Virus genome (UHGV): UHGV-1366976
Source of the DNA: a virus
Direction: 5' to 3' (one strand)
Length of the DNA stretch: 64,000 nucleotides
The notes under the pieces are model-generated. The model had not been told where the DNA came from. It ran no database searches and saw only the letters and a list, made by a program, of their open reading frames with translations. The first letter of the stretch is position 1. Each line of letters begins with the position of its first letter. A program made the translations under genes and the position numbers. Positions 1 through 64,000 of this stretch are shown in pieces.

Positions 1-2
1 AA

Positions 3-3000
3 ATGCAAAATCTTAAAACAGAATCTGAAGAAACTACTAAAGAAAAATCTTCTCCAAAATCTAAAGAGAAAGTCTCAGAACAAACTACTAAGACTAGTGA
101 AGAAAAAACTGAAGAGAAAGTTAATAAGAAAAAACCTAAATCTTCAGAATCTCCTGAACAAGATGTAGATTCTAAAGCATCTAATGATGAAGGTTTAGAT
201 TATAGTGATACAGAATCTGGAAATATATCAGAAACAACTGAATTTGACATAGATGATTCTATTACTGCTACAATGAATGAAGAATTATTTGGTCCTATTC
301 AACAAGATTCAAATGATACTATTACTGATAAAAGTAGGAGTAAAGATGAAGTAGTTAATGATATAGTAGAATCTATTAATAGTGCTTCTAATCTAAATGA
401 TTATTTAGCTACTAGAGAAGAAGCTAAAAAATCTGCAGAAACAAGTGCTTTATCTAAAGAAGCTTTTAATAAAATATATGAATCTGAGGATGATCTTTTA
501 AGAGATTTTAATTTAGATAATCCTACAGAATCACAAGCTAATGCTCTTGCTGCTAGATTCTTTGATATTACAGAAGAACCAGTTGCAGCAGAACTTATTA
601 AAGAAGCTTTAATGAATAAAACTCTTATAAATGAACAACTATTAGGAGAAGAAGAGTTTATAGCTTATAATGAAGTTTTAGATTATATAAAAGGATTACA
701 AGAATCTAAACAATATGGAGATGTTACTCCTTCACAAGATATTCCTGATAATATTCCAGTACAAGAAGATAATAGTCAACAATCTGATAATGTAGAAACT
801 GAATATAATCAGAATGATCCTTTAAGATTAGTATCTTTTAAATATAGTTATGATAAATATACAGATTCTCAAGGTAATCAAAGAATAAAAACTATTCCTC
901 AGAATAGAATGGATTCTATAAAATACAATTCTTATATTAGTTTTGATGAAACTATTAAACCTGAAGTGGCTAATGTAGGATCTAAAGTTTTCTTTGGTAT
1001 TCCTGAAGAATTTCTTCAATATCAACATAGTGTAGATGATGCTGATATTTTAATATATGATGAAAATAATAATGGTATTAGTTGGTTAAGAAGAGAGAAA
1101 AAAGCTAGAGAATGGAAAGCTACAGATCAAGAAATACATATACTTAAACAACAAAGAGCATTGTTATATAATAAAGCTGTTAGCTATCAAGGAGAACCTG
1201 TATTAATTAATGGTAAAAGAGTTATTCCTTGTAATGTATCTTCTTTTATAACTAGTAAATCTTATGGTATAATTACACATGATGGAGATAATTATTATTC
1301 AATTAAAGAAGCTTTACAAGTAGATAATGTTGAAGATATTAAGTTAGGTATAGTTGTAGGAAAAGAAACTAATGGATATACTTTTAATATTCCTGGTGTT
1401 GATATGAATAATTTTCATACACCACCTGCTGATAACTTTAGAACAGGTCATTTATTTGCTATGGTACAAAGTGCTAATGGAGATTATTTTCCATTAAGAC
1501 TTTACACTCAAAAATATAATACTTTACAACAAGGTTCAGCTTTACATAATTATTATAGAACTAATATTAATAATGCTTTTAAAAAGATATTAGATTCAGA
1601 TCCTGAAGTTTCTAGTAAAGGATCTTATGAACTATCTAAATATGTTGTTATTAGATTAGTAAAAAATAATAGTGCAGATCTTCCTTTTATGGTTCAAAAA
1701 TATAATGGATCTGAATATGAAGATGTTGAAGCTGTTTCTAGAGAAGAAGCTATTAATAGAGTAAAAGAATCTTTAATCAACATTCCTTATAATCTTTTAA
1801 ATAAATCTGGAAATAAAATAATGAATGAATTATTAAATTCAGATGCATTACAAATGAATATATTTCCAGGTGAACCATTTCATTCTCCAACATTTGGATA
1901 TGATAGAAATTTAGTAGATCTTAATCCAGTAAAAGAAACTATATCTGAAGTTAAAGAACCTACTAAAGAAACTAAAATAGAAGAACCTAAACCAAAAGAA
2001 AAAATTACAGATCCTGTAGAACAATCTTTTGAACAAACTTTAACTGTAGATGCAATAAAAGAATTACCTAATTCTCCTAAAAAAAGAGGTCCCTTATCTG
2101 GTCCTAATAATAAATTAGCTAATAAGTTAAAAGGTAAAAACTTTATTAAACCTGACTTATCTAGAAAAGCTGAATGGGGAAAAGATGATGACAAATACAG
2201 ATTAATGTCTGAACCTTTAAACTATGAAAAAGCTGATTTAAACAAAGAATTATCTTGGTTAAAAGAAAATTTACCTCAATTAACAGACAATGAATTAGTT
2301 GAGATTCACAGAGGTCTAATTAATGTAGGTAATTTATATGCTTGGGGAAGATTTAAAGATGGAATTATAGAACTATCAGATATAGCTGCTAGTGGAACTA
2401 CATACCATGAAGCTTTTCATGCTGTATTTAATATGTTTTTAACAGAATCAGAAACTAATAAATTATTAGAGAAAGCCAGAAAAGAACTTGGTTTAACTGG
2501 TAAATCTGATGTAGCTGTAGAAGAAACTCTAGCAGATAAATTTAGAGATTATGTAGAAACAGATCAAATTACTAATAAATCTATCTTAGATAGAATTAGT
2601 GATTTCTTTAAAAATATATATTACTTAATTAAAAATAAATTACATCTTAATCCTTCTATAGAACAAGTATTTTATGATATTAATAGAGGAAGATATTCTA
2701 AGAAAAAATTTGAAAAGAATAGGCCTTTAGTAGAGAGAAACTGGTTATCTAATATCACTCCTTCTGTTTATAAGAGAAGAGTAGATATGCTAGTAGATAC
2801 TTTTGAAGATATTATAGATAATTTAGCTCAAGAATCTCCTGAATTAAGTAGAGTTGATGTTATTAAACAATATTCTTTAGAAGATTATATTCTAACCATA
2901 CATGATCAATTATATGCTTCTGCACATGGAAATAATGCTGTTTATACAGATCCTACTCAAATAGATGCTATTGATTTAATTACAGATGAACTTGTTCAAT

Positions 3001-6000
3001 TTGATGCTGATGGAAATCCTCAATTTGGTCAATTAGCATTAGATATGTTAAAAGAAATATCTGCATTAGAAGGTATTACTTTTAAAGCTCAACAAATTGT
3101 TGATATGGATATGAATCAACAAGATGAGAACACTGAGTTCATGAATAATGAAGAAGTTGTTAAACAAGAAGGATGGCAAATAGATCAAATGTTAATATCT
3201 CCAGTAACTAAATTAAGACAAAGCACTAGGAATATTATTAGAAGAATTCCTAAAATGACTTCTGATGGTACTTTGGTATCTCCTGATGATTTAGGATATC
3301 AACCTTATATGAGTGGTACAGAAGTTTTTGCCACTATGTTAAATAAACTATCTACAATGAATAAACCTAGTGATTTAATGAAGACTTTAGAATCTTTAAG
3401 TCAAAGTTTTCCTTGGGTAGATTCTATTATAGATATTTTAAAATCAGATCCTAAATTACAAGTAGATTTCTACAACTCATTTAGAAATGATTCTGTAGAA
3501 TATATGATTATTAGCTCTCAAAGTGATGGTACTATGAGAGTATTTGGAGGTAATAGTGTCAATAAAGCAGGAGAATTATTAAGGATATGGAGTTCTAATT
3601 ATTCTTTAGCTAGTCATAATAAAGAAGAGCTTGTAAAGTCTTTAAAGGAAAATTCAGATAAAATATATAAAATATATCAAGAAGTATCAGGTAATCCATT
3701 TAGACTTCATAAAGTTAGACTTTGGAAAAAGAATTGGAAATCTGGTAAATTTAATAATCCACAAATCAATGCATGGGCTAGAGAAGTTTCTGGTATGTTG
3801 AATACTATAGGAATAGATAGTAAACCATCAGAACTAGTAAAAGTTTTTCAATCTAATATGAGATTAAATGATGATAATTCTAACTTTCAGCCAATGCAAG
3901 ATTTCTTATTGAATTCATTTAGAGTGTTGAGAGCTTTTCATGATACCATAAATAAAGATGATTATGATATAAGAAGAAATACTTATTATGATCTTGAATT
4001 ATTACCTGTTAATGTTAGAATAAAAGCATTAAGTAAAGCTTTATCTAATGTTAGACCATCATTATATGAATCTTCTTTAAGAGAAGATGGAAAGACATAT
4101 TCTACAAATATTACTCCATCTTTTATAGGTAAATTGTTTAAAAGACTTACAGATGTAGAAGATAAAAGTGCATTTGAACCTTTTAAGAAAAGTTTCTTTT
4201 ATACTAGTAATGAAGGTAAATTTACACATCCTTGGCTAAAAGAACTTTATAATATAAAAACTAAAGATCTTGCTAGTGAGATTCAAGTGTCTATGTTTCT
4301 AGAAAAAGATAAAACTAGATATTCTGAATTAAGTAAACCTGATTTCTTAGGATCTAAAATTAATCTATGGTATAATAATGGAGCTAGAGATTATGGTTAC
4401 TTTATGTTGCCTATTCCATCAGATGCTTCTTCTATGCCAGTAATTAGATTTCCTAAATCTTATGATTTAAGTCATTCTTTAGATGGTTTAGTGGAATTAG
4501 CTAAAGCTGAAATTAGAAGAATTGAAGTAGTTAAAGAAAGATCTAAAAAAATAAAAAATGGAGAGATCTATGAAATCAAGAATTTTGATAAAAGAGGATC
4601 TAAATTTTTAATGTTTCCTTTCTTAAATAAATATAATATTGATGAACTTAAAACTTCTGAAGCAACTTTAAGAAAATATATTGAAGAAGCCATGGAAGAA
4701 GGATTTGAGAAATTTAAATCTAATCCTGATTTAGATGGCACTAAATATGATAAGAGAATAACTGAAAGTAAATTAAAAGAATTCTATTATAATGATACTT
4801 TAGCTCAATATAGTATTATGACTATGACATCTGGAGATTTAGCCTATTATAAAAATGATGTGGACTTCTTTAAAAGAAATAAACAAAATATGTCTCCAGG
4901 TCAATATGGTGATTGGGAAACTTTAGGAATACCAGAAAAATTTAAAGCTATTAGAATGAAAGATAATGAGATTCCTTCATTAGTAGCTGATGCTTATTAT
5001 GAAAATCTTAAATTAAATGGTGTATCAACAACAGAAGCTATGATTATTGCTTCTAAATTTGGTTATTCTAATTATACAGACTCAGAAGGAAATAAGAAAG
5101 TAAAATTACCTAATGGTCAAATTATTGATAGTGGTTTAAATAATGCTACAGATGGACAAACATTTATCACATTAGATAGATATAGAAATATTGCTAGAAT
5201 GAATTCTAAATGGGATGATGCTAAAGAATCATCTTATCAAAGACTAAAAAATGGTACTTATAATGTAGAAGATATTTTAACATTCTCTTTACAACCTATT
5301 AAACCATATATGTTTGCTCCTCATATTACAGATTCTGGAGTAGATATAAATGGTAAAAACACTTCTTTATATCAACCACTACAAAATAAAAACTCTGAAG
5401 CAGTATTAATTCCTCAAATGGTGCAAAATAGTCCTTTATTAAGTGCTCTAGTTAAAGGAATGGAAGATAATGGTATAGATGCTGTTTATTTTGAATCTGC
5501 TGTAAAAGAAGGTATTGAACTAAATACTTCTCAAGAACTTAAAGATAAACTTAGAAAACAAGGTAAACCAATTCTTCCAGATGCTGTATTACATTTTAAT
5601 GGTGATCCCAGAGAATTATCTGAAACTAATGTTAAATATTATTATTTAAGTAATGATGATTACATGTATCAGATGGATACACCAGAACACTTTAGAGATA
5701 CACTACAGCTATTTGGATCTCAAATTAGAAAACATATTATTGCTAACTTAGATGAAGATGCTGAATTTTATATTGAAGATATGAAATTTACTGGCAAGAA
5801 TATTGCTTCTTTATTTGATGATATTTTAGCATGGAATTATGATAAAAATTATAAAAAAGTTATAGATAAAATTGGTACTATAGATGGATTAGCTAGAGAA
5901 CTTCAAGGTGGAGTAATGCAAAGAAAATTTGCTGAAAATACTACAGAAGCTGTACAACTTATGAATTATAAAGGAGAAAAAGTATTTAAACTTCCTTTAT

Positions 6001-8870
6001 ATTTCCCTCTTCAATCTAATAGAATATTTCAAATGATATCTTCTATTTTTAGAAATAATATTATTAGAAATAAAGTTAGTGGAGGAGCTTTATATCAAGT
6101 ATCTTCTTATGGTTTTGATAATTCTTTAAAAGTACATATGAAAGATGGACATATAGAATATGTTGATTGTATTATGCCTTATACTTATAGTAATCAACTA
6201 GCTCAATTAGCAGATGAAAATGGCATGATAGATCCATCTAAAGTGGAAGATAAAGAATTATTAAAAGTAATATGTTATAGAATTCCTACTGAAGATAAAT
6301 ATTCAGCTGTTCCATTAAGAATTAAAGGATTTAGTTCTCCTGCAGAAGGAGGTATTATTAAATTGCCTTCTGATATTATTACTATTACTGGATCTGATTT
6401 TGATGTAGATAAGATGTATTTTCTATCTTATGCTGCCAAATATACTCCAGCTAGATATAATCTATCTAAGATAAGAACTTGGATGGCAAATAATGGATTA
6501 TTATCAGACACTTTCTCATCAGGTAATTATCAAGAAGAGATGAATTATCTCAGTGATTTATTAGAAAAATATGATTCTGGAGAAAAACTAAGCACTGAAG
6601 AAACAGAAGCAATGATTGAGGTTTCTAAATTCTTAAAAGAACATCAAGATCTTATAATTCAAAAATCTAAATTAGAAAAAATAAAATATAATTATAAACA
6701 ATTTCCTGAAAAACAATCTGTAGAAGCATCTAATAATGCTTTAATAGATATTATGTATAGTATTCTTACTTCTAGAGATGCATTTAAAACAATGGTGAGT
6801 GGAGCTAACACTTCTATGTTTGCTGATGTTATAAGCACTTTAGAGAAATTAGAAAAGAAAAAATCAGAAGGAGATAGATTATTTGATCCTAGTTTTTTAA
6901 CAGACACTTATTATGAATATATGGCAGGAAAAGCATTAACTGGTGTATTTGCAGCTAATAGTGCTAATCATTCTATGTTACAATTTTATAATGTTAATCT
7001 TAATAAAAAAAATGCTATTACATTAGATGGAAAAACTGTAACAAAAATAAGTCCTGTCAAAACATTAGATGGAACTAACAATGTTACTAATATATTAGGA
7101 TCTTTCTTAGCTACAGTAGTAGATAATGCTAAAACATTAACTGCTTCTAAAGTAAATTTAAATATGTTTACTGCTAGTACTTATACATTATTATTAAGAA
7201 TGGGTTTTGATCCTAAAACAGTAATGTATTTTATGTCTCAACCTTCTTTAAGATTATTATCTGATAAGGTAATGGCTAAAGGAGATATGTTTAATTATAG
7301 AGATAGCATAGAAGAAGTTATTAAAGTATTTTCTAAACATACTAATGAACAATCTAGATTAGATCTTAAAAAGAATGGTTTCACTCAATTTAAACAATCA
7401 GATCTTATTGAAGCTATAAAGAATTTTAATAAGAGTGGTGGAGATATTGATTTGTATGAAAATGCAAAGCAAATTCTTATTCTAGAAGCTTTTAGAGATC
7501 TTATAGAACCAGCAAATGTTTTGAGATCTATTAATTCAGCAATGAGATCAGAAACTTATGGAGCAGCTCCTAATCCAGGAGATACAATAGCTAATTTGGC
7601 TAAAGCTAAAAAACTTAGTAGAAAATCTATTATCTCAGGTTTAGGAGATATTCTAACTTATGTTTCTAGAGGAGAAGAATATGAAAAATTAATGCATGAT
7701 CCAAATATAAAAAAATCTTTAATTTCTGCTAATACTAATGGTGTGGTAGAATATGATAATTTTATATCTAAATATACTCCATTTAACACTAATATTTTTA
7801 CATCTTATAGGTCTTTGTTGTCAGAAGCTATTCATGATGACTTAACTGGAAGTGAAATAGATGAGTTAAATACTATAATGCTTAATCATTTAACAGAATC
7901 TTTAGATTTCTTTAGATTTACAAAAGAGCAAAAAAATGCTTGGATATATAAATTTCCTAGAAAATTTTTAGAAATTATAAATAAAGATAATTATCTTAAA
8001 AATGTAAATGAATTCACTAGAAGATTAACTGTTCAAAATGAATTTCAATCAACATTAAATGGTAGACAATCTATTTCTATAATTAAATTTAGTGGCTCTA
8101 GATTTGATAATGAAGTAGCTAAAGATGAAGCTATTAGAGCTTTTGAATATTTATGGAGAACTCCTAAATATACTAAATTAGCTGAAGATTTATTGAAATA
8201 TAATTTTGTTATTAGTGGATGGGGTGTCACACCTAATAGTTTTAATCATGTAGTTCCAATTTCTATGATTAACAATATTCCAGGATTTAATGAATTATTT
8301 AGAGAAACTATTTTTGATGATAATATTAGGGTTAATATAGATAACTTAATTGATTCTTATATAGTAAATAACTTTAGAAACAATAGAATAGTTCCTGAAA
8401 TTAGTAAAGGAGATAATTATAAATTTACTGATAAAGATCATTCAGGATTAACATTAAGCCATTCTAGTTCTATTAATATAAAAGAAGGTTCCTATATTAA
8501 AATTCCTTATAGGTATATTAAATTCAATAATAATAGAAAAATAGAATTATACAAGTTAATAGGAGCCACTAAAGAAACAGCTGAATATCAAAGAGTAGGT
8601 AGTTATGGTACATCAACTATTTTTGAATTTATTGAGGGAGAATCTAGTTTTACTTCTAATAATTTATCTGAAAAACTAATGAAATCTTCAGAGTTGAATG
8701 CTAATTTAAAAAGACATGAAACTCAAGCAGAAATAGATTTAATAAAAGCTATGATAGAAGGAGAAACTGATACCCAAAATAATGAAGAATTAGATAATGA
8801 ATTATCTGATAAACTAGCTTCAGTAGCTAAAGAAGCAGAACAAATAAAGAATCATTGTAAAGGTAAATAA
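3..8870 (+). CDS. Giant virion protein, putative virion-packaged RNA polymerase (two-barrel RNAP-like). N-terminus may lie upstream of the window.
   Basis: 2955-aa ORF. Motif GSDFDVDKMYF at aa 2132-2136 (nt 6396-6410) resembles the beta-prime catalytic loop NADFDGDQM (D-F-D-x-D-x-M). Low-complexity K/E/S-rich N-terminus. HEAFH (HExxH) at aa 802. Size and position typical of crAss-like virion RNAP/cargo proteins. Confidence 0.45.
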   Translation: MQNLKTESEETTKEKSSPKSKEKVSEQTTKTSEEKTEEKVNKKKPKSSESPEQDVDSKASNDEGLDYSDTESGNISETTEFDIDDSITATMNEELFGPIQQDSNDTITDKSRSKDEVVNDIVESINSASNLNDYLATREEAKKSAETSALSKEAFNKIYESEDDLLRDFNLDNPTESQANALAARFFDITEEPVAAELIKEALMNKTLINEQLLGEEEFIAYNEVLDYIKGLQESKQYGDVTPSQDIPDNIPVQEDNSQQSDNVETEYNQNDPLRLVSFKYSYDKYTDSQGNQRIKTIPQNRMDSIKYNSYISFDETIKPEVANVGSKVFFGIPEEFLQYQHSVDDADILIYDENNNGISWLRREKKAREWKATDQEIHILKQQRALLYNKAVSYQGEPVLINGKRVIPCNVSSFITSKSYGIITHDGDNYYSIKEALQVDNVEDIKLGIVVGKETNGYTFNIPGVDMNNFHTPPADNFRTGHLFAMVQSANGDYFPLRLYTQKYNTLQQGSALHNYYRTNINNAFKKILDSDPEVSSKGSYELSKYVVIRLVKNNSADLPFMVQKYNGSEYEDVEAVSREEAINRVKESLINIPYNLLNKSGNKIMNELLNSDALQMNIFPGEPFHSPTFGYDRNLVDLNPVKETISEVKEPTKETKIEEPKPKEKITDPVEQSFEQTLTVDAIKELPNSPKKRGPLSGPNNKLANKLKGKNFIKPDLSRKAEWGKDDDKYRLMSEPLNYEKADLNKELSWLKENLPQLTDNELVEIHRGLINVGNLYAWGRFKDGIIELSDIAASGTTYHEAFHAVFNMFLTESETNKLLEKARKELGLTGKSDVAVEETLADKFRDYVETDQITNKSILDRISDFFKNIYYLIKNKLHLNPSIEQVFYDINRGRYSKKKFEKNRPLVERNWLSNITPSVYKRRVDMLVDTFEDIIDNLAQESPELSRVDVIKQYSLEDYILTIHDQLYASAHGNNAVYTDPTQIDAIDLITDELVQFDADGNPQFGQLALDMLKEISALEGITFKAQQIVDMDMNQQDENTEFMNNEEVVKQEGWQIDQMLISPVTKLRQSTRNIIRRIPKMTSDGTLVSPDDLGYQPYMSGTEVFATMLNKLSTMNKPSDLMKTLESLSQSFPWVDSIIDILKSDPKLQVDFYNSFRNDSVEYMIISSQSDGTMRVFGGNSVNKAGELLRIWSSNYSLASHNKEELVKSLKENSDKIYKIYQEVSGNPFRLHKVRLWKKNWKSGKFNNPQINAWAREVSGMLNTIGIDSKPSELVKVFQSNMRLNDDNSNFQPMQDFLLNSFRVLRAFHDTINKDDYDIRRNTYYDLELLPVNVRIKALSKALSNVRPSLYESSLREDGKTYSTNITPSFIGKLFKRLTDVEDKSAFEPFKKSFFYTSNEGKFTHPWLKELYNIKTKDLASEIQVSMFLEKDKTRYSELSKPDFLGSKINLWYNNGARDYGYFMLPIPSDASSMPVIRFPKSYDLSHSLDGLVELAKAEIRRIEVVKERSKKIKNGEIYEIKNFDKRGSKFLMFPFLNKYNIDELKTSEATLRKYIEEAMEEGFEKFKSNPDLDGTKYDKRITESKLKEFYYNDTLAQYSIMTMTSGDLAYYKNDVDFFKRNKQNMSPGQYGDWETLGIPEKFKAIRMKDNEIPSLVADAYYENLKLNGVSTTEAMIIASKFGYSNYTDSEGNKKVKLPNGQIIDSGLNNATDGQTFITLDRYRNIARMNSKWDDAKESSYQRLKNGTYNVEDILTFSLQPIKPYMFAPHITDSGVDINGKNTSLYQPLQNKNSEAVLIPQMVQNSPLLSALVKGMEDNGIDAVYFESAVKEGIELNTSQELKDKLRKQGKPILPDAVLHFNGDPRELSETNVKYYYLSNDDYMYQMDTPEHFRDTLQLFGSQIRKHIIANLDEDAEFYIEDMKFTGKNIASLFDDILAWNYDKNYKKVIDKIGTIDGLARELQGGVMQRKFAENTTEAVQLMNYKGEKVFKLPLYFPLQSNRIFQMISSIFRNNIIRNKVSGGALYQVSSYGFDNSLKVHMKDGHIEYVDCIMPYTYSNQLAQLADENGMIDPSKVEDKELLKVICYRIPTEDKYSAVPLRIKGFSSPAEGGIIKLPSDIITITGSDFDVDKMYFLSYAAKYTPARYNLSKIRTWMANNGLLSDTFSSGNYQEEMNYLSDLLEKYDSGEKLSTEETEAMIEVSKFLKEHQDLIIQKSKLEKIKYNYKQFPEKQSVEASNNALIDIMYSILTSRDAFKTMVSGANTSMFADVISTLEKLEKKKSEGDRLFDPSFLTDTYYEYMAGKALTGVFAANSANHSMLQFYNVNLNKKNAITLDGKTVTKISPVKTLDGTNNVTNILGSFLATVVDNAKTLTASKVNLNMFTASTYTLLLRMGFDPKTVMYFMSQPSLRLLSDKVMAKGDMFNYRDSIEEVIKVFSKHTNEQSRLDLKKNGFTQFKQSDLIEAIKNFNKSGGDIDLYENAKQILILEAFRDLIEPANVLRSINSAMRSETYGAAPNPGDTIANLAKAKKLSRKSIISGLGDILTYVSRGEEYEKLMHDPNIKKSLISANTNGVVEYDNFISKYTPFNTNIFTSYRSLLSEAIHDDLTGSEIDELNTIMLNHLTESLDFFRFTKEQKNAWIYKFPRKFLEIINKDNYLKNVNEFTRRLTVQNEFQSTLNGRQSISIIKFSGSRFDNEVAKDEAIRAFEYLWRTPKYTKLAEDLLKYNFVISGWGVTPNSFNHVVPISMINNIPGFNELFRETIFDDNIRVNIDNLIDSYIVNNFRNNRIVPEISKGDNYKFTDKDHSGLTLSHSSSINIKEGSYIKIPYRYIKFNNNRKIELYKLIGATKETAEYQRVGSYGTSTIFEFIEGESSFTSNNLSEKLMKSSELNANLKRHETQAEIDLIKAMIEGETDTQNNEELDNELSDKLASVAKEAEQIKNHCKGK

Positions 8871-8872
8871 TA

Positions 8873-8912
8873 ATAATGGGGAGGAGATAATATCAAATCC
8901 CCTATAATTTTT
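8873..8912 (+). terminator. Weak hairpin plus T-run after the giant gene
   Basis: GGGGA(8878-8882)/TCCCC(8898-8902) stem with a 15-nt loop, followed by TATAATTTTTT. Short stem and long loop, so tentative. Confidence 0.2.
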
Positions 8913-8917
8913 TAAAT

Positions 8918-11900
8918 ATGAAGATTTGTCCAAATTTAAATGATCCACAAGTAAAAGAAGAATTTGAAACATTAAAAAGATTATTTGGTGAAAATTCTGC
9001 TTATTATTTATGGAATAAAAATAAAGGAAATTTCTTAGATAGGACAGCAGATGGAGATATAAATACTACTTATATAAGTAATTTTGAGAAGTATAATGAT
9101 AAAGAATATGCTTTAAAAACTGCAGCATTAGAATTGTTAAATAGTGAATCTTATAATAATACAGATATTTCTAAAGCTGAACCTGTTAAGAATACTACAA
9201 CATTAGAACTAGGTAAAGAGGCTTTAATGGATATAGTAGAAGGATATCATATGAATAATAAAGGTCAATTTAAATTAGAAGTTGATCAAGCCATTGATTT
9301 AAATAATACTATTAAAGCTGCAGGATTAAAAGATGTAGATGTAGTATCTGTTGGTATTAAATATCAATTGTATGATAAATCTCTAAATAAATATATTACT
9401 GCAAAAGAAATAAAAAATAATCCTAAATATTCTTTATCTGCTTCTGATATTCAGAATTCTATTAAAAATAGAATCTTAGATGAATTAAAAAAACTTGGGG
9501 TAGAAGTTCAAACTGTTGACTCTTTAAAATCTCAATATGGTTTAGATTATTTAGCTGTTGCAGATATTACTAATAAAGCTATTAAATTTGCTAAAAATGA
9601 AATCTCTTTAGAAGCTTTAGGAGAAGAAGGAGCTCACTTCTTTGTAGAAGCTATGAATGATTCTCCATTTGTTAATAGATTGATGAATCTAATTAAACAA
9701 AATAAAGCTTATAAAAATATATTAGGAGATGAATTTAGTGAGTATAATCTAGCTTATAAAGGAGATGAAGATCTTTTAGCTAAAGAAGCTATAGGAAAGC
9801 TTTTGGGACAATATCTTATTGATGTTAATACTTTATCTTATAAACCAGCTAAAAATCTCTTAGAAAGGCTCTGGAATGCCTTAAAATCAATTTTTAGTTC
9901 TAAAGATAATACATCATTAGAAAAACTCTTAAATAATGAATTAAAAGAGTTTGCTCATGATATTTTGACCAATAAAGCAAAAGGATTAAACAAGACTTCT
10001 CTATTAAAATCTTCTATAGATAAATTATATTCTATTGGCAATAGAGCTAAATCTTTAGAAGATGTTATGAATAAAGTTATTGAAACAGAAGCTTTAAGAC
10101 TTAAGATTTATGAAAATCAATTATCTAGTATTAGTACTAAAGAAGCTCAAAGAAAGTTAGTAGTTGAATTAAATGATGCTTTAGAAAAAGGCACTATTAA
10201 AGAAAGAATAGCTTCTTATATTAGTGGAGCTTCTAAAGTAATGCAACAATTAACAGAACAATTAAATAAAGAGAATGAATTGCTCTCTAGTAATTCTATT
10301 TCAAAGTCTGCCCATATTGCTAGAAGAATGAAATCTTTCTTAGTATCTGTACAGCCTATAGTTACAGATATGCAGAGATACCTAAGAGAAGATAAATCAG
10401 ATCCAGAATTTAATAGTAAAATGCATTCTTTAATTTCAGAATTCTTAGTAGAATCTAATGCTATTAATGATGAACTTCAATTAAAGATGTTTAATATTTT
10501 TGCTAAATGGATAGGAACTCAATTTGATAAATTTGCAGAAGTTGAAAATCCATTTGGAGAAAAATTAACTAGACAACAAGTTATTGACAGTTTAACAAAA
10601 GCTAATAAAGATAATAATTGGTTTAATAGATGGATATCTTCAGCAAGTGATAATCCTGATATAGTTATTAATTTAGTAGCCACAGCATTTAAAAACACAG
10701 AAGGTGAAAAAAGAATGAAAGTTAAAGATGTTCATTATCAATTAATAAATGCTGTAAAAGAATTAAATGATGCAGGAATTAAAGATTTTGATTGGATATT
10801 TGAAAAAATAAATGGAGAATATTCACAAAATTTTAATTCAGAATGGGATTATTCTAGTTATGAAGTAGCTAAATCTAAATTGTGGGAAACTTTAAGAAAA
10901 AAATTCCCTGAAAATCCTATAGAGAGAGAAAAAGTTTTTATAGCTAATCCAGACTTACAAAAAGAATGGGCTAAAATATGGTCTGAGTTTAATAGAAAAT
11001 ATGTAGAAAGAGTAGAAGGATGGGAAAATATCTTGTATAATAAAGAAAAAACTTTATCTAGAGGAGAATTCTTAAGATGGAAATCTAAAAATGTTAATGA
11101 ATATATTGATTCTAAAGGTAATACTATACATACTCCTAATGTATATGGAGAATTAGCACATCCTAAACAAAAGAATAAAGCTTTTGAAGAAATTAAAAAT
11201 AATCCTGCTAAATTAAAATTCTATAATACTATTAATAAGATTATGAAAGAATCTCTTAATCTACTACCTGCTGATATAAAAGGAGTAACTCCTAATATGG
11301 CTCCTAGAATTAGAGCAGATTTTAGAGAAAGAGTTGTTCAAGAAGGATTTATTAAAGCTTTTAAAACTAAAGATGCTTTATCTGCAATTCAAATTAGAGC
11401 TGATGAAGATGAATTTGGGTATAGATATGAAGAAAGACTCCAAGATTTTGAAGGTAATACAGTACAATTCTTACCTATTTATTATACAAGTAAGATAAAA
11501 GATGCTACTTTTTCTACAGATTTAATAGGAAATGTACTTAGATTTTATGATATGTCTATTAATTATAACTTAAAGTCTAAAATGATTGATATTCTAGAAG
11601 TAGGGAAGAATATTTTATCAGAAAGATTGGTTAAAATTGGTAGTAATGGATTAGAATCTAAAGTAACTATTTCTGTTCTCACCAGATTAATTCAAAGAGA
11701 AAGTAAAGTTAAAGCAGAAAATCTTTATAAAGGGTATAAAGATCTTATAGATAAAGGATTATATGGAGAGTACCAGAAAAATGAAGGTTCTTTTAAAATA
11801 CCTTTTATCAAAGGAGAATTTGATATTGCTAAATCTATGAATGCAGTGAGAGATGCTGTACAATATATTATGTTGGGAGGTTCTCCATTTGTAGGTTTTG

Positions 11901-13057
11901 CTAATCAAGTAACTGGAGAGTTAAGTATTCTTAATGAAGCTGCCTCTAAAAGATTTTTTGACTATAAAGACAGAGCATTTGCTGCAAAAGAAGTGATGAA
12001 GTTAATGCCTGAATATCTAGCTGAAGTGGGATCAGTTACTCCAGATTCTAAATTGTTCTATCTCACTTCATTTTTTGATATGTTAGGAGACTATGATCAA
12101 GAATTAAAAGATCTTAATTCTAATGTAAAGAATAAATTACTTAGAGGACTATCTTTCAATTCTTTAATGCTTCCTATACAATTGGGAGATTTTAGTAATA
12201 AAATGAGTGTTGGAATAGCAATGCTTCATAATACTAAAGTATTAAATTCTGAAGGCAAGAAAGTTTCTTTATATGATCAGTTTGAAGTAAAAAATGGAAT
12301 TCCTGGTATTAAAGAAGGAACTAAAAATCTAGATGGAAGTAATTTTACTAAATCTGATTTAGTAGCTTTTATGAACAGATTAGGAAAACTAAACACTCAG
12401 TTGTTTGGTATGACTGATAAAATAGATAGGGCTCCATTACAATCAAGAAGTATTGGTAGAGCTTTTTCTATCTTTAGATCATTCTTAGGTCCTAACCTTA
12501 ATAGAAGATATTCTATAAATAAATTAGATACTTCTTTAGGCATTTATACTGAAGGATATTATAACACTTTATTAAAGTTTGTATGGTATGATTTAAAGGA
12601 TGCTCATTTTAATATTTTAACTGCTTGGGATAAATTAACTAATGGTCAAAAACAAAATATGCATATTGCTATTACAGAATTAGCAACATTAGGAATAATG
12701 ACTATATTGATTGTGACTATTGGAGCATTAGCTGGAAAAGCTGATGAAGATAATGAAAAAAGACTACAAGCACTTAGACTTATGTTAGCTAGAACTAGAA
12801 CAGAATTAGCTGCTTTATCTCCATTAGGTATATTTAGTGAAACCACTAGGATGTTTCAATCTCCTACAGCTATATTAGGATTAGTTGATTCATTAAGTGA
12901 TGTTTTTAGTGGTGCATGGTTTGAAACTTATGAAAAAGGGGATTATAAAGGATGGAATAAAGGCTTTATTAAAACTTTAAGATTAGTTCCAGGTAGTAGA
13001 TTAATATTTGATTTTGTGACTATTGATGAAAAATTAAAATGGTATGGTCTAGACTAG
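8918..13057 (+). CDS. Large virion-associated protein (1379 aa), unknown function, C-terminal hydrophobic helices
   Basis: Long ORF co-directional with and immediately after the giant gene. C-terminal segment ITELATLGIMTILIVTIGALAG is a predicted TM helix. No recognisable catalytic motif. Confidence 0.5.
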   Translation: MKICPNLNDPQVKEEFETLKRLFGENSAYYLWNKNKGNFLDRTADGDINTTYISNFEKYNDKEYALKTAALELLNSESYNNTDISKAEPVKNTTTLELGKEALMDIVEGYHMNNKGQFKLEVDQAIDLNNTIKAAGLKDVDVVSVGIKYQLYDKSLNKYITAKEIKNNPKYSLSASDIQNSIKNRILDELKKLGVEVQTVDSLKSQYGLDYLAVADITNKAIKFAKNEISLEALGEEGAHFFVEAMNDSPFVNRLMNLIKQNKAYKNILGDEFSEYNLAYKGDEDLLAKEAIGKLLGQYLIDVNTLSYKPAKNLLERLWNALKSIFSSKDNTSLEKLLNNELKEFAHDILTNKAKGLNKTSLLKSSIDKLYSIGNRAKSLEDVMNKVIETEALRLKIYENQLSSISTKEAQRKLVVELNDALEKGTIKERIASYISGASKVMQQLTEQLNKENELLSSNSISKSAHIARRMKSFLVSVQPIVTDMQRYLREDKSDPEFNSKMHSLISEFLVESNAINDELQLKMFNIFAKWIGTQFDKFAEVENPFGEKLTRQQVIDSLTKANKDNNWFNRWISSASDNPDIVINLVATAFKNTEGEKRMKVKDVHYQLINAVKELNDAGIKDFDWIFEKINGEYSQNFNSEWDYSSYEVAKSKLWETLRKKFPENPIEREKVFIANPDLQKEWAKIWSEFNRKYVERVEGWENILYNKEKTLSRGEFLRWKSKNVNEYIDSKGNTIHTPNVYGELAHPKQKNKAFEEIKNNPAKLKFYNTINKIMKESLNLLPADIKGVTPNMAPRIRADFRERVVQEGFIKAFKTKDALSAIQIRADEDEFGYRYEERLQDFEGNTVQFLPIYYTSKIKDATFSTDLIGNVLRFYDMSINYNLKSKMIDILEVGKNILSERLVKIGSNGLESKVTISVLTRLIQRESKVKAENLYKGYKDLIDKGLYGEYQKNEGSFKIPFIKGEFDIAKSMNAVRDAVQYIMLGGSPFVGFANQVTGELSILNEAASKRFFDYKDRAFAAKEVMKLMPEYLAEVGSVTPDSKLFYLTSFFDMLGDYDQELKDLNSNVKNKLLRGLSFNSLMLPIQLGDFSNKMSVGIAMLHNTKVLNSEGKKVSLYDQFEVKNGIPGIKEGTKNLDGSNFTKSDLVAFMNRLGKLNTQLFGMTDKIDRAPLQSRSIGRAFSIFRSFLGPNLNRRYSINKLDTSLGIYTEGYYNTLLKFVWYDLKDAHFNILTAWDKLTNGQKQNMHIAITELATLGIMTILIVTIGALAGKADEDNEKRLQALRLMLARTRTELAALSPLGIFSETTRMFQSPTAILGLVDSLSDVFSGAWFETYEKGDYKGWNKGFIKTLRLVPGSRLIFDFVTIDEKLKWYGLD

Positions 13058-13060
13058 ATA

Positions 13061-13115
13061 GATAAAAAAAACTAAGGGGGAAGGTATTACTACTTTCCTC
13101 CTTATATTTTTATTA
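13061..13115. terminator. Bidirectional intrinsic terminator between convergent genes
   Basis: A-run (13061-13070), imperfect GC-rich hairpin AAGGGGGAAGG / CTTTCCTCCTT (13074-13103), then T-rich ATATTTTTATTATTT. Sits exactly between the + gene stop (13057) and the - gene stop (13117). Confidence 0.5.
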
Positions 13116-13116
13116 T

Positions 13117-14016
13117 TTAAAACCTAAGATTAGTTTTAATAGTATCAATTGCATTATTTATAACTATACTTTTCCAATCATAGTAGTACATACTTGAATA
13201 TGGATTATTAAGCAAATCTTCACTACATGGATTAGTTCCACTATATCTGGCTTGAACAATCATATTATTTATCTGTTTTATAAATGGATCTATAGCATTA
13301 GAAAAATAATTTTTTAAAAATTCATTAGGATTTTTTTTTGAAATTTTATCCTCATCTTTTATGTAATCTGATATTTCACAATAAATATCATGACATATAA
13401 ATGCTAAGTCTTTTAATGTTCCATTATTAGAGATCTTAATGTCAAACATATCATCTGATAAATTTACAGCTGAATTCTCAGAATCATGATCATCTTTTAA
13501 AACATTATCTCTTTCAATTTTAATAATATAAAATCCTTTATCTCTTAAAGCTTCATATTCATTTATATATCTACAATCTGGAACTATAACATCTTTTTTA
13601 CAATAATTTTCTATAGTTCTAAATAGAGATTTAATAAAGTAATCTTCTCCAAAAGTTTTTTTAATTTTATCTGCTGTCTGTTGTAATAGTGTTCTTAAAG
13701 GAATACTAGTAGCAGAATCTGAATTCTGAATAGAATTTTTTTCTAAATCAAAATATAAATCATCTTTTGTAGAGCAATATAAGAGATACTTATTTGCTTT
13801 AGGCAAATCATAAATATCTAGTAACAAAGATTTAAGTTTATCTCCAAAAGATATTGTATCAAATCTAAAATGTTCTCTAGATATGCTTAAAATACTATTA
13901 ATAGTTTCTTCTTTAACTTCTTCTGTTATAGATTTACCTCCACTTAAATAAAAATTTAAGAATTTTGCAACTGTATCCTTTCCACTTCCCTTTCTCCCAC
14001 AAAAAGCTATCTTCAT
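13117..14016 (-). CDS. Deoxynucleoside monophosphate kinase (T4 gp1-like P-loop kinase)
   Basis: N-terminus MKIAFCGRKGSGKDTVAKF resembles T4 gp1 MKLIFLSGVKRSGKDTTADF. Downstream blocks VIVPDCRYINEYEALRDKGFYIIKIER and ISNNGTLKDL parallel T4 gp1 YIVPDTRQDHEMDAARAMGATVIHVVR and ITNDGSLEEL. Confidence 0.65.
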   Translation of the reverse strand: MKIAFCGRKGSGKDTVAKFLNFYLSGGKSITEEVKEETINSILSISREHFRFDTISFGDKLKSLLLDIYDLPKANKYLLYCSTKDDLYFDLEKNSIQNSDSATSIPLRTLLQQTADKIKKTFGEDYFIKSLFRTIENYCKKDVIVPDCRYINEYEALRDKGFYIIKIERDNVLKDDHDSENSAVNLSDDMFDIKISNNGTLKDLAFICHDIYCEISDYIKDEDKISKKNPNEFLKNYFSNAIDPFIKQINNMIVQARYSGTNPCSEDLLNNPYSSMYYYDWKSIVINNAIDTIKTNLRF

Positions 14017-14801
14017 AAATTTTGTATTAAATTATACATTTTTAAGGCTAATTCTCTAATTTGAAAATGAGCTGATTTATCTAATCTCAAATCAAAGAAA
14101 TTGTTCCATTTACATATAGGAGCACTCATGATAATATCTGTTTTATGTCCTAAAGTTAAGACAGTTCTAGCAATTTCAGGAGTTTCTCCTCTTTTAATTA
14201 ATAGTTTATAAAGATAAGCACTGATTTTACAAGATAATTTATATATCCATGCATTTTTATCTTGTCCCTGCCAAGTAATAAATGTAATACCTAGTTTTTT
14301 AAGATAATTAATAAATCTAGTACTTTCTATTGTAAAACTATTATATCTATGTCTTAAGAAGCTTCTTTCTTGACCATGGTCAGTAATAATTCTAAAAGTA
14401 ACTATTCTATTAGGATCATTCTTTTCTGGTTCAAAATAAGAAACAGTAGGTTTATCTAAAATAATTCTTTCAAATAAATCTATATCATTCTCTACAATAA
14501 CTCTTAAATTAGTGTAGATATAACACATTCCATCTTTCTTCTTTATTACTGTATATGGATTCTTTAAGAAATATGAGAATCTAGTTCTAACATAACCATA
14601 TGTATATTTTAGATAAATTCCACAATGCTCAAATACAGATGTGTGTCCTCTTCTTACAAGACTAGTAATGAAATTAATTCTTTGTTCTTTAGTAGTTGCT
14701 AAATTAGATTTATAACAATTTTTAGCACACAATTCTACAAATTCAGATGGACTACTTTTTCCTCTTTCTATTAGCTCCACACTTTGATTTATTATCTTCA
14801 T
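14013..14801 (-). CDS. thyX: Flavin-dependent thymidylate synthase ThyX
   Basis: ThyX signature RHRX7S present as RHRYNSFTIES. Length 262 aa. Confidence 0.7.
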   Translation of the reverse strand: MKIINQSVELIERGKSSPSEFVELCAKNCYKSNLATTKEQRINFITSLVRRGHTSVFEHCGIYLKYTYGYVRTRFSYFLKNPYTVIKKKDGMCYIYTNLRVIVENDIDLFERIILDKPTVSYFEPEKNDPNRIVTFRIITDHGQERSFLRHRYNSFTIESTRFINYLKKLGITFITWQGQDKNAWIYKLSCKISAYLYKLLIKRGETPEIARTVLTLGHKTDIIMSAPICKWNNFFDLRLDKSAHFQIRELALKMYNLIQNL

Positions 14802-15018
14802 TCTTTTTCTTTTTAAGAGTTGATATATATTCTAATAAAGCAGGTATCTTAGAATCATCTTCAAAACAATTATATTCATTAGGTAGATCTAAAAAATATT
14901 TTTGATTCATTCTACATAATTGAATAATTATAGCTTGACCCTCTCTAAGATCTGGATTAAATTTTTTTAAATCTTTTGCCTTTTTTAAAAGTGTCAAAGC
15001 AAACTTTCTAGGGTTCAT
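14752..15018 (-). CDS. Small basic hypothetical protein
   Basis: 88-aa ORF in the operon. Overlaps thyX by 50 nt. C-terminal KRKK tail. Confidence 0.35.
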   Translation of the reverse strand: MNPRKFALTLLKKAKDLKKFNPDLREGQAIIIQLCRMNQKYFLDLPNEYNCFEDDSKIPALLEYISTLKKKKNEDNKSKCGANRKRKK

Positions 15019-15532
15019 AGTTTTTCATTTTTGTAATTATTTCTGCTAAAGATATAGGAGTATAATTAATTCTCTCTGCACTTACACAAAAAGTGTTATT
15101 AGTATAATCTTTATATCTATCATCACTATGTACATGTCCATAAATATTAACATATGGAGAATTAGATTCTAAATACATAGGATGATGAGATATAATAAAG
15201 AATTTATCTATAACTATAGGATATTTAGAAACTTCTTTAAATTGAGTTTTCCAAAAAGAATAAGAATGATCTAGATCATGATTTCCTAAAATTAATACTA
15301 TATCTCCATTTAATTGATTTATAATAGCTTCTGTTAACATCTTATTAGCAAAAGAAACATCACCTGCTAAAAATGCTTTATCTTGTTTTTTAACAACTTT
15401 ATTCCAATTACTAATAATAATATCATTCATTTCATAAACATCTTTAAATGGTCTATTTTCATAACCTATTATGTTTTTATGATAGAAATGAGGATCTGCA
15501 AATAAAAATGTTCTTTCATAATCCATCTTCAT
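15008..15532 (-). CDS. Calcineurin-like metallophosphoesterase
   Basis: Motifs GDVSF (GDxxD-like), LILGNHD (GNHD/E) and HVHS-like histidines typical of the MPP superfamily. Confidence 0.6.
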   Translation of the reverse strand: MKMDYERTFLFADPHFYHKNIIGYENRPFKDVYEMNDIIISNWNKVVKKQDKAFLAGDVSFANKMLTEAIINQLNGDIVLILGNHDLDHSYSFWKTQFKEVSKYPIVIDKFFIISHHPMYLESNSPYVNIYGHVHSDDRYKDYTNNTFCVSAERINYTPISLAEIITKMKNYEP

Positions 15533-15950
15533 GTTCTTTTTGAATTTTCTTAATATGTCTTTCTACAAGAGTTTTTATTATTTTTTTGAAAGGTTTTTCC
15601 ACTAAATCAAAATTTATCTTTTGTTCATCTACTGCTTTTATAAAAGCTTTTATTGCTAAGTTTGCTTCAGTATGAAATTCTTCAAAATAAAGTTTTTCTA
15701 TATAAGATCTAAGTGCATTTTTTATTGCTTCTTTAAAAGAAAAATTTTTAATGCAGTTTATATTAATAAACATAGTTTCAGCTTTCTTGAATAAGATTTT
15801 ATTTTTTAAATCTTGTTCCATAACTTCAAGAAAATAATCTGAATGTTCTTCTATATATTCTTCTATTAAAGTTTCTCTTTTAGAATATATATAACACCAA
15901 TAAATATCATAAAGTTTTTCTTTTAATTGATTATAAAGATCTCTATTCAT
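15516..15950 (-). CDS. Hypothetical protein
   Basis: 144-aa ORF in the operon with no recognisable motif. Confidence 0.4.
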   Translation of the reverse strand: MNRDLYNQLKEKLYDIYWCYIYSKRETLIEEYIEEHSDYFLEVMEQDLKNKILFKKAETMFININCIKNFSFKEAIKNALRSYIEKLYFEEFHTEANLAIKAFIKAVDEQKINFDLVEKPFKKIIKTLVERHIKKIQKEHEDGL

Positions 15951-16477
15951 TATTTTCCAGTATGACCAAAACCACCATCACCTCTTTCAGTATCAGATAA
16001 TTCTCCTTCAATAAATTCACATTGTTCAGCTTTTTGAAATTTTACTTGTGCTATTCTATCTAAGTTATTAATAGTAATAAAGTCTCTTTTACTATTATTA
16101 TAAACACTGATGAAAATTTCTCCTCTATAATCACAATCAATAGTTCCTGTAACTACTAAAAGACTTTCTTTGAAAGCTAAACCAGATCTAGGCCTAATAA
16201 CTATTTCATATCCTTCAGGAATTTCCATACAAATACTTGTAGGTATAAGCATTCTATCTCCTGGACATAATACTAGTTTTTCTAAACAAACTTTTTCTTC
16301 TTTTTCATCATAATAATCATAGACTCTTTTATAAGTGTACTCCTTATTAGGAATACACATTATTTCATCTAAAGACTTATATTTAAAAAAAGCTTGAATA
16401 TCAGCACAAGCTGCTCCTATAGTTTTATACACAGGTAAATTTACTTCTGAATGTAGTTTCTTTATTTTAACTTGCAT
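15950..16477 (-). CDS. dut: dUTP pyrophosphatase (trimeric dUTPase)
   Basis: dUTPase motifs IRPRSGLA, GTIDCDYRGE and C-terminal RGDGGFGHTG. Confidence 0.75.
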   Translation of the reverse strand: MQVKIKKLHSEVNLPVYKTIGAACADIQAFFKYKSLDEIMCIPNKEYTYKRVYDYYDEKEEKVCLEKLVLCPGDRMLIPTSICMEIPEGYEIVIRPRSGLAFKESLLVVTGTIDCDYRGEIFISVYNNSKRDFITINNLDRIAQVKFQKAEQCEFIEGELSDTERGDGGFGHTGK

Positions 16478-16478
16478 A

Positions 16479-17018
16479 TTAAATTTTTCTTAGGTAAGAC
16501 ATGATATGCATCACTTTTAATGCTTCATATATAGCATCACTTAATGCATTATGTTCATTATCATTTTCTTCTTGAAAACATGGACAGAAATCTATTAATT
16601 CTTCTATAAATGTTCTAGAATCTCTTTTCTGATTATATTCCCAAGGAATATTTACATTACATAGTTTACAATTATGTTCTAATATTTTAAAGTCTAAATC
16701 ACCTCTAGCCCAAATTCTAAAATCATCATTTTTTGCTATTTGGTTGATAAATTGAGAGAACATTATTAAAGCACTCTGCATAGGTTGACCTTGTTCTTTA
16801 AAAACTTCTCTAGCTTTATCAGATTGTTGCATCCACCATTTAAGAGTATCTACATCTATAGCATATCCTACAACAGATTCTCCTAAATCTACTACTTGAT
16901 AAAATTCTCTTCCTAAAGCTTTATTATCTTCAGGTTTAAATTCAATAGCACCTATACTGACTAAAGGAGCAAATTCACTTTTTCCTAAAGTCTCTATATC
17001 TATCATTATATGTTTCAT
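16479..17018 (-). CDS. DEDDh-family 3'-5' exonuclease
   Basis: Exo I motif IMIDIETLG, central D...D region, and Exo III H-x4-D as HNALSDAIYEAL. Confidence 0.6.
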   Translation of the reverse strand: MKHIMIDIETLGKSEFAPLVSIGAIEFKPEDNKALGREFYQVVDLGESVVGYAIDVDTLKWWMQQSDKAREVFKEQGQPMQSALIMFSQFINQIAKNDDFRIWARGDLDFKILEHNCKLCNVNIPWEYNQKRDSRTFIEELIDFCPCFQEENDNEHNALSDAIYEALKVMHIMSYLRKI

Positions 17019-17165
17019 TTCTTCTTATACATATTAATTATATTAAGAACATCTTCAGTATATAAAGCATCTCCATCTTTATTATAATCCCAAGCTACTC
17101 CTAATATATCATTAATTATATCAGATAAGATAGCATTAAATTCAATATTATTCATTCTAGATTTT

Positions 17166-19193
17166 TTAATGTTGCCATACTGTTGTTATCTCAGGTTCTG
17201 CAATTACAGGAACTACATCTATAAATACTCTACCTGCTTTTTCCATACATTCTTTTAAAGCTTTTGCACATTTATCTGCTATATCTTTGGGAGTTTCTAA
17301 AAGATATTCATCATGGACAAAGTTACTTATTTTAACTTTATCAAATAAATTTTCTTTTAAAATCCAATCAAAAAACCAAACTCCAGCTAGTTTAGACATA
17401 TCTGAAGCACTACCCTGGCAAGGAAAGTTTAATGCTCTTCTTTCTAAATCTCCTCTAAGATTAAAAAATCTTTTACAAGTAGGCTTATAATATGTCAAAA
17501 AATCTTCTGTTTGATGGAATTTATGTTGTTTGTAATTCTCCCACCATTGTTTATCAATAGTTCTAGAAAGTCTTTCATATTCATCAAATATTTGATAATA
17601 TGATCTTCTTCCAGTAACTTTGTTAAAATAGACATATCCATTTTTGACAACAATAGGTTTGATATAGTCAAAATATTCTTTTAATTTAGGAAAAGCTTTC
17701 ATATAGGCATCATAGACTTCATCTCCTTCTTCTTTAGATAATCCTAAATTCTTAGCAATAGTATCACCAACACCACCAAATAAAATTGCAAATTTAGCAC
17801 CTTTAGCTTTACTTCTAAGATCAGGTCTTTCATGTTTTACTTCTTCTTCTGGAATATCTTTTAATTCCTTAGGAAAACATAATTTTGCAGTAAAACTATG
17901 ACCATCTCTTTTTCTAGTAGTATCATTATAAAAATCTATAAGTGCAGGTTCTTTAGATAATTGAGTGTACATTCTATCTTCTTGTTGACTGTAATCACAA
18001 TCTACTAAGATAGTGTTCTCAAATTGATTAGTAAAACATCCTCTAGTTATTTTATCTGAAGGAATATTTTGAAGATTGATACTATTATCATCATCTTTAT
18101 TATCTCCAGAACCACAAGAAGTTCTACCAGTATTCATAATTTGCCAAAATGTAGCATGAATTCTTCCTGTTTTAGGATTAATAGCATCTAAGAAGTTTTG
18201 TCCATATGTAGTTACCAATTTCTGTGCTTTCTTATAATCAATATACATTTGTATAAGAGGAGACACATGAACTTGTTTAACTATATGCTTAGCTTCTATA
18301 GAATCTTTCATTTTTCCTGTTTTCTTATCTCTGACTTTAGTATCTACACCTAGTTCTTTAAAGATAGGAATAATTTGTTTAGAAGAACTCCAATTTAAAC
18401 TACATCTTTTAGCTGCACTAAAAAGATCTAATTGTTTATTAACATATTTATCACCAAATCTTTCAAATACCCATTTGTTCAGAGCAAATTCCATATCTGA
18501 TAGCTTCTTGGAATCATCTTCCATTTTAGCTAGCCATTTTTCTTTATTAAGATAAATACCACAATATTCAATATATGCTAATACCTTAACAAATTTATTG
18601 TCTAATTTAACAGCACCCCATAAACCATCTTCTTTAATTTTAACCATTTGAGAAGTCATTACAGGAATCAGATATTTAACATCATTGGCACCATATTCAA
18701 TAACTTTATCAGTAAGACCTACTCTATTAATAGTTCCTCTAATAGATTTATTTAATAAGACACCACAATATTTAAGAACTAGAACATCTAAAGATTTTCT
18801 AACATAATTTGGTAATTTAACATCATCAAATCCACAATATAATACACCTTCAGCTAAATATGTGTCAAATATATTTTCTAGAATGATATTATGCTTATAG
18901 AAAAATTGAAGATCAAATTTTGCATTTTGTAGTACCCAAACTACATCTTTTCTTAATAATAATGGTTTTAATTTTTCTAATATATTAGGAGAATACTCAA
19001 TCACAAATTGCTGATCAAAATCTCCAAATTGAATAGATAGTAATTCACAAGAATGTGGATCTAGTCCACTAGTTTCAGTATCTAAGGCAATAAATTTATG
19101 ATTTTTAAAATAAGATATAATATCCTGAACTTCTATTTCCTTCCAAACACTACTTCCAACAACTCTTTTCTGCTCAGAACAAAAATGTATCAT
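17166..19193 (-). CDS. Family A DNA polymerase with N-terminal 3'-5' exonuclease domain
   Basis: Exo motif ALDTETSGLD. Pol motif A DYSQQEDR (cf. DYSQIELR), motif B RSKAKGAKFAILFGG, motif C VHDE. Confidence 0.85.
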   Translation of the reverse strand: MIHFCSEQKRVVGSSVWKEIEVQDIISYFKNHKFIALDTETSGLDPHSCELLSIQFGDFDQQFVIEYSPNILEKLKPLLLRKDVVWVLQNAKFDLQFFYKHNIILENIFDTYLAEGVLYCGFDDVKLPNYVRKSLDVLVLKYCGVLLNKSIRGTINRVGLTDKVIEYGANDVKYLIPVMTSQMVKIKEDGLWGAVKLDNKFVKVLAYIEYCGIYLNKEKWLAKMEDDSKKLSDMEFALNKWVFERFGDKYVNKQLDLFSAAKRCSLNWSSSKQIIPIFKELGVDTKVRDKKTGKMKDSIEAKHIVKQVHVSPLIQMYIDYKKAQKLVTTYGQNFLDAINPKTGRIHATFWQIMNTGRTSCGSGDNKDDDNSINLQNIPSDKITRGCFTNQFENTILVDCDYSQQEDRMYTQLSKEPALIDFYNDTTRKRDGHSFTAKLCFPKELKDIPEEEVKHERPDLRSKAKGAKFAILFGGVGDTIAKNLGLSKEEGDEVYDAYMKAFPKLKEYFDYIKPIVVKNGYVYFNKVTGRRSYYQIFDEYERLSRTIDKQWWENYKQHKFHQTEDFLTYYKPTCKRFFNLRGDLERRALNFPCQGSASDMSKLAGVWFFDWILKENLFDKVKISNFVHDEYLLETPKDIADKCAKALKECMEKAGRVFIDVVPVIAEPEITTVWQH

Positions 19194-19444
19194 TATTTTA
19201 TAATATAATAGTTACCAGACAATAATTCTCTCATAGTAGGATTCCAAGTAGTATTACCTGGAATCACTATAATTTCTCCTTCTTTTTGAAATAGAATTTT
19301 ATCTTTTGGCCAATCATAATTACCTATAATTCTATCATCATTAAGCATACATCTAGCAGCATCTATTATATTCATCCTAGGTTTAGGACAAACCACTTCT
19401 ATAAATGACAGTATTTGTTCTCCCTCTTCATTAAATCTCTCCAT
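19193..19444 (-). CDS. Hypothetical protein
   Basis: 83-aa ORF whose start overlaps the polymerase stop. Confidence 0.4.
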   Translation of the reverse strand: MERFNEEGEQILSFIEVVCPKPRMNIIDAARCMLNDDRIIGNYDWPKDKILFQKEGEIIVIPGNTTWNPTMRELLSGNYYIIK

Positions 19445-19473
19445 GTTATACTGTTTTTATTTATTACCATTGA

Positions 19474-20038
19474 TTAACTGCATTTAGAAAATGAACAGGA
19501 TTTGCATAGGAGGCATCCATTATTGAAGACTAATTTATCTCCACACATAGGACAATTTTCTCCACTTTTAGCATTATTATCAACATACTTAGCAATTGTT
19601 CTTGCTAATACTTTATGAAAAGCTGTTAACTCACCTTTACTTTTCTTTAATTGATCAATTAAAAAGTTAAAACCAACATCACTTCTAATAGATATGGATA
19701 GAATTCTAGTAATCATTTCTAGTTGATCATCCATCACATCTACAAAGTTTTCTATAATAACTTTTCCTTCTTGATCTTGTAGTTGATAATATCCTTTTTT
19801 AATTTTAACAATTTTACCAATATCTGGTAATTTAATATCTTCTGGTGTAGGACATACAAATATTTCATATGGTTTACCTTCATAGAAGCCTAATGCACAA
19901 AGATAATTCTTTCCTTGAACCTTCATATTATGAATATGAGAAAGTAGCTCAGAAGGTCTCTTTGGTGCCTTTCTTGAAGGATCTTTAATCTTATTATCTG
20001 TAGATACTAGAACACCACTTCTACTACCATCTCTATAG
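19474..20038 (-). CDS. nrdJ: Class II ribonucleotide reductase NrdJ, exon 2 (C-terminal part with zinc ribbon)
   Basis: The frame is open upstream of the annotated Met and reads ...C|YRDGSRSGVLVSTDNK... Joining after exon 1 ...KGVTV gives the RNR motif KGVTVYRDGSR. The C-terminus CPMCGDKLVFNNGCLLCKSC matches the cysteine-rich zinc finger known at the C-terminus of class II RNRs. Confidence 0.65.
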
Positions 20039-20089
20039 CATTTCTACCTTTACTTTCATAAAGGATTGGACTATACCATAATCCTATTT

Positions 20090-20884
20090 CTAGGATTCCT
20101 CCATTATAGTCTCTGAACATCTTGTAATCCATTTATATTTATAGCATTCTAAAGGACAGTCTCCTATAAATTTTAAAAATTCTATTAAAGCTTTATTACT
20201 TAAATAATATGCTCCTCCATTATTATACTTATAATAGTTACAATTTCCAAATTTTTTAAACTGAGACAAAATAAATTCATTATAATGTTTACAAGAGATT
20301 TGTCCTCTATGAGTCTTAGACTTAGATTGTCTAGAGCTATTTCCATCTCCAATATACCACCATAATAACATTATCTTGTCTAAAATAATATTAGGAAGAA
20401 TTTTTCTATTTTGTTTTTGCTGAATCATTATTTCTTTTGGATAGAATAAATTATATAGTTCTAGAAACTCTCTTCTTGTTTCAGTTTGAAAACTATAGCA
20501 TTCAGAATTTTTTCTATAGAAAATCTTTGAACATTTTATATTATTTTTCTCAAAAATAGAAATTAAATATTCATGTACTTCTTTATGTTTATCTGTATAA
20601 GAAAAGTAGGGGTTTCTTAATTTTTTACTTATTCTAAGACTTCCATCTCCTAAAATTAAACCAATAAGTAAAGATCTAAATTCTGTACTAAATTTAATTT
20701 CTGGTTTCTCAACAAAGCTTTCTTTAACAGATCTTACTTTTATAGAATTTTTAATCAAATGATATCTTAAAGTTCCTAAATTTATATTATACTTTATAGA
20801 AAGTTTACTCATACTTTCTCCATCTAAATACTCTTTAATGATATCATTCCAAAATGAATTAGAATTTTGCTGCTGATTTTCCAT
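20090..20884 (-). CDS. LAGLIDADG homing endonuclease (intron-encoded)
   Basis: Two LAGLIDADG motifs, LLIGLILGDGSL and LLWWYIGDGNSS. Located wholly inside the nrdJ intron. Confidence 0.8.
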   Translation of the reverse strand: MENQQQNSNSFWNDIIKEYLDGESMSKLSIKYNINLGTLRYHLIKNSIKVRSVKESFVEKPEIKFSTEFRSLLIGLILGDGSLRISKKLRNPYFSYTDKHKEVHEYLISIFEKNNIKCSKIFYRKNSECYSFQTETRREFLELYNLFYPKEIMIQQKQNRKILPNIILDKIMLLWWYIGDGNSSRQSKSKTHRGQISCKHYNEFILSQFKKFGNCNYYKYNNGGAYYLSNKALIEFLKFIGDCPLECYKYKWITRCSETIMEES

Positions 20885-20917
20885 TTCTAAAAATTAAAAG
20901 GTTTTACAATAATTATA

Positions 20918-20949
20918 CAAAGATAGTATAAAAATTATAAAATTCCAAA
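20918..20949 (-). promoter_or_regulatory. Bacteroidota-type promoter (-33 TTTG / -7 TATCTTTG) driving the intronic HEG
   Basis: On the - strand, TTTG (20949-20946), 20 nt, then TATCTTTG (20925-20918), 33 nt upstream of the HEG ATG. Same motif and spacing as at 50070 and 50991. Confidence 0.45.
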
Positions 20950-21087
20950 TAATTTTTTCATCTTAACATTTTTCTAACATTCACACTTATCCTCTCAGAT
21001 TATGTTGTAGTAGTTAAGCTTTAGGAGGTTCCAGCAATTTAGAAGGTTATTCAATATACATTACTGTATAAGGCTGCCTATTTGTTA

Positions 21088-23066
21088 ACAGTAACTCCTT
21101 TAAGTCCCATTTTATAAGCATTAAGATAAATTTGTTTTACAACATCTTTACTTACATCTGAGGCTAAATTAATAGTTGTGCTAATTGAACTAGTAGTATA
21201 TTTTTGGATAATAGCTTGAATCTCTAATCTTGTTTGCCAAGGAATATCTGCTGCTTCATTATTATAATAAGGAGAAGATTTAAAGAGAGTATTAGTCATA
21301 CTCTTAGATAGTTCATTAAACTTCTTTCCAGTTGTTATTTCACAGAATTTCTGGAATCCTTTATGAGCAACTGTAAATACTTTAAATTTCTCTTTAGTAT
21401 TAGGATCTATAAAATCATATTTTTCATCAAAAGCATTTACTTTAACTCTTCTATCATACAATGTTTTAAATACTGGTTCTATACCACTAGTAGTTTGAGT
21501 TAGTAATGATCCTGATCCAACTGGAGCAACAGTACTTAATGAAACATTTCTTCTTCCTAGTTCTTTCATTCTGGAAACTAGTTTAGGATAATTATTTATT
21601 AAAAATTCATACCATTGATTACTAGGTTTATCTTCAGGATATTCTAAATTATAATCATAGTCTAAGAAAGTTCCTCTAAGATAAGCTAAATCTATACTAG
21701 CTTCTAATTCAGCTTTAAACTTAGTTTCCATAATAGATTCTACTAGATAATGAGAATCTTTAAATGATAGATTCATTGCAGCAATAGTATCTCCTAAAGC
21801 TGTGAATCCACATCCAATTCTTCTACCTTTTCTAGCTGCATCAAGAACTCTTTTCCAAAGTTCTATTTCACTTTTAGCATCTGAATGATTGATTATATTT
21901 TCAATATTTTTACATTCCAAATCAATAATATCATCCAGAAAGATTACATGTTCATATGCTATTTTTCTAAATAGTTCATAATCAAATGAGGCTTCACTAG
22001 TAAAAGGATTTTTTACAAATGATAAAAGATTAATATGAGATAATCTACATGAATCAGCATCACCTAATGGCTGTTCTCCACATGGATTAGTTGTAACAGC
22101 TTTTAATCTAGGATATACAGAAGCAGGATCATAATTAATAATATTATCCCATAATAGTATTCCAGGCTCAGCTGTTTTCCAAGCACAATCAATAATTAAA
22201 TCTAACAATTCATTTGCTTTTACCTTTTTAAAATAAGATTTTCCTGCATAATATAACTTATTATATTCAAAATCTTTAGAATTCCAATTAATAAATTCTC
22301 CTAATCTTGAATTAATAGGCCATTTTAGTAACCAATCTTCATTTTTTTGAGCAGCTGTTACTAAATTTCTACATAATTTCACAGAAATATTAGCTCCTGT
22401 AACTTTAGTTAAATCTTGTTTTATTGTAACAAATTCAGATATATCTGGATGAATATCTGACATACATAACATTAATGCTCCTCTTCTTCCATTTTGACCT
22501 ATAGTTTTAACATCTGTAGAATATAATTCCATAAAACTAGGAGCTCCTGTACTTGTTTTAGAAGCATTATTTACCATAGCTCCATTAGGTCTTAAATGAT
22601 CAAGATGTGTTCCAACACCACCCCTTCTCATAAATAAATAAGCCATCTCTTTGCCTTTATCCATAATGCTTTCCATTTTGTCTTTTGGTCCTTCAATACC
22701 AAAACAATTAGCTAGAGAAACATTATTAGCTTTACCTAGAGATGCCATAATAGATCCTCCTGGTACAATATATTTAAAATTTTTAAATAATTGAAACCAT
22801 TTATCTCTGATTTGATAATCATTAGACTCACATAGATCTCTTACATAATTTCTACCTAGATCAGAAAGTTTATCTATATTTATTTTTTTATTTACTAATT
22901 CTTTTTGATACTTTCTTTCTATAAGAGCAATATTATAAGCTAACCTCTGATGCATATTATCAGGTGTTTTTTCATCTTCACCTGCATATTTAGATAAAAA
23001 TACTTTAGCTGCTAATTCATCTCCTTCAAAATATTTCACACTACACTCTTCAGCTGTTTTCTTCAT
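21088..23066 (-). CDS. nrdJ: Class II ribonucleotide reductase NrdJ, exon 1
   Basis: Active-site loop TNPCGEQPLG (class II NPCGE signature), large alpha/beta-barrel-sized ORF. The ORF stops abruptly inside the conserved KGVTVYRDGSR motif. Confidence 0.7.
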
Positions 23067-23067
23067 A

Positions 23068-23598
23068 TCAATTAAAATTTAATTTTTTTCTAATATTTTC
23101 ATCAAAAGATAGATCCATATCTCTAAGATAATTAAACTTCTCTTCAGTAAGATCTATTTTAATTTTGTCTAAATCAGAAGGTACTACATAAAAACTTGCT
23201 CTGATTTTATTTTTTTCATTTTCATCTGTAGTCCAGATATATTTTAATTTAAGAAAATCTAAATCCTTTTTAGGTTTATATTCTTTTAAGATAATATTCT
23301 TAGCATCATCAGAGAATTCTTCTATTCTATCTTTATGAAATAGATTAATTTCTCTAATAAATTCTCTAGGCATATCAAAAGAATAAATCACACTATTACC
23401 ATTATCAAGATGTTTCTTAAATAATTCATGGTTAGTTAAATAATCTTCATATTTTAAAAAAGCATTACTAGAATCAAACTTATAATGCAAAAGTAGATAA
23501 GAACCTACATATGTTACTTTAGTTAATAATTCTGGAAATTGTATTTTTACTTTTGTTGCTAATAATGGTAATAATAATTTTCTAGCTGCACTATTCAT
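23068..23598 (-). CDS. Hypothetical protein
   Basis: 176-aa ORF, no motif recognised. Confidence 0.4.
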   Translation of the reverse strand: MNSAARKLLLPLLATKVKIQFPELLTKVTYVGSYLLLHYKFDSSNAFLKYEDYLTNHELFKKHLDNGNSVIYSFDMPREFIREINLFHKDRIEEFSDDAKNIILKEYKPKKDLDFLKLKYIWTTDENEKNKIRASFYVVPSDLDKIKIDLTEEKFNYLRDMDLSFDENIRKKLNFN

Positions 23599-24652
23599 CT
23601 TCCCCTCTTACTTGTTTATCATTTATTATATAACAACCTTCTTTATTTATGAAATCATAACTAACATCAAAAATTTGAGACTCATAATGCCATTCAATTT
23701 CCTTTATTAGTTGTTTAAGTCCTTTTTGTTTATATTCAGATCTTCCTATATAAAAACCATTTTCAAATGCAGAAATTCTATCTTTTTCTACAGTTAATAC
23801 AGTAGGAATTGTTGCTCCTGTTGAAGGCATATAAACAAAAACAAAATCTAAGATTTCATAATCTTGATATTGGTCATCATTTTTTATAATTTCTTCAAGC
23901 ATTTTATAATATAAAGTAGCTTGAATCCAATACCTGAATTTCCAGAATTGATCTACAAATTCATCTGATTTAACACTTCCAGTTTTTAAATCTATTATCT
24001 GGAAAGTTTTATTAACATGATCTACTACTAGTCTATCAAATGCACCTTTAACTTTAGATCCATTATAATCAGTAATAAGATCTACTTGATTAAATCCTTC
24101 TTGTCCTTCTAACAAGTTGAACCATTGCTGAGTTTTTGGAGAAGTTTTAATAGTTTCTACAATTTTCTCTGCAGTTGTCCACATAAATGGAGTTATTAAA
24201 ATAGAATCTTTATTCTGTAAAATAAAATCTAAATAATCTTTATATTTCCATACAGCTGCTGCCTTAGTTGCAGGCTTCCATGTTTTATAAAAATCTTTTT
24301 GTGCAAAGAATTCCAGTATAATCTCATCTGTTAACTGTTCTCCTGTTTTATTGATAAAATCTACACATTTATTAATAATTTCAGAAATACTACCAGAAGG
24401 CAATTCTCCATTATAATTATTAATTTTATATTTGTATAAATTTTGAGGAGATAATAACATATCATCTACTAATTTACCAAATATGATGTAAGATTTACCA
24501 TCAAGATCTTTCTTTGTTATTAAAGAAATAGGACCATCTTTATCATAAGATGCTATCTTAGAATAAGATAATGCCTTAGTTTCTCTAAATTCTTGTTCAC
24601 TACAACTTAATCTGAAATTTTCCATTGATCTACTTTTATCCAAACACCACAA
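23591..24652 (-). CDS. PD-(D/E)XK nuclease, RecB/Cas4-like family
   Basis: Motifs GAFDRLVVD ... QIIDLKTGS (D...ExK core) and C-terminal QATLYYKML (QxxxY, RecB nuclease motif). Confidence 0.55.
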   Translation of the reverse strand: MWCLDKSRSMENFRLSCSEQEFRETKALSYSKIASYDKDGPISLITKKDLDGKSYIIFGKLVDDMLLSPQNLYKYKINNYNGELPSGSISEIINKCVDFINKTGEQLTDEIILEFFAQKDFYKTWKPATKAAAVWKYKDYLDFILQNKDSILITPFMWTTAEKIVETIKTSPKTQQWFNLLEGQEGFNQVDLITDYNGSKVKGAFDRLVVDHVNKTFQIIDLKTGSVKSDEFVDQFWKFRYWIQATLYYKMLEEIIKNDDQYQDYEILDFVFVYMPSTGATIPTVLTVEKDRISAFENGFYIGRSEYKQKGLKQLIKEIEWHYESQIFDVSYDFINKEGCYIINDKQVRGEDE

Positions 24653-25005
24653 TTCTCCTTATCAACAGAATACCATTTTCCTTCAATTTTATAAGGGACA
24701 AAGAAAACTTGATTCATATTATCATCTTCAATCCATCCATTTTTAACTAGTAAATCTGCAATAAATTGGGTTAGATTATGAAAATCACATCTTCTTTTAC
24801 TATCCCTAACAAAATGAAGTCTAATAAACAAAGGTTTGTCTATTTCTCCTACATATTCTCTAAATTCTTTTGACTTTTCAACAAAAATATCCTTTGTAGC
24901 TTTCTCATATTTAAAACAAAGAGGAGACTTAATTAAAAGCCCACTCTTTGTCATCATTCTAGAATTTTTGCTACTAGGAACATTACCTGGTATAAAAATT
25001 TCCAT
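24607..25005 (-). CDS. RusA-like Holliday junction resolvase
   Basis: IPGNVPSSKNSR parallels RusA LPWPPSNNRY. RCDFHNL...GWIEDDNMNQV parallels RusA RRDLDNL...GFWLDDAQVV. Confidence 0.55.
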   Translation of the reverse strand: MEIFIPGNVPSSKNSRMMTKSGLLIKSPLCFKYEKATKDIFVEKSKEFREYVGEIDKPLFIRLHFVRDSKRRCDFHNLTQFIADLLVKNGWIEDDNMNQVFFVPYKIEGKWYSVDKENCGVWIKVDQWKISD

Positions 25006-26409
25006 TTATTTTACTAATTCAATTTGTTTGTAATCATATGAATAAGCAAAATCATCTAGAATTTCAATGAATCCACATCTGTCTCCATAAGAGATTTGAT
25101 GTTGTACTACCATTTTCATTCTATGGGAAATATAAGATAATAAATAGTCTACAATTGTTCTATCCTTAAAACAACTAGAAATAATAGAATTAAGATCTAC
25201 TTTAAGTTTATCACTAGAAGCACTCTTAATAATTTCATCCTGATGATTTAGCAAATACCACACTAGGGAATTACAAATATATACCCAGGGAATTACTTTA
25301 TACTTATTTAATGTTGGAGTATGAATTCTAAATTCAATAGTCTTTGCTCCACCAAAAATAAGATTTACAAGATTTACCCATTTGTATCTAGCATGTACTT
25401 CCCATTTTCTATTACCATCTCTATCATGTGGATGATTTGCTCCAAATCCTTCAAATACAAAACCTGGAGTTTCAGCATACATATCAAACAATTGTTTAAA
25501 TTGTTTTTCTACACTAAGAGTATTATCACAAGCATTTTTAGCTAATTTTTTACAATAATCTTTATCTCCCTTCTTAAAAGAGGAAGATGCTGTCATCATT
25601 GAGGGAAACATGGCTAAAATTTGAGGCTCTAATGCTTTAAAATAATGATATGCTGCAACAACAAGTGTTTTATCTACAGTAGGAACTCCTACATGAACAT
25701 GAAGAGAACATTGATGGTCAATATCACAATAATTTTGCAACATTTCACAAGTCTCATGTAATACACCAATACCTTCTTTGCCTTTAAGAGGAATTGTAGC
25801 ATATTCATTTCCTGTTATTGAACCATCTTTTAAAGGAATTAATCCTAGTCTAGCACATTCTGATTGTGGCACTGAACCAGAACATGTTTCAAATTCTATT
25901 CCAAAAGTTAAATTTGGAAGGTTAAACATACCAATTCTATTGGGAGTGTAATTGTCAGAATGGTATTTTTTAAAATCCTCTAATAAAAATTTAGCTCCAT
26001 AGTTATTTGGGAAATCATACATCCAAGAATATTTTCTATTTCTAATAGGTGTTTTATAGTTATTTCCCATACTAAGTTTCCCATTATACTTATAGATAAG
26101 ATTTTTAGGATTAATATACATATCTGGATCAACTTCCAAGAATCCAACTTCTTTTAAATATTTCTTGTCAAATACAGTAATTACAATTCCAAGAATATTT
26201 ACAGAAGCATTTTTAGCATAATTTCTACTAAAGAAACCATAATAATATTGTTGAGATAAAGGATCAAAATTTACAACTCCATAAATAAGAGAAGAAACAG
26301 AACTTCTCATCTCTTTTTTCTCAAAATCATAATATCTACTTCTACTAGGAGCAGTTTGAGTTAAGAAATAATGAACTCCTTCTTCTACATTAAAATCATT
26401 CTTAAACAT
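25006..26409 (-). CDS. Glutamine-synthetase-like amidoligase (COOH-NH2 ligase), copy 1
   Basis: Amidoligase motifs GIEFETCSG (GxExE), SLHVHVGV (HxH) and TIEFRIHT (ExR), 467 aa. Confidence 0.5.
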   Translation of the reverse strand: MFKNDFNVEEGVHYFLTQTAPSRSRYYDFEKKEMRSSVSSLIYGVVNFDPLSQQYYYGFFSRNYAKNASVNILGIVITVFDKKYLKEVGFLEVDPDMYINPKNLIYKYNGKLSMGNNYKTPIRNRKYSWMYDFPNNYGAKFLLEDFKKYHSDNYTPNRIGMFNLPNLTFGIEFETCSGSVPQSECARLGLIPLKDGSITGNEYATIPLKGKEGIGVLHETCEMLQNYCDIDHQCSLHVHVGVPTVDKTLVVAAYHYFKALEPQILAMFPSMMTASSSFKKGDKDYCKKLAKNACDNTLSVEKQFKQLFDMYAETPGFVFEGFGANHPHDRDGNRKWEVHARYKWVNLVNLIFGGAKTIEFRIHTPTLNKYKVIPWVYICNSLVWYLLNHQDEIIKSASSDKLKVDLNSIISSCFKDRTIVDYLLSYISHRMKMVVQHQISYGDRCGFIEILDDFAYSYDYKQIELVK

Positions 26410-26412
26410 AAA

Positions 26413-28218
26413 TTAATCCAGTGTTTTTAAAGTTTTAGTCAAATCTTCAATAATTTCATTAGCTTCTTTAATCAATTCAGAAAGTCCAGTAATGTCTTGA
26501 CATTCTTGTACAAACATTAAAAATTGTTGTTTACATAATTCTACTTGTGCAAAACTTTCACTTTTAAGAGCTAATAATAAATCCTCATAATTATTCTTTA
26601 CATCTTCTTTAAACTCTTCCCAACCTAAGTCACCAAAATAATATTTAATGCATTCAGAAAGTTGGGTAAAATCTGTTCTTAACCATTCAGGACAGAGAAT
26701 ATTTGTTCTGTCAGATTTAAAATTACTATAGTAGTGAGACATACCTACTCTCTTACCTATATCATTAAAATCTGTTTTAGTAGAAAAAGTTTTATAGAAT
26801 TCACTAATTCCTTTAGTAATTAAATAGCTTCTTAAAGTAAATAAAGGACTAAAATAGCCTGTTGGAAATATATTCCCTTTTACTTTAAAATCATATCTAG
26901 TAAAGGCATTCTCTCCTAAATACAAGAAATTCTCAGCAATAAAAGGTGTAATATAATCCACTTTTCCTGTTAAAGTATAAATTTGTTGAGCCATTTTATA
27001 ACAATGAGGATGGATTAGTATACCATCTATAAAGTACACTTTCCAATCTGAAGTATATTTACTTGTAGTTATATATCCTAAAGGAGAACAATTATACACT
27101 CCATTCAATAACTGTTTCTTTTGATAATATCTACCTCTAGCAAATAGAATATTATCACTATTATAATAGCCTTCAGTAGATTCTTTATCTAGATCACTTT
27201 CAAGTTTGGTTTTAGAAGGAACTATTAAAACTGGAATCTTTTTATCTTCCTTCTTAGTATTAAATTTGTTTCCTTCTTTATACCTTTCAGATTCTCTCTC
27301 CCAATATCTCTGATAAGCAACATCATCTTCATAATCATCACCATAACTTCCATAGTTATAATAATCATAACCATAAGCATTGTGATTATGACCAGAATAA
27401 GTGGATACATAAGGTTTCTTTTGAAGACATTCACTCCTATCATAGACAGTTTTACTTACAAGTTTTCCATTTTCAAATTTATATAAAGTATTAGGTTCTA
27501 CAGGAGCTATTCTTTCTTGATCATCTTTAGAATTATCTATAAATGATAAAGATTCTTCTAAAGAAGAAAAATACCAATAATCCTCATCTATATTATACAA
27601 GAACAAAGGTCTTTCTTCATCTGTAGTTGTTGAAGTACTATAAGCTTTAGATTTTCCTCTAAAAATATATACTACATCAACTCCTCTAGAAATCTTTTCT
27701 CTAATATCATAGATAACTATAGCTGCTGCACCAATATATTCAGTTAGGATTTTAAATCCCTCTTTTTTAATTAGTTTAGCTAGAATTTTAGAATCAGTTT
27801 CACCTTTAACTTCTTTGATACCATATTTTTCAGCTAATTCTTCATGATTCTGGAGTGTACCATTATGAATCATTACAAAATCTTCTGTTAAAACATTTTC
27901 TTGTTTTTTTTGTTCTTCTGTTAAAGACTCATTTAATAATACTATGGGTTGAGCATTAGCTTCTGTATGAGCACCTACAGTAGCTTTTCTACAATGTCCT
28001 AAAATAACATTGTTTTCTTTAAATACAGAATCATTTTTATAAGATAAAACTAAATCTCTATAAAGTTTTTTCTTTTCTACTCCATAAAGAACTCTTCCTA
28101 GTAAATACCTTCCACAAGAATCACCACCTCTAGAATCATTAAAAAGTCCTAATACATTAAACTTATCCCAACTAAATCTTTTATTATCTTTTCCAATATA
28201 ACCAAAAAGTCCACACAT
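26413..28218 (-). CDS. Class II (Ntn) glutamine amidotransferase fused to an unknown C-terminal domain
   Basis: N-terminal MCGLFGY (Cys2 nucleophile), GHCRKATVG, MIHNGTL (HNG) and GETDSK. Tyr/Gly/Asp-rich linker GHNHNAYGYDYYNYGSYGDDYEDD. C-terminal ~300 aa has no recognisable motif. Confidence 0.65.
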   Translation of the reverse strand: MCGLFGYIGKDNKRFSWDKFNVLGLFNDSRGGDSCGRYLLGRVLYGVEKKKLYRDLVLSYKNDSVFKENNVILGHCRKATVGAHTEANAQPIVLLNESLTEEQKKQENVLTEDFVMIHNGTLQNHEELAEKYGIKEVKGETDSKILAKLIKKEGFKILTEYIGAAAIVIYDIREKISRGVDVVYIFRGKSKAYSTSTTTDEERPLFLYNIDEDYWYFSSLEESLSFIDNSKDDQERIAPVEPNTLYKFENGKLVSKTVYDRSECLQKKPYVSTYSGHNHNAYGYDYYNYGSYGDDYEDDVAYQRYWERESERYKEGNKFNTKKEDKKIPVLIVPSKTKLESDLDKESTEGYYNSDNILFARGRYYQKKQLLNGVYNCSPLGYITTSKYTSDWKVYFIDGILIHPHCYKMAQQIYTLTGKVDYITPFIAENFLYLGENAFTRYDFKVKGNIFPTGYFSPLFTLRSYLITKGISEFYKTFSTKTDFNDIGKRVGMSHYYSNFKSDRTNILCPEWLRTDFTQLSECIKYYFGDLGWEEFKEDVKNNYEDLLLALKSESFAQVELCKQQFLMFVQECQDITGLSELIKEANEIIEDLTKTLKTLD

Positions 28219-28235
28219 AATATTATTTTAAATAA

Positions 28236-29054
28236 TTAAACCATAGGAATATTAAATGTCTCTACAAGCTGTTTAGCTACTTCTACATTTCCTCCCATAG
28301 CTGCTAAGACTTCATCTTTTAATACATCTATATCAATAGAATCTTCATCGTCATTTAAATATTTATTTACTTCTTCAATAGCTTTAAGAGTATTATTAAA
28401 AGCCCATCTTAGTAGATTATCATCTTTTAAGAAATATCCACTTAATGTTCTGGCTTCTACTCCATATCTACAATGTCTAAAAGACCCAGCTGATCCATAA
28501 ACTCCTCTTCTCTCATTCTTAGGCTCTATTAATACAGAAGGAACTCCAACAAATAGATCAAAGAATTTTACTATAATAATATTTAATGGAGCTACAGGAT
28601 CTTTATATCCTATATGAATGTGCATACCCACAGTCCTCAATGTTCCTGGAAATTCTGCTGGTTTAGGATTAACTTCTCCATCTTTCCAAGCATTATAATC
28701 TTCAGAACATCCAATTTCTTTTGCTTGAGGATGTTGTAAATACTCTTCTTTTAAATGTCCATCAGGTAGATGCAATAATGTTAGATTAGGATCAATTTTA
28801 TTTAGATACTCTTGAATATATCCCTTCATAAAGTTCATATGCTCTACAAATTCATCCACATTATTAGTAGGAGGAATATTAAATTCTGCTAGAATATTAT
28901 CTGTTTGTAAAGCATATCCTTTATCTCCAATAATATAAGGAGCATCTTTAGTACCAGGAATAAAAGGAATTGCAGAGACAATCTCTGCTTTTTCCTTGTT
29001 ATAAATAAATAATTCTGGATCAGATCCAATTAAGATGTTATCTACTCTTTTCAT
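28236..29054 (-). CDS. Glutamine-synthetase-like amidoligase, copy 2
   Basis: IGSDPELF (ExE-type), VGMHIHIGY (HxH) and YGVEARTLSGY (ExR). Confidence 0.45.
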   Translation of the reverse strand: MKRVDNILIGSDPELFIYNKEKAEIVSAIPFIPGTKDAPYIIGDKGYALQTDNILAEFNIPPTNNVDEFVEHMNFMKGYIQEYLNKIDPNLTLLHLPDGHLKEEYLQHPQAKEIGCSEDYNAWKDGEVNPKPAEFPGTLRTVGMHIHIGYKDPVAPLNIIIVKFFDLFVGVPSVLIEPKNERRGVYGSAGSFRHCRYGVEARTLSGYFLKDDNLLRWAFNNTLKAIEEVNKYLNDDEDSIDIDVLKDEVLAAMGGNVEVAKQLVETFNIPMV

Positions 29055-29056
29055 AG

Positions 29057-29785
29057 TTATTTTCTTATAATATTACCATTTCTTAATAATACAGTTACAA
29101 AATTTCCATTTGCTAATACCTGAGCAACTCTAGCTTGAGATTGAGGGACTTCAAAATATTCTCCAGTATCTGGATTCTTTTTCATGAATTTAATAACTTC
29201 ATATAAAGTTCCTCTTTCCAAGGTCATTGTTCCTGTATTATGAGAAAAATAGACTTTTTCTTCTGCTATTTTTTTGTCTTCTTCAGTTTCAACTTCATCA
29301 ACTTCCCATTCTCTAGAAAAAGTTTCTTCATATTCTTCTCTATCAACATATCTCAGATAAGCTTTAAATTCTTCAATTTCAGCATTATCTATAAAAGATA
29401 GTTGAGTATCTCCAAGAGATAATTCTACTTTTCTTTCTCCTGTATCTATTACAATACTTTTTATAGATAATGGATCTAATACACCATTTACAAATTCAAA
29501 TGTCTGTCTAGTTTTAAGATCTTCCATAATAATAGAAGATATTTCAAACTTTTTCTTATATAAAGGATGTTTAGGATTAGTAATTTCTACTGTACAAATT
29601 TTAAAATTTTCTTTTGGAAGAGCTCCTAATACACCATTTACTCTAACAACATTAGATTCTTCAAAAGGTGCTGGTACTAATCTATTGAAGATATCTGCTT
29701 CTTGAGAATATTTATAGCTACTCAAAGCAGAAACTAACATACCTGCTGACAAAGGAGTAACATCTTTAATAACTTGTAAAATCAT
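29057..29785 (-). CDS. Hypothetical protein within amidoligase cluster
   Basis: 242-aa ORF with an acidic stretch EVDEVETEEDKK. No motif recognised. Confidence 0.4.
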   Translation of the reverse strand: MILQVIKDVTPLSAGMLVSALSSYKYSQEADIFNRLVPAPFEESNVVRVNGVLGALPKENFKICTVEITNPKHPLYKKKFEISSIIMEDLKTRQTFEFVNGVLDPLSIKSIVIDTGERKVELSLGDTQLSFIDNAEIEEFKAYLRYVDREEYEETFSREWEVDEVETEEDKKIAEEKVYFSHNTGTMTLERGTLYEVIKFMKKNPDTGEYFEVPQSQARVAQVLANGNFVTVLLRNGNIIRK

Positions 29786-29786
29786 A

Positions 29787-30356
29787 TTAAATTAATCTTT
29801 TTTTTTGAATAAGTGAATTTTGATTTACTGCATTTGTAATAAGAACTTTTGTTGCTTTTTCATATGTTGTATAACATAAGAATTTTTTAAGATCTGTTCT
29901 CCAAGGAACTTCTACTTCTCTATAAGCACAAACAAAGTCATACAAATAATTAGGATCAGGATTCCAAAGATCTTTTTTTAATCTTTTAGTATCTACAGCC
30001 ACTAAATCTGGATAATCTGATTCTATTTGAGATTGATATGTTAATAAAGATTTATCTATATTAGTAACACTTCTAAATGTACCATTATCCATATAATAAC
30101 CTAAACTTATTGTATCTTCTAGTCCACAATTTTCTTCATTATAAACTTTTAAGTTTAGATATTCTACTTTATGTCCATCATAATATAAAGGAGAACATAA
30201 ATCTTTATCTAAAAACATTTTAGTTCTAGAATTATTTGTATAGACCTGGATAAAATCCAGGCCATTATAAATATCTGAGCTTGTTAAACTGTTAAAGATA
30301 GTAAGATCTGTTCTTCTTATTACTGGATTTTTATAAGAAACAATTCTACTAGCCAT
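29787..30356 (-). CDS. Hypothetical protein within amidoligase cluster
   Basis: 189-aa ORF, no motif recognised. Confidence 0.4.
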   Translation of the reverse strand: MASRIVSYKNPVIRRTDLTIFNSLTSSDIYNGLDFIQVYTNNSRTKMFLDKDLCSPLYYDGHKVEYLNLKVYNEENCGLEDTISLGYYMDNGTFRSVTNIDKSLLTYQSQIESDYPDLVAVDTKRLKKDLWNPDPNYLYDFVCAYREVEVPWRTDLKKFLCYTTYEKATKVLITNAVNQNSLIQKKRLI

Positions 30357-31350
30357 TCTGTCTAAAATTAATTTCTTTCCAAGAAAATGATTTAGATTTC
30401 ATATATTCTAGAGAAGACCAGTGTTCTCTCTTATTATCTTCACCTTCTTCTAATTCATAAGCTGCAATCCAATCAAAATATTTAGAATATTTAGCTGCTG
30501 CATATTCAGAATTAGATAGTTCAGGAGCAGTATTTACTTCTAATACATATGGAGAACCATCTTCTGTCACTACAACATCAACAGCTCCAAAATCTAGACC
30601 TAAAGCATTAAGAGCTCCTACACAAGCTCTAGCTAATCTAAGATCATTCTTAGTAGGTTCAGCACCTTCTCTAAGATTTCCAAATTTTCCATAATCATCC
30701 CATCCAATAACTGTCCATGCTTCTGCATTTTGAGCATGATTCCATACTATTTGATTAGGATCTTCTGGTCTAGGTTTCTCTAGCAAAGCAAGAATTTTAC
30801 TATGAGCTACATGAGCTCTAAATTCTTTAACTTTAGGAACAAAATTACTGTAATAGTGATCTTTCTTGTGAACATTATAGTGAGCTAAAAATTCTTCCCA
30901 TGTATTAAAGGTATAAAAGTTTTTACCTTGATGATGAAGTAAAGGTCTTCCAATAATAGGAAATACAACTTTAGATCTATCTGTTTGAGGAGTAATATTT
31001 AATGGACAAGGAATCTCATTCTCAGCAAATAGTTTTCTAGCTAGACTCTTTACTGAAGCATTCTTTACTGCAGAAGAATTATTATAAACAACATTTGCCA
31101 AATCATCTACTTGAATTCTATTTCCCCATTTAATCAAATAAGATTTATCTAATAAAGAATCTATATTCTTAGTTTTAGTCATGGTAATATTACCATTCTC
31201 ATCTTTAGAATATACTTCAAAGATATATCCTTTAGATTTTTTTAATTCTTTTCTAATAACTAGATAAGCATTTGGATTTTTCACTTCTGCAAATACTTTT
31301 TTCATTGAAGGTCTCCCACCTAATCCACACAAAATTACTACTTTTTCCAT
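30349..31350 (-). CDS. ATP-grasp ligase (RimK/glutathione-synthetase-like)
   Basis: FPIIGRPLLHHQGKNF (substrate/ATP loop), GAVDVVVTEDGSPYVLEVNTAPELS (ATP-grasp LEVNxxP motif). Confidence 0.6.
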   Translation of the reverse strand: MEKVVILCGLGGRPSMKKVFAEVKNPNAYLVIRKELKKSKGYIFEVYSKDENGNITMTKTKNIDSLLDKSYLIKWGNRIQVDDLANVVYNNSSAVKNASVKSLARKLFAENEIPCPLNITPQTDRSKVVFPIIGRPLLHHQGKNFYTFNTWEEFLAHYNVHKKDHYYSNFVPKVKEFRAHVAHSKILALLEKPRPEDPNQIVWNHAQNAEAWTVIGWDDYGKFGNLREGAEPTKNDLRLARACVGALNALGLDFGAVDVVVTEDGSPYVLEVNTAPELSNSEYAAAKYSKYFDWIAAYELEEGEDNKREHWSSLEYMKSKSFSWKEINFRQNG

Positions 31351-31352
31351 AT

Positions 31353-32006
31353 TTATTTATTTAATAAGTTATTGTCAATAAGTTGAATTAATCTTTTATG
31401 AAATTCTCCAATTTTCATCATTTCAGGATGCCCTTGGATTCCTAAACATTTTACAGGATTATTATATTTATCCTTAAAAAATAATACTACTTCAGGCTCT
31501 ACTGGAGGGATTTGTGAATATTGTTCATCTTCTCCATTAATATACTTGGTAGATCTTCTTTCAGTGCTCCATGCTTCAATACTATAATTTTCTTTTGGTA
31601 ATTCAAAAGGATATACCATTTGATGATGTAAAGAAGTAGTAACACATTGAAATCCATCTTTAAAAGTAATATTATGAGAGCATCCTGCATGATTAGATAC
31701 ATCTTGAATAACTCTACCACCACATAGACCACAAATTAATTGTAGTCCTCTACATATTCCTATCATTGGAATATTTAATTCTACTGCTTTTTTAAAGACT
31801 TCAATTTCAACTTTATCTCTATGTTCATTTCCCCAATATGTTCTAGAAATTTTTTCTCCATATATTGAAGGACTAATATCTGCTCCACCAGTAAACATTA
31901 TTAAATCAGCTTCTAGAATATCTCTAGTGATAACAGCTTCTTTATAGAAATCTAGTAACCAGTAAGCATATCCTACTCCATAATCTCCAGCTATATAAAT
32001 ATTCAT
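31353..32006 (-). CDS. Class I glutamine amidotransferase-like / peptidase C26 (gamma-glutamyl hydrolase-like)
   Basis: Catalytic-Cys motif GICRGLQL and His/Glu motif IQGHPEMM. FTGGADISP glycine-rich turn. Confidence 0.6.
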   Translation of the reverse strand: MNIYIAGDYGVGYAYWLLDFYKEAVITRDILEADLIMFTGGADISPSIYGEKISRTYWGNEHRDKVEIEVFKKAVELNIPMIGICRGLQLICGLCGGRVIQDVSNHAGCSHNITFKDGFQCVTTSLHHQMVYPFELPKENYSIEAWSTERRSTKYINGEDEQYSQIPPVEPEVVLFFKDKYNNPVKCLGIQGHPEMMKIGEFHKRLIQLIDNNLLNK

Positions 32007-32830
32007 TTTTTAAGTATGTTTAGTTTTAAAAATTTTTCTAATAAATCATTTTCTTCTTTTATATGTACAATTTTTAATATCACAGAAGACAATTCTACAT
32101 CTTTAATTGTAGAAAAACAATTAAACATACTAGAAGGCACAGATTTACTTCTTATTTTTTCTAGAAATTTTTTAACATTTGGAAGTTCACAATTATTAGG
32201 CCAAGCACTATGACCTTGTCCTGTAAGTCTTCTTTTAGCTGCTTCTAGATATAAAAGTTCATAAAAAGTAAAATGTTTAAAGAGAAAAGGTTTAGTTTTT
32301 TCATATGATAACACACTATTTAGAATAGGATTAAATGTGTTTTCATAACTTATTCTTACTAATGGTCCAAAATGCTTAAAAAATAACTGTCTTGCTTCAG
32401 AAGGTAGTTCTATAGGCTTACTAATATCAAAAGTGGCTTGATATCCATCTAATGTATTTTTTGGATACATTTCATCATATTTTTCTAAAGATCTGTCTAT
32501 TTTTCCTAATCTACCTGGAGAATCTGCAACAGCACATAGATAATCATAATTAGTATGATAATCTTCAAACTTTACTAATGGACATTCCATAATTTTACCT
32601 ATATAATCAAGATATTTTTCAATTTCTTTCTTAGGAGTAAAAGTATTATTGGTAAGACACAATTTAGATCCATCTGTAAAAATTCCTACTTTAACAAATT
32701 GATATTTTTCTCCTTCTGTTTGCAATTTAGCATTAAGAGAAGAATTAAATGCTCCCCAACAAGGACTTGCAGTATAATGATAATTAGTTCCTTTGTTAGA
32801 AACTCCAATAAGAGATGTAAATAAACTCAT
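32003..32830 (-). CDS. Hypothetical protein within amidoligase cluster
   Basis: 275-aa ORF, no motif recognised. Confidence 0.4.
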   Translation of the reverse strand: MSLFTSLIGVSNKGTNYHYTASPCWGAFNSSLNAKLQTEGEKYQFVKVGIFTDGSKLCLTNNTFTPKKEIEKYLDYIGKIMECPLVKFEDYHTNYDYLCAVADSPGRLGKIDRSLEKYDEMYPKNTLDGYQATFDISKPIELPSEARQLFFKHFGPLVRISYENTFNPILNSVLSYEKTKPFLFKHFTFYELLYLEAAKRRLTGQGHSAWPNNCELPNVKKFLEKIRSKSVPSSMFNCFSTIKDVELSSVILKIVHIKEENDLLEKFLKLNILKK

Positions 32831-33225
32831 GATTCTTTATTTGTTGTTAATTTTTTATGTTTAAATTCTGTCCAATCTCCACTTTCTACAACTTCCTCTT
32901 CATTTGTAATTTTTAGAGGAGATAAATAATAAACTAGATAGTCTTCATCTTCAATTTTAATATATTTTTTAGAATAAAAATCAGGATATCCTTCTAAGAT
33001 ATCTAAATTTCTTGCTGTTTTGTCATCTACTTTATATAATTCAAATACTACTAGATTATTTTCTTTTGTGGGTATTAGTGCAGGAAATCTATCTGACATA
33101 GAAATCATTTTAAAAGGAACTTCTACACTAACAGTTTTAATAAAGTCTGAATGAGACATTAAATAATGATTATACAGACCTTTTCTTAAAGAGCCATATA
33201 CAGCTACTTTATACTTGTTTTCCAT
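32827..33225 (-). CDS. Gamma-glutamyl cyclotransferase (AIG2/GGCT-like)
   Basis: N-terminal VAVYGSLRKG (YGSL+xG GGCT motif) and catalytic-Glu region ILEGYPDFY. 132 aa, typical size. Confidence 0.6.
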   Translation of the reverse strand: MENKYKVAVYGSLRKGLYNHYLMSHSDFIKTVSVEVPFKMISMSDRFPALIPTKENNLVVFELYKVDDKTARNLDILEGYPDFYSKKYIKIEDEDYLVYYLSPLKITNEEEVVESGDWTEFKHKKLTTNKES

Positions 33226-34186
33226 TTTCTATAAGTTCTTTAATTAATTCTTTAGTAACAGTTTTTCCAAAGTCTCTATGAAAATCTGAGATATCTTTAG
33301 ATTCAAAACCATCAGGTATTTCTACTTGAATTAAGTTATGAGTCTTTGCAATCTCAGTTGCATACATTCTTCCCCAATTATGAGATTTGTTAAAGTCATT
33401 ATCATACCATATAAAAACATTTTTAAATCTTTTCTTTAGATCATTGATTTTTTCTTTAGAAGGATTTCCAGTTTCACTTTGCATGTTAACAGAAGGATAA
33501 CTACTATTAGACATGATACACATAGAATCTTTTCTACTCTTGGTAATAATTACAACATCTCCAGAAATAGGAAGATGATTATACAAATCCCAAATACTGA
33601 AAGGAATATTAGAAGTCCATTTAGCACTTTTACTATAAGGTCTGTATATTTTATAATAAAATTTTGAATAATATTCTGTATATGCATAACAATAGTCTTT
33701 TGTGCTAAATAATTGGTTGTATTCTCCATCAATTAAATAATAATGTGAAATTGGATAAACCCCAAACTCTGTTAATCTTTTATGATCTACTCCATAAGTT
33801 TCCCAATATTCAATATCCTCTAAGTTAAGATCTCTAATTCTTATTTTAATTTCATATTCTTTCTCTTTTGGTGTGTAATTAAATCTATGACAAGCTATGT
33901 TAGATTCACATTTTACATCTGTTTTAGAAATTAATTCTGAAGCATCTGCTAATGTAGGCAATTGTAAAAAAGATTGAATTAATGAAACTATATCTCCATA
34001 TTCTCCACTAGCAAAATCTTTATAATAAATTTTACCATCAGGATTATAATAGATATAAAATGAAGGATGATTATCTTCCCTTAGAGGACTGTTGATTAAT
34101 TGGTTTACTGGTAATTCTCCTAAGAAATAAAATAATAACTTTAACTCATCTTTATTTCCTGTTGTTAGAGGTTTACCAATTAACAT
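33209..34186 (-). CDS. DnaG-like DNA primase with degenerate zinc-binding domain and TOPRIM domain
   Basis: SPLREDNHPSF...YKDFASGEYGDIV parallels the DnaG zinc ribbon CPFHxEKTPSF...YHCFGCGAGGD but with the Cys ligands replaced. TOPRIM-like VVIITKSRKDS ... FIWYDNDFNK. Confidence 0.5.
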   Translation of the reverse strand: MLIGKPLTTGNKDELKLLFYFLGELPVNQLINSPLREDNHPSFYIYYNPDGKIYYKDFASGEYGDIVSLIQSFLQLPTLADASELISKTDVKCESNIACHRFNYTPKEKEYEIKIRIRDLNLEDIEYWETYGVDHKRLTEFGVYPISHYYLIDGEYNQLFSTKDYCYAYTEYYSKFYYKIYRPYSKSAKWTSNIPFSIWDLYNHLPISGDVVIITKSRKDSMCIMSNSSYPSVNMQSETGNPSKEKINDLKKRFKNVFIWYDNDFNKSHNWGRMYATEIAKTHNLIQVEIPDGFESKDISDFHRDFGKTVTKELIKELIENGKQV

Positions 34187-34193
34187 ATCTTAA

Positions 34194-35033
34194 TTAAAAT
34201 GGAAGGTCATCATCATAAGGATCTTCTGATTTCTTTTCTTCTACTTCTTGTGGTTTAGCTGGTTCTGTTGTTTCAACTCTATATTCTTTTAATTCAAATG
34301 GATTCTCTCCATAGAAAGCATTAGATATATCTGAAATATCAGAAGCTAATTTACTATAGTCTGTAATCCAATTTCTCAAAGTAGATCTATTATAGACAGT
34401 TTGAAACATTTTACCATCTTTACCTTCTCTTACTCCACACAACACTTTAAAAGTTTGTTCTTTACCTTCAGCTAATTTTACTAGTTGATGTAGTTCTTTA
34501 AAGTTTCCTTTAAATAAAGCTGGCACATCTTCTATTTGACAATAAGCTTGAGTGAGATCTTTTTCTACTTTTCCAGGTTGTGGTAAATTAAACCAATTAG
34601 AAATAGTTTCTACAACACTAGCTTCTCCTCTATAAGCTAATCTTAGTCCTTCTGGTCTAAACCAAGGATATGCAGAAGTGTCTTTAGCTTTTAATTCTGC
34701 AGGTGTAATCCATGTAGAATGTCCAAAGATATTTAATACTTGTACTTTTCCTGAAGTTTTACTTGTCCAAGAAGATTTTACAATAGTTTGTTGAAGTCTA
34801 ACAACTCTTTCTCTAGCTACTGCATCTTTTATTTTAAGCCAGAATACAATATCTACAGTATCTTTTTCTCCATCTGGAAATTGCTGAGTTCTAACATAAA
34901 TAGGAGGTTCTACTTCTTTGCCAATAATTTTTTGTAATGTTTTCTGATCTGGGTTGATTGCTATTACTTCCACAGTTGCTACCCCCACTAAAGGAAAAAA
35001 TCCTCTACTTTCTTTTCTTTCTCCAATCAACAT
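34194..35033 (-). CDS. ssb: Single-stranded DNA-binding protein
   Basis: C-terminus DPYDDDLPF is the canonical SSB acidic tail (E. coli DDDIPF). N-terminal OB-like region. Confidence 0.55.
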   Translation of the reverse strand: MLIGERKESRGFFPLVGVATVEVIAINPDQKTLQKIIGKEVEPPIYVRTQQFPDGEKDTVDIVFWLKIKDAVARERVVRLQQTIVKSSWTSKTSGKVQVLNIFGHSTWITPAELKAKDTSAYPWFRPEGLRLAYRGEASVVETISNWFNLPQPGKVEKDLTQAYCQIEDVPALFKGNFKELHQLVKLAEGKEQTFKVLCGVREGKDGKMFQTVYNRSTLRNWITDYSKLASDISDISNAFYGENPFELKEYRVETTEPAKPQEVEEKKSEDPYDDDLPF

Positions 35034-35035
35034 AA

Positions 35036-35389
35036 TTATTTATTTTTATCAATTAATAATTTAATACAAGTTTTAAAGCTTTGAAGATAATTTCTATATA
35101 TAATTAATTCTTCTTCAGGCAAGTTATAACATTTATCTTGTTCTACTGTACAAAATTTTCTAGAATATTTATATAAGTCACCTTTTATAGTTGCATAGTT
35201 GAATTTCCAATCTTTAAAAGAATGTTCTTTACATTTTTCTATATCATATATCTTATAAAGATAAAGCACTCTTACAGTTAAAGGCAATGCTCTTTCTACA
35301 TTAGCAACATATACATTTCCATTATTGTCTACTAAATGCAAAGTATCATTTACATCAAAATTTAAATTAGAAGTTCCTCTTGCTTTCAT
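35036..35389 (-). CDS. Hypothetical protein
   Basis: 117-aa ORF. Confidence 0.4.
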   Translation of the reverse strand: MKARGTSNLNFDVNDTLHLVDNNGNVYVANVERALPLTVRVLYLYKIYDIEKCKEHSFKDWKFNYATIKGDLYKYSRKFCTVEQDKCYNLPEEELIIYRNYLQSFKTCIKLLIDKNK

Positions 35390-35392
35390 AAT

Positions 35393-36211
35393 CTATTTCT
35401 TCAAACTAGGATATACTCTATCCCAATAAGTTCTAACCTCTCCATTTTCATCTGACTCAGAAATAGTTATTGTTTGACCACTAAGATAAGGACATCTACT
35501 GCCTTCAGCACCAGAAAAAGATAGATTTAGTTTATTACCATCTCTAAAAGCATAAGCTATAGCATCAACTTTAGATGCATAAATATCTTTTACTTTACCT
35601 GTTAAAGCAATTTCTCTAGTATATACTTCTTCTGATAAATTTTGAGCAACATATTTATCCTTAACATGACAACAAAATATAGTTTTAGGACTTAGCCTAC
35701 AGATATTATCATATAATCTCATCATTACATCTCTAGAATGCATATATCCATATCCTTGAGGTAAAGCTGTTACTTTCTCAAATCTAGGATCTGATGGAGA
35801 TAATTTAGTTTTCTTATCTTTCTCATCTCTATTATATGATTTACCTTGAGGTTTATCCATATATTCTAAAGTTCCAATAATCTCAGACCATTCATCTAGT
35901 CTAGTAGTTGTATCTATAATTAGTGTCTCATATGGAGGAGTATATATTCCTTTTTCTTTATCATATCCTTCTTTCCATATAGCTCTAAGAATTTCCATGA
36001 ATTGTTCATATTGTTTTTCTAAAGGTAAATGTGTATCTACTTTAATTTTAACAGCATCAACAAAATCACTTCCATCCTCAGTATCAATAATAAGACTATT
36101 AGGCAACTGAGAAAAAATTGTTGTTTTTCCAGCTTTTGGTAAACTATAAAATAAAAGCCTTCTTGGTTCAATAACTGTTTTAGTGATAATCTTTTTTGGT
36201 AATTCTATCAT
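35393..36211 (-). CDS. Sak4-like RecA-fold ATPase (AAA_24 family)
   Basis: Walker A LPKAGKTT and the IIDTEDGSD motif typical of phage Sak4/AAA_24 recombination ATPases. Confidence 0.5.
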   Translation of the reverse strand: MIELPKKIITKTVIEPRRLLFYSLPKAGKTTIFSQLPNSLIIDTEDGSDFVDAVKIKVDTHLPLEKQYEQFMEILRAIWKEGYDKEKGIYTPPYETLIIDTTTRLDEWSEIIGTLEYMDKPQGKSYNRDEKDKKTKLSPSDPRFEKVTALPQGYGYMHSRDVMMRLYDNICRLSPKTIFCCHVKDKYVAQNLSEEVYTREIALTGKVKDIYASKVDAIAYAFRDGNKLNLSFSGAEGSRCPYLSGQTITISESDENGEVRTYWDRVYPSLKK

Positions 36212-37338
36212 AATCCTTTTTCTAATTTATAATTTCTCATTTTCTCTAAGCCTATATAATCATCTTTTTTAGGCAATTCTTTTATTCTACCAGTTTTTCC
36301 TTCTAATAGAACAGAAATATTACTATCTCCTTCAATATTTCTAGAAGCAACTATATGTACACTTCTATAACTATTTCCCCAATCTTTTAAGGAATATCCA
36401 AGATGAGAATCTAAATTTGGATAGACATTAGGATTTAATAAACCAATTACAAGATTAGCATCTTCTGATAAATTACCAGTACCTTTAAAATCAGCTCTTG
36501 TGGGAGCTAAATTATCTTTGGATACTTTTAATCTATCAATATTTTCAAGCTCTCTATTAAACTGTGATAAGACTATTATAGTCATTCCAAATAGATTTCT
36601 AAGAAAAACAAAACCTTCAGATAATTTATCTATATTCTCTTTTTCTGATAATCCAGGATTTCTTTTACATAATGCTACATGATCAACAATACATATAATC
36701 TTTTTCTTAGGATCATTAGGAATATATCCTACAATCCTTTGTTTAGTGATCTTATTATTGAATTCATCTCTTTCCACTATATTCTCTCTTAACACTTTAC
36801 CATTTCTTTCAGCCACTTCAAACATCATATTAAATATACTGCTTGGAGTTTCTTTATCTTGATAAAATGTAATTAATTTAGGAGAATCTTTCTTAGGAAT
36901 ACCATTTTCATCTAAATCTCCAAATAATCTCACAATATCTGTATCATAGATTTCATTTACTAGTTTTAGATGTTCTGGTGTTAATTTATCTTTACATCTT
37001 CCTAAGATATAGTTAGAATCACAATAAATTCCATATTTAATATCCATGAAGTATGCTACCCATTTAGCAATTTTTTCTACCAAATCAATCTCCATTGAAA
37101 AATAGTGATATTCAACAGGTTCATTCTTTGGTAAAATATCATTAATATATGGTTGTAAGATAAAACAATTATCTAGAAATGCTGTTTTACCTGATTTAGG
37201 TCCACCACCTATTACATAATAATATTTCTTTTGAACTCCATGAATATAAGCATTTAATCTAGGTAAACCTATATTTAAACCTTGATTTAAGCCTTTTAAT
37301 CCATCTTCTACAGCTCTTTTAAAAATATTATCTGTCAT
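36208..37338 (-). CDS. DnaB-like replicative helicase (RecA-fold ATPase)
   Basis: Walker A GGGPKSGKTAF, Walker B-like ICIVDHVAL, arginine-finger region. Follows the primase and Sak4 in the replication block. Confidence 0.6.
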   Translation of the reverse strand: MTDNIFKRAVEDGLKGLNQGLNIGLPRLNAYIHGVQKKYYYVIGGGPKSGKTAFLDNCFILQPYINDILPKNEPVEYHYFSMEIDLVEKIAKWVAYFMDIKYGIYCDSNYILGRCKDKLTPEHLKLVNEIYDTDIVRLFGDLDENGIPKKDSPKLITFYQDKETPSSIFNMMFEVAERNGKVLRENIVERDEFNNKITKQRIVGYIPNDPKKKIICIVDHVALCKRNPGLSEKENIDKLSEGFVFLRNLFGMTIIVLSQFNRELENIDRLKVSKDNLAPTRADFKGTGNLSEDANLVIGLLNPNVYPNLDSHLGYSLKDWGNSYRSVHIVASRNIEGDSNISVLLEGKTGRIKELPKKDDYIGLEKMRNYKLEKGL

Positions 37339-37886
37339 ATACTAATTTCTCTAATTCTATGTTCAACAACATTACCTTCTTTAATTGCCTCAATCTCTTC
37401 AGCTAATCTAGATATTTCATTTTTTTCAATAAAATATACTAATAGCTGCATATATTGCATATCTCCATATCTAAAAGAATCTACATAGTGTTTAGTAGCA
37501 TTTAATATCTCCTCTTTTGTATATTGAGGATATTTGGACATAAATCTTTTTAACTTAACTACTATATTAGCTAATGTTCCTCTCCATCTATAAATAGTTC
37601 CAGGTTTTGCTCCTTTAGGAAACATTTCAATCATTTCTTTAGCAAGAGAAATAATTTCATCTGATTTAATAGGACTATTTCTAGTAGAGACTAATTTCTG
37701 TCCTTTAGTTCTTAATACTATTTTACTATCAAGTATCTTTATGAATAAGTTCTCTTGTAGCTTTAGTAAATCATCAAAACTTTTTTCCACACATTCAGGA
37801 ATTAAGTTAGATTCTACTGTAGCTAATAACATAAATTGATTGACTGTTACTCCTGCTTCTACCAACCTCTCCAGTCTCAATTCCAT
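37335..37886 (-). CDS. Hypothetical protein (possible helicase loader/accessory)
   Basis: 183-aa ORF whose start overlaps the helicase stop. Confidence 0.4.
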   Translation of the reverse strand: MELRLERLVEAGVTVNQFMLLATVESNLIPECVEKSFDDLLKLQENLFIKILDSKIVLRTKGQKLVSTRNSPIKSDEIISLAKEMIEMFPKGAKPGTIYRWRGTLANIVVKLKRFMSKYPQYTKEEILNATKHYVDSFRYGDMQYMQLLVYFIEKNEISRLAEEIEAIKEGNVVEHRIREISI

Positions 37887-37887
37887 A

Positions 37888-38142
37888 TTAGTCCTCCTTC
37901 TCTAATTCTTTCAAGATCTTATTAGCAATAGCAATTCTCCTTTCATATTTCCTTCTAATAATCTCACTTACTAGAAAAATAGTTGTCTTTGGAGGAAGTT
38001 TTAGATTAATCAATTCAGTCAGACCCCATACTTTGTCTTCTAATGTTTTTACTTGTAATAACTCAGCAATTTTCTTTGCATTTTCTTTACCTAATCTTAC
38101 TACTACTCTTACATTAAAAATGTCTTTTCCATAACCCTTCAT
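37888..38142 (-). CDS. Hypothetical small protein
   Basis: 84-aa ORF. Confidence 0.4.
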   Translation of the reverse strand: MKGYGKDIFNVRVVVRLGKENAKKIAELLQVKTLEDKVWGLTELINLKLPPKTTIFLVSEIIRRKYERRIAIANKILKELEKED

Positions 38143-38220
38143 ATCTTCTTCACATTTTAAGATTGTTTATTTTTAAGTTTTTCTCTCCATAAATATGCAC
38201 TTTTAATGTTAAATAAATTA

Positions 38221-38535
38221 TTATTTTTCTATCAAAGCTAGAGATAATTGTAATGCTTTTGCTTCTGCTTTATCCATATGCTCTGTTAAAGAATTAGCTT
38301 CTTTTACAGTTCTTTCTATTTTAGCATCACATAGAGTATCTCTAATCTTTTTTAAATGATCCTCATTGTAGTCAGAAATAAATATTTTACTATTAGGAGT
38401 TCCATATATTATAGCTAACCTATAGTTTGTTCCAGTATCTACTATATCTTCTATATAATAAATAAGTTGAGTGTTTAACACTTCAGTTTTAATCCTACCA
38501 ATTTTAACTGGCTTACTTTCTATCTTTATTAGCAT
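38221..38535 (-). CDS. Hypothetical protein
   Basis: 104-aa ORF. Confidence 0.4.
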   Translation of the reverse strand: MLIKIESKPVKIGRIKTEVLNTQLIYYIEDIVDTGTNYRLAIIYGTPNSKIFISDYNEDHLKKIRDTLCDAKIERTVKEANSLTEHMDKAEAKALQLSLALIEK

Positions 38536-38685
38536 CTTCTTTAGGTATTTCTTTTAAATAATAATTAATAGCTTTTAAAGCATTATCTGGAAGCTGTTTT
38601 GCTTCATCACTGTTCTTTATATATTCTAGTACAGTACCTATTCCAAATATCTCATATAAAGTATTAGTACTTGGAGTAATAAGAA

Positions 38686-38898
38686 CTAATATAAGAAAGC
38701 ATATATTAGAAATAAATGCATTTTTGAGCCATTTTTAGCAGATTTCTTTTCAAAACCTTCATATTCTGGATTTGTATAACTCCACAACATTCCTAATATT
38801 GAAATACTGGCTATTGAAGATATAATCAACAATAGAATGAAAATAAATTTAATATTATCTGCACTTTCTATTAAATAAAGTAACCAGTAACTATTCAT
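38686..38898 (-). CDS. Small membrane protein
   Basis: 70 aa, two hydrophobic helices (FIFILLLIISSIASISILGML). Confidence 0.35.
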   Translation of the reverse strand: MNSYWLLYLIESADNIKFIFILLLIISSIASISILGMLWSYTNPEYEGFEKKSAKNGSKMHLFLIYAFLY

Positions 38899-39103
38899 CT
38901 TCTGAACATTTAATAATTTTTAAATTTTCTTTATTTACTAGTTGCCACCAACAAACTAAGCCACCTGGATCATCATTCTTAGACAGCAACTTAATAATTA
39001 TACTTTCAGCTTCTTCTAGAGAATCTGCTTCCCCAATTAAATCTTTCATTCCTCCTTTAGGATAAACATTGGCACTAAAAAAGATTAAAATCTTATTCTT
39101 CAT
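38891..39103 (-). CDS. Hypothetical small protein
   Basis: 70-aa ORF. Confidence 0.35.
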   Translation of the reverse strand: MKNKILIFFSANVYPKGGMKDLIGEADSLEEAESIIIKLLSKNDDPGGLVCWWQLVNKENLKIIKCSEDE

Positions 39104-39731
39104 AATAGTTTTTCTTTAAATAAAAATTAAATACTAACTTGTACCCATAGACTTTATCTATATTTTTTATAATAGTAAATAAGAATGTATATCTTTTAAA
39201 GATAAAAAGTTTATTATCCATAGTAGAAACTATATGAAATTTAGGTTTACAAATAGAAAGACAAGAAAAAGGAATTGCTAGTATAAAATCTTTTTTGTCA
39301 TAAATAGAATTTGTATTTCTTATTGTTACTTTAGTTTTATGTTTTATTAGATCTCTTATCCTAGATGCTGAATAACAATCTCTAATAAATAAAAGCTCAT
39401 AATGATAAGGTATTCTCCAAACAGTAGTTTCTATATTAGAGAAATCATATGTATCCTTATCATACTTCCAGAATTTATCATGAATTTCTTGTAATTCATA
39501 TGTAAAATTTTTCTTTAAAGAAGCTTGATAAGTGATATACATTATACTTGTAATAAGTGTATCTAAAATAAACATTCTATGTTGAAGTTTTTCAGCATAT
39601 ATAGAATTCTTTGTTAATTTCTTCAAAGTTCCTAAATATTCTATCTCCAATATCCAATGATAAGCTAACATTCTTAGAATTCTCCAACATCTTAACTTCT
39701 TTAAGATAAAAAATATTATTTTCTTTGTCAC
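39093..39731 (-). CDS. Hypothetical protein (start uncertain)
   Basis: 212-aa ORF overlapping the next ORF by 140 nt. The internal Met (MFILD, ~39575) would remove the overlap. Confidence 0.3.
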   Translation of the reverse strand: MTKKIIFFILKKLRCWRILRMLAYHWILEIEYLGTLKKLTKNSIYAEKLQHRMFILDTLITSIMYITYQASLKKNFTYELQEIHDKFWKYDKDTYDFSNIETTVWRIPYHYELLFIRDCYSASRIRDLIKHKTKVTIRNTNSIYDKKDFILAIPFSCLSICKPKFHIVSTMDNKLFIFKRYTFLFTIIKNIDKVYGYKLVFNFYLKKNYYEE

Positions 39732-40083
39732 ATATATAAGTATTTATGGTGAATAAAGTTATTTCTTCTTGGAAAGTACAATTTCTAATAGTACAGTTAT
39801 GATAAACTTCTTTCTTAGAATCTTCTATTGCCTCTTCTAATGTAAATAATTTTCCTCTCCAATATAATTCTCTTTTTCTTATTACAAATACTCCAACATA
39901 TTTAGAAGATTTACATCTACATTGTTTTCTTAAATTTGAATAATATGTATTGATTTCTTTACCAAGATAACTTCCCCAACCAATACCATAATCAAGTGAA
40001 AACAAATATTCTTGAATTTCTATTTCCTTATCTATATTAAAAATTATGTAATAAGAATGATTTCTTTCAATTTTAATATTCAT
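39592..40083 (-). CDS. Hypothetical protein
   Basis: 163-aa ORF with Cys-containing stretch NCTIRNCTFQ. Confidence 0.35.
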   Translation of the reverse strand: MNIKIERNHSYYIIFNIDKEIEIQEYLFSLDYGIGWGSYLGKEINTYYSNLRKQCRCKSSKYVGVFVIRKRELYWRGKLFTLEEAIEDSKKEVYHNCTIRNCTFQEEITLFTINTYICDKENNIFYLKEVKMLENSKNVSLSLDIGDRIFRNFEEINKEFYIC

Positions 40084-40279
40084 AAGGAATGATATGTATC
40101 TGATTTCCTATTTCTGCCACTTGATACATCTCTAAATAATTAGAATGTTCCCAATAATCTAGAGCTTCTTCTATAGAGTTAAAATGTCTAACTTCATCCC
40201 AGTTAGTAGAATAAATATTAGATTGAGGAGTTTTAAAGAATCTAAAATCTCCATTGTTAAATCCTAAAGGCCTTTTCAT
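40073..40279 (-). CDS. Hypothetical small protein
   Basis: 68-aa ORF. Confidence 0.35.
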   Translation of the reverse strand: MKRPLGFNNGDFRFFKTPQSNIYSTNWDEVRHFNSIEEALDYWEHSNYLEMYQVAEIGNQIHIIPYEY

Positions 40280-40280
40280 A

Positions 40281-40643
40281 TTAAATAACTACAGTGTTAG
40301 ATTTACTTCTAATAATTAAAATATTTTTTGGACTAAGTCCTAATAATTCACATATTTCTTCTTTAGTGATTATTTTTTGTTCTCTTTCAATAAGTATTCT
40401 CTTTAAATAATCTTCTCTTTTAGCAATACACCAACTATAATTTCCATATTTAGTCCATTCAAAAGATCCAGGGACAGATCCATTAAATTTAATGTCATTA
40501 GAAATGACATAAATTTTACCATCTTCCATGAATAAAATACCATGAGATACAGTTAAACCACCTTCTGTATAAGTTATATAAGCTTTATCTTGTCCAACTT
40601 CTTTTATATAATCAGACAATTTCTTTAATAAGGATTCTATCAT
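40281..40643 (-). CDS. Hypothetical protein
   Basis: 120-aa ORF. Confidence 0.4.
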   Translation of the reverse strand: MIESLLKKLSDYIKEVGQDKAYITYTEGGLTVSHGILFMEDGKIYVISNDIKFNGSVPGSFEWTKYGNYSWCIAKREDYLKRILIEREQKIITKEEICELLGLSPKNILIIRSKSNTVVI

Positions 40644-40757
40644 TTTTTCTTTGTGTTATAAGATCTTCTAAATTTCTTTACTTTGTAATTATTAATCTTC
40701 TCTTTAGATTGATAATTTTCAAAATAATCATTCTTCTTTCTAGCCATAATATCTATT

Positions 40758-41003
40758 TTAGTTATTATATCTTTTCTTTAGTTCTTTCCAATCTTTTATA
40801 AAATCTGAAATTACCTTAGGAAGAGATACTACTAAGAATACTAATACTGCAACTATAAAAGCTAGAATTTCATATCCTTCTGTGATCTTTCCTTGAAAAT
40901 ATATTGCTGAAAATAATAAAGATCCTAGAATAATAGAAAAAATAACATTAACTATTACTTCTATGATAAATTCTTGTAAATAAATCTTTTTTATTGGATG
41001 CAT
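40758..41003 (-). CDS. Small membrane protein
   Basis: 81 aa, two TM helices. Confidence 0.4.
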   Translation of the reverse strand: MHPIKKIYLQEFIIEVIVNVIFSIILGSLLFSAIYFQGKITEGYEILAFIVAVLVFLVVSLPKVISDFIKDWKELKKRYNN

Positions 41004-41006
41004 AAT

Positions 41007-41378
41007 TTAAATATTTATTATTCTTTTAGATATAGGTTTAAATAAATTTAAAATGTTTTCTCCATTTGTATAACCCATACTCCCTAAACAAGCATCTGTA
41101 CTAACTTGTATTAAAGTGTCATTAGGTAAATTTAAAATTTCTTTAAGTTCTTCTGCTGTAATAGAAAACACTTTTTCATTTTCAAGAAAAGCTACATAAC
41201 TAGCAACTCTCCATCCAGGAAGTTCTATAAAAGAATCGTAACCATGAGGAAATTTTTTAGTTGTGCTTCTAGTAAAGCGATATACTATCTCTTTTTTATC
41301 TAATTCTTTTATCCAGTTAAAATAAAATATAAATCTATTATCTTTTAAATATAGATGTCCAACTATTTTAGTTAACAT
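41007..41378 (-). CDS. Hypothetical protein
   Basis: 123-aa ORF. Confidence 0.4.
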   Translation of the reverse strand: MLTKIVGHLYLKDNRFIFYFNWIKELDKKEIVYRFTRSTTKKFPHGYDSFIELPGWRVASYVAFLENEKVFSITAEELKEILNLPNDTLIQVSTDACLGSMGYTNGENILNLFKPISKRIINI

Positions 41379-41460
41379 TGATGGATCTTTTTCTTAGTCT
41401 ATGTTGTATACATCTACTAAATCTCTAACATATACACAACATTTCTTTCCTAAAATATCT

Positions 41461-42078
41461 TCAACTTTCATGTTTTATCTCAGAATAAAATTCAATAATT
41501 TCTTCATTAATAGGGATAATACCATAATTACTAGATCTTATATGATTACATATAAGTACATTTGCTAATTTTAAAGCATTTTCTATCCAGGTATCTCCCA
41601 CACATTCTATTTCAATCACTTCTTTTCCTAAAAATTTCATTCTTTTAAAAGCTTTTAAAGGCAAATTTATTTTAGGATTATCTTTGTTATATATAATATA
41701 TGTTTTTTCATCTATATTACTTAAAAAGTCTGCAAGATCTAGTACAGCTTGAGATTCTTTAGTAATAAATACACTAATATTATTTTCTCTAGCTTTTTGA
41801 AGAAATTCCTTTATTAAGTTTATTTCTTGTCCTTGTTTTATATCAGGAAATACAGAATAATAACCTCTCCATCTGTTACCTAAAAAGTCTTTATCTGTAA
41901 GCCAATTTAAGAATGTATCTGTTAATATAATTTTACTTCTACAAGGATCATTCCAGATTAATTTATACAAGTCAGCTCCTGATACTTTATCATCAGGCAG
42001 AAACAATCTGCCACCTGTTGCATCATAAGATAATGTTATAAGTTTATTCTTTTTATTTTTAAAGGTTATCTCCATCAC
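41461..42078 (-). CDS. Hypothetical protein
   Basis: 205-aa ORF. Confidence 0.4.
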   Translation of the reverse strand: MMEITFKNKKNKLITLSYDATGGRLFLPDDKVSGADLYKLIWNDPCRSKIILTDTFLNWLTDKDFLGNRWRGYYSVFPDIKQGQEINLIKEFLQKARENNISVFITKESQAVLDLADFLSNIDEKTYIIYNKDNPKINLPLKAFKRMKFLGKEVIEIECVGDTWIENALKLANVLICNHIRSSNYGIIPINEEIIEFYSEIKHES

Positions 42079-42099
42079 TATATCCTCCTACACAGTAAG

Positions 42100-42609
42100 T
42101 TAAATTTTTAATTTAATTTCAAAATCTGCTAGTTTTCTAAGATCACTTGTAGGAACTTTAACTATTATATCTCTAGACCCATTTCTTCTATAAGGAATAT
42201 AAAAGTCATAAGGAGTATCATATACTAGTTCTTTACCTTTAATTTTAGATTCTATATAAGGAGGTAATTTCTTTGTTTGTACATATATAGCTGTTTCTTC
42301 TGTTGCAAATATTACAAAGTCTTCTTTGCCATATATCCATCCAGGATTACCTCTTACATTTAAAACTTCAATCCAATGTATAGTTCCATCTAAAGGACCT
42401 GTTGATCTTCTAGCTCTTTTTAATGCTTTGATGTCATAACTAATCCAAGGACTATCAGAATCTTTTCTCCACCAAAAGTCTATATGATTAAACATATCTT
42501 CTTTTATTGAAGCTTTTTTAACTTCTCCTTTAAAATAGTCTTGATGGATTTTCATCATAACATCTTCCCATTCTTTACCATATTTCCATGCTTGTTGCCT
42601 TGTTACCAT
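42100..42609 (-). CDS. Hypothetical protein (weak PD-(D/E)XK-like D...YDIK pattern)
   Basis: 169-aa ORF containing HIDFWW ... ISYDIKALK. Confidence 0.35.
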   Translation of the reverse strand: MVTRQQAWKYGKEWEDVMMKIHQDYFKGEVKKASIKEDMFNHIDFWWRKDSDSPWISYDIKALKRARRSTGPLDGTIHWIEVLNVRGNPGWIYGKEDFVIFATEETAIYVQTKKLPPYIESKIKGKELVYDTPYDFYIPYRRNGSRDIIVKVPTSDLRKLADFEIKLKI

Positions 42610-42670
42610 TTCTACCCTTCATATCTCCACTCAATAAGGTAACTAAAATAAGATTATGTGGCATTAAACA

Positions 42671-42952
42671 TTAGTTTTCTAAATATTCTTCTATTATAGC
42701 TTTTTCAAGAATTACTTTTAAAACTTTTATTTTCATGGTTTTGTTTGTATCCCAATCAAAATCTTCTTCTAAAACTCTTAAAACTTCACTTTCAAGATAA
42801 TAAGAATAGTCACTTCCTATTATAGAAAAGCTACTGCCATCCCAATGTATGGGAGTTATAAATTTTATTTTATTAGGCCTTTCACATATACAAGTGAAAG
42901 TTTGCTCTTTTAGATTATCAAAATCTAATTTTTTAAATTCTTCATATGTCAT
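42671..42952 (-). CDS. Hypothetical small protein
   Basis: 93-aa ORF. Confidence 0.35.
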   Translation of the reverse strand: MTYEEFKKLDFDNLKEQTFTCICERPNKIKFITPIHWDGSSFSIIGSDYSYYLESEVLRVLEEDFDWDTNKTMKIKVLKVILEKAIIEEYLEN

Positions 42953-43221
42953 ACTAATTCTTCTTCAAATTCTTCTATAATAGTATTTAGTAAATAAACA
43001 GTTTTAGGAATAAAACCATATTCATAGTCTAAAAATTTTAGTGCATCTTCTTTATCAAAACTTCTATTTATTCCTGGCAATAACAGATAGTTGTTATAAG
43101 TTTTTTCAACAACTAAATAAGGTCCTATTCCAGCAGCACAGACATTTCCTTTAAGAAGAAATAAAATACTTTCTTTATCTTTACTAGGAAAGTCTTTATT
43201 TAAGAATTCTTCTATAGTCAT
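42949..43221 (-). CDS. Hypothetical small protein
   Basis: 90-aa ORF. Confidence 0.35.
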   Translation of the reverse strand: MTIEEFLNKDFPSKDKESILFLLKGNVCAAGIGPYLVVEKTYNNYLLLPGINRSFDKEDALKFLDYEYGFIPKTVYLLNTIIEEFEEELV

Positions 43222-43225
43222 ACAA

Positions 43226-43447
43226 CTAACTTTCTTTTATTTCAAATAATATATCATACATTCTATCAAAATTACTACTATTAACCCAACATTTAGAGCT
43301 ATCATTTATCCAATAAATTTGAGCAGTAATAGATTTTGAAAATAATGTAGTGACTTTTTTTAAAACAATAATTTCTAATTGTTCTCTAGTAGTTTTTCTT
43401 TCTACTATATAATGTTTATCTTCTAATAAATCTTTTAATCCAAACAT
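43226..43447 (-). CDS. Hypothetical small protein
   Basis: 73-aa ORF. Confidence 0.35.
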   Translation of the reverse strand: MFGLKDLLEDKHYIVERKTTREQLEIIVLKKVTTLFSKSITAQIYWINDSSKCWVNSSNFDRMYDILFEIKES

Positions 43448-44070
43448 ATTTTTACATCAATAATAGGCTCTTCTGTTGAAATATTATTCTCTTCAAAAAC
43501 TTCACTAAAGTTAATAGGAGTGACACTTTTTAAAGATTTTACAAATTTAGAATTAAATATTCCTTCATACATATATTTACAATATTTATTTCTCTCATAT
43601 AAAAAATAATTTTGTATTATTCTTTCTTTATAAGAATCTGGTAGAGTCATAGATATTAAATGCTCTCCTTCCTTTAAAGATTCTAAAATTGAAGTTCCTA
43701 ATGATAATCTATTGAAAGCTTTAAGATCAATTTTACTATCTAAAATCTTAATATATTTTGTACTTACATATAATGTAAGTCTCTTTATTGGCTTTTGAGA
43801 GCTAAGATTTTTATAATAATAAAATTTTTCATAGAAATCTTTTCTTTTTGAGACAATATAAAAATCCAAGATTTTTGCTATACAAGCACAAATACTTCCT
43901 ATATGTTGTTTATTGATATCTTCTGGAAATAACTTTGGAGGAGCTGCTTTTAACTTTAATTTTTTATATGTTGCAAAAGGTTCTTCTGTAATTAATGATA
44001 GAAATTGTCTGTGAAAAACTAAATCTTTTAAATGTTTTTTGTTCACTAAATAAAATTCAATATATTTCAT
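43435..44070 (-). CDS. Hypothetical protein
   Basis: 211-aa ORF. Confidence 0.4.
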   Translation of the reverse strand: MKYIEFYLVNKKHLKDLVFHRQFLSLITEEPFATYKKLKLKAAPPKLFPEDINKQHIGSICACIAKILDFYIVSKRKDFYEKFYYYKNLSSQKPIKRLTLYVSTKYIKILDSKIDLKAFNRLSLGTSILESLKEGEHLISMTLPDSYKERIIQNYFLYERNKYCKYMYEGIFNSKFVKSLKSVTPINFSEVFEENNISTEEPIIDVKICLD

Positions 44071-44579
44071 AATAGTCTAATTACATTGATATCCATTTCT
44101 TCTAAAATAGCTTTTAAATTAATAGTTTGAATTTTATCAGAATATTTTTTCATAATTTTAGATTTGTTTGTACATAAATAATAGCCATCAAAAGTTTCAA
44201 GAAAATAATTTTTTATATCTGAAAGTTCTAATTCTTTTTTAAAGAGAAACCAAGATTTAGAATCTTCTAGTTTAATTTCATTAATTTTATTCTCAATTAA
44301 GATATTATTTTCTGGTTTATATGGAAGAATATTTCTTAAAGGTATAGTTGCAGAATTAACAGGTACTACTAAAAGTAAATGATTCTTAGATATTGAATAA
44401 CAATAGGATGCAGAATAAATATCATTTTTAAAGATTAAATAAGAGAATTTTTCTTTTTTAGAAGAAAATGAAATGGCTGATTTTACAAAAATATCTTCAA
44501 ATCTAGTTTTAAAACTAGTACCAGATATTCTTTTGGGTCTTAAAAATTCTTTTATATTTAAAACATATAATGCAAACAT
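44067..44579 (-). CDS. Hypothetical protein
   Basis: 170-aa ORF. Confidence 0.4.
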   Translation of the reverse strand: MFALYVLNIKEFLRPKRISGTSFKTRFEDIFVKSAISFSSKKEKFSYLIFKNDIYSASYCYSISKNHLLLVVPVNSATIPLRNILPYKPENNILIENKINEIKLEDSKSWFLFKKELELSDIKNYFLETFDGYYLCTNKSKIMKKYSDKIQTINLKAILEEMDINVIRLL

Positions 44580-44580
44580 T

Positions 44581-45165
44581 TTATGAGATTATAATGATTA
44601 AAGGATCTACTTCTTTTTCTTCAAGAATTTCTTCTATTCTACTATGTACATATTTAGTTATGTTTTCATAAGATGAAAGAAAATCTCTTTTAATTTTTTC
44701 TGAAAGATTCCTATCAAAATGGATTTGTCTATATTGAGCTAAATCATATTCATCTAGATAATGAAGATTATATCTACAACTATCTTCAACTCTAAAAACA
44801 GTAATTCTTCCTTTTTTATCTTGAATATAACTATTTAAATTAGATTTTAGAACTTCATATTCTTTTATATAAAGAACTTCATTTTTTGAAATCTTTGGAA
44901 GAGAATCAAAAATATTAAAAGATGGTCTATCACCAAAGCCTAGATATTTTCTAGAGAAAGATATTAAAGGTTTTGAATGTAAAATATATCTTTCCTGAAG
45001 TTCATCATATATTCGCATATAAAAATAATCTGTATCTTTTTCAAATAAATTACCCTTCCAAATCATAAATGAATAGAGAGAAAAATATATCCAATCATTA
45101 GCTCCTATTTTTCTCTCTCTATGATATAGTTTTAATAGTTTGTTCTTATTAAATAATATTAACAT
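44581..45165 (-). CDS. Hypothetical protein
   Basis: 194-aa ORF. Confidence 0.4.
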   Translation of the reverse strand: MLILFNKNKLLKLYHRERKIGANDWIYFSLYSFMIWKGNLFEKDTDYFYMRIYDELQERYILHSKPLISFSRKYLGFGDRPSFNIFDSLPKISKNEVLYIKEYEVLKSNLNSYIQDKKGRITVFRVEDSCRYNLHYLDEYDLAQYRQIHFDRNLSEKIKRDFLSSYENITKYVHSRIEEILEEKEVDPLIIIIS

Positions 45166-45487
45166 ACTATTTATTTTTAAGTCTTCTTTTTATTTCTTCT
45201 GTAGAAACTTCTACAAAACCATAATCTCCTTTCTTATCTTCAATAATAGGAGCTTCTTTCCATCCTAAACAATAATTAAAACCTGGTTTTGGATTACTAA
45301 AATCCATCATTTTTAAATAAGCTTCTTTTTTCATAATAAATAATTTTAAAGTTTCTTTTTCTTTAGTTCTCTATGTGTGTAAATTATCAAATACCTATGA
45401 CATATATTAAAAGAAGTAATAATAGAAAAATAATACCTATTATACCTCCAGTAGATGGTTTAGCTGGATCAGGTCCAATATCTGGCC

Positions 45488-45799
45488 TCATATGAGGTTC
45501 AATATAACTATTGTCAATACTATAATCCACAGTGTATTTATTGTGCTCCATAAATGTAAAGTTTTAAACTTGTTTTCAATTATACCAAGTACTCTTATTA
45601 TAGCTTTTTCTTTTTTTGTTCTTAGATATTTACCATTTTTGCAAATAGTAACAATTTTTATTATTTCTGGCTCTATACATTCTAAATCTATACAACCTGG
45701 AACAACACTTTTAAACATTTTACAATTTCCAAATATAGGAGACCAAAATACTTGATCTTTAGATATGAATGGTAATATTTTAAGTAAATCTAGTTCCAT
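45488..45799 (-). CDS. Cys-rich protein with C-terminal membrane anchor
   Basis: 103 aa. C-terminal LWIIVLTIVILNLI TM helix and several Cys. Confidence 0.35.
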   Translation of the reverse strand: MELDLLKILPFISKDQVFWSPIFGNCKMFKSVVPGCIDLECIEPEIIKIVTICKNGKYLRTKKEKAIIRVLGIIENKFKTLHLWSTINTLWIIVLTIVILNLI

Positions 45800-45801
45800 A
45801 G

Positions 45802-46071
45802 TTAGTGATAATTATAAGGTTCTTTATTCATATTATCTAATATTAAATACCATTTATCTTTAATCTTAGCTACTGAAAAAGCTTTTTTAGGATTAGGTTT
45901 ATCTGGTAATTTACATTTAGATAATATAGATTTTAAAATAAGTTTTTGTTTTGTAGATGTTTTGGTAAAAGTGGGATATAACTTTATAAAAGTAAATTCC
46001 CACTTTGTTATCTTTCTAGATTCATATAGTCTATATAATTCATATAGAGTAGGTAATCTATTGGTTGACAT
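45802..46071 (-). CDS. Hypothetical small basic protein
   Basis: 89-aa ORF. Confidence 0.35.
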   Translation of the reverse strand: MSTNRLPTLYELYRLYESRKITKWEFTFIKLYPTFTKTSTKQKLILKSILSKCKLPDKPNPKKAFSVAKIKDKWYLILDNMNKEPYNYH

Positions 46072-46315
46072 ATTCTGTTTCTAGAATTAATTTGTCTATT
46101 ACTGTATAATAAGAATAGTCAATATCTATTTTATCCCCAACAAATTTTCCTAAGTTTTCATCACCTTTTCCTTTTTTAAATAATATGTTTATTCCAGGAG
46201 AAGGACACCATAGAATTCTTCCTATTCCAAAATCATTTACACAACTTAATCTATTTTTAACAATAAAATATGGATGTTTAGTAACTTTTGGATTTTGTTC
46301 TATTGTTGTTTTCAT
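46058..46315 (-). CDS. Small protein, paralog of 46312-46560
   Basis: Shared pattern with its neighbour: P(Y/F)F(I/V)(V/Q)K...L(S/N)..ND.G.GRIL.C.S......L...G.G(D)...G....I......II(D)...(L/F)(E/T)TEY. Confidence 0.4.
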   Translation of the reverse strand: MKTTIEQNPKVTKHPYFIVKNRLSCVNDFGIGRILWCPSPGINILFKKGKGDENLGKFVGDKIDIDYSYYTVIDKLILETEYVNQ

Positions 46316-46560
46316 GATTTAATATATTCTGTTGTGAATGTTATTTCATCTATGATTGAATAAATATTTGGATAAAGCATTAGTTCTTCTCCAATTTTAT
46401 AATTATCACCTTCCCCATTTTGAATTAAAACAGATTTCTGTTCAGAAAGACATAGTAAAATTCTACCTTTTCCAGTGTCATTGAGACTGTTTAATGAGGT
46501 TTTTTGTACAAAAAATGGATATTTTGCTTTAAAGAATTTCTTTTTTATTGAGGTTATCAT
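46312..46560 (-). CDS. Small protein, paralog of 46058-46315
   Basis: Tandem duplicate of the preceding ORF. Confidence 0.4.
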   Translation of the reverse strand: MITSIKKKFFKAKYPFFVQKTSLNSLNDTGKGRILLCLSEQKSVLIQNGEGDNYKIGEELMLYPNIYSIIDEITFTTEYIKS

Positions 46561-46624
46561 ATTGATCAGAATTTAAAATTGTGTAGATGTTGAAGATAAA
46601 TTGAAATATTATTCCCTAGATGTT

Positions 46625-46670
46625 TAGGAAAAACAAGAAAAAATGGAATAGCCATATTTCAGACTATTCC
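46625..46670 (-). terminator. Intrinsic terminator after gene 46681-47322
   Basis: GGAATAG(46645-46651)/CTATTCC(46664-46670) stem with a 12-nt loop. On the - strand it is followed by ATTTTTTCTTGTTTTT. Starts 11 nt after the stop codon. Confidence 0.45.
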
Positions 46671-46680
46671 TTGGTTAAAA

Positions 46681-47322
46681 TTAAGCATTGTCTTGCTCAA
46701 TATCTTCTTCATGTATTTCTTGTGCTACAAAGTCATCTTCATCTACCATTTCTGTGGTCTCAACTAAGAGATCTTCATAGTTAGGATCATTCTCATTCAT
46801 ACAGAAATATAAGTTTCTGTAAATAGGTAATCCTTGATGTAAATGAATCTTTGCAGGTGTTCCCTTTTCTTCATTTGCAGGTGTCATTTTAGGTTGTTGA
46901 ACTTTATCTTCAGTTTTCCAAAATGGTTCACCTACTTGCTCCCTCACTGAGATTCTACAATTAGGCCATATAGTTGTAAGATTTGTACCAATCTTGAGAT
47001 CAAACATTTCCATGATCTCTTTGTCAATGGTCATTCTGATGATTCTGTTTTGCTTAAATAAAGCTGCTCCTCTACTGATGATAGCTTTACTTTCAATTCT
47101 GATTCTTACAAATTCAGGATTGTTACTTTCACCAAAATCTAAACCATTTTCTTCATCAAAGGGTACTATGATAACCCCAGCTTTCTTCTTTGACATAATT
47201 TTTAAATTTAAATAGGTTAATAATATATAAAGAGATAATAAGTTTTTAAGGAAAATGTGGTATTTTAAACTTAAAATTAAGAACTTATACCACAAAGTTT
47301 TTTGAGATTGAGTGAGACTCAA
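46681..47322 (-). CDS. Hypothetical protein with acidic C-terminal tail (likely true start at internal Met ~47196)
   Basis: N-terminal 42 residues are hydrophobic junk-like. MSKKKAGVIIVP is a plausible start. C-terminus DEDDFVAQEIHEEDIEQDNA. Confidence 0.4.
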   Translation of the reverse strand: MSLTQSQKTLWYKFLILSLKYHIFLKNLLSLYILLTYLNLKIMSKKKAGVIIVPFDEENGLDFGESNNPEFVRIRIESKAIISRGAALFKQNRIIRMTIDKEIMEMFDLKIGTNLTTIWPNCRISVREQVGEPFWKTEDKVQQPKMTPANEEKGTPAKIHLHQGLPIYRNLYFCMNENDPNYEDLLVETTEMVDEDDFVAQEIHEEDIEQDNA

Positions 47323-47395
47323 TACATCCTTTTAGGATTTCTTGAATAAACCAATATAAAAATGACAAAAACAGAGAATAAGGTTTTAGCTATCT

Positions 47396-47782
47396 TTATT
47401 CTAAGATTGAATAGGTGAGGAGTTTGGAGGATTGAGAGAGACAAAGATGCTCAATATGTAATCTAACTCTCTCTTTCTCAGGTAAATTACCCCAATGTTT
47501 AGCTTTATATCCTTGTAAAGGAGATTCTAAAGCATTAACAATAAAACTATAAGGTAAAACAGTATGTTTAATAGCTTTACCATAAACAGGTTCTTCATAT
47601 ACTACTTCACTAGTAATATATTGTTTTTTACCATGTTTATCAAGAACAGGTTTAATCTCACCAGTTTTCTTATCTCTAAAAGATTTAATTAGAGAAACAG
47701 TTTTAGTTTTAATATCCTTCCTTAGAAGAACACTCCCTTCTAATTCCATAGTCAGGGAGATTTGAGAATTTTCTTTAATCAT
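47396..47782 (-). CDS. Hypothetical protein
   Basis: 128-aa ORF. Confidence 0.4.
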   Translation of the reverse strand: MIKENSQISLTMELEGSVLLRKDIKTKTVSLIKSFRDKKTGEIKPVLDKHGKKQYITSEVVYEEPVYGKAIKHTVLPYSFIVNALESPLQGYKAKHWGNLPEKERVRLHIEHLCLSQSSKLLTYSILE

Positions 47783-47864
47783 AAACTAATATATTAATGA
47801 TCCAAATCATGATCACCAAATATTGATAGAAGATGTCTGTATTTTATTTAAATATAATATTATA

Positions 47865-47876
47865 ACAGGTACCTGT
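47865..47876. repeat. Perfect 12-bp palindrome ACAGGTACCTGT
   Basis: Self-complementary. A half-site-like copy AGACCTGTACC lies ~35 bp downstream. Confidence 0.5.
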
Positions 47877-48039
47877 CTAATTCTATATATAATATAAAAT
47901 TAGACCTGTACCTTTTAATATAAAATAAGCTCCTGAAACATTTATGTTGAAGGAGCCAAAAATTATCAATAATCTCAAAATAATATTCTCAAATAAAATT
48001 TATCATCAATAGCAATCAACAAAAAATTAAACATAAATA

Positions 48040-48200
48040 TTCTATTTCATATATGTAGTGTACTTTATATGTAATGATTTAATATATGTCTAATTCTTTA
48101 TATAATACCATTCTTTATATGTCTTTACAAGCTATATAAAACAACCTTTATATGTGCTTACTGTATCATATAAAACAACTTTCACATGTGTTTGTAAAAA
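48040..48200. repeat. Iteron-like array of YTTTATATGT / ACATATAAAR motifs (downstream flank of gene 48319-48897)
   Basis: At least 5 direct copies of CTTTATATGT-like motif plus 2-3 inverted copies (CTATATAAAACAAC, CATATAAAACAAC) within 160 bp. Confidence 0.5.
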
Positions 48201-48318
48201 CATATATTAAAAATAAATTTAAAAGTTAGTCCCAGATGTTTTTATAATATTATTATATAAACAATAAAATAAATTATCTGGGACCAAACTAGGACCAAAA
48301 TTATATAACTAAACAGAA

Positions 48319-48897
48319 TTAAGCCTTGTTTAATTTATAATAACCAATTACTTTAACTGCATTCTTATCTACCATAGTAGTATGAATCCAGCTAAATTTA
48401 AACACACTATAACCTAATGAAGCTAGTAATTTAATTGCTCCTTCTTCATCTAATGTAGTATTAGATTTAGTTTGTTCTTTAGTAAAGCTAGCTTTATCAA
48501 CAACTGTTTTACTAGAACTATTTCTACCAAAATATCTTCTAGTAATACCATTTGGTTTAGCTGCATAGTTTTTTTCTGTATAAGGATCATTACCTCTACC
48601 AGCTAACATTTTACCAAATTCTTCTGCTATTTTATCATAGTTAGAAGATATATTTTCAACACAATAATATCTTCCAAATACTGGACCTCTAACAGTAGAA
48701 ATTTTTCTAATAACACCAGCTCTTCTAAGAACAGAGAACCAATTATGAGCATATTTTACTTGTTTTGCTTTAATAGCTCCAGTAAATTGTTTGGATGTGA
48801 AGTTAAATCTAGAAAATTTCTCTTCATCAGAAAATAATAGCTTTATTCTTTCTATGCTATCATTCAATGATTGTGTATAAGCTCTGTTTAGTTTCAT
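48319..48897 (-). CDS. Hypothetical basic protein flanked on both sides by iteron arrays (candidate DNA-binding/origin-associated protein)
   Basis: 192-aa ORF, no recognisable motif. Its genomic context is the only functional clue. Confidence 0.4.
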   Translation of the reverse strand: MKLNRAYTQSLNDSIERIKLLFSDEEKFSRFNFTSKQFTGAIKAKQVKYAHNWFSVLRRAGVIRKISTVRGPVFGRYYCVENISSNYDKIAEEFGKMLAGRGNDPYTEKNYAAKPNGITRRYFGRNSSSKTVVDKASFTKEQTKSNTTLDEEGAIKLLASLGYSVFKFSWIHTTMVDKNAVKVIGYYKLNKA

Positions 48898-48954
48898 GAT
48901 AAATAAAATTTAAAGTTAATAAATATAATTAAGTCACCAATGTTTGAATGATGA

Positions 48955-49010
48955 TGTCTGTTTTTTATTATTATATTATATATATTATATATATTATATA
49001 TTATATATTG
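48955..49010. repeat. AT tandem repeat (TATATATTA-like units x5-6)
   Basis: ttattatattatatatattatatatattatatattatatattgtac. Confidence 0.5.
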
Positions 49011-49029
49011 TACTTCTAATATACTATTC

Positions 49030-49260
49030 CCTAGTTTTATATGAAATATTCTTTATATGTTTTATTAGCACATATCTTTTATCATTTTATATCTTCTTTC
49101 ATTACATATAAAATATTGTTTTATATAGTTTGCTGTTACATATAAAAGTACAAGACATATAAGATTTTCTTAATATGTTCTTTACACTACATATAAGTGT
49201 TGTTACATATAAAATATTCTACATATATTATTTTTGTTGCACTTAGAAGTTATATTATAT
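49030..49260. repeat. Iteron-like array, mostly TTACATATAAAA orientation (upstream flank of gene 48319-48897)
   Basis: CATTACATATAAAATATT, GTTACATATAAAAGTAC, CTACATATAAGTG, GTTACATATAAAATATTC, plus one CTTTATATGT copy. Confidence 0.5.
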
Positions 49261-49331
49261 ATAAACTATCTGCAACATATTTAATATTTATTTTATTTGT
49301 TGGGTATTTATTAAAAATAATGTCAAAATTT

Positions 49332-49358
49332 TTTGCACCAAAACAAGTTTGGTGCAAA
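49332..49358. repeat. Perfect 11-bp-stem hairpin/palindrome TTTGCACCAAA-acaag-TTTGGTGCAAA
   Basis: Read directly. Lies 8 nt downstream (on the - strand) of a 34-aa acidic ORF. Confidence 0.5.
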
Positions 49359-49365
49359 GTTTGAT

Positions 49366-49470
49366 TTAATATACCCAACAATCTTCAGTAGTATCAGATA
49401 AAGCAAAACTACATCCTACTTCATCAAAGTATTGATCTTCTTCTTGTTCAATTATTTCTAATTCTTCCAT
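49366..49470 (-). CDS. Small acidic peptide ORF (34 aa), unlisted
   Basis: MEELEIIEQEEDQYFDEVGCSFALSDTTEDCWVY. Could be a non-coding artefact. Confidence 0.2.
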   Translation of the reverse strand: MEELEIIEQEEDQYFDEVGCSFALSDTTEDCWVY

Positions 49471-49729
49471 AATGATAACAGATATTTATTGTTAATAACA
49501 TAAGTAAAATCCACATGATAAATAATAGCCAATGAATGACAACATTGTTGTTTATATACTCTATAGCTATCATATAAGCTAGTGATTCAACTAAAACAAG
49601 TACAATTCCTTTCTTCATAGTATTATATTTGTGTCCAATGATTAGAATAAGATTTTTGTTTTTTATTTCAAGATAAATCTTATGAAGACTTAATCCCCAT
49701 TGTCTCCATAAGAATATCTTAATTTATTA

Positions 49730-49894
49730 TTAGTGCTCTAATTCATATCCTCTGAGCACCATTAATGATAGTTTTACTGTGCTCTGTAACATTTCAATTT
49801 CACCATTCTTGATGTCTATCACTCTGTTCAATCTCTCAATTTCTAACTGTTGTTCTTTAATGATTTGATCTTTACTTTTTTGAATTGTTTCCAT
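49730..49894 (-). CDS. Small coiled-coil ORF (54 aa), unlisted
   Basis: METIQKSKDQIIKEQQLEIERLNRVIDIKNGEIEMLQST... Heptad-like pattern. First ORF of the - strand block if real. Confidence 0.25.
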   Translation of the reverse strand: METIQKSKDQIIKEQQLEIERLNRVIDIKNGEIEMLQSTVKLSLMVLRGYELEH

Positions 49895-50069
49895 AACTTA
49901 CTAGGTTTTAAATTGTTAAACATATTTCCCTAGCAAATTTTCTTCTTCTATTTTGATGGGGGGATACCAGCAATCTCCAATAAATCTATGGGGATGTTTG
50001 TTATTGTAGTACTCTCTCATACACCCATCTCATTTTTTAAATCTCATAAATTTTAAATTTTCATCCAAA

Positions 50070-50101
50070 TTTGCAAAATCAAAAATATTATATTATCTTT
50101 G
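50070..50101 (+). promoter_or_regulatory. Bacteroidota-type promoter TTTG-N20-TATCTTTG
   Basis: TTTG 50070-50073, 20-nt spacer, TATCTTTG 50094-50101. The ATG of a 55-aa ORF follows at 50117. Confidence 0.5.
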
Positions 50102-50116
50102 TAAGAAATTTTAAAT

Positions 50117-50284
50117 ATGAAAGCAAGAGAAGTAAAACAAATCACATTTAAAGGTAAGAAATATCTAGCTGTTTTAATAGATAGTTACTACTATGAGGTA
50201 GACAATAACAGTTATTTAACCTATAAAAAGATATGCTATAGTAAAGAAGAAATAGTAATAACAGATAATGGAGAATTAAATTAA
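50117..50284 (+). CDS. Small ORF (55 aa), unlisted; first gene of the + strand block
   Basis: MKAREVKQITFKGKKYLAVLIDSYYYEVDNNSYLTYKKICYSKEEIVITDNGELN. Ends 1 nt before the next ATG and sits downstream of the promoter motif. Confidence 0.4.
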   Translation: MKAREVKQITFKGKKYLAVLIDSYYYEVDNNSYLTYKKICYSKEEIVITDNGELN

Positions 50285-50285
50285 T

Positions 50286-50975
50286 ATGAAGTCAGATATT
50301 ATTTATAAAATAGGCACAGCAGAATTTAGAAAAAGATATATAGATCCTGCTATTAAAAGTGGTAAAATCACTTATGATTATAAATTAAGATATGGAACAC
50401 AAGCTTTTAGAGAAGAATGTATGAAATATAGTAATATTGCAGACAAATTTGATTTTAGCACATGTACTTTTGAAGATTATACAGAAACTGGTAATAAAGT
50501 AATTTTAGAGAAAAAAATTGATAAAAACTCAATAACTATCAACTACAATAGACCATTTACTGAAAAACATGTTATAGAACCAGACTATATAGACTATGGG
50601 TTACTTCTCAATATATATTTTGATAATCCAGAAGAAAAATTAATAAGATTTAAAACAAATATAAACTCTAAAGGTTTTGAAATATATTCTTATCCAGAAT
50701 ATTTTAACACTTATTGGTATACTGAAATGTATTTAGTTGAAAATGGTAATGAAGATTATCCAGAAGAATTATTTCTTAAAGAAATTAACATTTCAGGTAG
50801 TGCAGATTTTAATGAAACTTTTTATTTTGAAACTTCTTTAAAGCAATTTAGAATTGAATGTTTGATATATGCTAGTGGAAGTCTTAATGATTCACTTGAT
50901 AACATTAAAGATGCTATAATAGATCTTGATACAGTTGGACCTGGAGAAGCAATAATTACTATAGAAAACCAATAA
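50286..50975 (+). CDS. Hypothetical protein
   Basis: 229-aa ORF. Confidence 0.45.
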   Translation: MKSDIIYKIGTAEFRKRYIDPAIKSGKITYDYKLRYGTQAFREECMKYSNIADKFDFSTCTFEDYTETGNKVILEKKIDKNSITINYNRPFTEKHVIEPDYIDYGLLLNIYFDNPEEKLIRFKTNINSKGFEIYSYPEYFNTYWYTEMYLVENGNEDYPEELFLKEINISGSADFNETFYFETSLKQFRIECLIYASGSLNDSLDNIKDAIIDLDTVGPGEAIITIENQ

Positions 50976-50990
50976 ATTTTTATAAATTTA

Positions 50991-51022
50991 TTTGGAATAG
51001 TCTAAAAATAATATTATCTTTG
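50991..51022 (+). promoter_or_regulatory. Bacteroidota-type promoter TTTG-N20-TATCTTTG
   Basis: TTTG 50991-50994, 20-nt spacer, TATCTTTG 51015-51022. The flanking sequence AATATTATCTTTGTA is shared with the 50.1 kb copy. Confidence 0.5.
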
Positions 51023-51051
51023 TATCATTGTTAAATTAAAAAGAAAAAGAT

Positions 51052-51207
51052 ATGATACAAACACTTTATATTGAGTTTGTTTTAAACAAACATAATAATA
51101 CAGCTTTAGAAAGAGCTATTAGAAAAGCAGCTGCTAAAGAATATCAAAAGATGTTCAAAGGAATTAGAGTTAGTTATATGGAAAGATTATTTAATAGAGT
51201 ATCTTAA
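51052..51207 (+). CDS. Small ORF (51 aa), unlisted
   Basis: MIQTLYIEFVLNKHNNTALERAIRKAAAKEYQKMFKGIRVSYMERLFNRVS. Lies between the promoter and the next gene. Confidence 0.35.
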   Translation: MIQTLYIEFVLNKHNNTALERAIRKAAAKEYQKMFKGIRVSYMERLFNRVS

Positions 51208-51209
51208 TT

Positions 51210-51461
51210 ATGGAAGCAAATAATTGGTGTAAAGAGACTGAGCCTGTTTTCTATTGTACCAAGTGTTTAAGCTTACATATTAAAAAAAATTCATATATAA
51301 GAAATGGAATTAAAAATGAAGGAAGTATATGTTGTAAATGTAGTTCTTTTAATATTAAGACTATTCCATTTAATAAATGGGTTCAGTTAGCAGAAGATAA
51401 AGGTATTAAAGTAGAGAGGCCAGCTAAATGGGCATATAAATTAAATTTAAATATAAAATAA
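51210..51461 (+). CDS. Zinc-ribbon protein
   Basis: CxxC...CxxC pairs CTKCLS ... CCKCSS. Confidence 0.4.
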   Translation: MEANNWCKETEPVFYCTKCLSLHIKKNSYIRNGIKNEGSICCKCSSFNIKTIPFNKWVQLAEDKGIKVERPAKWAYKLNLNIK

Positions 51462-51467
51462 AATAAC

Positions 51468-51788
51468 ATGGAGAAGAAGATTAAAATGCAAGTAGTAGAT
51501 AAAGAAGAAAATAAAAAATTAGAATCTCAAGAAACATGTAAGGCCAATACATGTAAAGATGAAGGTCCAGTGCCATTGATGGAAGATGAAAATCCTGTTG
51601 CACATATCACTAAACTATATGAAGAAAATAAATTTCTAAAGCAACAGCTTCATAATATCTCTAGACTAGAGATTATCTTAGAGGTTTTAAAGATTGGTAA
51701 TTGGGATGAACAGTTTGAAAGCATACTAAGGAATGAAGTAAAAAAAGCTTTTGGGTTACATGATAAGGAAAATAACAATCAAGAGTGA
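51468..51788 (+). CDS. Hypothetical protein
   Basis: 106-aa ORF. Confidence 0.4.
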   Translation: MEKKIKMQVVDKEENKKLESQETCKANTCKDEGPVPLMEDENPVAHITKLYEENKFLKQQLHNISRLEIILEVLKIGNWDEQFESILRNEVKKAFGLHDKENNNQE

Positions 51789-52110
51789 TGAAGAAAATTT
51801 TCTTAGAAACTATCTAAAAGTTATCAGACCTATTAGTAAATTAACAGAAGGTGAAGAAAGAGTTTTAATTGTTTTAGAGAAATTGTGTAGAATAGAAAAA
51901 ACAAGGAACTTATTTAAAATTGTTAAACTCAATAAACCAATAATATGTGAGCAGCTAGGGATTACACAAAGATCTCTAGCTACTCTTTTATCTTGTCTTA
52001 GAAAGAAACAAGCTATAATTGATGGGGAATTAAATCCTAGTATAGTTTTATTTGATGATTTTTATAAATATGAAGATTTGACACTAAAACTAGAATTTAA
52101 ACATGAATAA
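51751..52110 (+). CDS. Putative helix-turn-helix DNA-binding protein
   Basis: Segment ICEQLGITQRSLATLLSCLRKKQAI has an HTH-like pattern. Confidence 0.35.
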   Translation: MGYMIRKITIKSDEENFLRNYLKVIRPISKLTEGEERVLIVLEKLCRIEKTRNLFKIVKLNKPIICEQLGITQRSLATLLSCLRKKQAIIDGELNPSIVLFDDFYKYEDLTLKLEFKHE

Positions 52111-52354
52111 TATATATAGAGAGGCTTCTAAGAAATTTAATATTACACAAGCTCAAGCAGAAAATATCTATTTAAGTGTTTTTAAGTTTATTAAAAGCAC
52201 TATAAAAGATTTAGACTATAATAATATAGAAGATCAAAAACATTCTTTTATATTGCCTCATTTAGGTAAAATAAGGGTAAATGTAGAGAGAGTAAAAAAA
52301 TTCACAGAATTATATAAAGAAAGAACAAATGGAGAAGATTGTACCTATTCATAA
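52103..52354 (+). CDS. HU/IHF-like DNA-binding protein
   Basis: N-terminus MNNIYREASKKFNITQAQAENIYLSVFKFIKSTIKD parallels the HU/IHF N-terminal helices (..LTKAQAKAAVDAFFDTI..). 83 aa. Confidence 0.4.
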   Translation: MNNIYREASKKFNITQAQAENIYLSVFKFIKSTIKDLDYNNIEDQKHSFILPHLGKIRVNVERVKKFTELYKERTNGEDCTYS

Positions 52355-52703
52355 TGCTATTATAACCACAGCAAATAGATATACTAAAGAAGATATTGAT
52401 AAAACAGAATCTGGATTGATTCTACTAGATAAACAAGAAGGAGTTATTAAACTTAGACAAACTATTTTAGCTGTAGGAGGTACAGCTAGTAGAGAATTAA
52501 AAGTAGGGGATGTAGTTGAAATTAATCCTAAAAATTATATTAGGAGAGAACAGAGGAAGAAAGCTTTTCAACCTGATCTTTCTAAAGAAGAATATGGTTG
52601 GGAATATTTTTTAGATCTACCTATTGAAAAATCAGAAGATCAAGAGATTCTTTTTCTATATGATTCAGATGTTAGATATAAAGTGATAACAGAGGAAGCT
52701 TAA
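52329..52703 (+). CDS. Hypothetical protein
   Basis: 124-aa ORF. Confidence 0.4.
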   Translation: MEKIVPIHNAIITTANRYTKEDIDKTESGLILLDKQEGVIKLRQTILAVGGTASRELKVGDVVEINPKNYIRREQRKKAFQPDLSKEEYGWEYFLDLPIEKSEDQEILFLYDSDVRYKVITEEA

Positions 52704-52719
52704 AGCTTCCTCTTTTTTT
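52692..52719 (+). terminator. Rho-independent terminator
   Basis: Perfect 9-bp stem GAGGAAGCT(52692-52700)/AGCTTCCTC(52704-52712) with a TAA loop (the stop codon), followed by a T7 run (52713-52719). Confidence 0.65.
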
Positions 52720-52726
52720 GTTTATT

Positions 52727-53302
52727 ATGAAATTATTTAAACTAGAAAATTGGAAAGTGGAAATAGCTCCAGAAGCATTAACTATAGTAGATTTTAAGGA
52801 GCTAGTTAAGAGAGATAAATCTAGAACAAAAGAGAATGCTATAAATGAATTGTCATTTATTTTTTTCTTTTGTGATAGTAGATCAGATTATCTTTATATA
52901 GATGATCCTACAGAAAGAATGGAAGCCATTAAAACAGATTTAAATTTACCTAAAAAATGGAAGCCAGATGAACTTGTAACTAAAGCTATGAACACTTATC
53001 TTAAATTGAGTGTGACTATTTTTTCTACAGCATTAGATGATGTTAGGGTCGCTATTAGAAAGATTACTCAGAATTTAAGAGAAGCTGATTATAAGAATAT
53101 GGATGCTAATGAAATTAATAAATCTACAAGTTCTATTAAACAAGTAGGACCTTTATTAAAAGAGTTTAAAGAACTAGAAAGAGAAGTATTAGCTGAAATT
53201 GAAGAGGACTCTATTACATCTAAAGATAGAACTATTCTAGACAGTGGGTTTAAAGCATTTAATGATATAGAAACTTTAAAAGGAATACAAGATGGTAACT
53301 AA
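52727..53302 (+). CDS. Hypothetical protein immediately upstream of terminase (candidate small terminase subunit by position)
   Basis: The six-frame track starts at a TTG (52718) inside the terminator T-run. The first ATG (52727, MKLFKLENWK...) is the more plausible start. Position upstream of TerL is the only functional evidence. Confidence 0.35.
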   Translation: MKLFKLENWKVEIAPEALTIVDFKELVKRDKSRTKENAINELSFIFFFCDSRSDYLYIDDPTERMEAIKTDLNLPKKWKPDELVTKAMNTYLKLSVTIFSTALDDVRVAIRKITQNLREADYKNMDANEINKSTSSIKQVGPLLKEFKELEREVLAEIEEDSITSKDRTILDSGFKAFNDIETLKGIQDGN

Positions 53303-56300
53303 TGCTGTAAATACAGAATTAACTCCTGAGTTTCTAGAAACATTAGCTAAAGAAGAGAGAACAGAACTATTAGACTATTTAAATAATTATCCATTTATAA
53401 GATGGATGATATCTCCAGATAGACCTTATGCTAAAGATCTAGAAAGAGATTCAGAAGGTAAAATTATAGTTAATGTGGTTAAACCTCACATATTAGAAAA
53501 TATGGATTATTTTAGAAAACCTGCATTAGCTTTTAAAAAACATGGTAAATATACTAATTTAAGACCTAATGGTAATCCAAATAGTCCATATATGAAATGG
53601 TTAAGAAAAGAAGTTCTTAAATGTTGGTATGGATGTAAGAGACCATCTGATGGTGAATGGATTACTGGTTATCATTATTTTTATTTAAATTATTCTCCAA
53701 TAGAAAGAGCTACAGCTAATATTAAAGATACTAATGCTGTAAATAGGGTTGTTGATTTTCCTGATATCTATGATGGAGATTATATATTTTTTCATTATAT
53801 AAATCAAGCTAGATATGGAGGAATGTATAATGAATATAAAGGAGGTCAACATTCAGCTTTAATAGCAGCTAGAGGAAAAGGAAAAATGCTTCCTAACTCT
53901 ACTATTGTATATACTCCAAATGGATATAAAGTGTGGAAGGATATACACCCAGGAGATTATTTATATGGAGATAATGGTAAGCCAACAAAAGTCTTGGAAG
54001 AATTTAATCATAAATCAAAGCCAATATATAAATTAACTTTAAAAGATGGAAGGACAGCATATGCTGGTTTAGAACATCTTTGGACTATAAAGTATGGAAA
54101 TAAGTTAATAACAGTAGATACACAGTGGATTATAGAAAATGGTTTTGGTAAAAGAACAATTAAAGGAAAATGTCATAAACCTATTGAATGTAAAGCTTTT
54201 TTGCCTATAAATAAAGCAATAGAAATTCCTTATAAAGAAGTTTCTATAGATCCTTATCTATTAGGTTTAATTTTGGGGGATGGATGTTTAGGATATGCTA
54301 ATAGTAAAGGAGTATTATTTTCTTCTACAGTTAAAGATCAGAAAACTTATGAGAAATTATTAAATACTAAAATTAGAGAATATAAAAACAGTAATTGTTT
54401 TATAGAAAGTGCAAATATTAAAAATAAATTGATTGAATTAGGTTTATATAAAACAAAATCTGATAATAAATTTATTCCAGATATCTATAAATATAATTCT
54501 AAAGAAGTTAGATTAGAAATCTTAAAAGGATTAATGGATACTGATGGTTCTGCTTTTAGTAGTGGTATAGAATATATCTCTAAATCTAAACAATTAGCAG
54601 AAGATGTACTTTGGATTGGAAGATCTTTAGGAATAAGAGGAACACTTAATTCTAAGTTTGTAAAATATAAAGATGAAATTAAAGAATATTTTAGGGTTAG
54701 ATTTATAACTACTGAAACTATCTTTAAACTTCCTAGAAAAATAGAAAAAATAAAACAAAGAAATTCTAATTATTTAAAGAATCAAGAAAACTATGTAGCA
54801 ATTACTTCTATAGAATATTCTTATAATGAAGATGCTAAATGTGTAATAGTGGACAATGATTCTCATTTATTTTTAATGAATGACTTTATTGTTACTCATA
54901 ATTCATTTAAAGTAGCATCTATGGCTACTAGAAATTTTATCTTAGGAGAAAATAAAGAAGTTTGTGAAAAAGTAAAATCTGTTGTTGTAGCTAGTAATAC
55001 AGAATATTTAAGAAAAGATGGTACTTTAAATAAGATATTAGCTATGACAGATTTCTTGGCTTTAAACACACAATATCCATCTAGTAGATTAAAATCTTCT
55101 AATCAAGAAATGCATTGGATTATGGGATTTAAAGATACTAGAAATAAAGATGTAGCTTTAGGAACTAGAAATGAAATTATAGGATTATCACTAAATAATG
55201 ATTCTGATAAAGCCAGAGGTAAAAGATCTCATTTAATGATATGGGAAGAATTTGGTATGTTTCCTGGTTTTATAGATGCATGGAACACTAGTAGACCTAA
55301 TGTAGAAGAAGGTGGATATTCTTTTGGACAAGCAATTGCTTTAGGAACAGGAGGCTGTGTTTGTGCAGGTTCTAAAATATATACTAGCTCTGGAGATATA
55401 AAAAATATTGAAGATCTTAAAAAAGAAGATGGAATTATAGGATATGATACAAAATTAAAAAAATATTCTAAAGAAACTGTTTCTTATATACAACCTTTAC
55501 AAAAAAAGGAATGTGTAGAGATAACTACTTCTTTTAATAAAAAATTAAGATGTAGTATAGATCATCCTATTTTTGTTAAAAATAAGTTTATAGAAGCTGG
55601 AAATCTAAAAATTGGAGACAGAATTAAAATAGTTGAAGAAATTCCATTATTTGGAACATACAGTCCTAAATATCCAAGAGTTATAGGTTGGGTAATAGGA
55701 GATGGTTCTTATGGGAATAATCAATCTACTAGACTGTCTAATTGTGAGCCTGAAATTCTAGATTTTATAAAAAATAATTTTGAATATAACATTCAAAGAG
55801 AGTACATTACAAAATTAGGAAAAACATTTCAAGAAATTGCAATTAAAGGATTTAATAAATATCTAAGAGAAGAAGGAATTTATGGTCAAACTAAATTAAA
55901 TAAAACTTTTCCAAATAAGATTGGTCAATATTCAAAAGAAGCTTTGTCTGAACTTATTGGAGGTTTTTTTGATACAGATGGATATGTAAATTTAAGAAAA
56001 GCAGACAATAAAGATTTGGCAGAAATATCAATTTCTTCTGCTTCTAAAGAATTACTATCTTTTTTAGGGTTATTGCTTATAAAATTTGGAATACATGGTA
56101 GAATTAGGGAAAGACTGCCTAGAAAAAATAATCCTAAAGACAAACATTCTTGGTTTGAATATACTATATCTGACAGTATTAGTTTATTAAATTTTTGTCA
56201 CAATATAAAACTTTATCCTAAAATAAAACAGGAAAGATTAAATAAAATTAAAGAATTATTTTCCACAAAAAAACCTACTTCTAAAAGAGAAGAAAAAATC

Positions 56301-57623
56301 ATTGATATAAAAAATATAGGTTTACAAACTATTTATAATTTAACTGCAGATAATACTCATACTTATATAGCTAATGGTATAGTAACTCATAATACTGAAG
56401 GATCAGATTTTAGTGGTGCTTTAGAAATGATTTATAATCCCTTAGGATATAATGTTTATGGAGTTCCCAATATGTTTGATAAAGGAACATCTGGAGGTTC
56501 TAAATCTATTCTCTTTATAGGAGAATATATGAATAGAAAAGGATGTTATGATAAAAATGGAAATTCAGATGTTATTAAAGCTGTTTTAGAAGAAGTCAAA
56601 GAAAGAGTATTTATCAAATATAATTCTACAGATCCTTCTACTATTGCACAAAGAATAGCTGAACATCCTATGTCTATTCAAGAAGCTGTAATGAGAAGAG
56701 ATGGTACATTATTTCCTGTAGCTGATTTAACAGACCATCTTAATTATATAGAATCAAATAAAATAGAATGGCATAGAGGTCATTTAGTTGGAGAACTATA
56801 TCAAGATCCTGAAGGAAATATTTCTTTTAGACCAACAGATGATGATCCTATTAGAGATTTTCCCTTAAAAGATAATAGACATAAAGGAGCATTAGAAATA
56901 TATGAATTGCCTAAAGAAGTTAATGGAAAGGTGCCTAGTTATAGGTATGTTGGTGGTATTGACCCTATTGATGATGATCATAGTACAACTGTATCTCTTC
57001 CCAGTATATTTATCCTTGACATGTTCACTGATAGGATTGTAGCTGAATATACAGGTAGACCTGATTTTGCAGATGATTTTTATGAAATATGTAGAAGATT
57101 AGCTATTTTCTATAATGCTTCATTAAATTATGAGAATGATAAAAAAGGTTTATTTACATATTTTTCAAATCATCATTGCACTCATTTACTATGTGATACT
57201 CCAGATATTTTAAGAGATGTAGAATTGGTAAAATCTTCTATGTATGGTAATAAATCTAAAGGTACTAATTCAGGAAAACAAGTAAATGCTTATGCTAGAA
57301 GACTTATTAGAGATTGGCTATTAATGCCTGTAAAACAAACTAAAGTTGAATTAGATGAACATGGTGATGAGGTAGAGAAAATTACCACTGTTAAAAATCT
57401 ACAAAGATTAAGAGGAATAGCTTTAATAAAAGAACTTATAATGTGGAATCCTGATATAAATGCAGATAGAGTTTCTGCTTTAGGTATGTTGATGATTATT
57501 AGAGAGAATAATATGAAATATCTTCCAGGAGAAGGAACATCTATTGGTAAAAAAACTAGAAAGAATTATCTAGGTAATGATCCTTTCTTTACTAGTAATT
57601 TTGCTAATAATTCTTTTTGGTAA
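53292..57623 (+). CDS. terL: Terminase large subunit precursor containing two inteins
   Basis: Extein motifs: P-loop ARGKGK(S), Walker B HLMIWEEFG, nuclease-domain VGGIDPIDDDHS. Two in-frame LAGLIDADG-containing insertions end in HN|S and HN|T. Confidence 0.75.
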   Translation: MVTNAVNTELTPEFLETLAKEERTELLDYLNNYPFIRWMISPDRPYAKDLERDSEGKIIVNVVKPHILENMDYFRKPALAFKKHGKYTNLRPNGNPNSPYMKWLRKEVLKCWYGCKRPSDGEWITGYHYFYLNYSPIERATANIKDTNAVNRVVDFPDIYDGDYIFFHYINQARYGGMYNEYKGGQHSALIAARGKGKMLPNSTIVYTPNGYKVWKDIHPGDYLYGDNGKPTKVLEEFNHKSKPIYKLTLKDGRTAYAGLEHLWTIKYGNKLITVDTQWIIENGFGKRTIKGKCHKPIECKAFLPINKAIEIPYKEVSIDPYLLGLILGDGCLGYANSKGVLFSSTVKDQKTYEKLLNTKIREYKNSNCFIESANIKNKLIELGLYKTKSDNKFIPDIYKYNSKEVRLEILKGLMDTDGSAFSSGIEYISKSKQLAEDVLWIGRSLGIRGTLNSKFVKYKDEIKEYFRVRFITTETIFKLPRKIEKIKQRNSNYLKNQENYVAITSIEYSYNEDAKCVIVDNDSHLFLMNDFIVTHNSFKVASMATRNFILGENKEVCEKVKSVVVASNTEYLRKDGTLNKILAMTDFLALNTQYPSSRLKSSNQEMHWIMGFKDTRNKDVALGTRNEIIGLSLNNDSDKARGKRSHLMIWEEFGMFPGFIDAWNTSRPNVEEGGYSFGQAIALGTGGCVCAGSKIYTSSGDIKNIEDLKKEDGIIGYDTKLKKYSKETVSYIQPLQKKECVEITTSFNKKLRCSIDHPIFVKNKFIEAGNLKIGDRIKIVEEIPLFGTYSPKYPRVIGWVIGDGSYGNNQSTRLSNCEPEILDFIKNNFEYNIQREYITKLGKTFQEIAIKGFNKYLREEGIYGQTKLNKTFPNKIGQYSKEALSELIGGFFDTDGYVNLRKADNKDLAEISISSASKELLSFLGLLLIKFGIHGRIRERLPRKNNPKDKHSWFEYTISDSISLLNFCHNIKLYPKIKQERLNKIKELFSTKKPTSKREEKIIDIKNIGLQTIYNLTADNTHTYIANGIVTHNTEGSDFSGALEMIYNPLGYNVYGVPNMFDKGTSGGSKSILFIGEYMNRKGCYDKNGNSDVIKAVLEEVKERVFIKYNSTDPSTIAQRIAEHPMSIQEAVMRRDGTLFPVADLTDHLNYIESNKIEWHRGHLVGELYQDPEGNISFRPTDDDPIRDFPLKDNRHKGALEIYELPKEVNGKVPSYRYVGGIDPIDDDHSTTVSLPSIFILDMFTDRIVAEYTGRPDFADDFYEICRRLAIFYNASLNYENDKKGLFTYFSNHHCTHLLCDTPDILRDVELVKSSMYGNKSKGTNSGKQVNAYARRLIRDWLLMPVKQTKVELDEHGDEVEKITTVKNLQRLRGIALIKELIMWNPDINADRVSALGMLMIIRENNMKYLPGEGTSIGKKTRKNYLGNDPFFTSNFANNSFW
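53898..54902 (+). mobile_element. Intein 1 in TerL (LAGLIDADG homing-endonuclease intein; N-terminal boundary +/- 4 codons)
   Basis: Inserted in the P-loop (ARGKGKMLPN|S...). Block B-like GLEHLW. LAGLIDADG motifs LLGLILGDGCLG and ILKGLMDTDGSA. C-terminal IVTHN|SFKV (His-Asn + Ser). Confidence 0.6.
55356..56393 (+). mobile_element. Intein 2 in TerL (346 aa, LAGLIDADG homing-endonuclease intein)
   Basis: N-terminal block A CVCAGSKI (C-V-x-x-G-S-x-I), block B SIDHP. LAGLIDADG motifs VIGWVIGDGSYG and LIGGFFDTDGYV. C-terminal IVTHN|TEGS. Confidence 0.7.
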
Positions 57624-57668
57624 TTTAGCTATAAAAAATTCAATTTTTTCAAATAAAATCATATAACT

Positions 57669-57691
57669 TTTGTTAAAGAGTTATATCTTTG
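57669..57691 (+). promoter_or_regulatory. Possible promoter upstream of portal gene (TATCTTTG -7 box; atypical -33 spacing)
   Basis: TATCTTTG at 57684-57691, 25 nt before the portal ATG. The nearest TTTG is only 11 nt upstream, not the 20 nt seen at the other copies. Confidence 0.3.
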
Positions 57692-57715
57692 CAAAATATT
57701 AGAAATAAATAAAAT

Positions 57716-60151
57716 ATGGAATTAACTATTAGTGGATTTCCTAACCAGAAATTACCTTTTTCTAAGAAAGGTAAAGAATGGAGGAAAAGAGTTGTTGATT
57801 GGGCTGATAAAAGATCCTACTTCTTTGACTCTGTTGTTAGAAAAGCTTTTATTAATAAAAAAATCAATTATGATTTAATTAATGGAAAGCTTCATCTAGA
57901 TGATTTAAAGTTAATTCTAAATCCTGACAATATCAAAGCCTCTTATATTCCTAGTAATATTCAACACTATCCTATTATGAATAGTAAATTGAATGTATTA
58001 GCTGGAGAAGAAAAAGAAAGAAGATATGAATTCAAAGTAATAATTACTAATCCTGATGCTATTTCAGAACTTGAAATTAAAAAAAGACAAGAGCTTTCAG
58101 AAGCTTTATCTTCCCTCCTAGAAGAAGCATCACAAGATGAATCTATCTTGGATAAAGAATTAAAATCTCTTTCAGATTCTTTTAGATATGATTGGTCAGA
58201 TATAAGAGAGATAAGAGCAAATCAATTATTAAATCATTATTATAAAGAATTAAAACTAGATGTTAAGTTTAATGATGGTTTTATGGATGCAATGATTGTT
58301 GGTGAAGAATTATACCAATGTGATATTGTATCAGGAGAACCTATAGTAGAAAGACTTAATCCTAGAAAAGTTCATGTATTTAAAAATGGATATTCTAATA
58401 AAATAGAAGATGCAGATTTAATAATTTTAGATGACTTTTGGGCTCCTGGAAAAATATTAGATTATTATTATGATGATCTTTCTGATAATGATGTTAAAAA
58501 GTTAGAAGAATATTCTCCTTTTGCTGATTCATCTGAAGGATTAAATCTATATGATGATACTAAACTATTTGTTCCAAGATTCTCTTATTATGATGATAAT
58601 AATATTGATTTAGATTTTGCTTTTCAATCTGGAACAACTACACCTTCTTCTAACTATTATGATAATTTAGGTAATATTAGAGTATTAAGAATATTCTGGA
58701 AAAGTAAAAGGCTTGTTTTAAAAGTTAAGAAATATGACTTAGAAACAGGAGAGCCTTACTATGATTATTATCCTGAAGATTATAAAGTAAATGAAGCTCT
58801 TGGTGAAGAAGCTGAAAAACAATGGATTAATGAAGCATGGGAAGGAACTAAAATAGGTAGAGATATTTATATTAATATCAGACCTAGAAAGATCCAATAC
58901 AATAGAATGTCTAATCCATCCAGATGCCATTTTGGTATTATTGGTTCTGTCTATAATCTTAATGAATCTAGAGTCTATTCATTAGTAGATATGATGAAAC
59001 CATTTCAATACATGTATGATGCAGTACATGATAGATTAAATAAAGCTATTGCTAGAAACATGGGTAAGATTGTTAAATTAGATCTAGCTCTTATTCCTGA
59101 TGATTGGGAGATAGACAAATGGATGCATTTTGCTTATGTTAATGGTATTGCTGTAGTAGACTCTTTTAAAGAAGGTAATGTAGGTGCTGCTACTGGTAAA
59201 TTAGCAGGCTCTCTTAATAATAATAGTTCTGGAGTTATGAATGCTGAAACAGGTAATTATATACAACAGCATATAGCTTTATTAGAATTTATTAAACAAG
59301 AGATGTCTAAGATAGTAGGTATTACAGATCAAAGAGAAGGAGCAGTTCAAGCTTCAGAAACTGTTGGTGGTGTACAAACATCTGTTAGACAAAGTACTTA
59401 TATTACAGAAAGACTATTCTTAATTCATGATGATGTTAAGACAAGAGTACTAGAAGCTTTATTAGAAACTGCTAAAATAGCAATGAGAGGTTCTAGTAAA
59501 AAATATAATTTTATTTTAGATGACTTTTCTAGAGAACTTGTAACTATTAATGGAGATGAGTTTGCTGAGTGTGATTATGGTTTAGTAGTTGATAATTCTA
59601 TGAATACTTTAGAATTAACACAGAAATTAGATACATTAGCACAAGCAGCTTTACAAAATCAAGCTTTATCTTTCTCATCTATTATTAAGATTTATAATAG
59701 TAAATCTTTAGCTCAAGTACAAAGAACTATTGAAATAGATGAAGCAGATATTCAAGAAAGACAACAACAGCAACAACAAGCTGAACAAGAATTAGCTCAA
59801 TCTCAATTAGAACAACAAGCTCAAATAGAACAGGCTAAATTAAATCTTGAAAAATATAAAATTGATCAAGATAATCAAACTAAAATTCAAGTGGCTACTA
59901 TATCAGCTTTAGGATATTCTGAAGATAAAGATGTTAATGATAATAATATTCCTGATGTAGTAGAAATGAATAAATTAGCATTAGAAGAGATGAATGCTAT
60001 GGAAACTAACTCTTTAAAAAGAGAAGAACTTAGAATTAAAGAGAAGGAAGTTGAAATTAAAGCTCAGACTGAAAAATACAAAGCAGATAAGAGCTTAGAA
60101 GTTGCTAGAGAAAATAAAAATAAATATGATACTAAAACCAAGAAGACATGA
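57716..60151 (+). CDS. Portal protein (by synteny and size)
   Basis: 811-aa ORF directly after TerL. Gln-rich coiled-coil C-terminus (QERQQQQQQAEQELAQSQLEQQAQIEQ). No motif-level proof possible by eye. Confidence 0.5.
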   Translation: MELTISGFPNQKLPFSKKGKEWRKRVVDWADKRSYFFDSVVRKAFINKKINYDLINGKLHLDDLKLILNPDNIKASYIPSNIQHYPIMNSKLNVLAGEEKERRYEFKVIITNPDAISELEIKKRQELSEALSSLLEEASQDESILDKELKSLSDSFRYDWSDIREIRANQLLNHYYKELKLDVKFNDGFMDAMIVGEELYQCDIVSGEPIVERLNPRKVHVFKNGYSNKIEDADLIILDDFWAPGKILDYYYDDLSDNDVKKLEEYSPFADSSEGLNLYDDTKLFVPRFSYYDDNNIDLDFAFQSGTTTPSSNYYDNLGNIRVLRIFWKSKRLVLKVKKYDLETGEPYYDYYPEDYKVNEALGEEAEKQWINEAWEGTKIGRDIYINIRPRKIQYNRMSNPSRCHFGIIGSVYNLNESRVYSLVDMMKPFQYMYDAVHDRLNKAIARNMGKIVKLDLALIPDDWEIDKWMHFAYVNGIAVVDSFKEGNVGAATGKLAGSLNNNSSGVMNAETGNYIQQHIALLEFIKQEMSKIVGITDQREGAVQASETVGGVQTSVRQSTYITERLFLIHDDVKTRVLEALLETAKIAMRGSSKKYNFILDDFSRELVTINGDEFAECDYGLVVDNSMNTLELTQKLDTLAQAALQNQALSFSSIIKIYNSKSLAQVQRTIEIDEADIQERQQQQQQAEQELAQSQLEQQAQIEQAKLNLEKYKIDQDNQTKIQVATISALGYSEDKDVNDNNIPDVVEMNKLALEEMNAMETNSLKREELRIKEKEVEIKAQTEKYKADKSLEVARENKNKYDTKTKKT

Positions 60152-60483
60152 ATGAAGGAATTATAATGGCTGTAGTAACTCTAGTAACCAACACAATAAC
60201 TTATTTTGTGACCAACAAATACAAAAGAAAAAAAGAATCTTTTGAAATTATTAAAGAGTCTAGTGATTACTATTTAAATACAAATAACACTCTTCTAAAA
60301 GAAATAGAAGAAAGATCTAAACAAGTTATTGAATTAAATGGTAGAATAATTGTCTTAGAAAGAGAGAATAGATCTTTACAAATACAATTAGAAGAAACTA
60401 AAAAGATTTGTGAAGATAATGCTAAAACTATTAATGAATTAAAATCATTAGTAGAATCATTAAAACATTTGAACAAACTATAA
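60148..60483 (+). CDS. Small protein with N-terminal TM helix and coiled-coil
   Basis: AVVTLVTNTITYFV hydrophobic segment, then a heptad-rich region. Confidence 0.4.
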   Translation: MNEGIIMAVVTLVTNTITYFVTNKYKRKKESFEIIKESSDYYLNTNNTLLKEIEERSKQVIELNGRIIVLERENRSLQIQLEETKKICEDNAKTINELKSLVESLKHLNKL

Positions 60484-60503
60484 AATATTAAAGGAGAAGA
60501 AGA

Positions 60504-61628
60504 ATGAATGATGTAGATATTTTAGGTCTTAATGATTTTATGGAAATTCTTCCAGATGAAATTGAAGAGACTGAAGAGAATAAAGAAGAAATTGAAACTT
60601 CAGAAGAAGAAATTGAAGATGAAAATAAAAATAATACTAGTGAGGATGATAATCCAGGGGGAGTAGCTAGTGAGGATCAAGAAACAGAGGAGGAAGAAGA
60701 ACAAACTGTTGAGGAAACAACTTCTTCTCCAAATCTCTACAATACCCTAGCAAATGCTCTCAAACAGGAATCTGTCCTCCCTGATCTTGATCTAGAGAAT
60801 AAAGAATTAAAAAGTTGGGATGATTTCAAAGATGTATTTAAAGAATACATTGAAAAAGAAGTTGAATCCAAACTAGATGAAACTGATAAGTTTATCAAGA
60901 AAGCTATTGAGAATGGAGCAGATACAAAAGAAATTTTGCAATATAAGAATAGCTTAGATTACTTAGAAAGTTTAACAGAAGATCAATTAAAAGAGGAAGG
61001 ACAAGATGGTGAAGCATTAAGAGCTAATATTATTTATCAAGATTATCTTAATAGAGGAATATCTGAAGAAAAAGCTAAAGCTAAAGTTAAAAAGATATTT
61101 GATAGAGGAGATGATATTGATGAAGTATTTGATGCTCTAGAATCTAATAAAGAATTTTTTAATTCTAAGATAGAAGAAATTAATGCAGAAGCTGAAGAGA
61201 AAGCTAAAAAATTAAAGAAAGAACAAGAAGATTTTTATAATGACTTATATGATTCTATTTCTAAAGATAGAGAACCTATTAAAGGAATTAAAATCACAGA
61301 AGAAACATCTAAGAAAATCTTAAACACTCTCAAAAAACCTATTGCTAAAGATGATAATGGAAGACCATTAAATGCTGTTCAAAAATATGCAAAAGAAAAT
61401 CCAAAAGATTTTCAAAAAGTTATAGGAACTCTATTTGTATTAACAGATGGTTTTAAAAGCTTTGATAAGATTATGAAAGCAACTAAAAAAGTGGCTAAAA
61501 GAAAAGCTGTTGATGATTTAGAAAGAGTACTTGTTTCTCAACCTATTGGCTTATCAGACAATCCTCTACCTTTTAATTCAAAATCTTCTGGTATCTATGG
61601 AAGAGATTGGGATATTGTCCTTGATTAA
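60504..61628 (+). CDS. Acidic coiled-coil protein, putative scaffolding protein
   Basis: Extremely acidic N-terminal 100 aa (EIEETEENKEEIETSEEEIEDE...). Helical K/E-rich body. Sits between the portal and the capsid-like gene. Confidence 0.35.
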   Translation: MNDVDILGLNDFMEILPDEIEETEENKEEIETSEEEIEDENKNNTSEDDNPGGVASEDQETEEEEEQTVEETTSSPNLYNTLANALKQESVLPDLDLENKELKSWDDFKDVFKEYIEKEVESKLDETDKFIKKAIENGADTKEILQYKNSLDYLESLTEDQLKEEGQDGEALRANIIYQDYLNRGISEEKAKAKVKKIFDRGDDIDEVFDALESNKEFFNSKIEEINAEAEEKAKKLKKEQEDFYNDLYDSISKDREPIKGIKITEETSKKILNTLKKPIAKDDNGRPLNAVQKYAKENPKDFQKVIGTLFVLTDGFKSFDKIMKATKKVAKRKAVDDLERVLVSQPIGLSDNPLPFNSKSSGIYGRDWDIVLD

Positions 61629-61654
61629 ATATTATAATAATTAATTGAATAAAA

Positions 61655-62245
61655 ATGATTGGAAAGTATGTAATGAGAGAAGCCAAGACCTTGAATGGTT
61701 TGGTTTCAGATAATGCTTTGGCTTCTATTTTTCAGAGTGCCCCTCAAAAAGCTTCAAATCTTATGATCAAATTACTCTATGCAAATAGAGGTATGTCTCT
61801 TGAAAGAAATTTGATGAGATTCCCTGTTAAATATTTTGAAACAGATGATGATTATACTTGGGAACTTATTGGTTCTTCTAGGAGAAATATTGCTTTGGTT
61901 GAAGCTAGATATAATGGTACTGTTGTTGAAGCTGATGACTTTAATGTAGGTATTGGTGGATCTACTATCGAACTAGTATTCCCTGAAAACTATTTCTTTG
62001 ATGGTTACATTATTGTGGGTGAAAAGAATGAGGAATATCCTTTTAGAATTCTTGAAGAGCCTAGAGTAGAAGGTACATATTATGTTTATAAAGTAGAACT
62101 TACAGGTAAGAATAAACAGAATGGTTGTCCTGGTGAAGAGCTAGTTGGAGGTAAAAGATTCTCTGATGAATATGCTCCTGTAGAAAGAGAGATGAGTAGA
62201 AAAGTTGGTGATAGACTAAAAATATTTTATGTCACCCTATTCCAG
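61655..62245 (+). CDS. Putative major capsid protein, exon 1 (true 3' end of exon 1 lies at or before 62245)
   Basis: Position after TerL-portal-scaffold. The ORF terminates and is followed by a HEG and a structured region, after which a long ORF in another frame resumes. Confidence 0.45.
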
Positions 62246-63379
62246 TAATGGATAGTTAAAAAATGGGCAAATTAGGTGGAACTACCTATTAAGGTACAAT
62301 ACCTAGCTAATGCATTCCTAACTAGAATGCACAGTGTAGAGAGTAGGAAATGAGGATAAAATAATTATCTAATGAAAGGATATATTTATAAAATTACCAA
62401 TAAGGTAAATGGGAAGTCCTATATTGGACAAACTAGATATACTGTAGAATTTAGATGGAAACAACATCAATTTAAAAAAGATAATTGTCATTTTCATAAT
62501 GCAATTAAAAAATATGGTACAGATAATTTTACAGTAGAAATATTAGAAGAATGTGAATTTAAAGACTTAGATAGTAGAGAAATGTTTTATATTGCTAAAT
62601 ATGATACATTTAACAATGGATATAATTCTACTATAGGAGGAGATGGTAGAAGAAAGATAATTTCTGATAATCAATATGATGAAATAAAAGAGCTTTATTT
62701 ATCAGGATTTAGTGGATATAAAATTTCTAAATTATATGATGTAGATAAAGCTACTATTTTAAAGATTTTACATTCTATGAATGTTAAGATAAGAAATAAT
62801 AATCTTAACATAAATCATCAAGAATTTTTAGAACTTAAAAGGGATTATGAAATTGGATATTCTTTAAGAGAATTATCTAAAAGATATGATTGTAGTCCAA
62901 CAGGTTTGAAAGAATTCTTAGAAAAAAGAGGTGTTGATCTTAGAATTAGATATTCTATTCTGAAAGACCAAGAAGCACAAAATAATTTAATAAATGATTA
63001 TTTAGATGGAAAATTAAAATTGTCTGAAATAGAATCTAAATATCATTGTAGTTATGCAACTCTTTTAAAAATCCTTTCATTGCATGGTATAAATAAAGGA
63101 AAGAAACATTTTAAAATGACTTCAGAAGAATGTTTAAATGCTATTAAAATGTTTAATGATGGAAAATCTGTTAAAGAGATTTCTAAACATTTTGAAGTAG
63201 ATAAAGGAACTATATATTCTTTATTTAAAAGATACCATGTTAATTATTTGACAGTATAATTTTCCCAAGAGTGTCCACTTCCTAATAGGTAATGCTAAGG
63301 AAGAAAATGTACTCCAAGTTGCCTCTAAAAGAGGTTTCTCAGATAAAGAGCTGAGAAAGTAAAAACTAGGTAAGATATG
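62246..63379 (+). mobile_element. Group I intron (approximate limits) carrying a GIY-YIG homing endonuclease
   Basis: A non-coding 123-nt 5' segment, the HEG, and a 110-130-nt 3' segment with no ORF lie between the two capsid ORF halves. The downstream frame is open only from 63370. The architecture mirrors the T4 td/I-TevI intron. Confidence 0.55.
62372..63259 (+). CDS. GIY-YIG homing endonuclease (I-TevI-like) with C-terminal HTH/NUMOD-like repeats
   Basis: N-terminus MKGYIYKITNKVNGKSYIGQTRYTVEFRWKQHQF parallels I-TevI GIYQIKNTLNNKVYVGSAKDFEKRWKRHF. Four repeats of a ~20-aa helix-turn-helix unit (KISKLYDVDKATILKIL, LRELSKRYDCSPTGLKEFL, KLSEIESKYHCSYATLLKIL, VKEISKHFEVDKGTIYSLF). Confidence 0.8.
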   Translation: MKGYIYKITNKVNGKSYIGQTRYTVEFRWKQHQFKKDNCHFHNAIKKYGTDNFTVEILEECEFKDLDSREMFYIAKYDTFNNGYNSTIGGDGRRKIISDNQYDEIKELYLSGFSGYKISKLYDVDKATILKILHSMNVKIRNNNLNINHQEFLELKRDYEIGYSLRELSKRYDCSPTGLKEFLEKRGVDLRIRYSILKDQEAQNNLINDYLDGKLKLSEIESKYHCSYATLLKILSLHGINKGKKHFKMTSEECLNAIKMFNDGKSVKEISKHFEVDKGTIYSLFKRYHVNYLTV

Positions 63380-64000
63380 CAACTCCATTCTCTATGAGAA
63401 ATGAATTCTCTACTATTAGAATTTCTACTAAAGTAGCTGGGAATAAGATGAATAGAAAACTTGAAACTGGTATTCCTGTAATGACTAAGGAAGGTAAACT
63501 TCAAGTTAATAAAATGTGGATTCATCAAGTAGACTGGACATTAGAGGAACAATTTGCTAAAGATAAATCTCATGTATTGATGTATGGAGTCTCTAATAGA
63601 GATGAACATGGTGAATACTATGACTTTGGTAAATCTGGTAATGTTATCAAGATGGGTGCAGGTATTAGGGAACAAATGAGTTATGGTAATGTTGTTTACT
63701 ATAATAAATTTGATCTTAAACTATTAGAGAAAGCTCTAGTAGATCTGTCTGTATCTAAACTTGATATGAAAGATAGGAAATTTATTTTAAGAACTGGTGA
63801 ATATGGAGCAATTCAATTCAATAAAGCTGTTCTAGATGTAGTATCTGGATGGTCAGCATTCTCATATTTGAGAGGTTCTGATCAACCTGGAATTATTTCT
63901 AAGGCTAATTCTAATTTGCATCAGACTGCTTTGACTGCTGGATTCCAGTTTGTTGGTTATAGAGCTCCTAATAATGTTGAAGTGTTCTTGGAGGTTGATC
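63370..64000 (+). CDS. Putative major capsid protein, exon 2 (partial; continues beyond window; start +/- 25 nt)
   Basis: Frame open from 63370 to the window end with no stop (..VRYATPFSMRNEFSTIRISTKVAGNKMNRKLETGIPVMTKEG...). Not reported in the ORF track because it is unterminated. Confidence 0.45.

Follow-up and report, generated by a model that had tools for sequence, protein, structure and literature searches.

The major capsid protein gene at the end of the analysed DNA, a stretch of 64,000 nucleotides from virus genome UHGV-1366976 (the window), is interrupted by an insertion at 62213–63369, which is very probably a mobile IA-like group I intron in a crAss-like phage. The boundaries of the insertion, the reading frame restored by its removal, the covarying helices, the intact endonuclease gene and the population signs of mobility were established directly; from the sequence we infer actual splicing and cleavage. 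An earlier note on this DNA had proposed a capsid gene split by a group I intron with a GIY-YIG endonuclease, and this proposal is borne out by the two halves of the Pfam capsid profile, the covarying core and the similarity of the endonuclease to the catalytic domain of I-TevI.

The interrupted capsid gene

The exons and the insertion are as follows.
61655..62212, + strand: major capsid protein exon 1, codons 1–186, last residues ...SRKVGD (PF23898 match; intron-less alleles)
62213..63369, + strand: predicted group I intron, IA-like, 1157 nt, starting after the final U of the exon and ending with the terminal G 63369 (intron-less alleles, protein junction, covariation)
63370..64000, + strand: major capsid protein exon 2, codon 187 on, VRYATPFSMRNE..., cut by the window end (PF23898 match; intron-less alleles)

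The 197-aa ORF at 61655–62248 (+) was confirmed. Exon 1 matches positions 4–190 of the Pfam Crass_capsid profile PF23898 (E 8e-59, 199.7 bits), and the exon 2 frame matches positions 191–391 (E 9e-74, 249 bits; the cut-off is 27 in both cases), the two matches adjoining in the profile at 190 and 191. Profile halves that abut in this way rule out chance. The PHROG assignment of the capsid gene is major head protein. The joined exons align in a single stretch to the solved capsid protein gp32 of crAss001 (PDB 7QOF residues 5–401; E 2e-133). The joined-exon protein also aligns in one piece with the products of uninterrupted capsid genes of homologues, where the junction, KVGD followed by VRY, is found as the same motif (SRKVGDVRF/YTSP).

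The portal and capsid proteins have their nearest relatives in Steigviridae (55–58% amino acid identity), which we take to be the Beta group of crAss-like phages. By these matches, the gene that hosts the insertion encodes the major capsid protein, and the phage is a crAss-like one closest to Steigviridae. Megablast of 61000–64000 against GenBank phages yielded zero matches, an annotated close relative being absent from that set. The neighbouring terminase gene contains an intein.

The final 11 codons of the exon 1 ORF and its stop codon (62246–62248) are intron sequence. The end of the capsid frame at 62248, as given in the earlier note, thus holds for the ORF, and the end of the exon has to be moved to 62212 according to the intron-less alleles. 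As had been described, an unterminated frame different from that of exon 1 begins at 63370, right after an in-frame TAG (63367–63369), and runs off the window end. Eight codons into it there is an in-frame ATG (63394), from which a separate capsid fragment may be translated.

Limits of the insertion and pairings at the splice sites

Comparison with intron-less relatives, advised in the earlier note, fixed the limits at 62213–63369. Five intron-less alleles (contigs L003–L007) align to 62212 and then straight on at 63370. Nucleotide identity on the exon 1 side is 81–97% in L003–L006 (96–97% in L003–L005), with adjacent subject coordinates, 3558 and 3559. Excision of 62213–63369 gives the sequence of the natural intron-less alleles and makes the conserved capsid gene intact again. 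The last base of the 5' exon is U (62212) and the last base of the insertion is G (63369). The elements at the splice sites are:
62207..62212, + strand: 5'-exon strand of P1, GGUGAU, pairing with GUCACC 62231–62236, U62212 being the U of the splice-site U·G pair
62222..62236, + strand: internal guide sequence, AUAUUUUAU (P10 strand, 62222–62230), then GUCACC (P1 strand, 62231–62236)

Within GGUGAU/GUCACC the wobble pair is formed by U62212 and G62231. The P10 strand of the guide directly adjoins its P1 strand and pairs with the first nine nucleotides of exon 2, GUAAGAUAU (63370–63378). Compensatory counterparts of both helices occur in contig L027, at the same capsid site as in the window: GGAGAU/GUCUCC for P1 and AAUCUUAU with GUAAGAUU for P10. 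The P10 pairing co-varies in the site-2 introns as well. In another family copy, L015, no convincing P1 helix was seen by eye, and L015 was kept out of the P1/P10 argument.

In the proposed mechanism, the capsid gene would be transcribed through the intron, and the RNA would take the group I core fold. The guide sequence 62222–62236 would hold exon 1 by its last bases (P1, with the U·G pair of U62212) and exon 2 by its first bases (P10). Free guanosine would attack after U62212, and the released exon 1 would then attack after G63369. Ligation of ...GGU GAU to GUA AGA... would restore the capsid motif SRKVGD followed by VRYATPFSMRNE, the expected ligated RNA reading ...AAAGTTGGTGAT up to the junction and GTAAGATATGCAAC... 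after it.

The probability that the insertion is some other element, i.e. a group II intron, an intein or an assembly artefact, is practically negligible. The change of frame across the insertion and the flanking stop codons exclude an intein, the one in the neighbouring terminase gene being all that could be named in favour of such readings, and nothing specific to this locus. A group II intron is opposed by the Pfam matches of the intron ORF, which comprise GIY-YIG and HTH-type families with no reverse-transcriptase family, and by the Rfam scans, where no group II RNA family appeared at E ≤ 1. The insertion recurs in five independent contigs, which come from four samples, and this argues against an artefact of assembly.

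Secondary structure and covariation

The family of related introns was recovered by pattern search in viral contigs, and by a rough estimate a similar number of matches could arise by chance. Since CCCAAGAG and AAAAUGUACUC belonged to the search pattern, they are present in all recovered members by construction. L014, L032 and L034, where the R element is absent, were discarded as chance matches. L016, L017 and L018 were regarded as family members and left out of the counts (insertion or missing element elsewhere). The predicted elements of the window intron, apart from those at the splice sites, are:
62237..62255, + strand: P2 hairpin (CUAUUCCA ... UGGAUAG); minimum free energy (MFE) fold of the ORF-less construct; the equivalent in L027 is CUAUGCU/AGCAUAG
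62264..62269, + strand: 5' strand of P3, UGGGCA, with its partner at 63272–63277; MFE fold, covariation
62273..62305, + strand: P4, UAGGUG/UACCUA (62273–78 and 62300–05), enclosing P5, UACCU/AGGUA (62283–87 and 62292–96); weak Rfam Intron_gpI alignment, P4 covariation
62306..62335, + strand: P6 (GCU/AGU) and P6a (UGCAUUC/GAAUGCA, 62311–17 and 62325–31); folds
62339..62345, + strand: 5' strand of P7, G(A)GAGUA, the R element, with bulged A62340; pseudoknot with UACUCC 63310–63315
62346..62350, + strand: 5' strand of P7.1, GGAAA, with its partner UUUCC at 63261–63265; the stem encloses the endonuclease gene
63261..63277, + strand: 3' strand of P7.1, UUUCC (63261–65), junction CAAGAG (63266–71) and 3' strand of P3, UGUCCA (63272–77); folds, covariation
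63278..63303, + strand: P8 hairpin, CUUCCU ... AGGAAG; folds, a hairpin of differing sequence in each relative
63304..63315, + strand: J8/7, AAAAUG, and 3' strand of P7, UACUCC, the S element; covariation
63321..63369, + strand: P9 (63321–35), P9.1 (63336–57) and the tail AGUAAAAACUAG to the terminal G 63369; folds

The MFE fold of the ORF-less construct contains P1, P2, P3, P4–P6, P8, P9 and P9.1. The whole core was located in the order P3-P4-P5-P6-P7-P3'-P8-P7', the P3/P7 pseudoknot included. The R element is AGAGAGUA in the window and AACGAGUA in the relatives. In P7, the pairs are GAGUA/UACUC as against the consensus GACUA/UAGUC; the counterpart in the td intron of phage T4 is AACGACUA/AUAGUCU. 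The bulged A62340 lies between the pairs G62339–C63315 and G62341–C63314, an arrangement compatible with a putative guanosine-binding site of the customary form. The loop of P9.1, AGAUAAAG (63343–50), and the first base of its 3' strand (together AGAUAAAGC) lie within the conserved motif GAUAAAGAGC (63342–51), which is common across the family and includes the closing G-C pair of P9.1. One extra stem, the co-varying P7.1, lies between the 5' strand of P7 and the 3' strand of P3. In the ORF-less relatives its place is taken by a short hairpin, e.g. GGAAC-UGAAUAAAUAUAAU-GUUCC, and no P7.2 is evident.

Two alignments were considered for counting pairs. MAFFT alignment of the ORF-deleted cores matched the conserved junctions, but several helix strands were off by 1–3 columns, and therefore it was not used. 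The counts were taken from a fixed-length alignment of strands, which leans towards the proposed structure because the strands were extracted by hand relative to conserved anchors; in it, over 11 family members and the helices P3, P4, P7 (with the bulge) and P7.1, 98% of cells are paired and compensatory changes occur at 13 of 23 pairs. By helix, such changes were found at all six pairs of P3, three of the six pairs of P4 and three of the five pairs of P7.1, and the outer pair of P7 is G-C in four members and A-U in seven. None of 500 shuffles was as good, and sliding the partner strands makes the signal collapse. Helices P5, P6, P8, P9 and P9.1 are hairpins of varying sequence in most members (P5 is unpredicted in three), and at the position of P6/P6a there is a hairpin in every member, with a different sequence each time. 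Taken together, the covarying core, the U·G pair, the terminal G and P10 identify the insertion as a predicted group I intron.

Search with Rfam covariance models

Rfam was run on 61000–64000, on each of the two non-coding flanks, on the entire window and on the ORF-less relatives. The sole match overall was partial: the 5' part of the intron scored 12.2 bits (E 0.7) with Intron_gpI (RF00028), whose gathering score is 50, and the alignment covered the P3-P4-P5-P6-J6/7 region of the model in the correct order. There was no RF00028 match to the whole intron, and none of the ORF-less relatives matched this model at E 0.1. The covariance model check advised in the earlier note thus gave no confirmation. 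The classic self-splicing td intron of T4 type with I-TevI, taken as a control, was missed as well; therefore the test is a weak one where phage introns of such type are concerned, and its outcome was not counted against the intron. The gathering score is a criterion of detection and does not define a group I intron biologically. The exchange in P7 falls in the pseudoknot, which the Rfam model scores as plain sequence.

Split genes occur in some T4-like phages. Accordingly we considered a free-standing endonuclease cassette with no RNA splicing, the two halves being translated separately into a two-piece capsid protein. The own stop of exon 1 (62246–62248), the in-frame ATG 63394 and the missing above-threshold Rfam match would all fit this explanation. 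A cassette that never folded as RNA would have no reason to keep helices in its flanks; however, about 270 nt of the non-coding flanks are conserved, their helices are kept by compensatory changes, and changes at the exon ends are matched in the guide sequence. Moreover, the break is inside the most conserved capsid motif, which is restored exactly, and the same gene is split by ORF-less family members too. One of these is at capsid site 2 of L027, where the removal of about 250 nt restores GKSGNVIQMGAG joined to LREQ. The ORF-less members interrupt essential genes, which is tolerable only if they are spliced. Finally, the same gene of a 98% relative carries a second intron, which is recognised by Rfam (64.2 bits). 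We therefore regard an unspliced cassette as very improbable and retain the group I intron as the explanation of the insertion.

The endonuclease gene

62372..63259, + strand: predicted homing endonuclease gene, 295 aa; GIY-YIG domain in residues 1–86, four HTH repeats at about 90–295

The gene sits in the loop of P7.1, between the 5' strand of P7 and the 3' strand of P3. A non-coding leader of 123 nt, noticed earlier, lies at 62249–62371 and contains no ORF; the non-coding tail is present too, although its length is 110 nt (63260–63369) and not about 120. The protein matches the Pfam GIY-YIG family PF01541 (36.7 bits, cut-off 22.6) and a PHROG homing endonuclease (1.6e-30). Its best solved relative is the catalytic domain of I-TevI (1MK0/1LN0; E 4e-6, 30 bits, 86 residues), in which Y6, Y17, R27, E75 and N90 are aligned with the catalytic residues Y6, Y17, R28, E70 and N85. 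To call the N-terminus nearly superimposable on I-TevI, as had been done, is too strong for a match of this level, which ends at residue 86. The 200 C-terminal residues comprise four HTH repeats (Pfam HTH_7, HTH_23 and similar models), as had been noticed; the NUMOD-like character ascribed to them did not hold, no NUMOD family being among the Pfam matches. The DNA-binding domain of I-TevI consists of a zinc finger, a NUMOD3 helix and a single HTH. Hence the endonuclease appears to resemble I-TevI in outline and to differ from it in the DNA-binding module.

Distribution of the intron and signs of homing

The intron is present in L008–L012 and absent from L003–L007. When L009 and L011 are compared with the window, identity is 98–99% for the intron with the endonuclease gene, 86.9% for exon 1 and 76.8% for the upstream gene. 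Intron-bearing L009 and intron-less L006 have six differences in exon 1, four of which fall in the 18 nt nearest the 5' splice site (P about 1.5e-5 under an even spread), and at these four positions L009 has the bases of the window. On the 3' side L009 differs from the window already at +12. The co-converted exon stretch is thus at least 18 nt and less than 58 nt upstream, and less than 12 nt downstream, an extent that gives indirect support to a predicted cut at some distance from the insertion site. The polymorphism, the likeness of introns above that of the flanks and the clustering of exon changes upstream of the splice site point to homing. The target of the endonuclease would be a place close to the insertion site in capsid alleles that lack the intron, probably within exon 1, and in a mixed infection repair from an intron-bearing genome would copy the intron along with a short upstream exon stretch.

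The intron could also be real and spliced but no longer mobile, the endonuclease being inactive or retargeted and the pattern reflecting old gains, vertical descent and occasional precise loss. The intron-less L003, L004 and L007 are identical to the window over 240 nt of exon upstream of the site, which is as compatible with precise loss as with a naive target, and the activity of the endonuclease is itself a prediction. However, the ORF is full-length and free of indels in six copies (the window and five other intron-bearing contigs), with conserved catalytic residues. Introns 98–99% alike in exon 1 backgrounds 87% alike require recent lateral transfer, and the differences between L009 and L006 cluster at the 5' splice site. 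Loss of mobility is therefore improbable, and a mobile intron is the preferred reading.

Introns occupy three sites of the capsid gene in this lineage, in combinations that vary, and occupancy differs between near-identical metagenome genomes. At the third polymorphic site of the lineage L008 has an ordinary intron recognised by Rfam, to which no tie with the family was drawn. It is possible, though we lean slightly against it, that the window intron represents an uncurated IA-like group I subfamily that is widespread in gut phages and has colonised at least two crAss-like capsid sites (site 1 of the window and site 2). A third copy of the family, that of L015, interrupts another capsid-like gene between ...EDWFA and DGEV.... 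The marks of the subfamily would be the swapped P7 GAGUA/UACUC, a P9.1 loop with GAUAAAGAGC in almost every member and the P7.1 loop UGAAUAAAUAUAAU as the docking place of endonuclease genes. If so, the subfamily would go unseen by Rfam, and annotations would regularly show such capsid genes, wrongly, as broken or split.

Comparison with known introns

Both the td intron of T4 and the predicted window intron belong to phages and have one or more additional stems between P7 and P3, which makes the window intron IA-like. Their R elements are related (AACGACUA in td, AGAGAGUA in the window), their 3' tails are similar (td ends with AACAUAAUG), and each carries a GIY-YIG endonuclease, the best solved match of the window enzyme being the catalytic domain of I-TevI. 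The architecture, which the earlier note had supposed to be the same, differs. The td ORF is in the P6 region, upstream of the 5' strand of P7, whereas the ORF of the window is in the P7.1 loop. Further differences from td are P7 of GAGUA/UACUC rather than GACUA/UAGUC, one evident extra hairpin (P7.1) rather than P7.1 and P7.2, four HTH repeats in the binding part of the endonuclease, and a capsid gene rather than a gene of nucleotide metabolism as the host. In Staphylococcus phage Twort, orf142 carries three group I introns in one gene. The likeness lies in several independent group I introns in one essential gene; neither the phage nor the gene nor the host phylum is the same, and here the occupancy varies between near-identical metagenome genomes.

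Group I introns have been reported in capsid genes of crAss-like phages of the Delta and Zeta groups, where they were recognised by protein domains and where one major capsid protein of the Zeta group is split into five pieces (Yutin et al. 2021, Nat Commun 12:1044, PMC7886860). The present case agrees with these in the phage order, in the host gene and in the type of element, a group I intron that contains an ORF for an endonuclease, whereas the window phage is nearest to Steigviridae. Thus such introns are already published, and the window intron adds to a known kind. The present analysis goes further than that study by locating the splice sites exactly and by describing the RNA structure, three places of insertion and the signatures of homing.

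Annotation would otherwise break the capsid gene up into two or three unrelated ORFs and a "hypothetical endonuclease", and the splice sites 62212/63370 permit reconstruction of the true capsid protein. As the Rfam covariance model misses both the family of the window intron and td of T4, surveys of phage introns based on Rfam only would undercount them. The understanding of group I introns and homing is unchanged by these results. They provide what appears to be a clear case, from nature, of an intron homing among uncultured gut phages: a single essential gene has three intron sites that are polymorphic independently of one another, and a stretch of co-conversion can be seen.

Capsid gene and its surroundings

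Head genes of a crAss-like phage form a block in the final 6 kb of the window, with the following features:

57716–60151, portal gene (PHROG portal, E 9e-145)
Between the portal gene and the split capsid gene, 374-aa ORF
61655–62248, ORF matching positions 4–190 of the Pfam crAss capsid model PF23898 (E 8e-59)
62372–63259, 295-aa GIY-YIG ORF, flanked by non-coding stretches of 123 nt (5') and 110 nt (3')
63370 to the window end, open frame matching positions 191–391 of PF23898 (E 9e-74)

The two capsid pieces lie in different frames, and an in-frame TAG immediately precedes 63370. The earlier note had placed the ORF end at 62248, the 123-nt leader, the GIY-YIG ORF and the restart at 63370 in another frame correctly. 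The joined protein aligns as one tblastn piece (57% identity) with the capsid genes of crAss001 and related phages, which are uninterrupted, and over a single stretch with the solved structure of crAss001 gp32 (7QOF; E 2e-133); both alignments bear out the capsid identity put forward in the note. At the junction homologues read SRKVGDVRF/YTSPxSMRNE; the conserved part of exon 1 (61655–62212) ends with SRKVGD, and exon 2 (63370–64000, cut by the window end) begins with VRYATPFSMRNE. The nearest relatives of the portal and capsid proteins are those of Steigviridae (55–58% amino acid identity).

At 1443 aa, the terminase large-subunit ORF (53292–57623, plus strand) is about double the normal size. 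An intein lies at approximately residues 700–1035 (Intein_splicing, PT-HINT and LAGLIDADG_3 domains), and judging by the extra length a second insertion may be present near residues 180–540. In the window as a whole (1–64000) the GC content is 26.8%; no tRNA genes were found there by ARAGORN, and no Rfam family reached its gathering score. The genes of a family A DNA polymerase (17166–19193) and a ribonucleotide reductase (21078–23066) are encoded on the minus strand. Two giant ORFs, at 3–8870 and 8918–13057, recall the RNA polymerase genes known from the literature on crAss-type phages.

Boundaries of the insert

IMG/VR was searched with the joined protein, and ten contigs belonging to the lineage of this phage were found (L003–L012). 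L003–L006 have zero insertion between the sequences matching 61655–64000, while L007 lacks the insert of the window and carries a different one at another position of the gene (site 2). Since all five align to the window up to 62212 and from 63370 with adjacent coordinates, the insert occupies exactly 62213–63369 (1157 nt); the comparison with intron-less relatives suggested earlier has thus fixed both boundaries. The insert is present in the other five contigs (L008–L012). The base 5' of it is U, and its final base is G.

RNA structure and covariation

Without the ORF, the insert folds into P1, P2, P3, P4–P6, P8, P9 and P9.1. P1 is formed by GGUGAU of exon 1 and GUCACC at 62231–36, with a U·G pair at the splice site. 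In P10, the opening nine bases of exon 2 pair with AUAUUUUAU, which directly precedes the guide strand of P1. The strands of P3, UGGGCA and UGUCCA, lie on opposite sides of the ORF. P7 consists of the R-like element GUAGAGAGUAGG and the S-like element AAAAUGUACUCC with one bulged base, and forms the usual pseudoknot with P3.

When viral contigs were searched with the conserved 3' motif, a family of related introns emerged, several members of which have no ORF. Pairs were counted with strands taken at fixed places relative to the invariant junctions.

Table. Base pairing in P3, P4, P7 and P7.1 of 11 family members; the strand alignment was guided by the proposed structure
Paired cells: 98%
Pairs in which both partners changed: 13/23
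Shuffles reaching the observed pairing: 0/500
Pairing after sliding partners by 1–3 columns: 30–57%

P5, P6, P8, P9 and P9.1 are hairpins of varying sequence in most members; for P5, folding of the isolated segment predicts no hairpin in 3 of 12. P1 and P10 change in step with the exon. In L027, a contig of another crAss-like phage, the intron at the same capsid site (site 1) has P1 GGAGAU/GUCUCC and P10 GUAAGAUU/AAUCUUAU. At site 2, P1 is GCUGGU/GCCAGC in one copy (L007 and L012, with P10 AUUAGAG/CUCUAAU) and GCGGGU/GCCCGC in the other.

The fold, P1 and P10, the P3/P7 pseudoknot and the covariation in 11 members uphold the group I reading of the earlier note, with details corrected. Judging by sequence, the insert is very probably a spliced group I intron encoding a homing endonuclease.

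In two family members (L016, L018) the 130 nt adjoining the R element do not contain the P4 5' strand, and sequence of coding character extends up to the P4 3' strand; hence an ORF may reside in the P5 loop instead of P7.1.

Detection by Rfam

The group I covariance model, proposed earlier as a check, gave little: in the 5' part of the insert RF00028 reached no more than 12.2 bits (E 0.7), aligned in the right order from P3 to P7, and with the entire intron and its ORF-less relatives as queries Rfam gave no match. A control, the T4-type td intron with I-TevI (L035, MG781191.1 140344–143016), was equally missed, RF00028 being unreported at E ≤ 1, demonstrating that the model lacks sensitivity for td-type phage introns that contain an ORF. 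Moreover, P7 of the family is GAGUA/UACUC in place of GACUA/UAGUC, a compensatory swap, and P7 is a part of the pseudoknot, which the Rfam model scores only as plain sequence. Therefore we consider the Rfam miss uninformative.

These phages are intron-rich: more canonical group I introns recognized by Rfam share contigs with family members (L015:4980–5229, L021:3918–4132 and 3585–3807, L030:3728–4152).

Endonuclease gene

In the ORF-less relatives the stretch from P7 to P3' is a short hairpin, e.g. GGAAC-UGAAUAAAUAUAAU-GUUCC. In the window the P7.1 stem is formed by GGAAA (62346–50) and UUUCC (63261–65), the entire ORF is in the loop, and the endonuclease stop codon lies within the conserved loop motif UAUAAU. 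The proposed identity of architecture with T4 td holds in part: td has the same layout, additional stems separating P7 from P3', and its R element, AACGACUA, is related, whereas its ORF lies 5' of the P7 strand.

The protein scores above the Pfam GIY-YIG cut-off. Its sole solved relatives are structures of the I-TevI catalytic domain (1MK0, 1LN0; E 4e-6), with which the catalytic Tyr, Tyr, Arg, Glu and Asn align, and residues 90–295 form four repeats of approximately 50 aa of the HTH type; the earlier note had likewise counted four HTH/NUMOD-like repeats. The match to PDB ends at residue 86, hence the C-terminal part is unlike the DNA-binding module of I-TevI. By sequence comparison, the catalytic domain is I-TevI-like and the binding module is different.

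A small hairpin at 62356–62370 (GGAUAA-aau-UUAUCU) is separated by a single base from the start codon of the endonuclease gene that follows it, and could limit translation of the enzyme, as described for I-TevI.

Other intron sites in the capsid gene

Three sites of the capsid gene are filled in differing combinations across the lineage, site 1 being that of the window:

Site 2, equivalent to 63663|63664 (empty in the window), L007:3854–4737 and L012:5011–5894, 884-nt paralogous group I intron
Site 3, approximately 155 nt past the window end, after ...RGYQFG, L008:3785–4079, ORF-less group I intron

The site 2 intron carries its own GIY-YIG gene (approximately 67% nucleotide similarity to that of the window). 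The site 3 intron is recognized by Rfam (RF00028, 64.2 bits, E 2e-15); this site is filled in L008, L012 and L003 (with an extra insert of approximately 500 nt) and empty in the other seven contigs (L004–L007, L009–L011). The capsid gene of L027 (IMGVR_UViG_3300010167_000860), which has diverged further from that of the window, holds family introns at site 1 (with an ORF) and site 2 (without one). In L015 (IMGVR_UViG_3300001528_000107) a family intron occupies a further capsid site, ...EDWFA|DGEV...

Mobility

The intron is polymorphic, the flanking exons being 96–97% identical between the closest alleles and 81–93% in the diverged L006 background. Compared with the window, L009 and L011 show 76.8% identity in the upstream gene and 86.9% in exon 1, as against 98.1% and 99.1% in the parts of the intron and 98.5% in the endonuclease gene. 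Such a mismatch cannot arise without lateral spread.

L006, the counterpart of L009 that lacks the intron, differs from it at six positions of exon 1. Four of the six fall in the last 18 nt before the 5' splice site (probability approximately 1.5e-5 if evenly spread); at these four L009 has the bases of the window, one of them needed for P1. On the 3' side L009 retains its own background base at +12. Such a short upstream stretch, apparently co-converted, fits an enzyme that would cut in exon 1, as I-TevI does.

Relation to known introns

In the Delta and Zeta groups of crAss-like phages, core genes (that of the capsid protein among them) are reported to carry group I introns, which were recognized through their endonuclease domains (Yutin et al. 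2021, PMC7886860). The target gene is the same, whereas the phage studied here is nearest to Steigviridae. Thus, group I introns in crAss-like capsid genes are already known as a kind; to this we add the non-detection of the family by Rfam, the exact splice sites, a structure supported by covariation, the position of the ORF and the signatures of homing.
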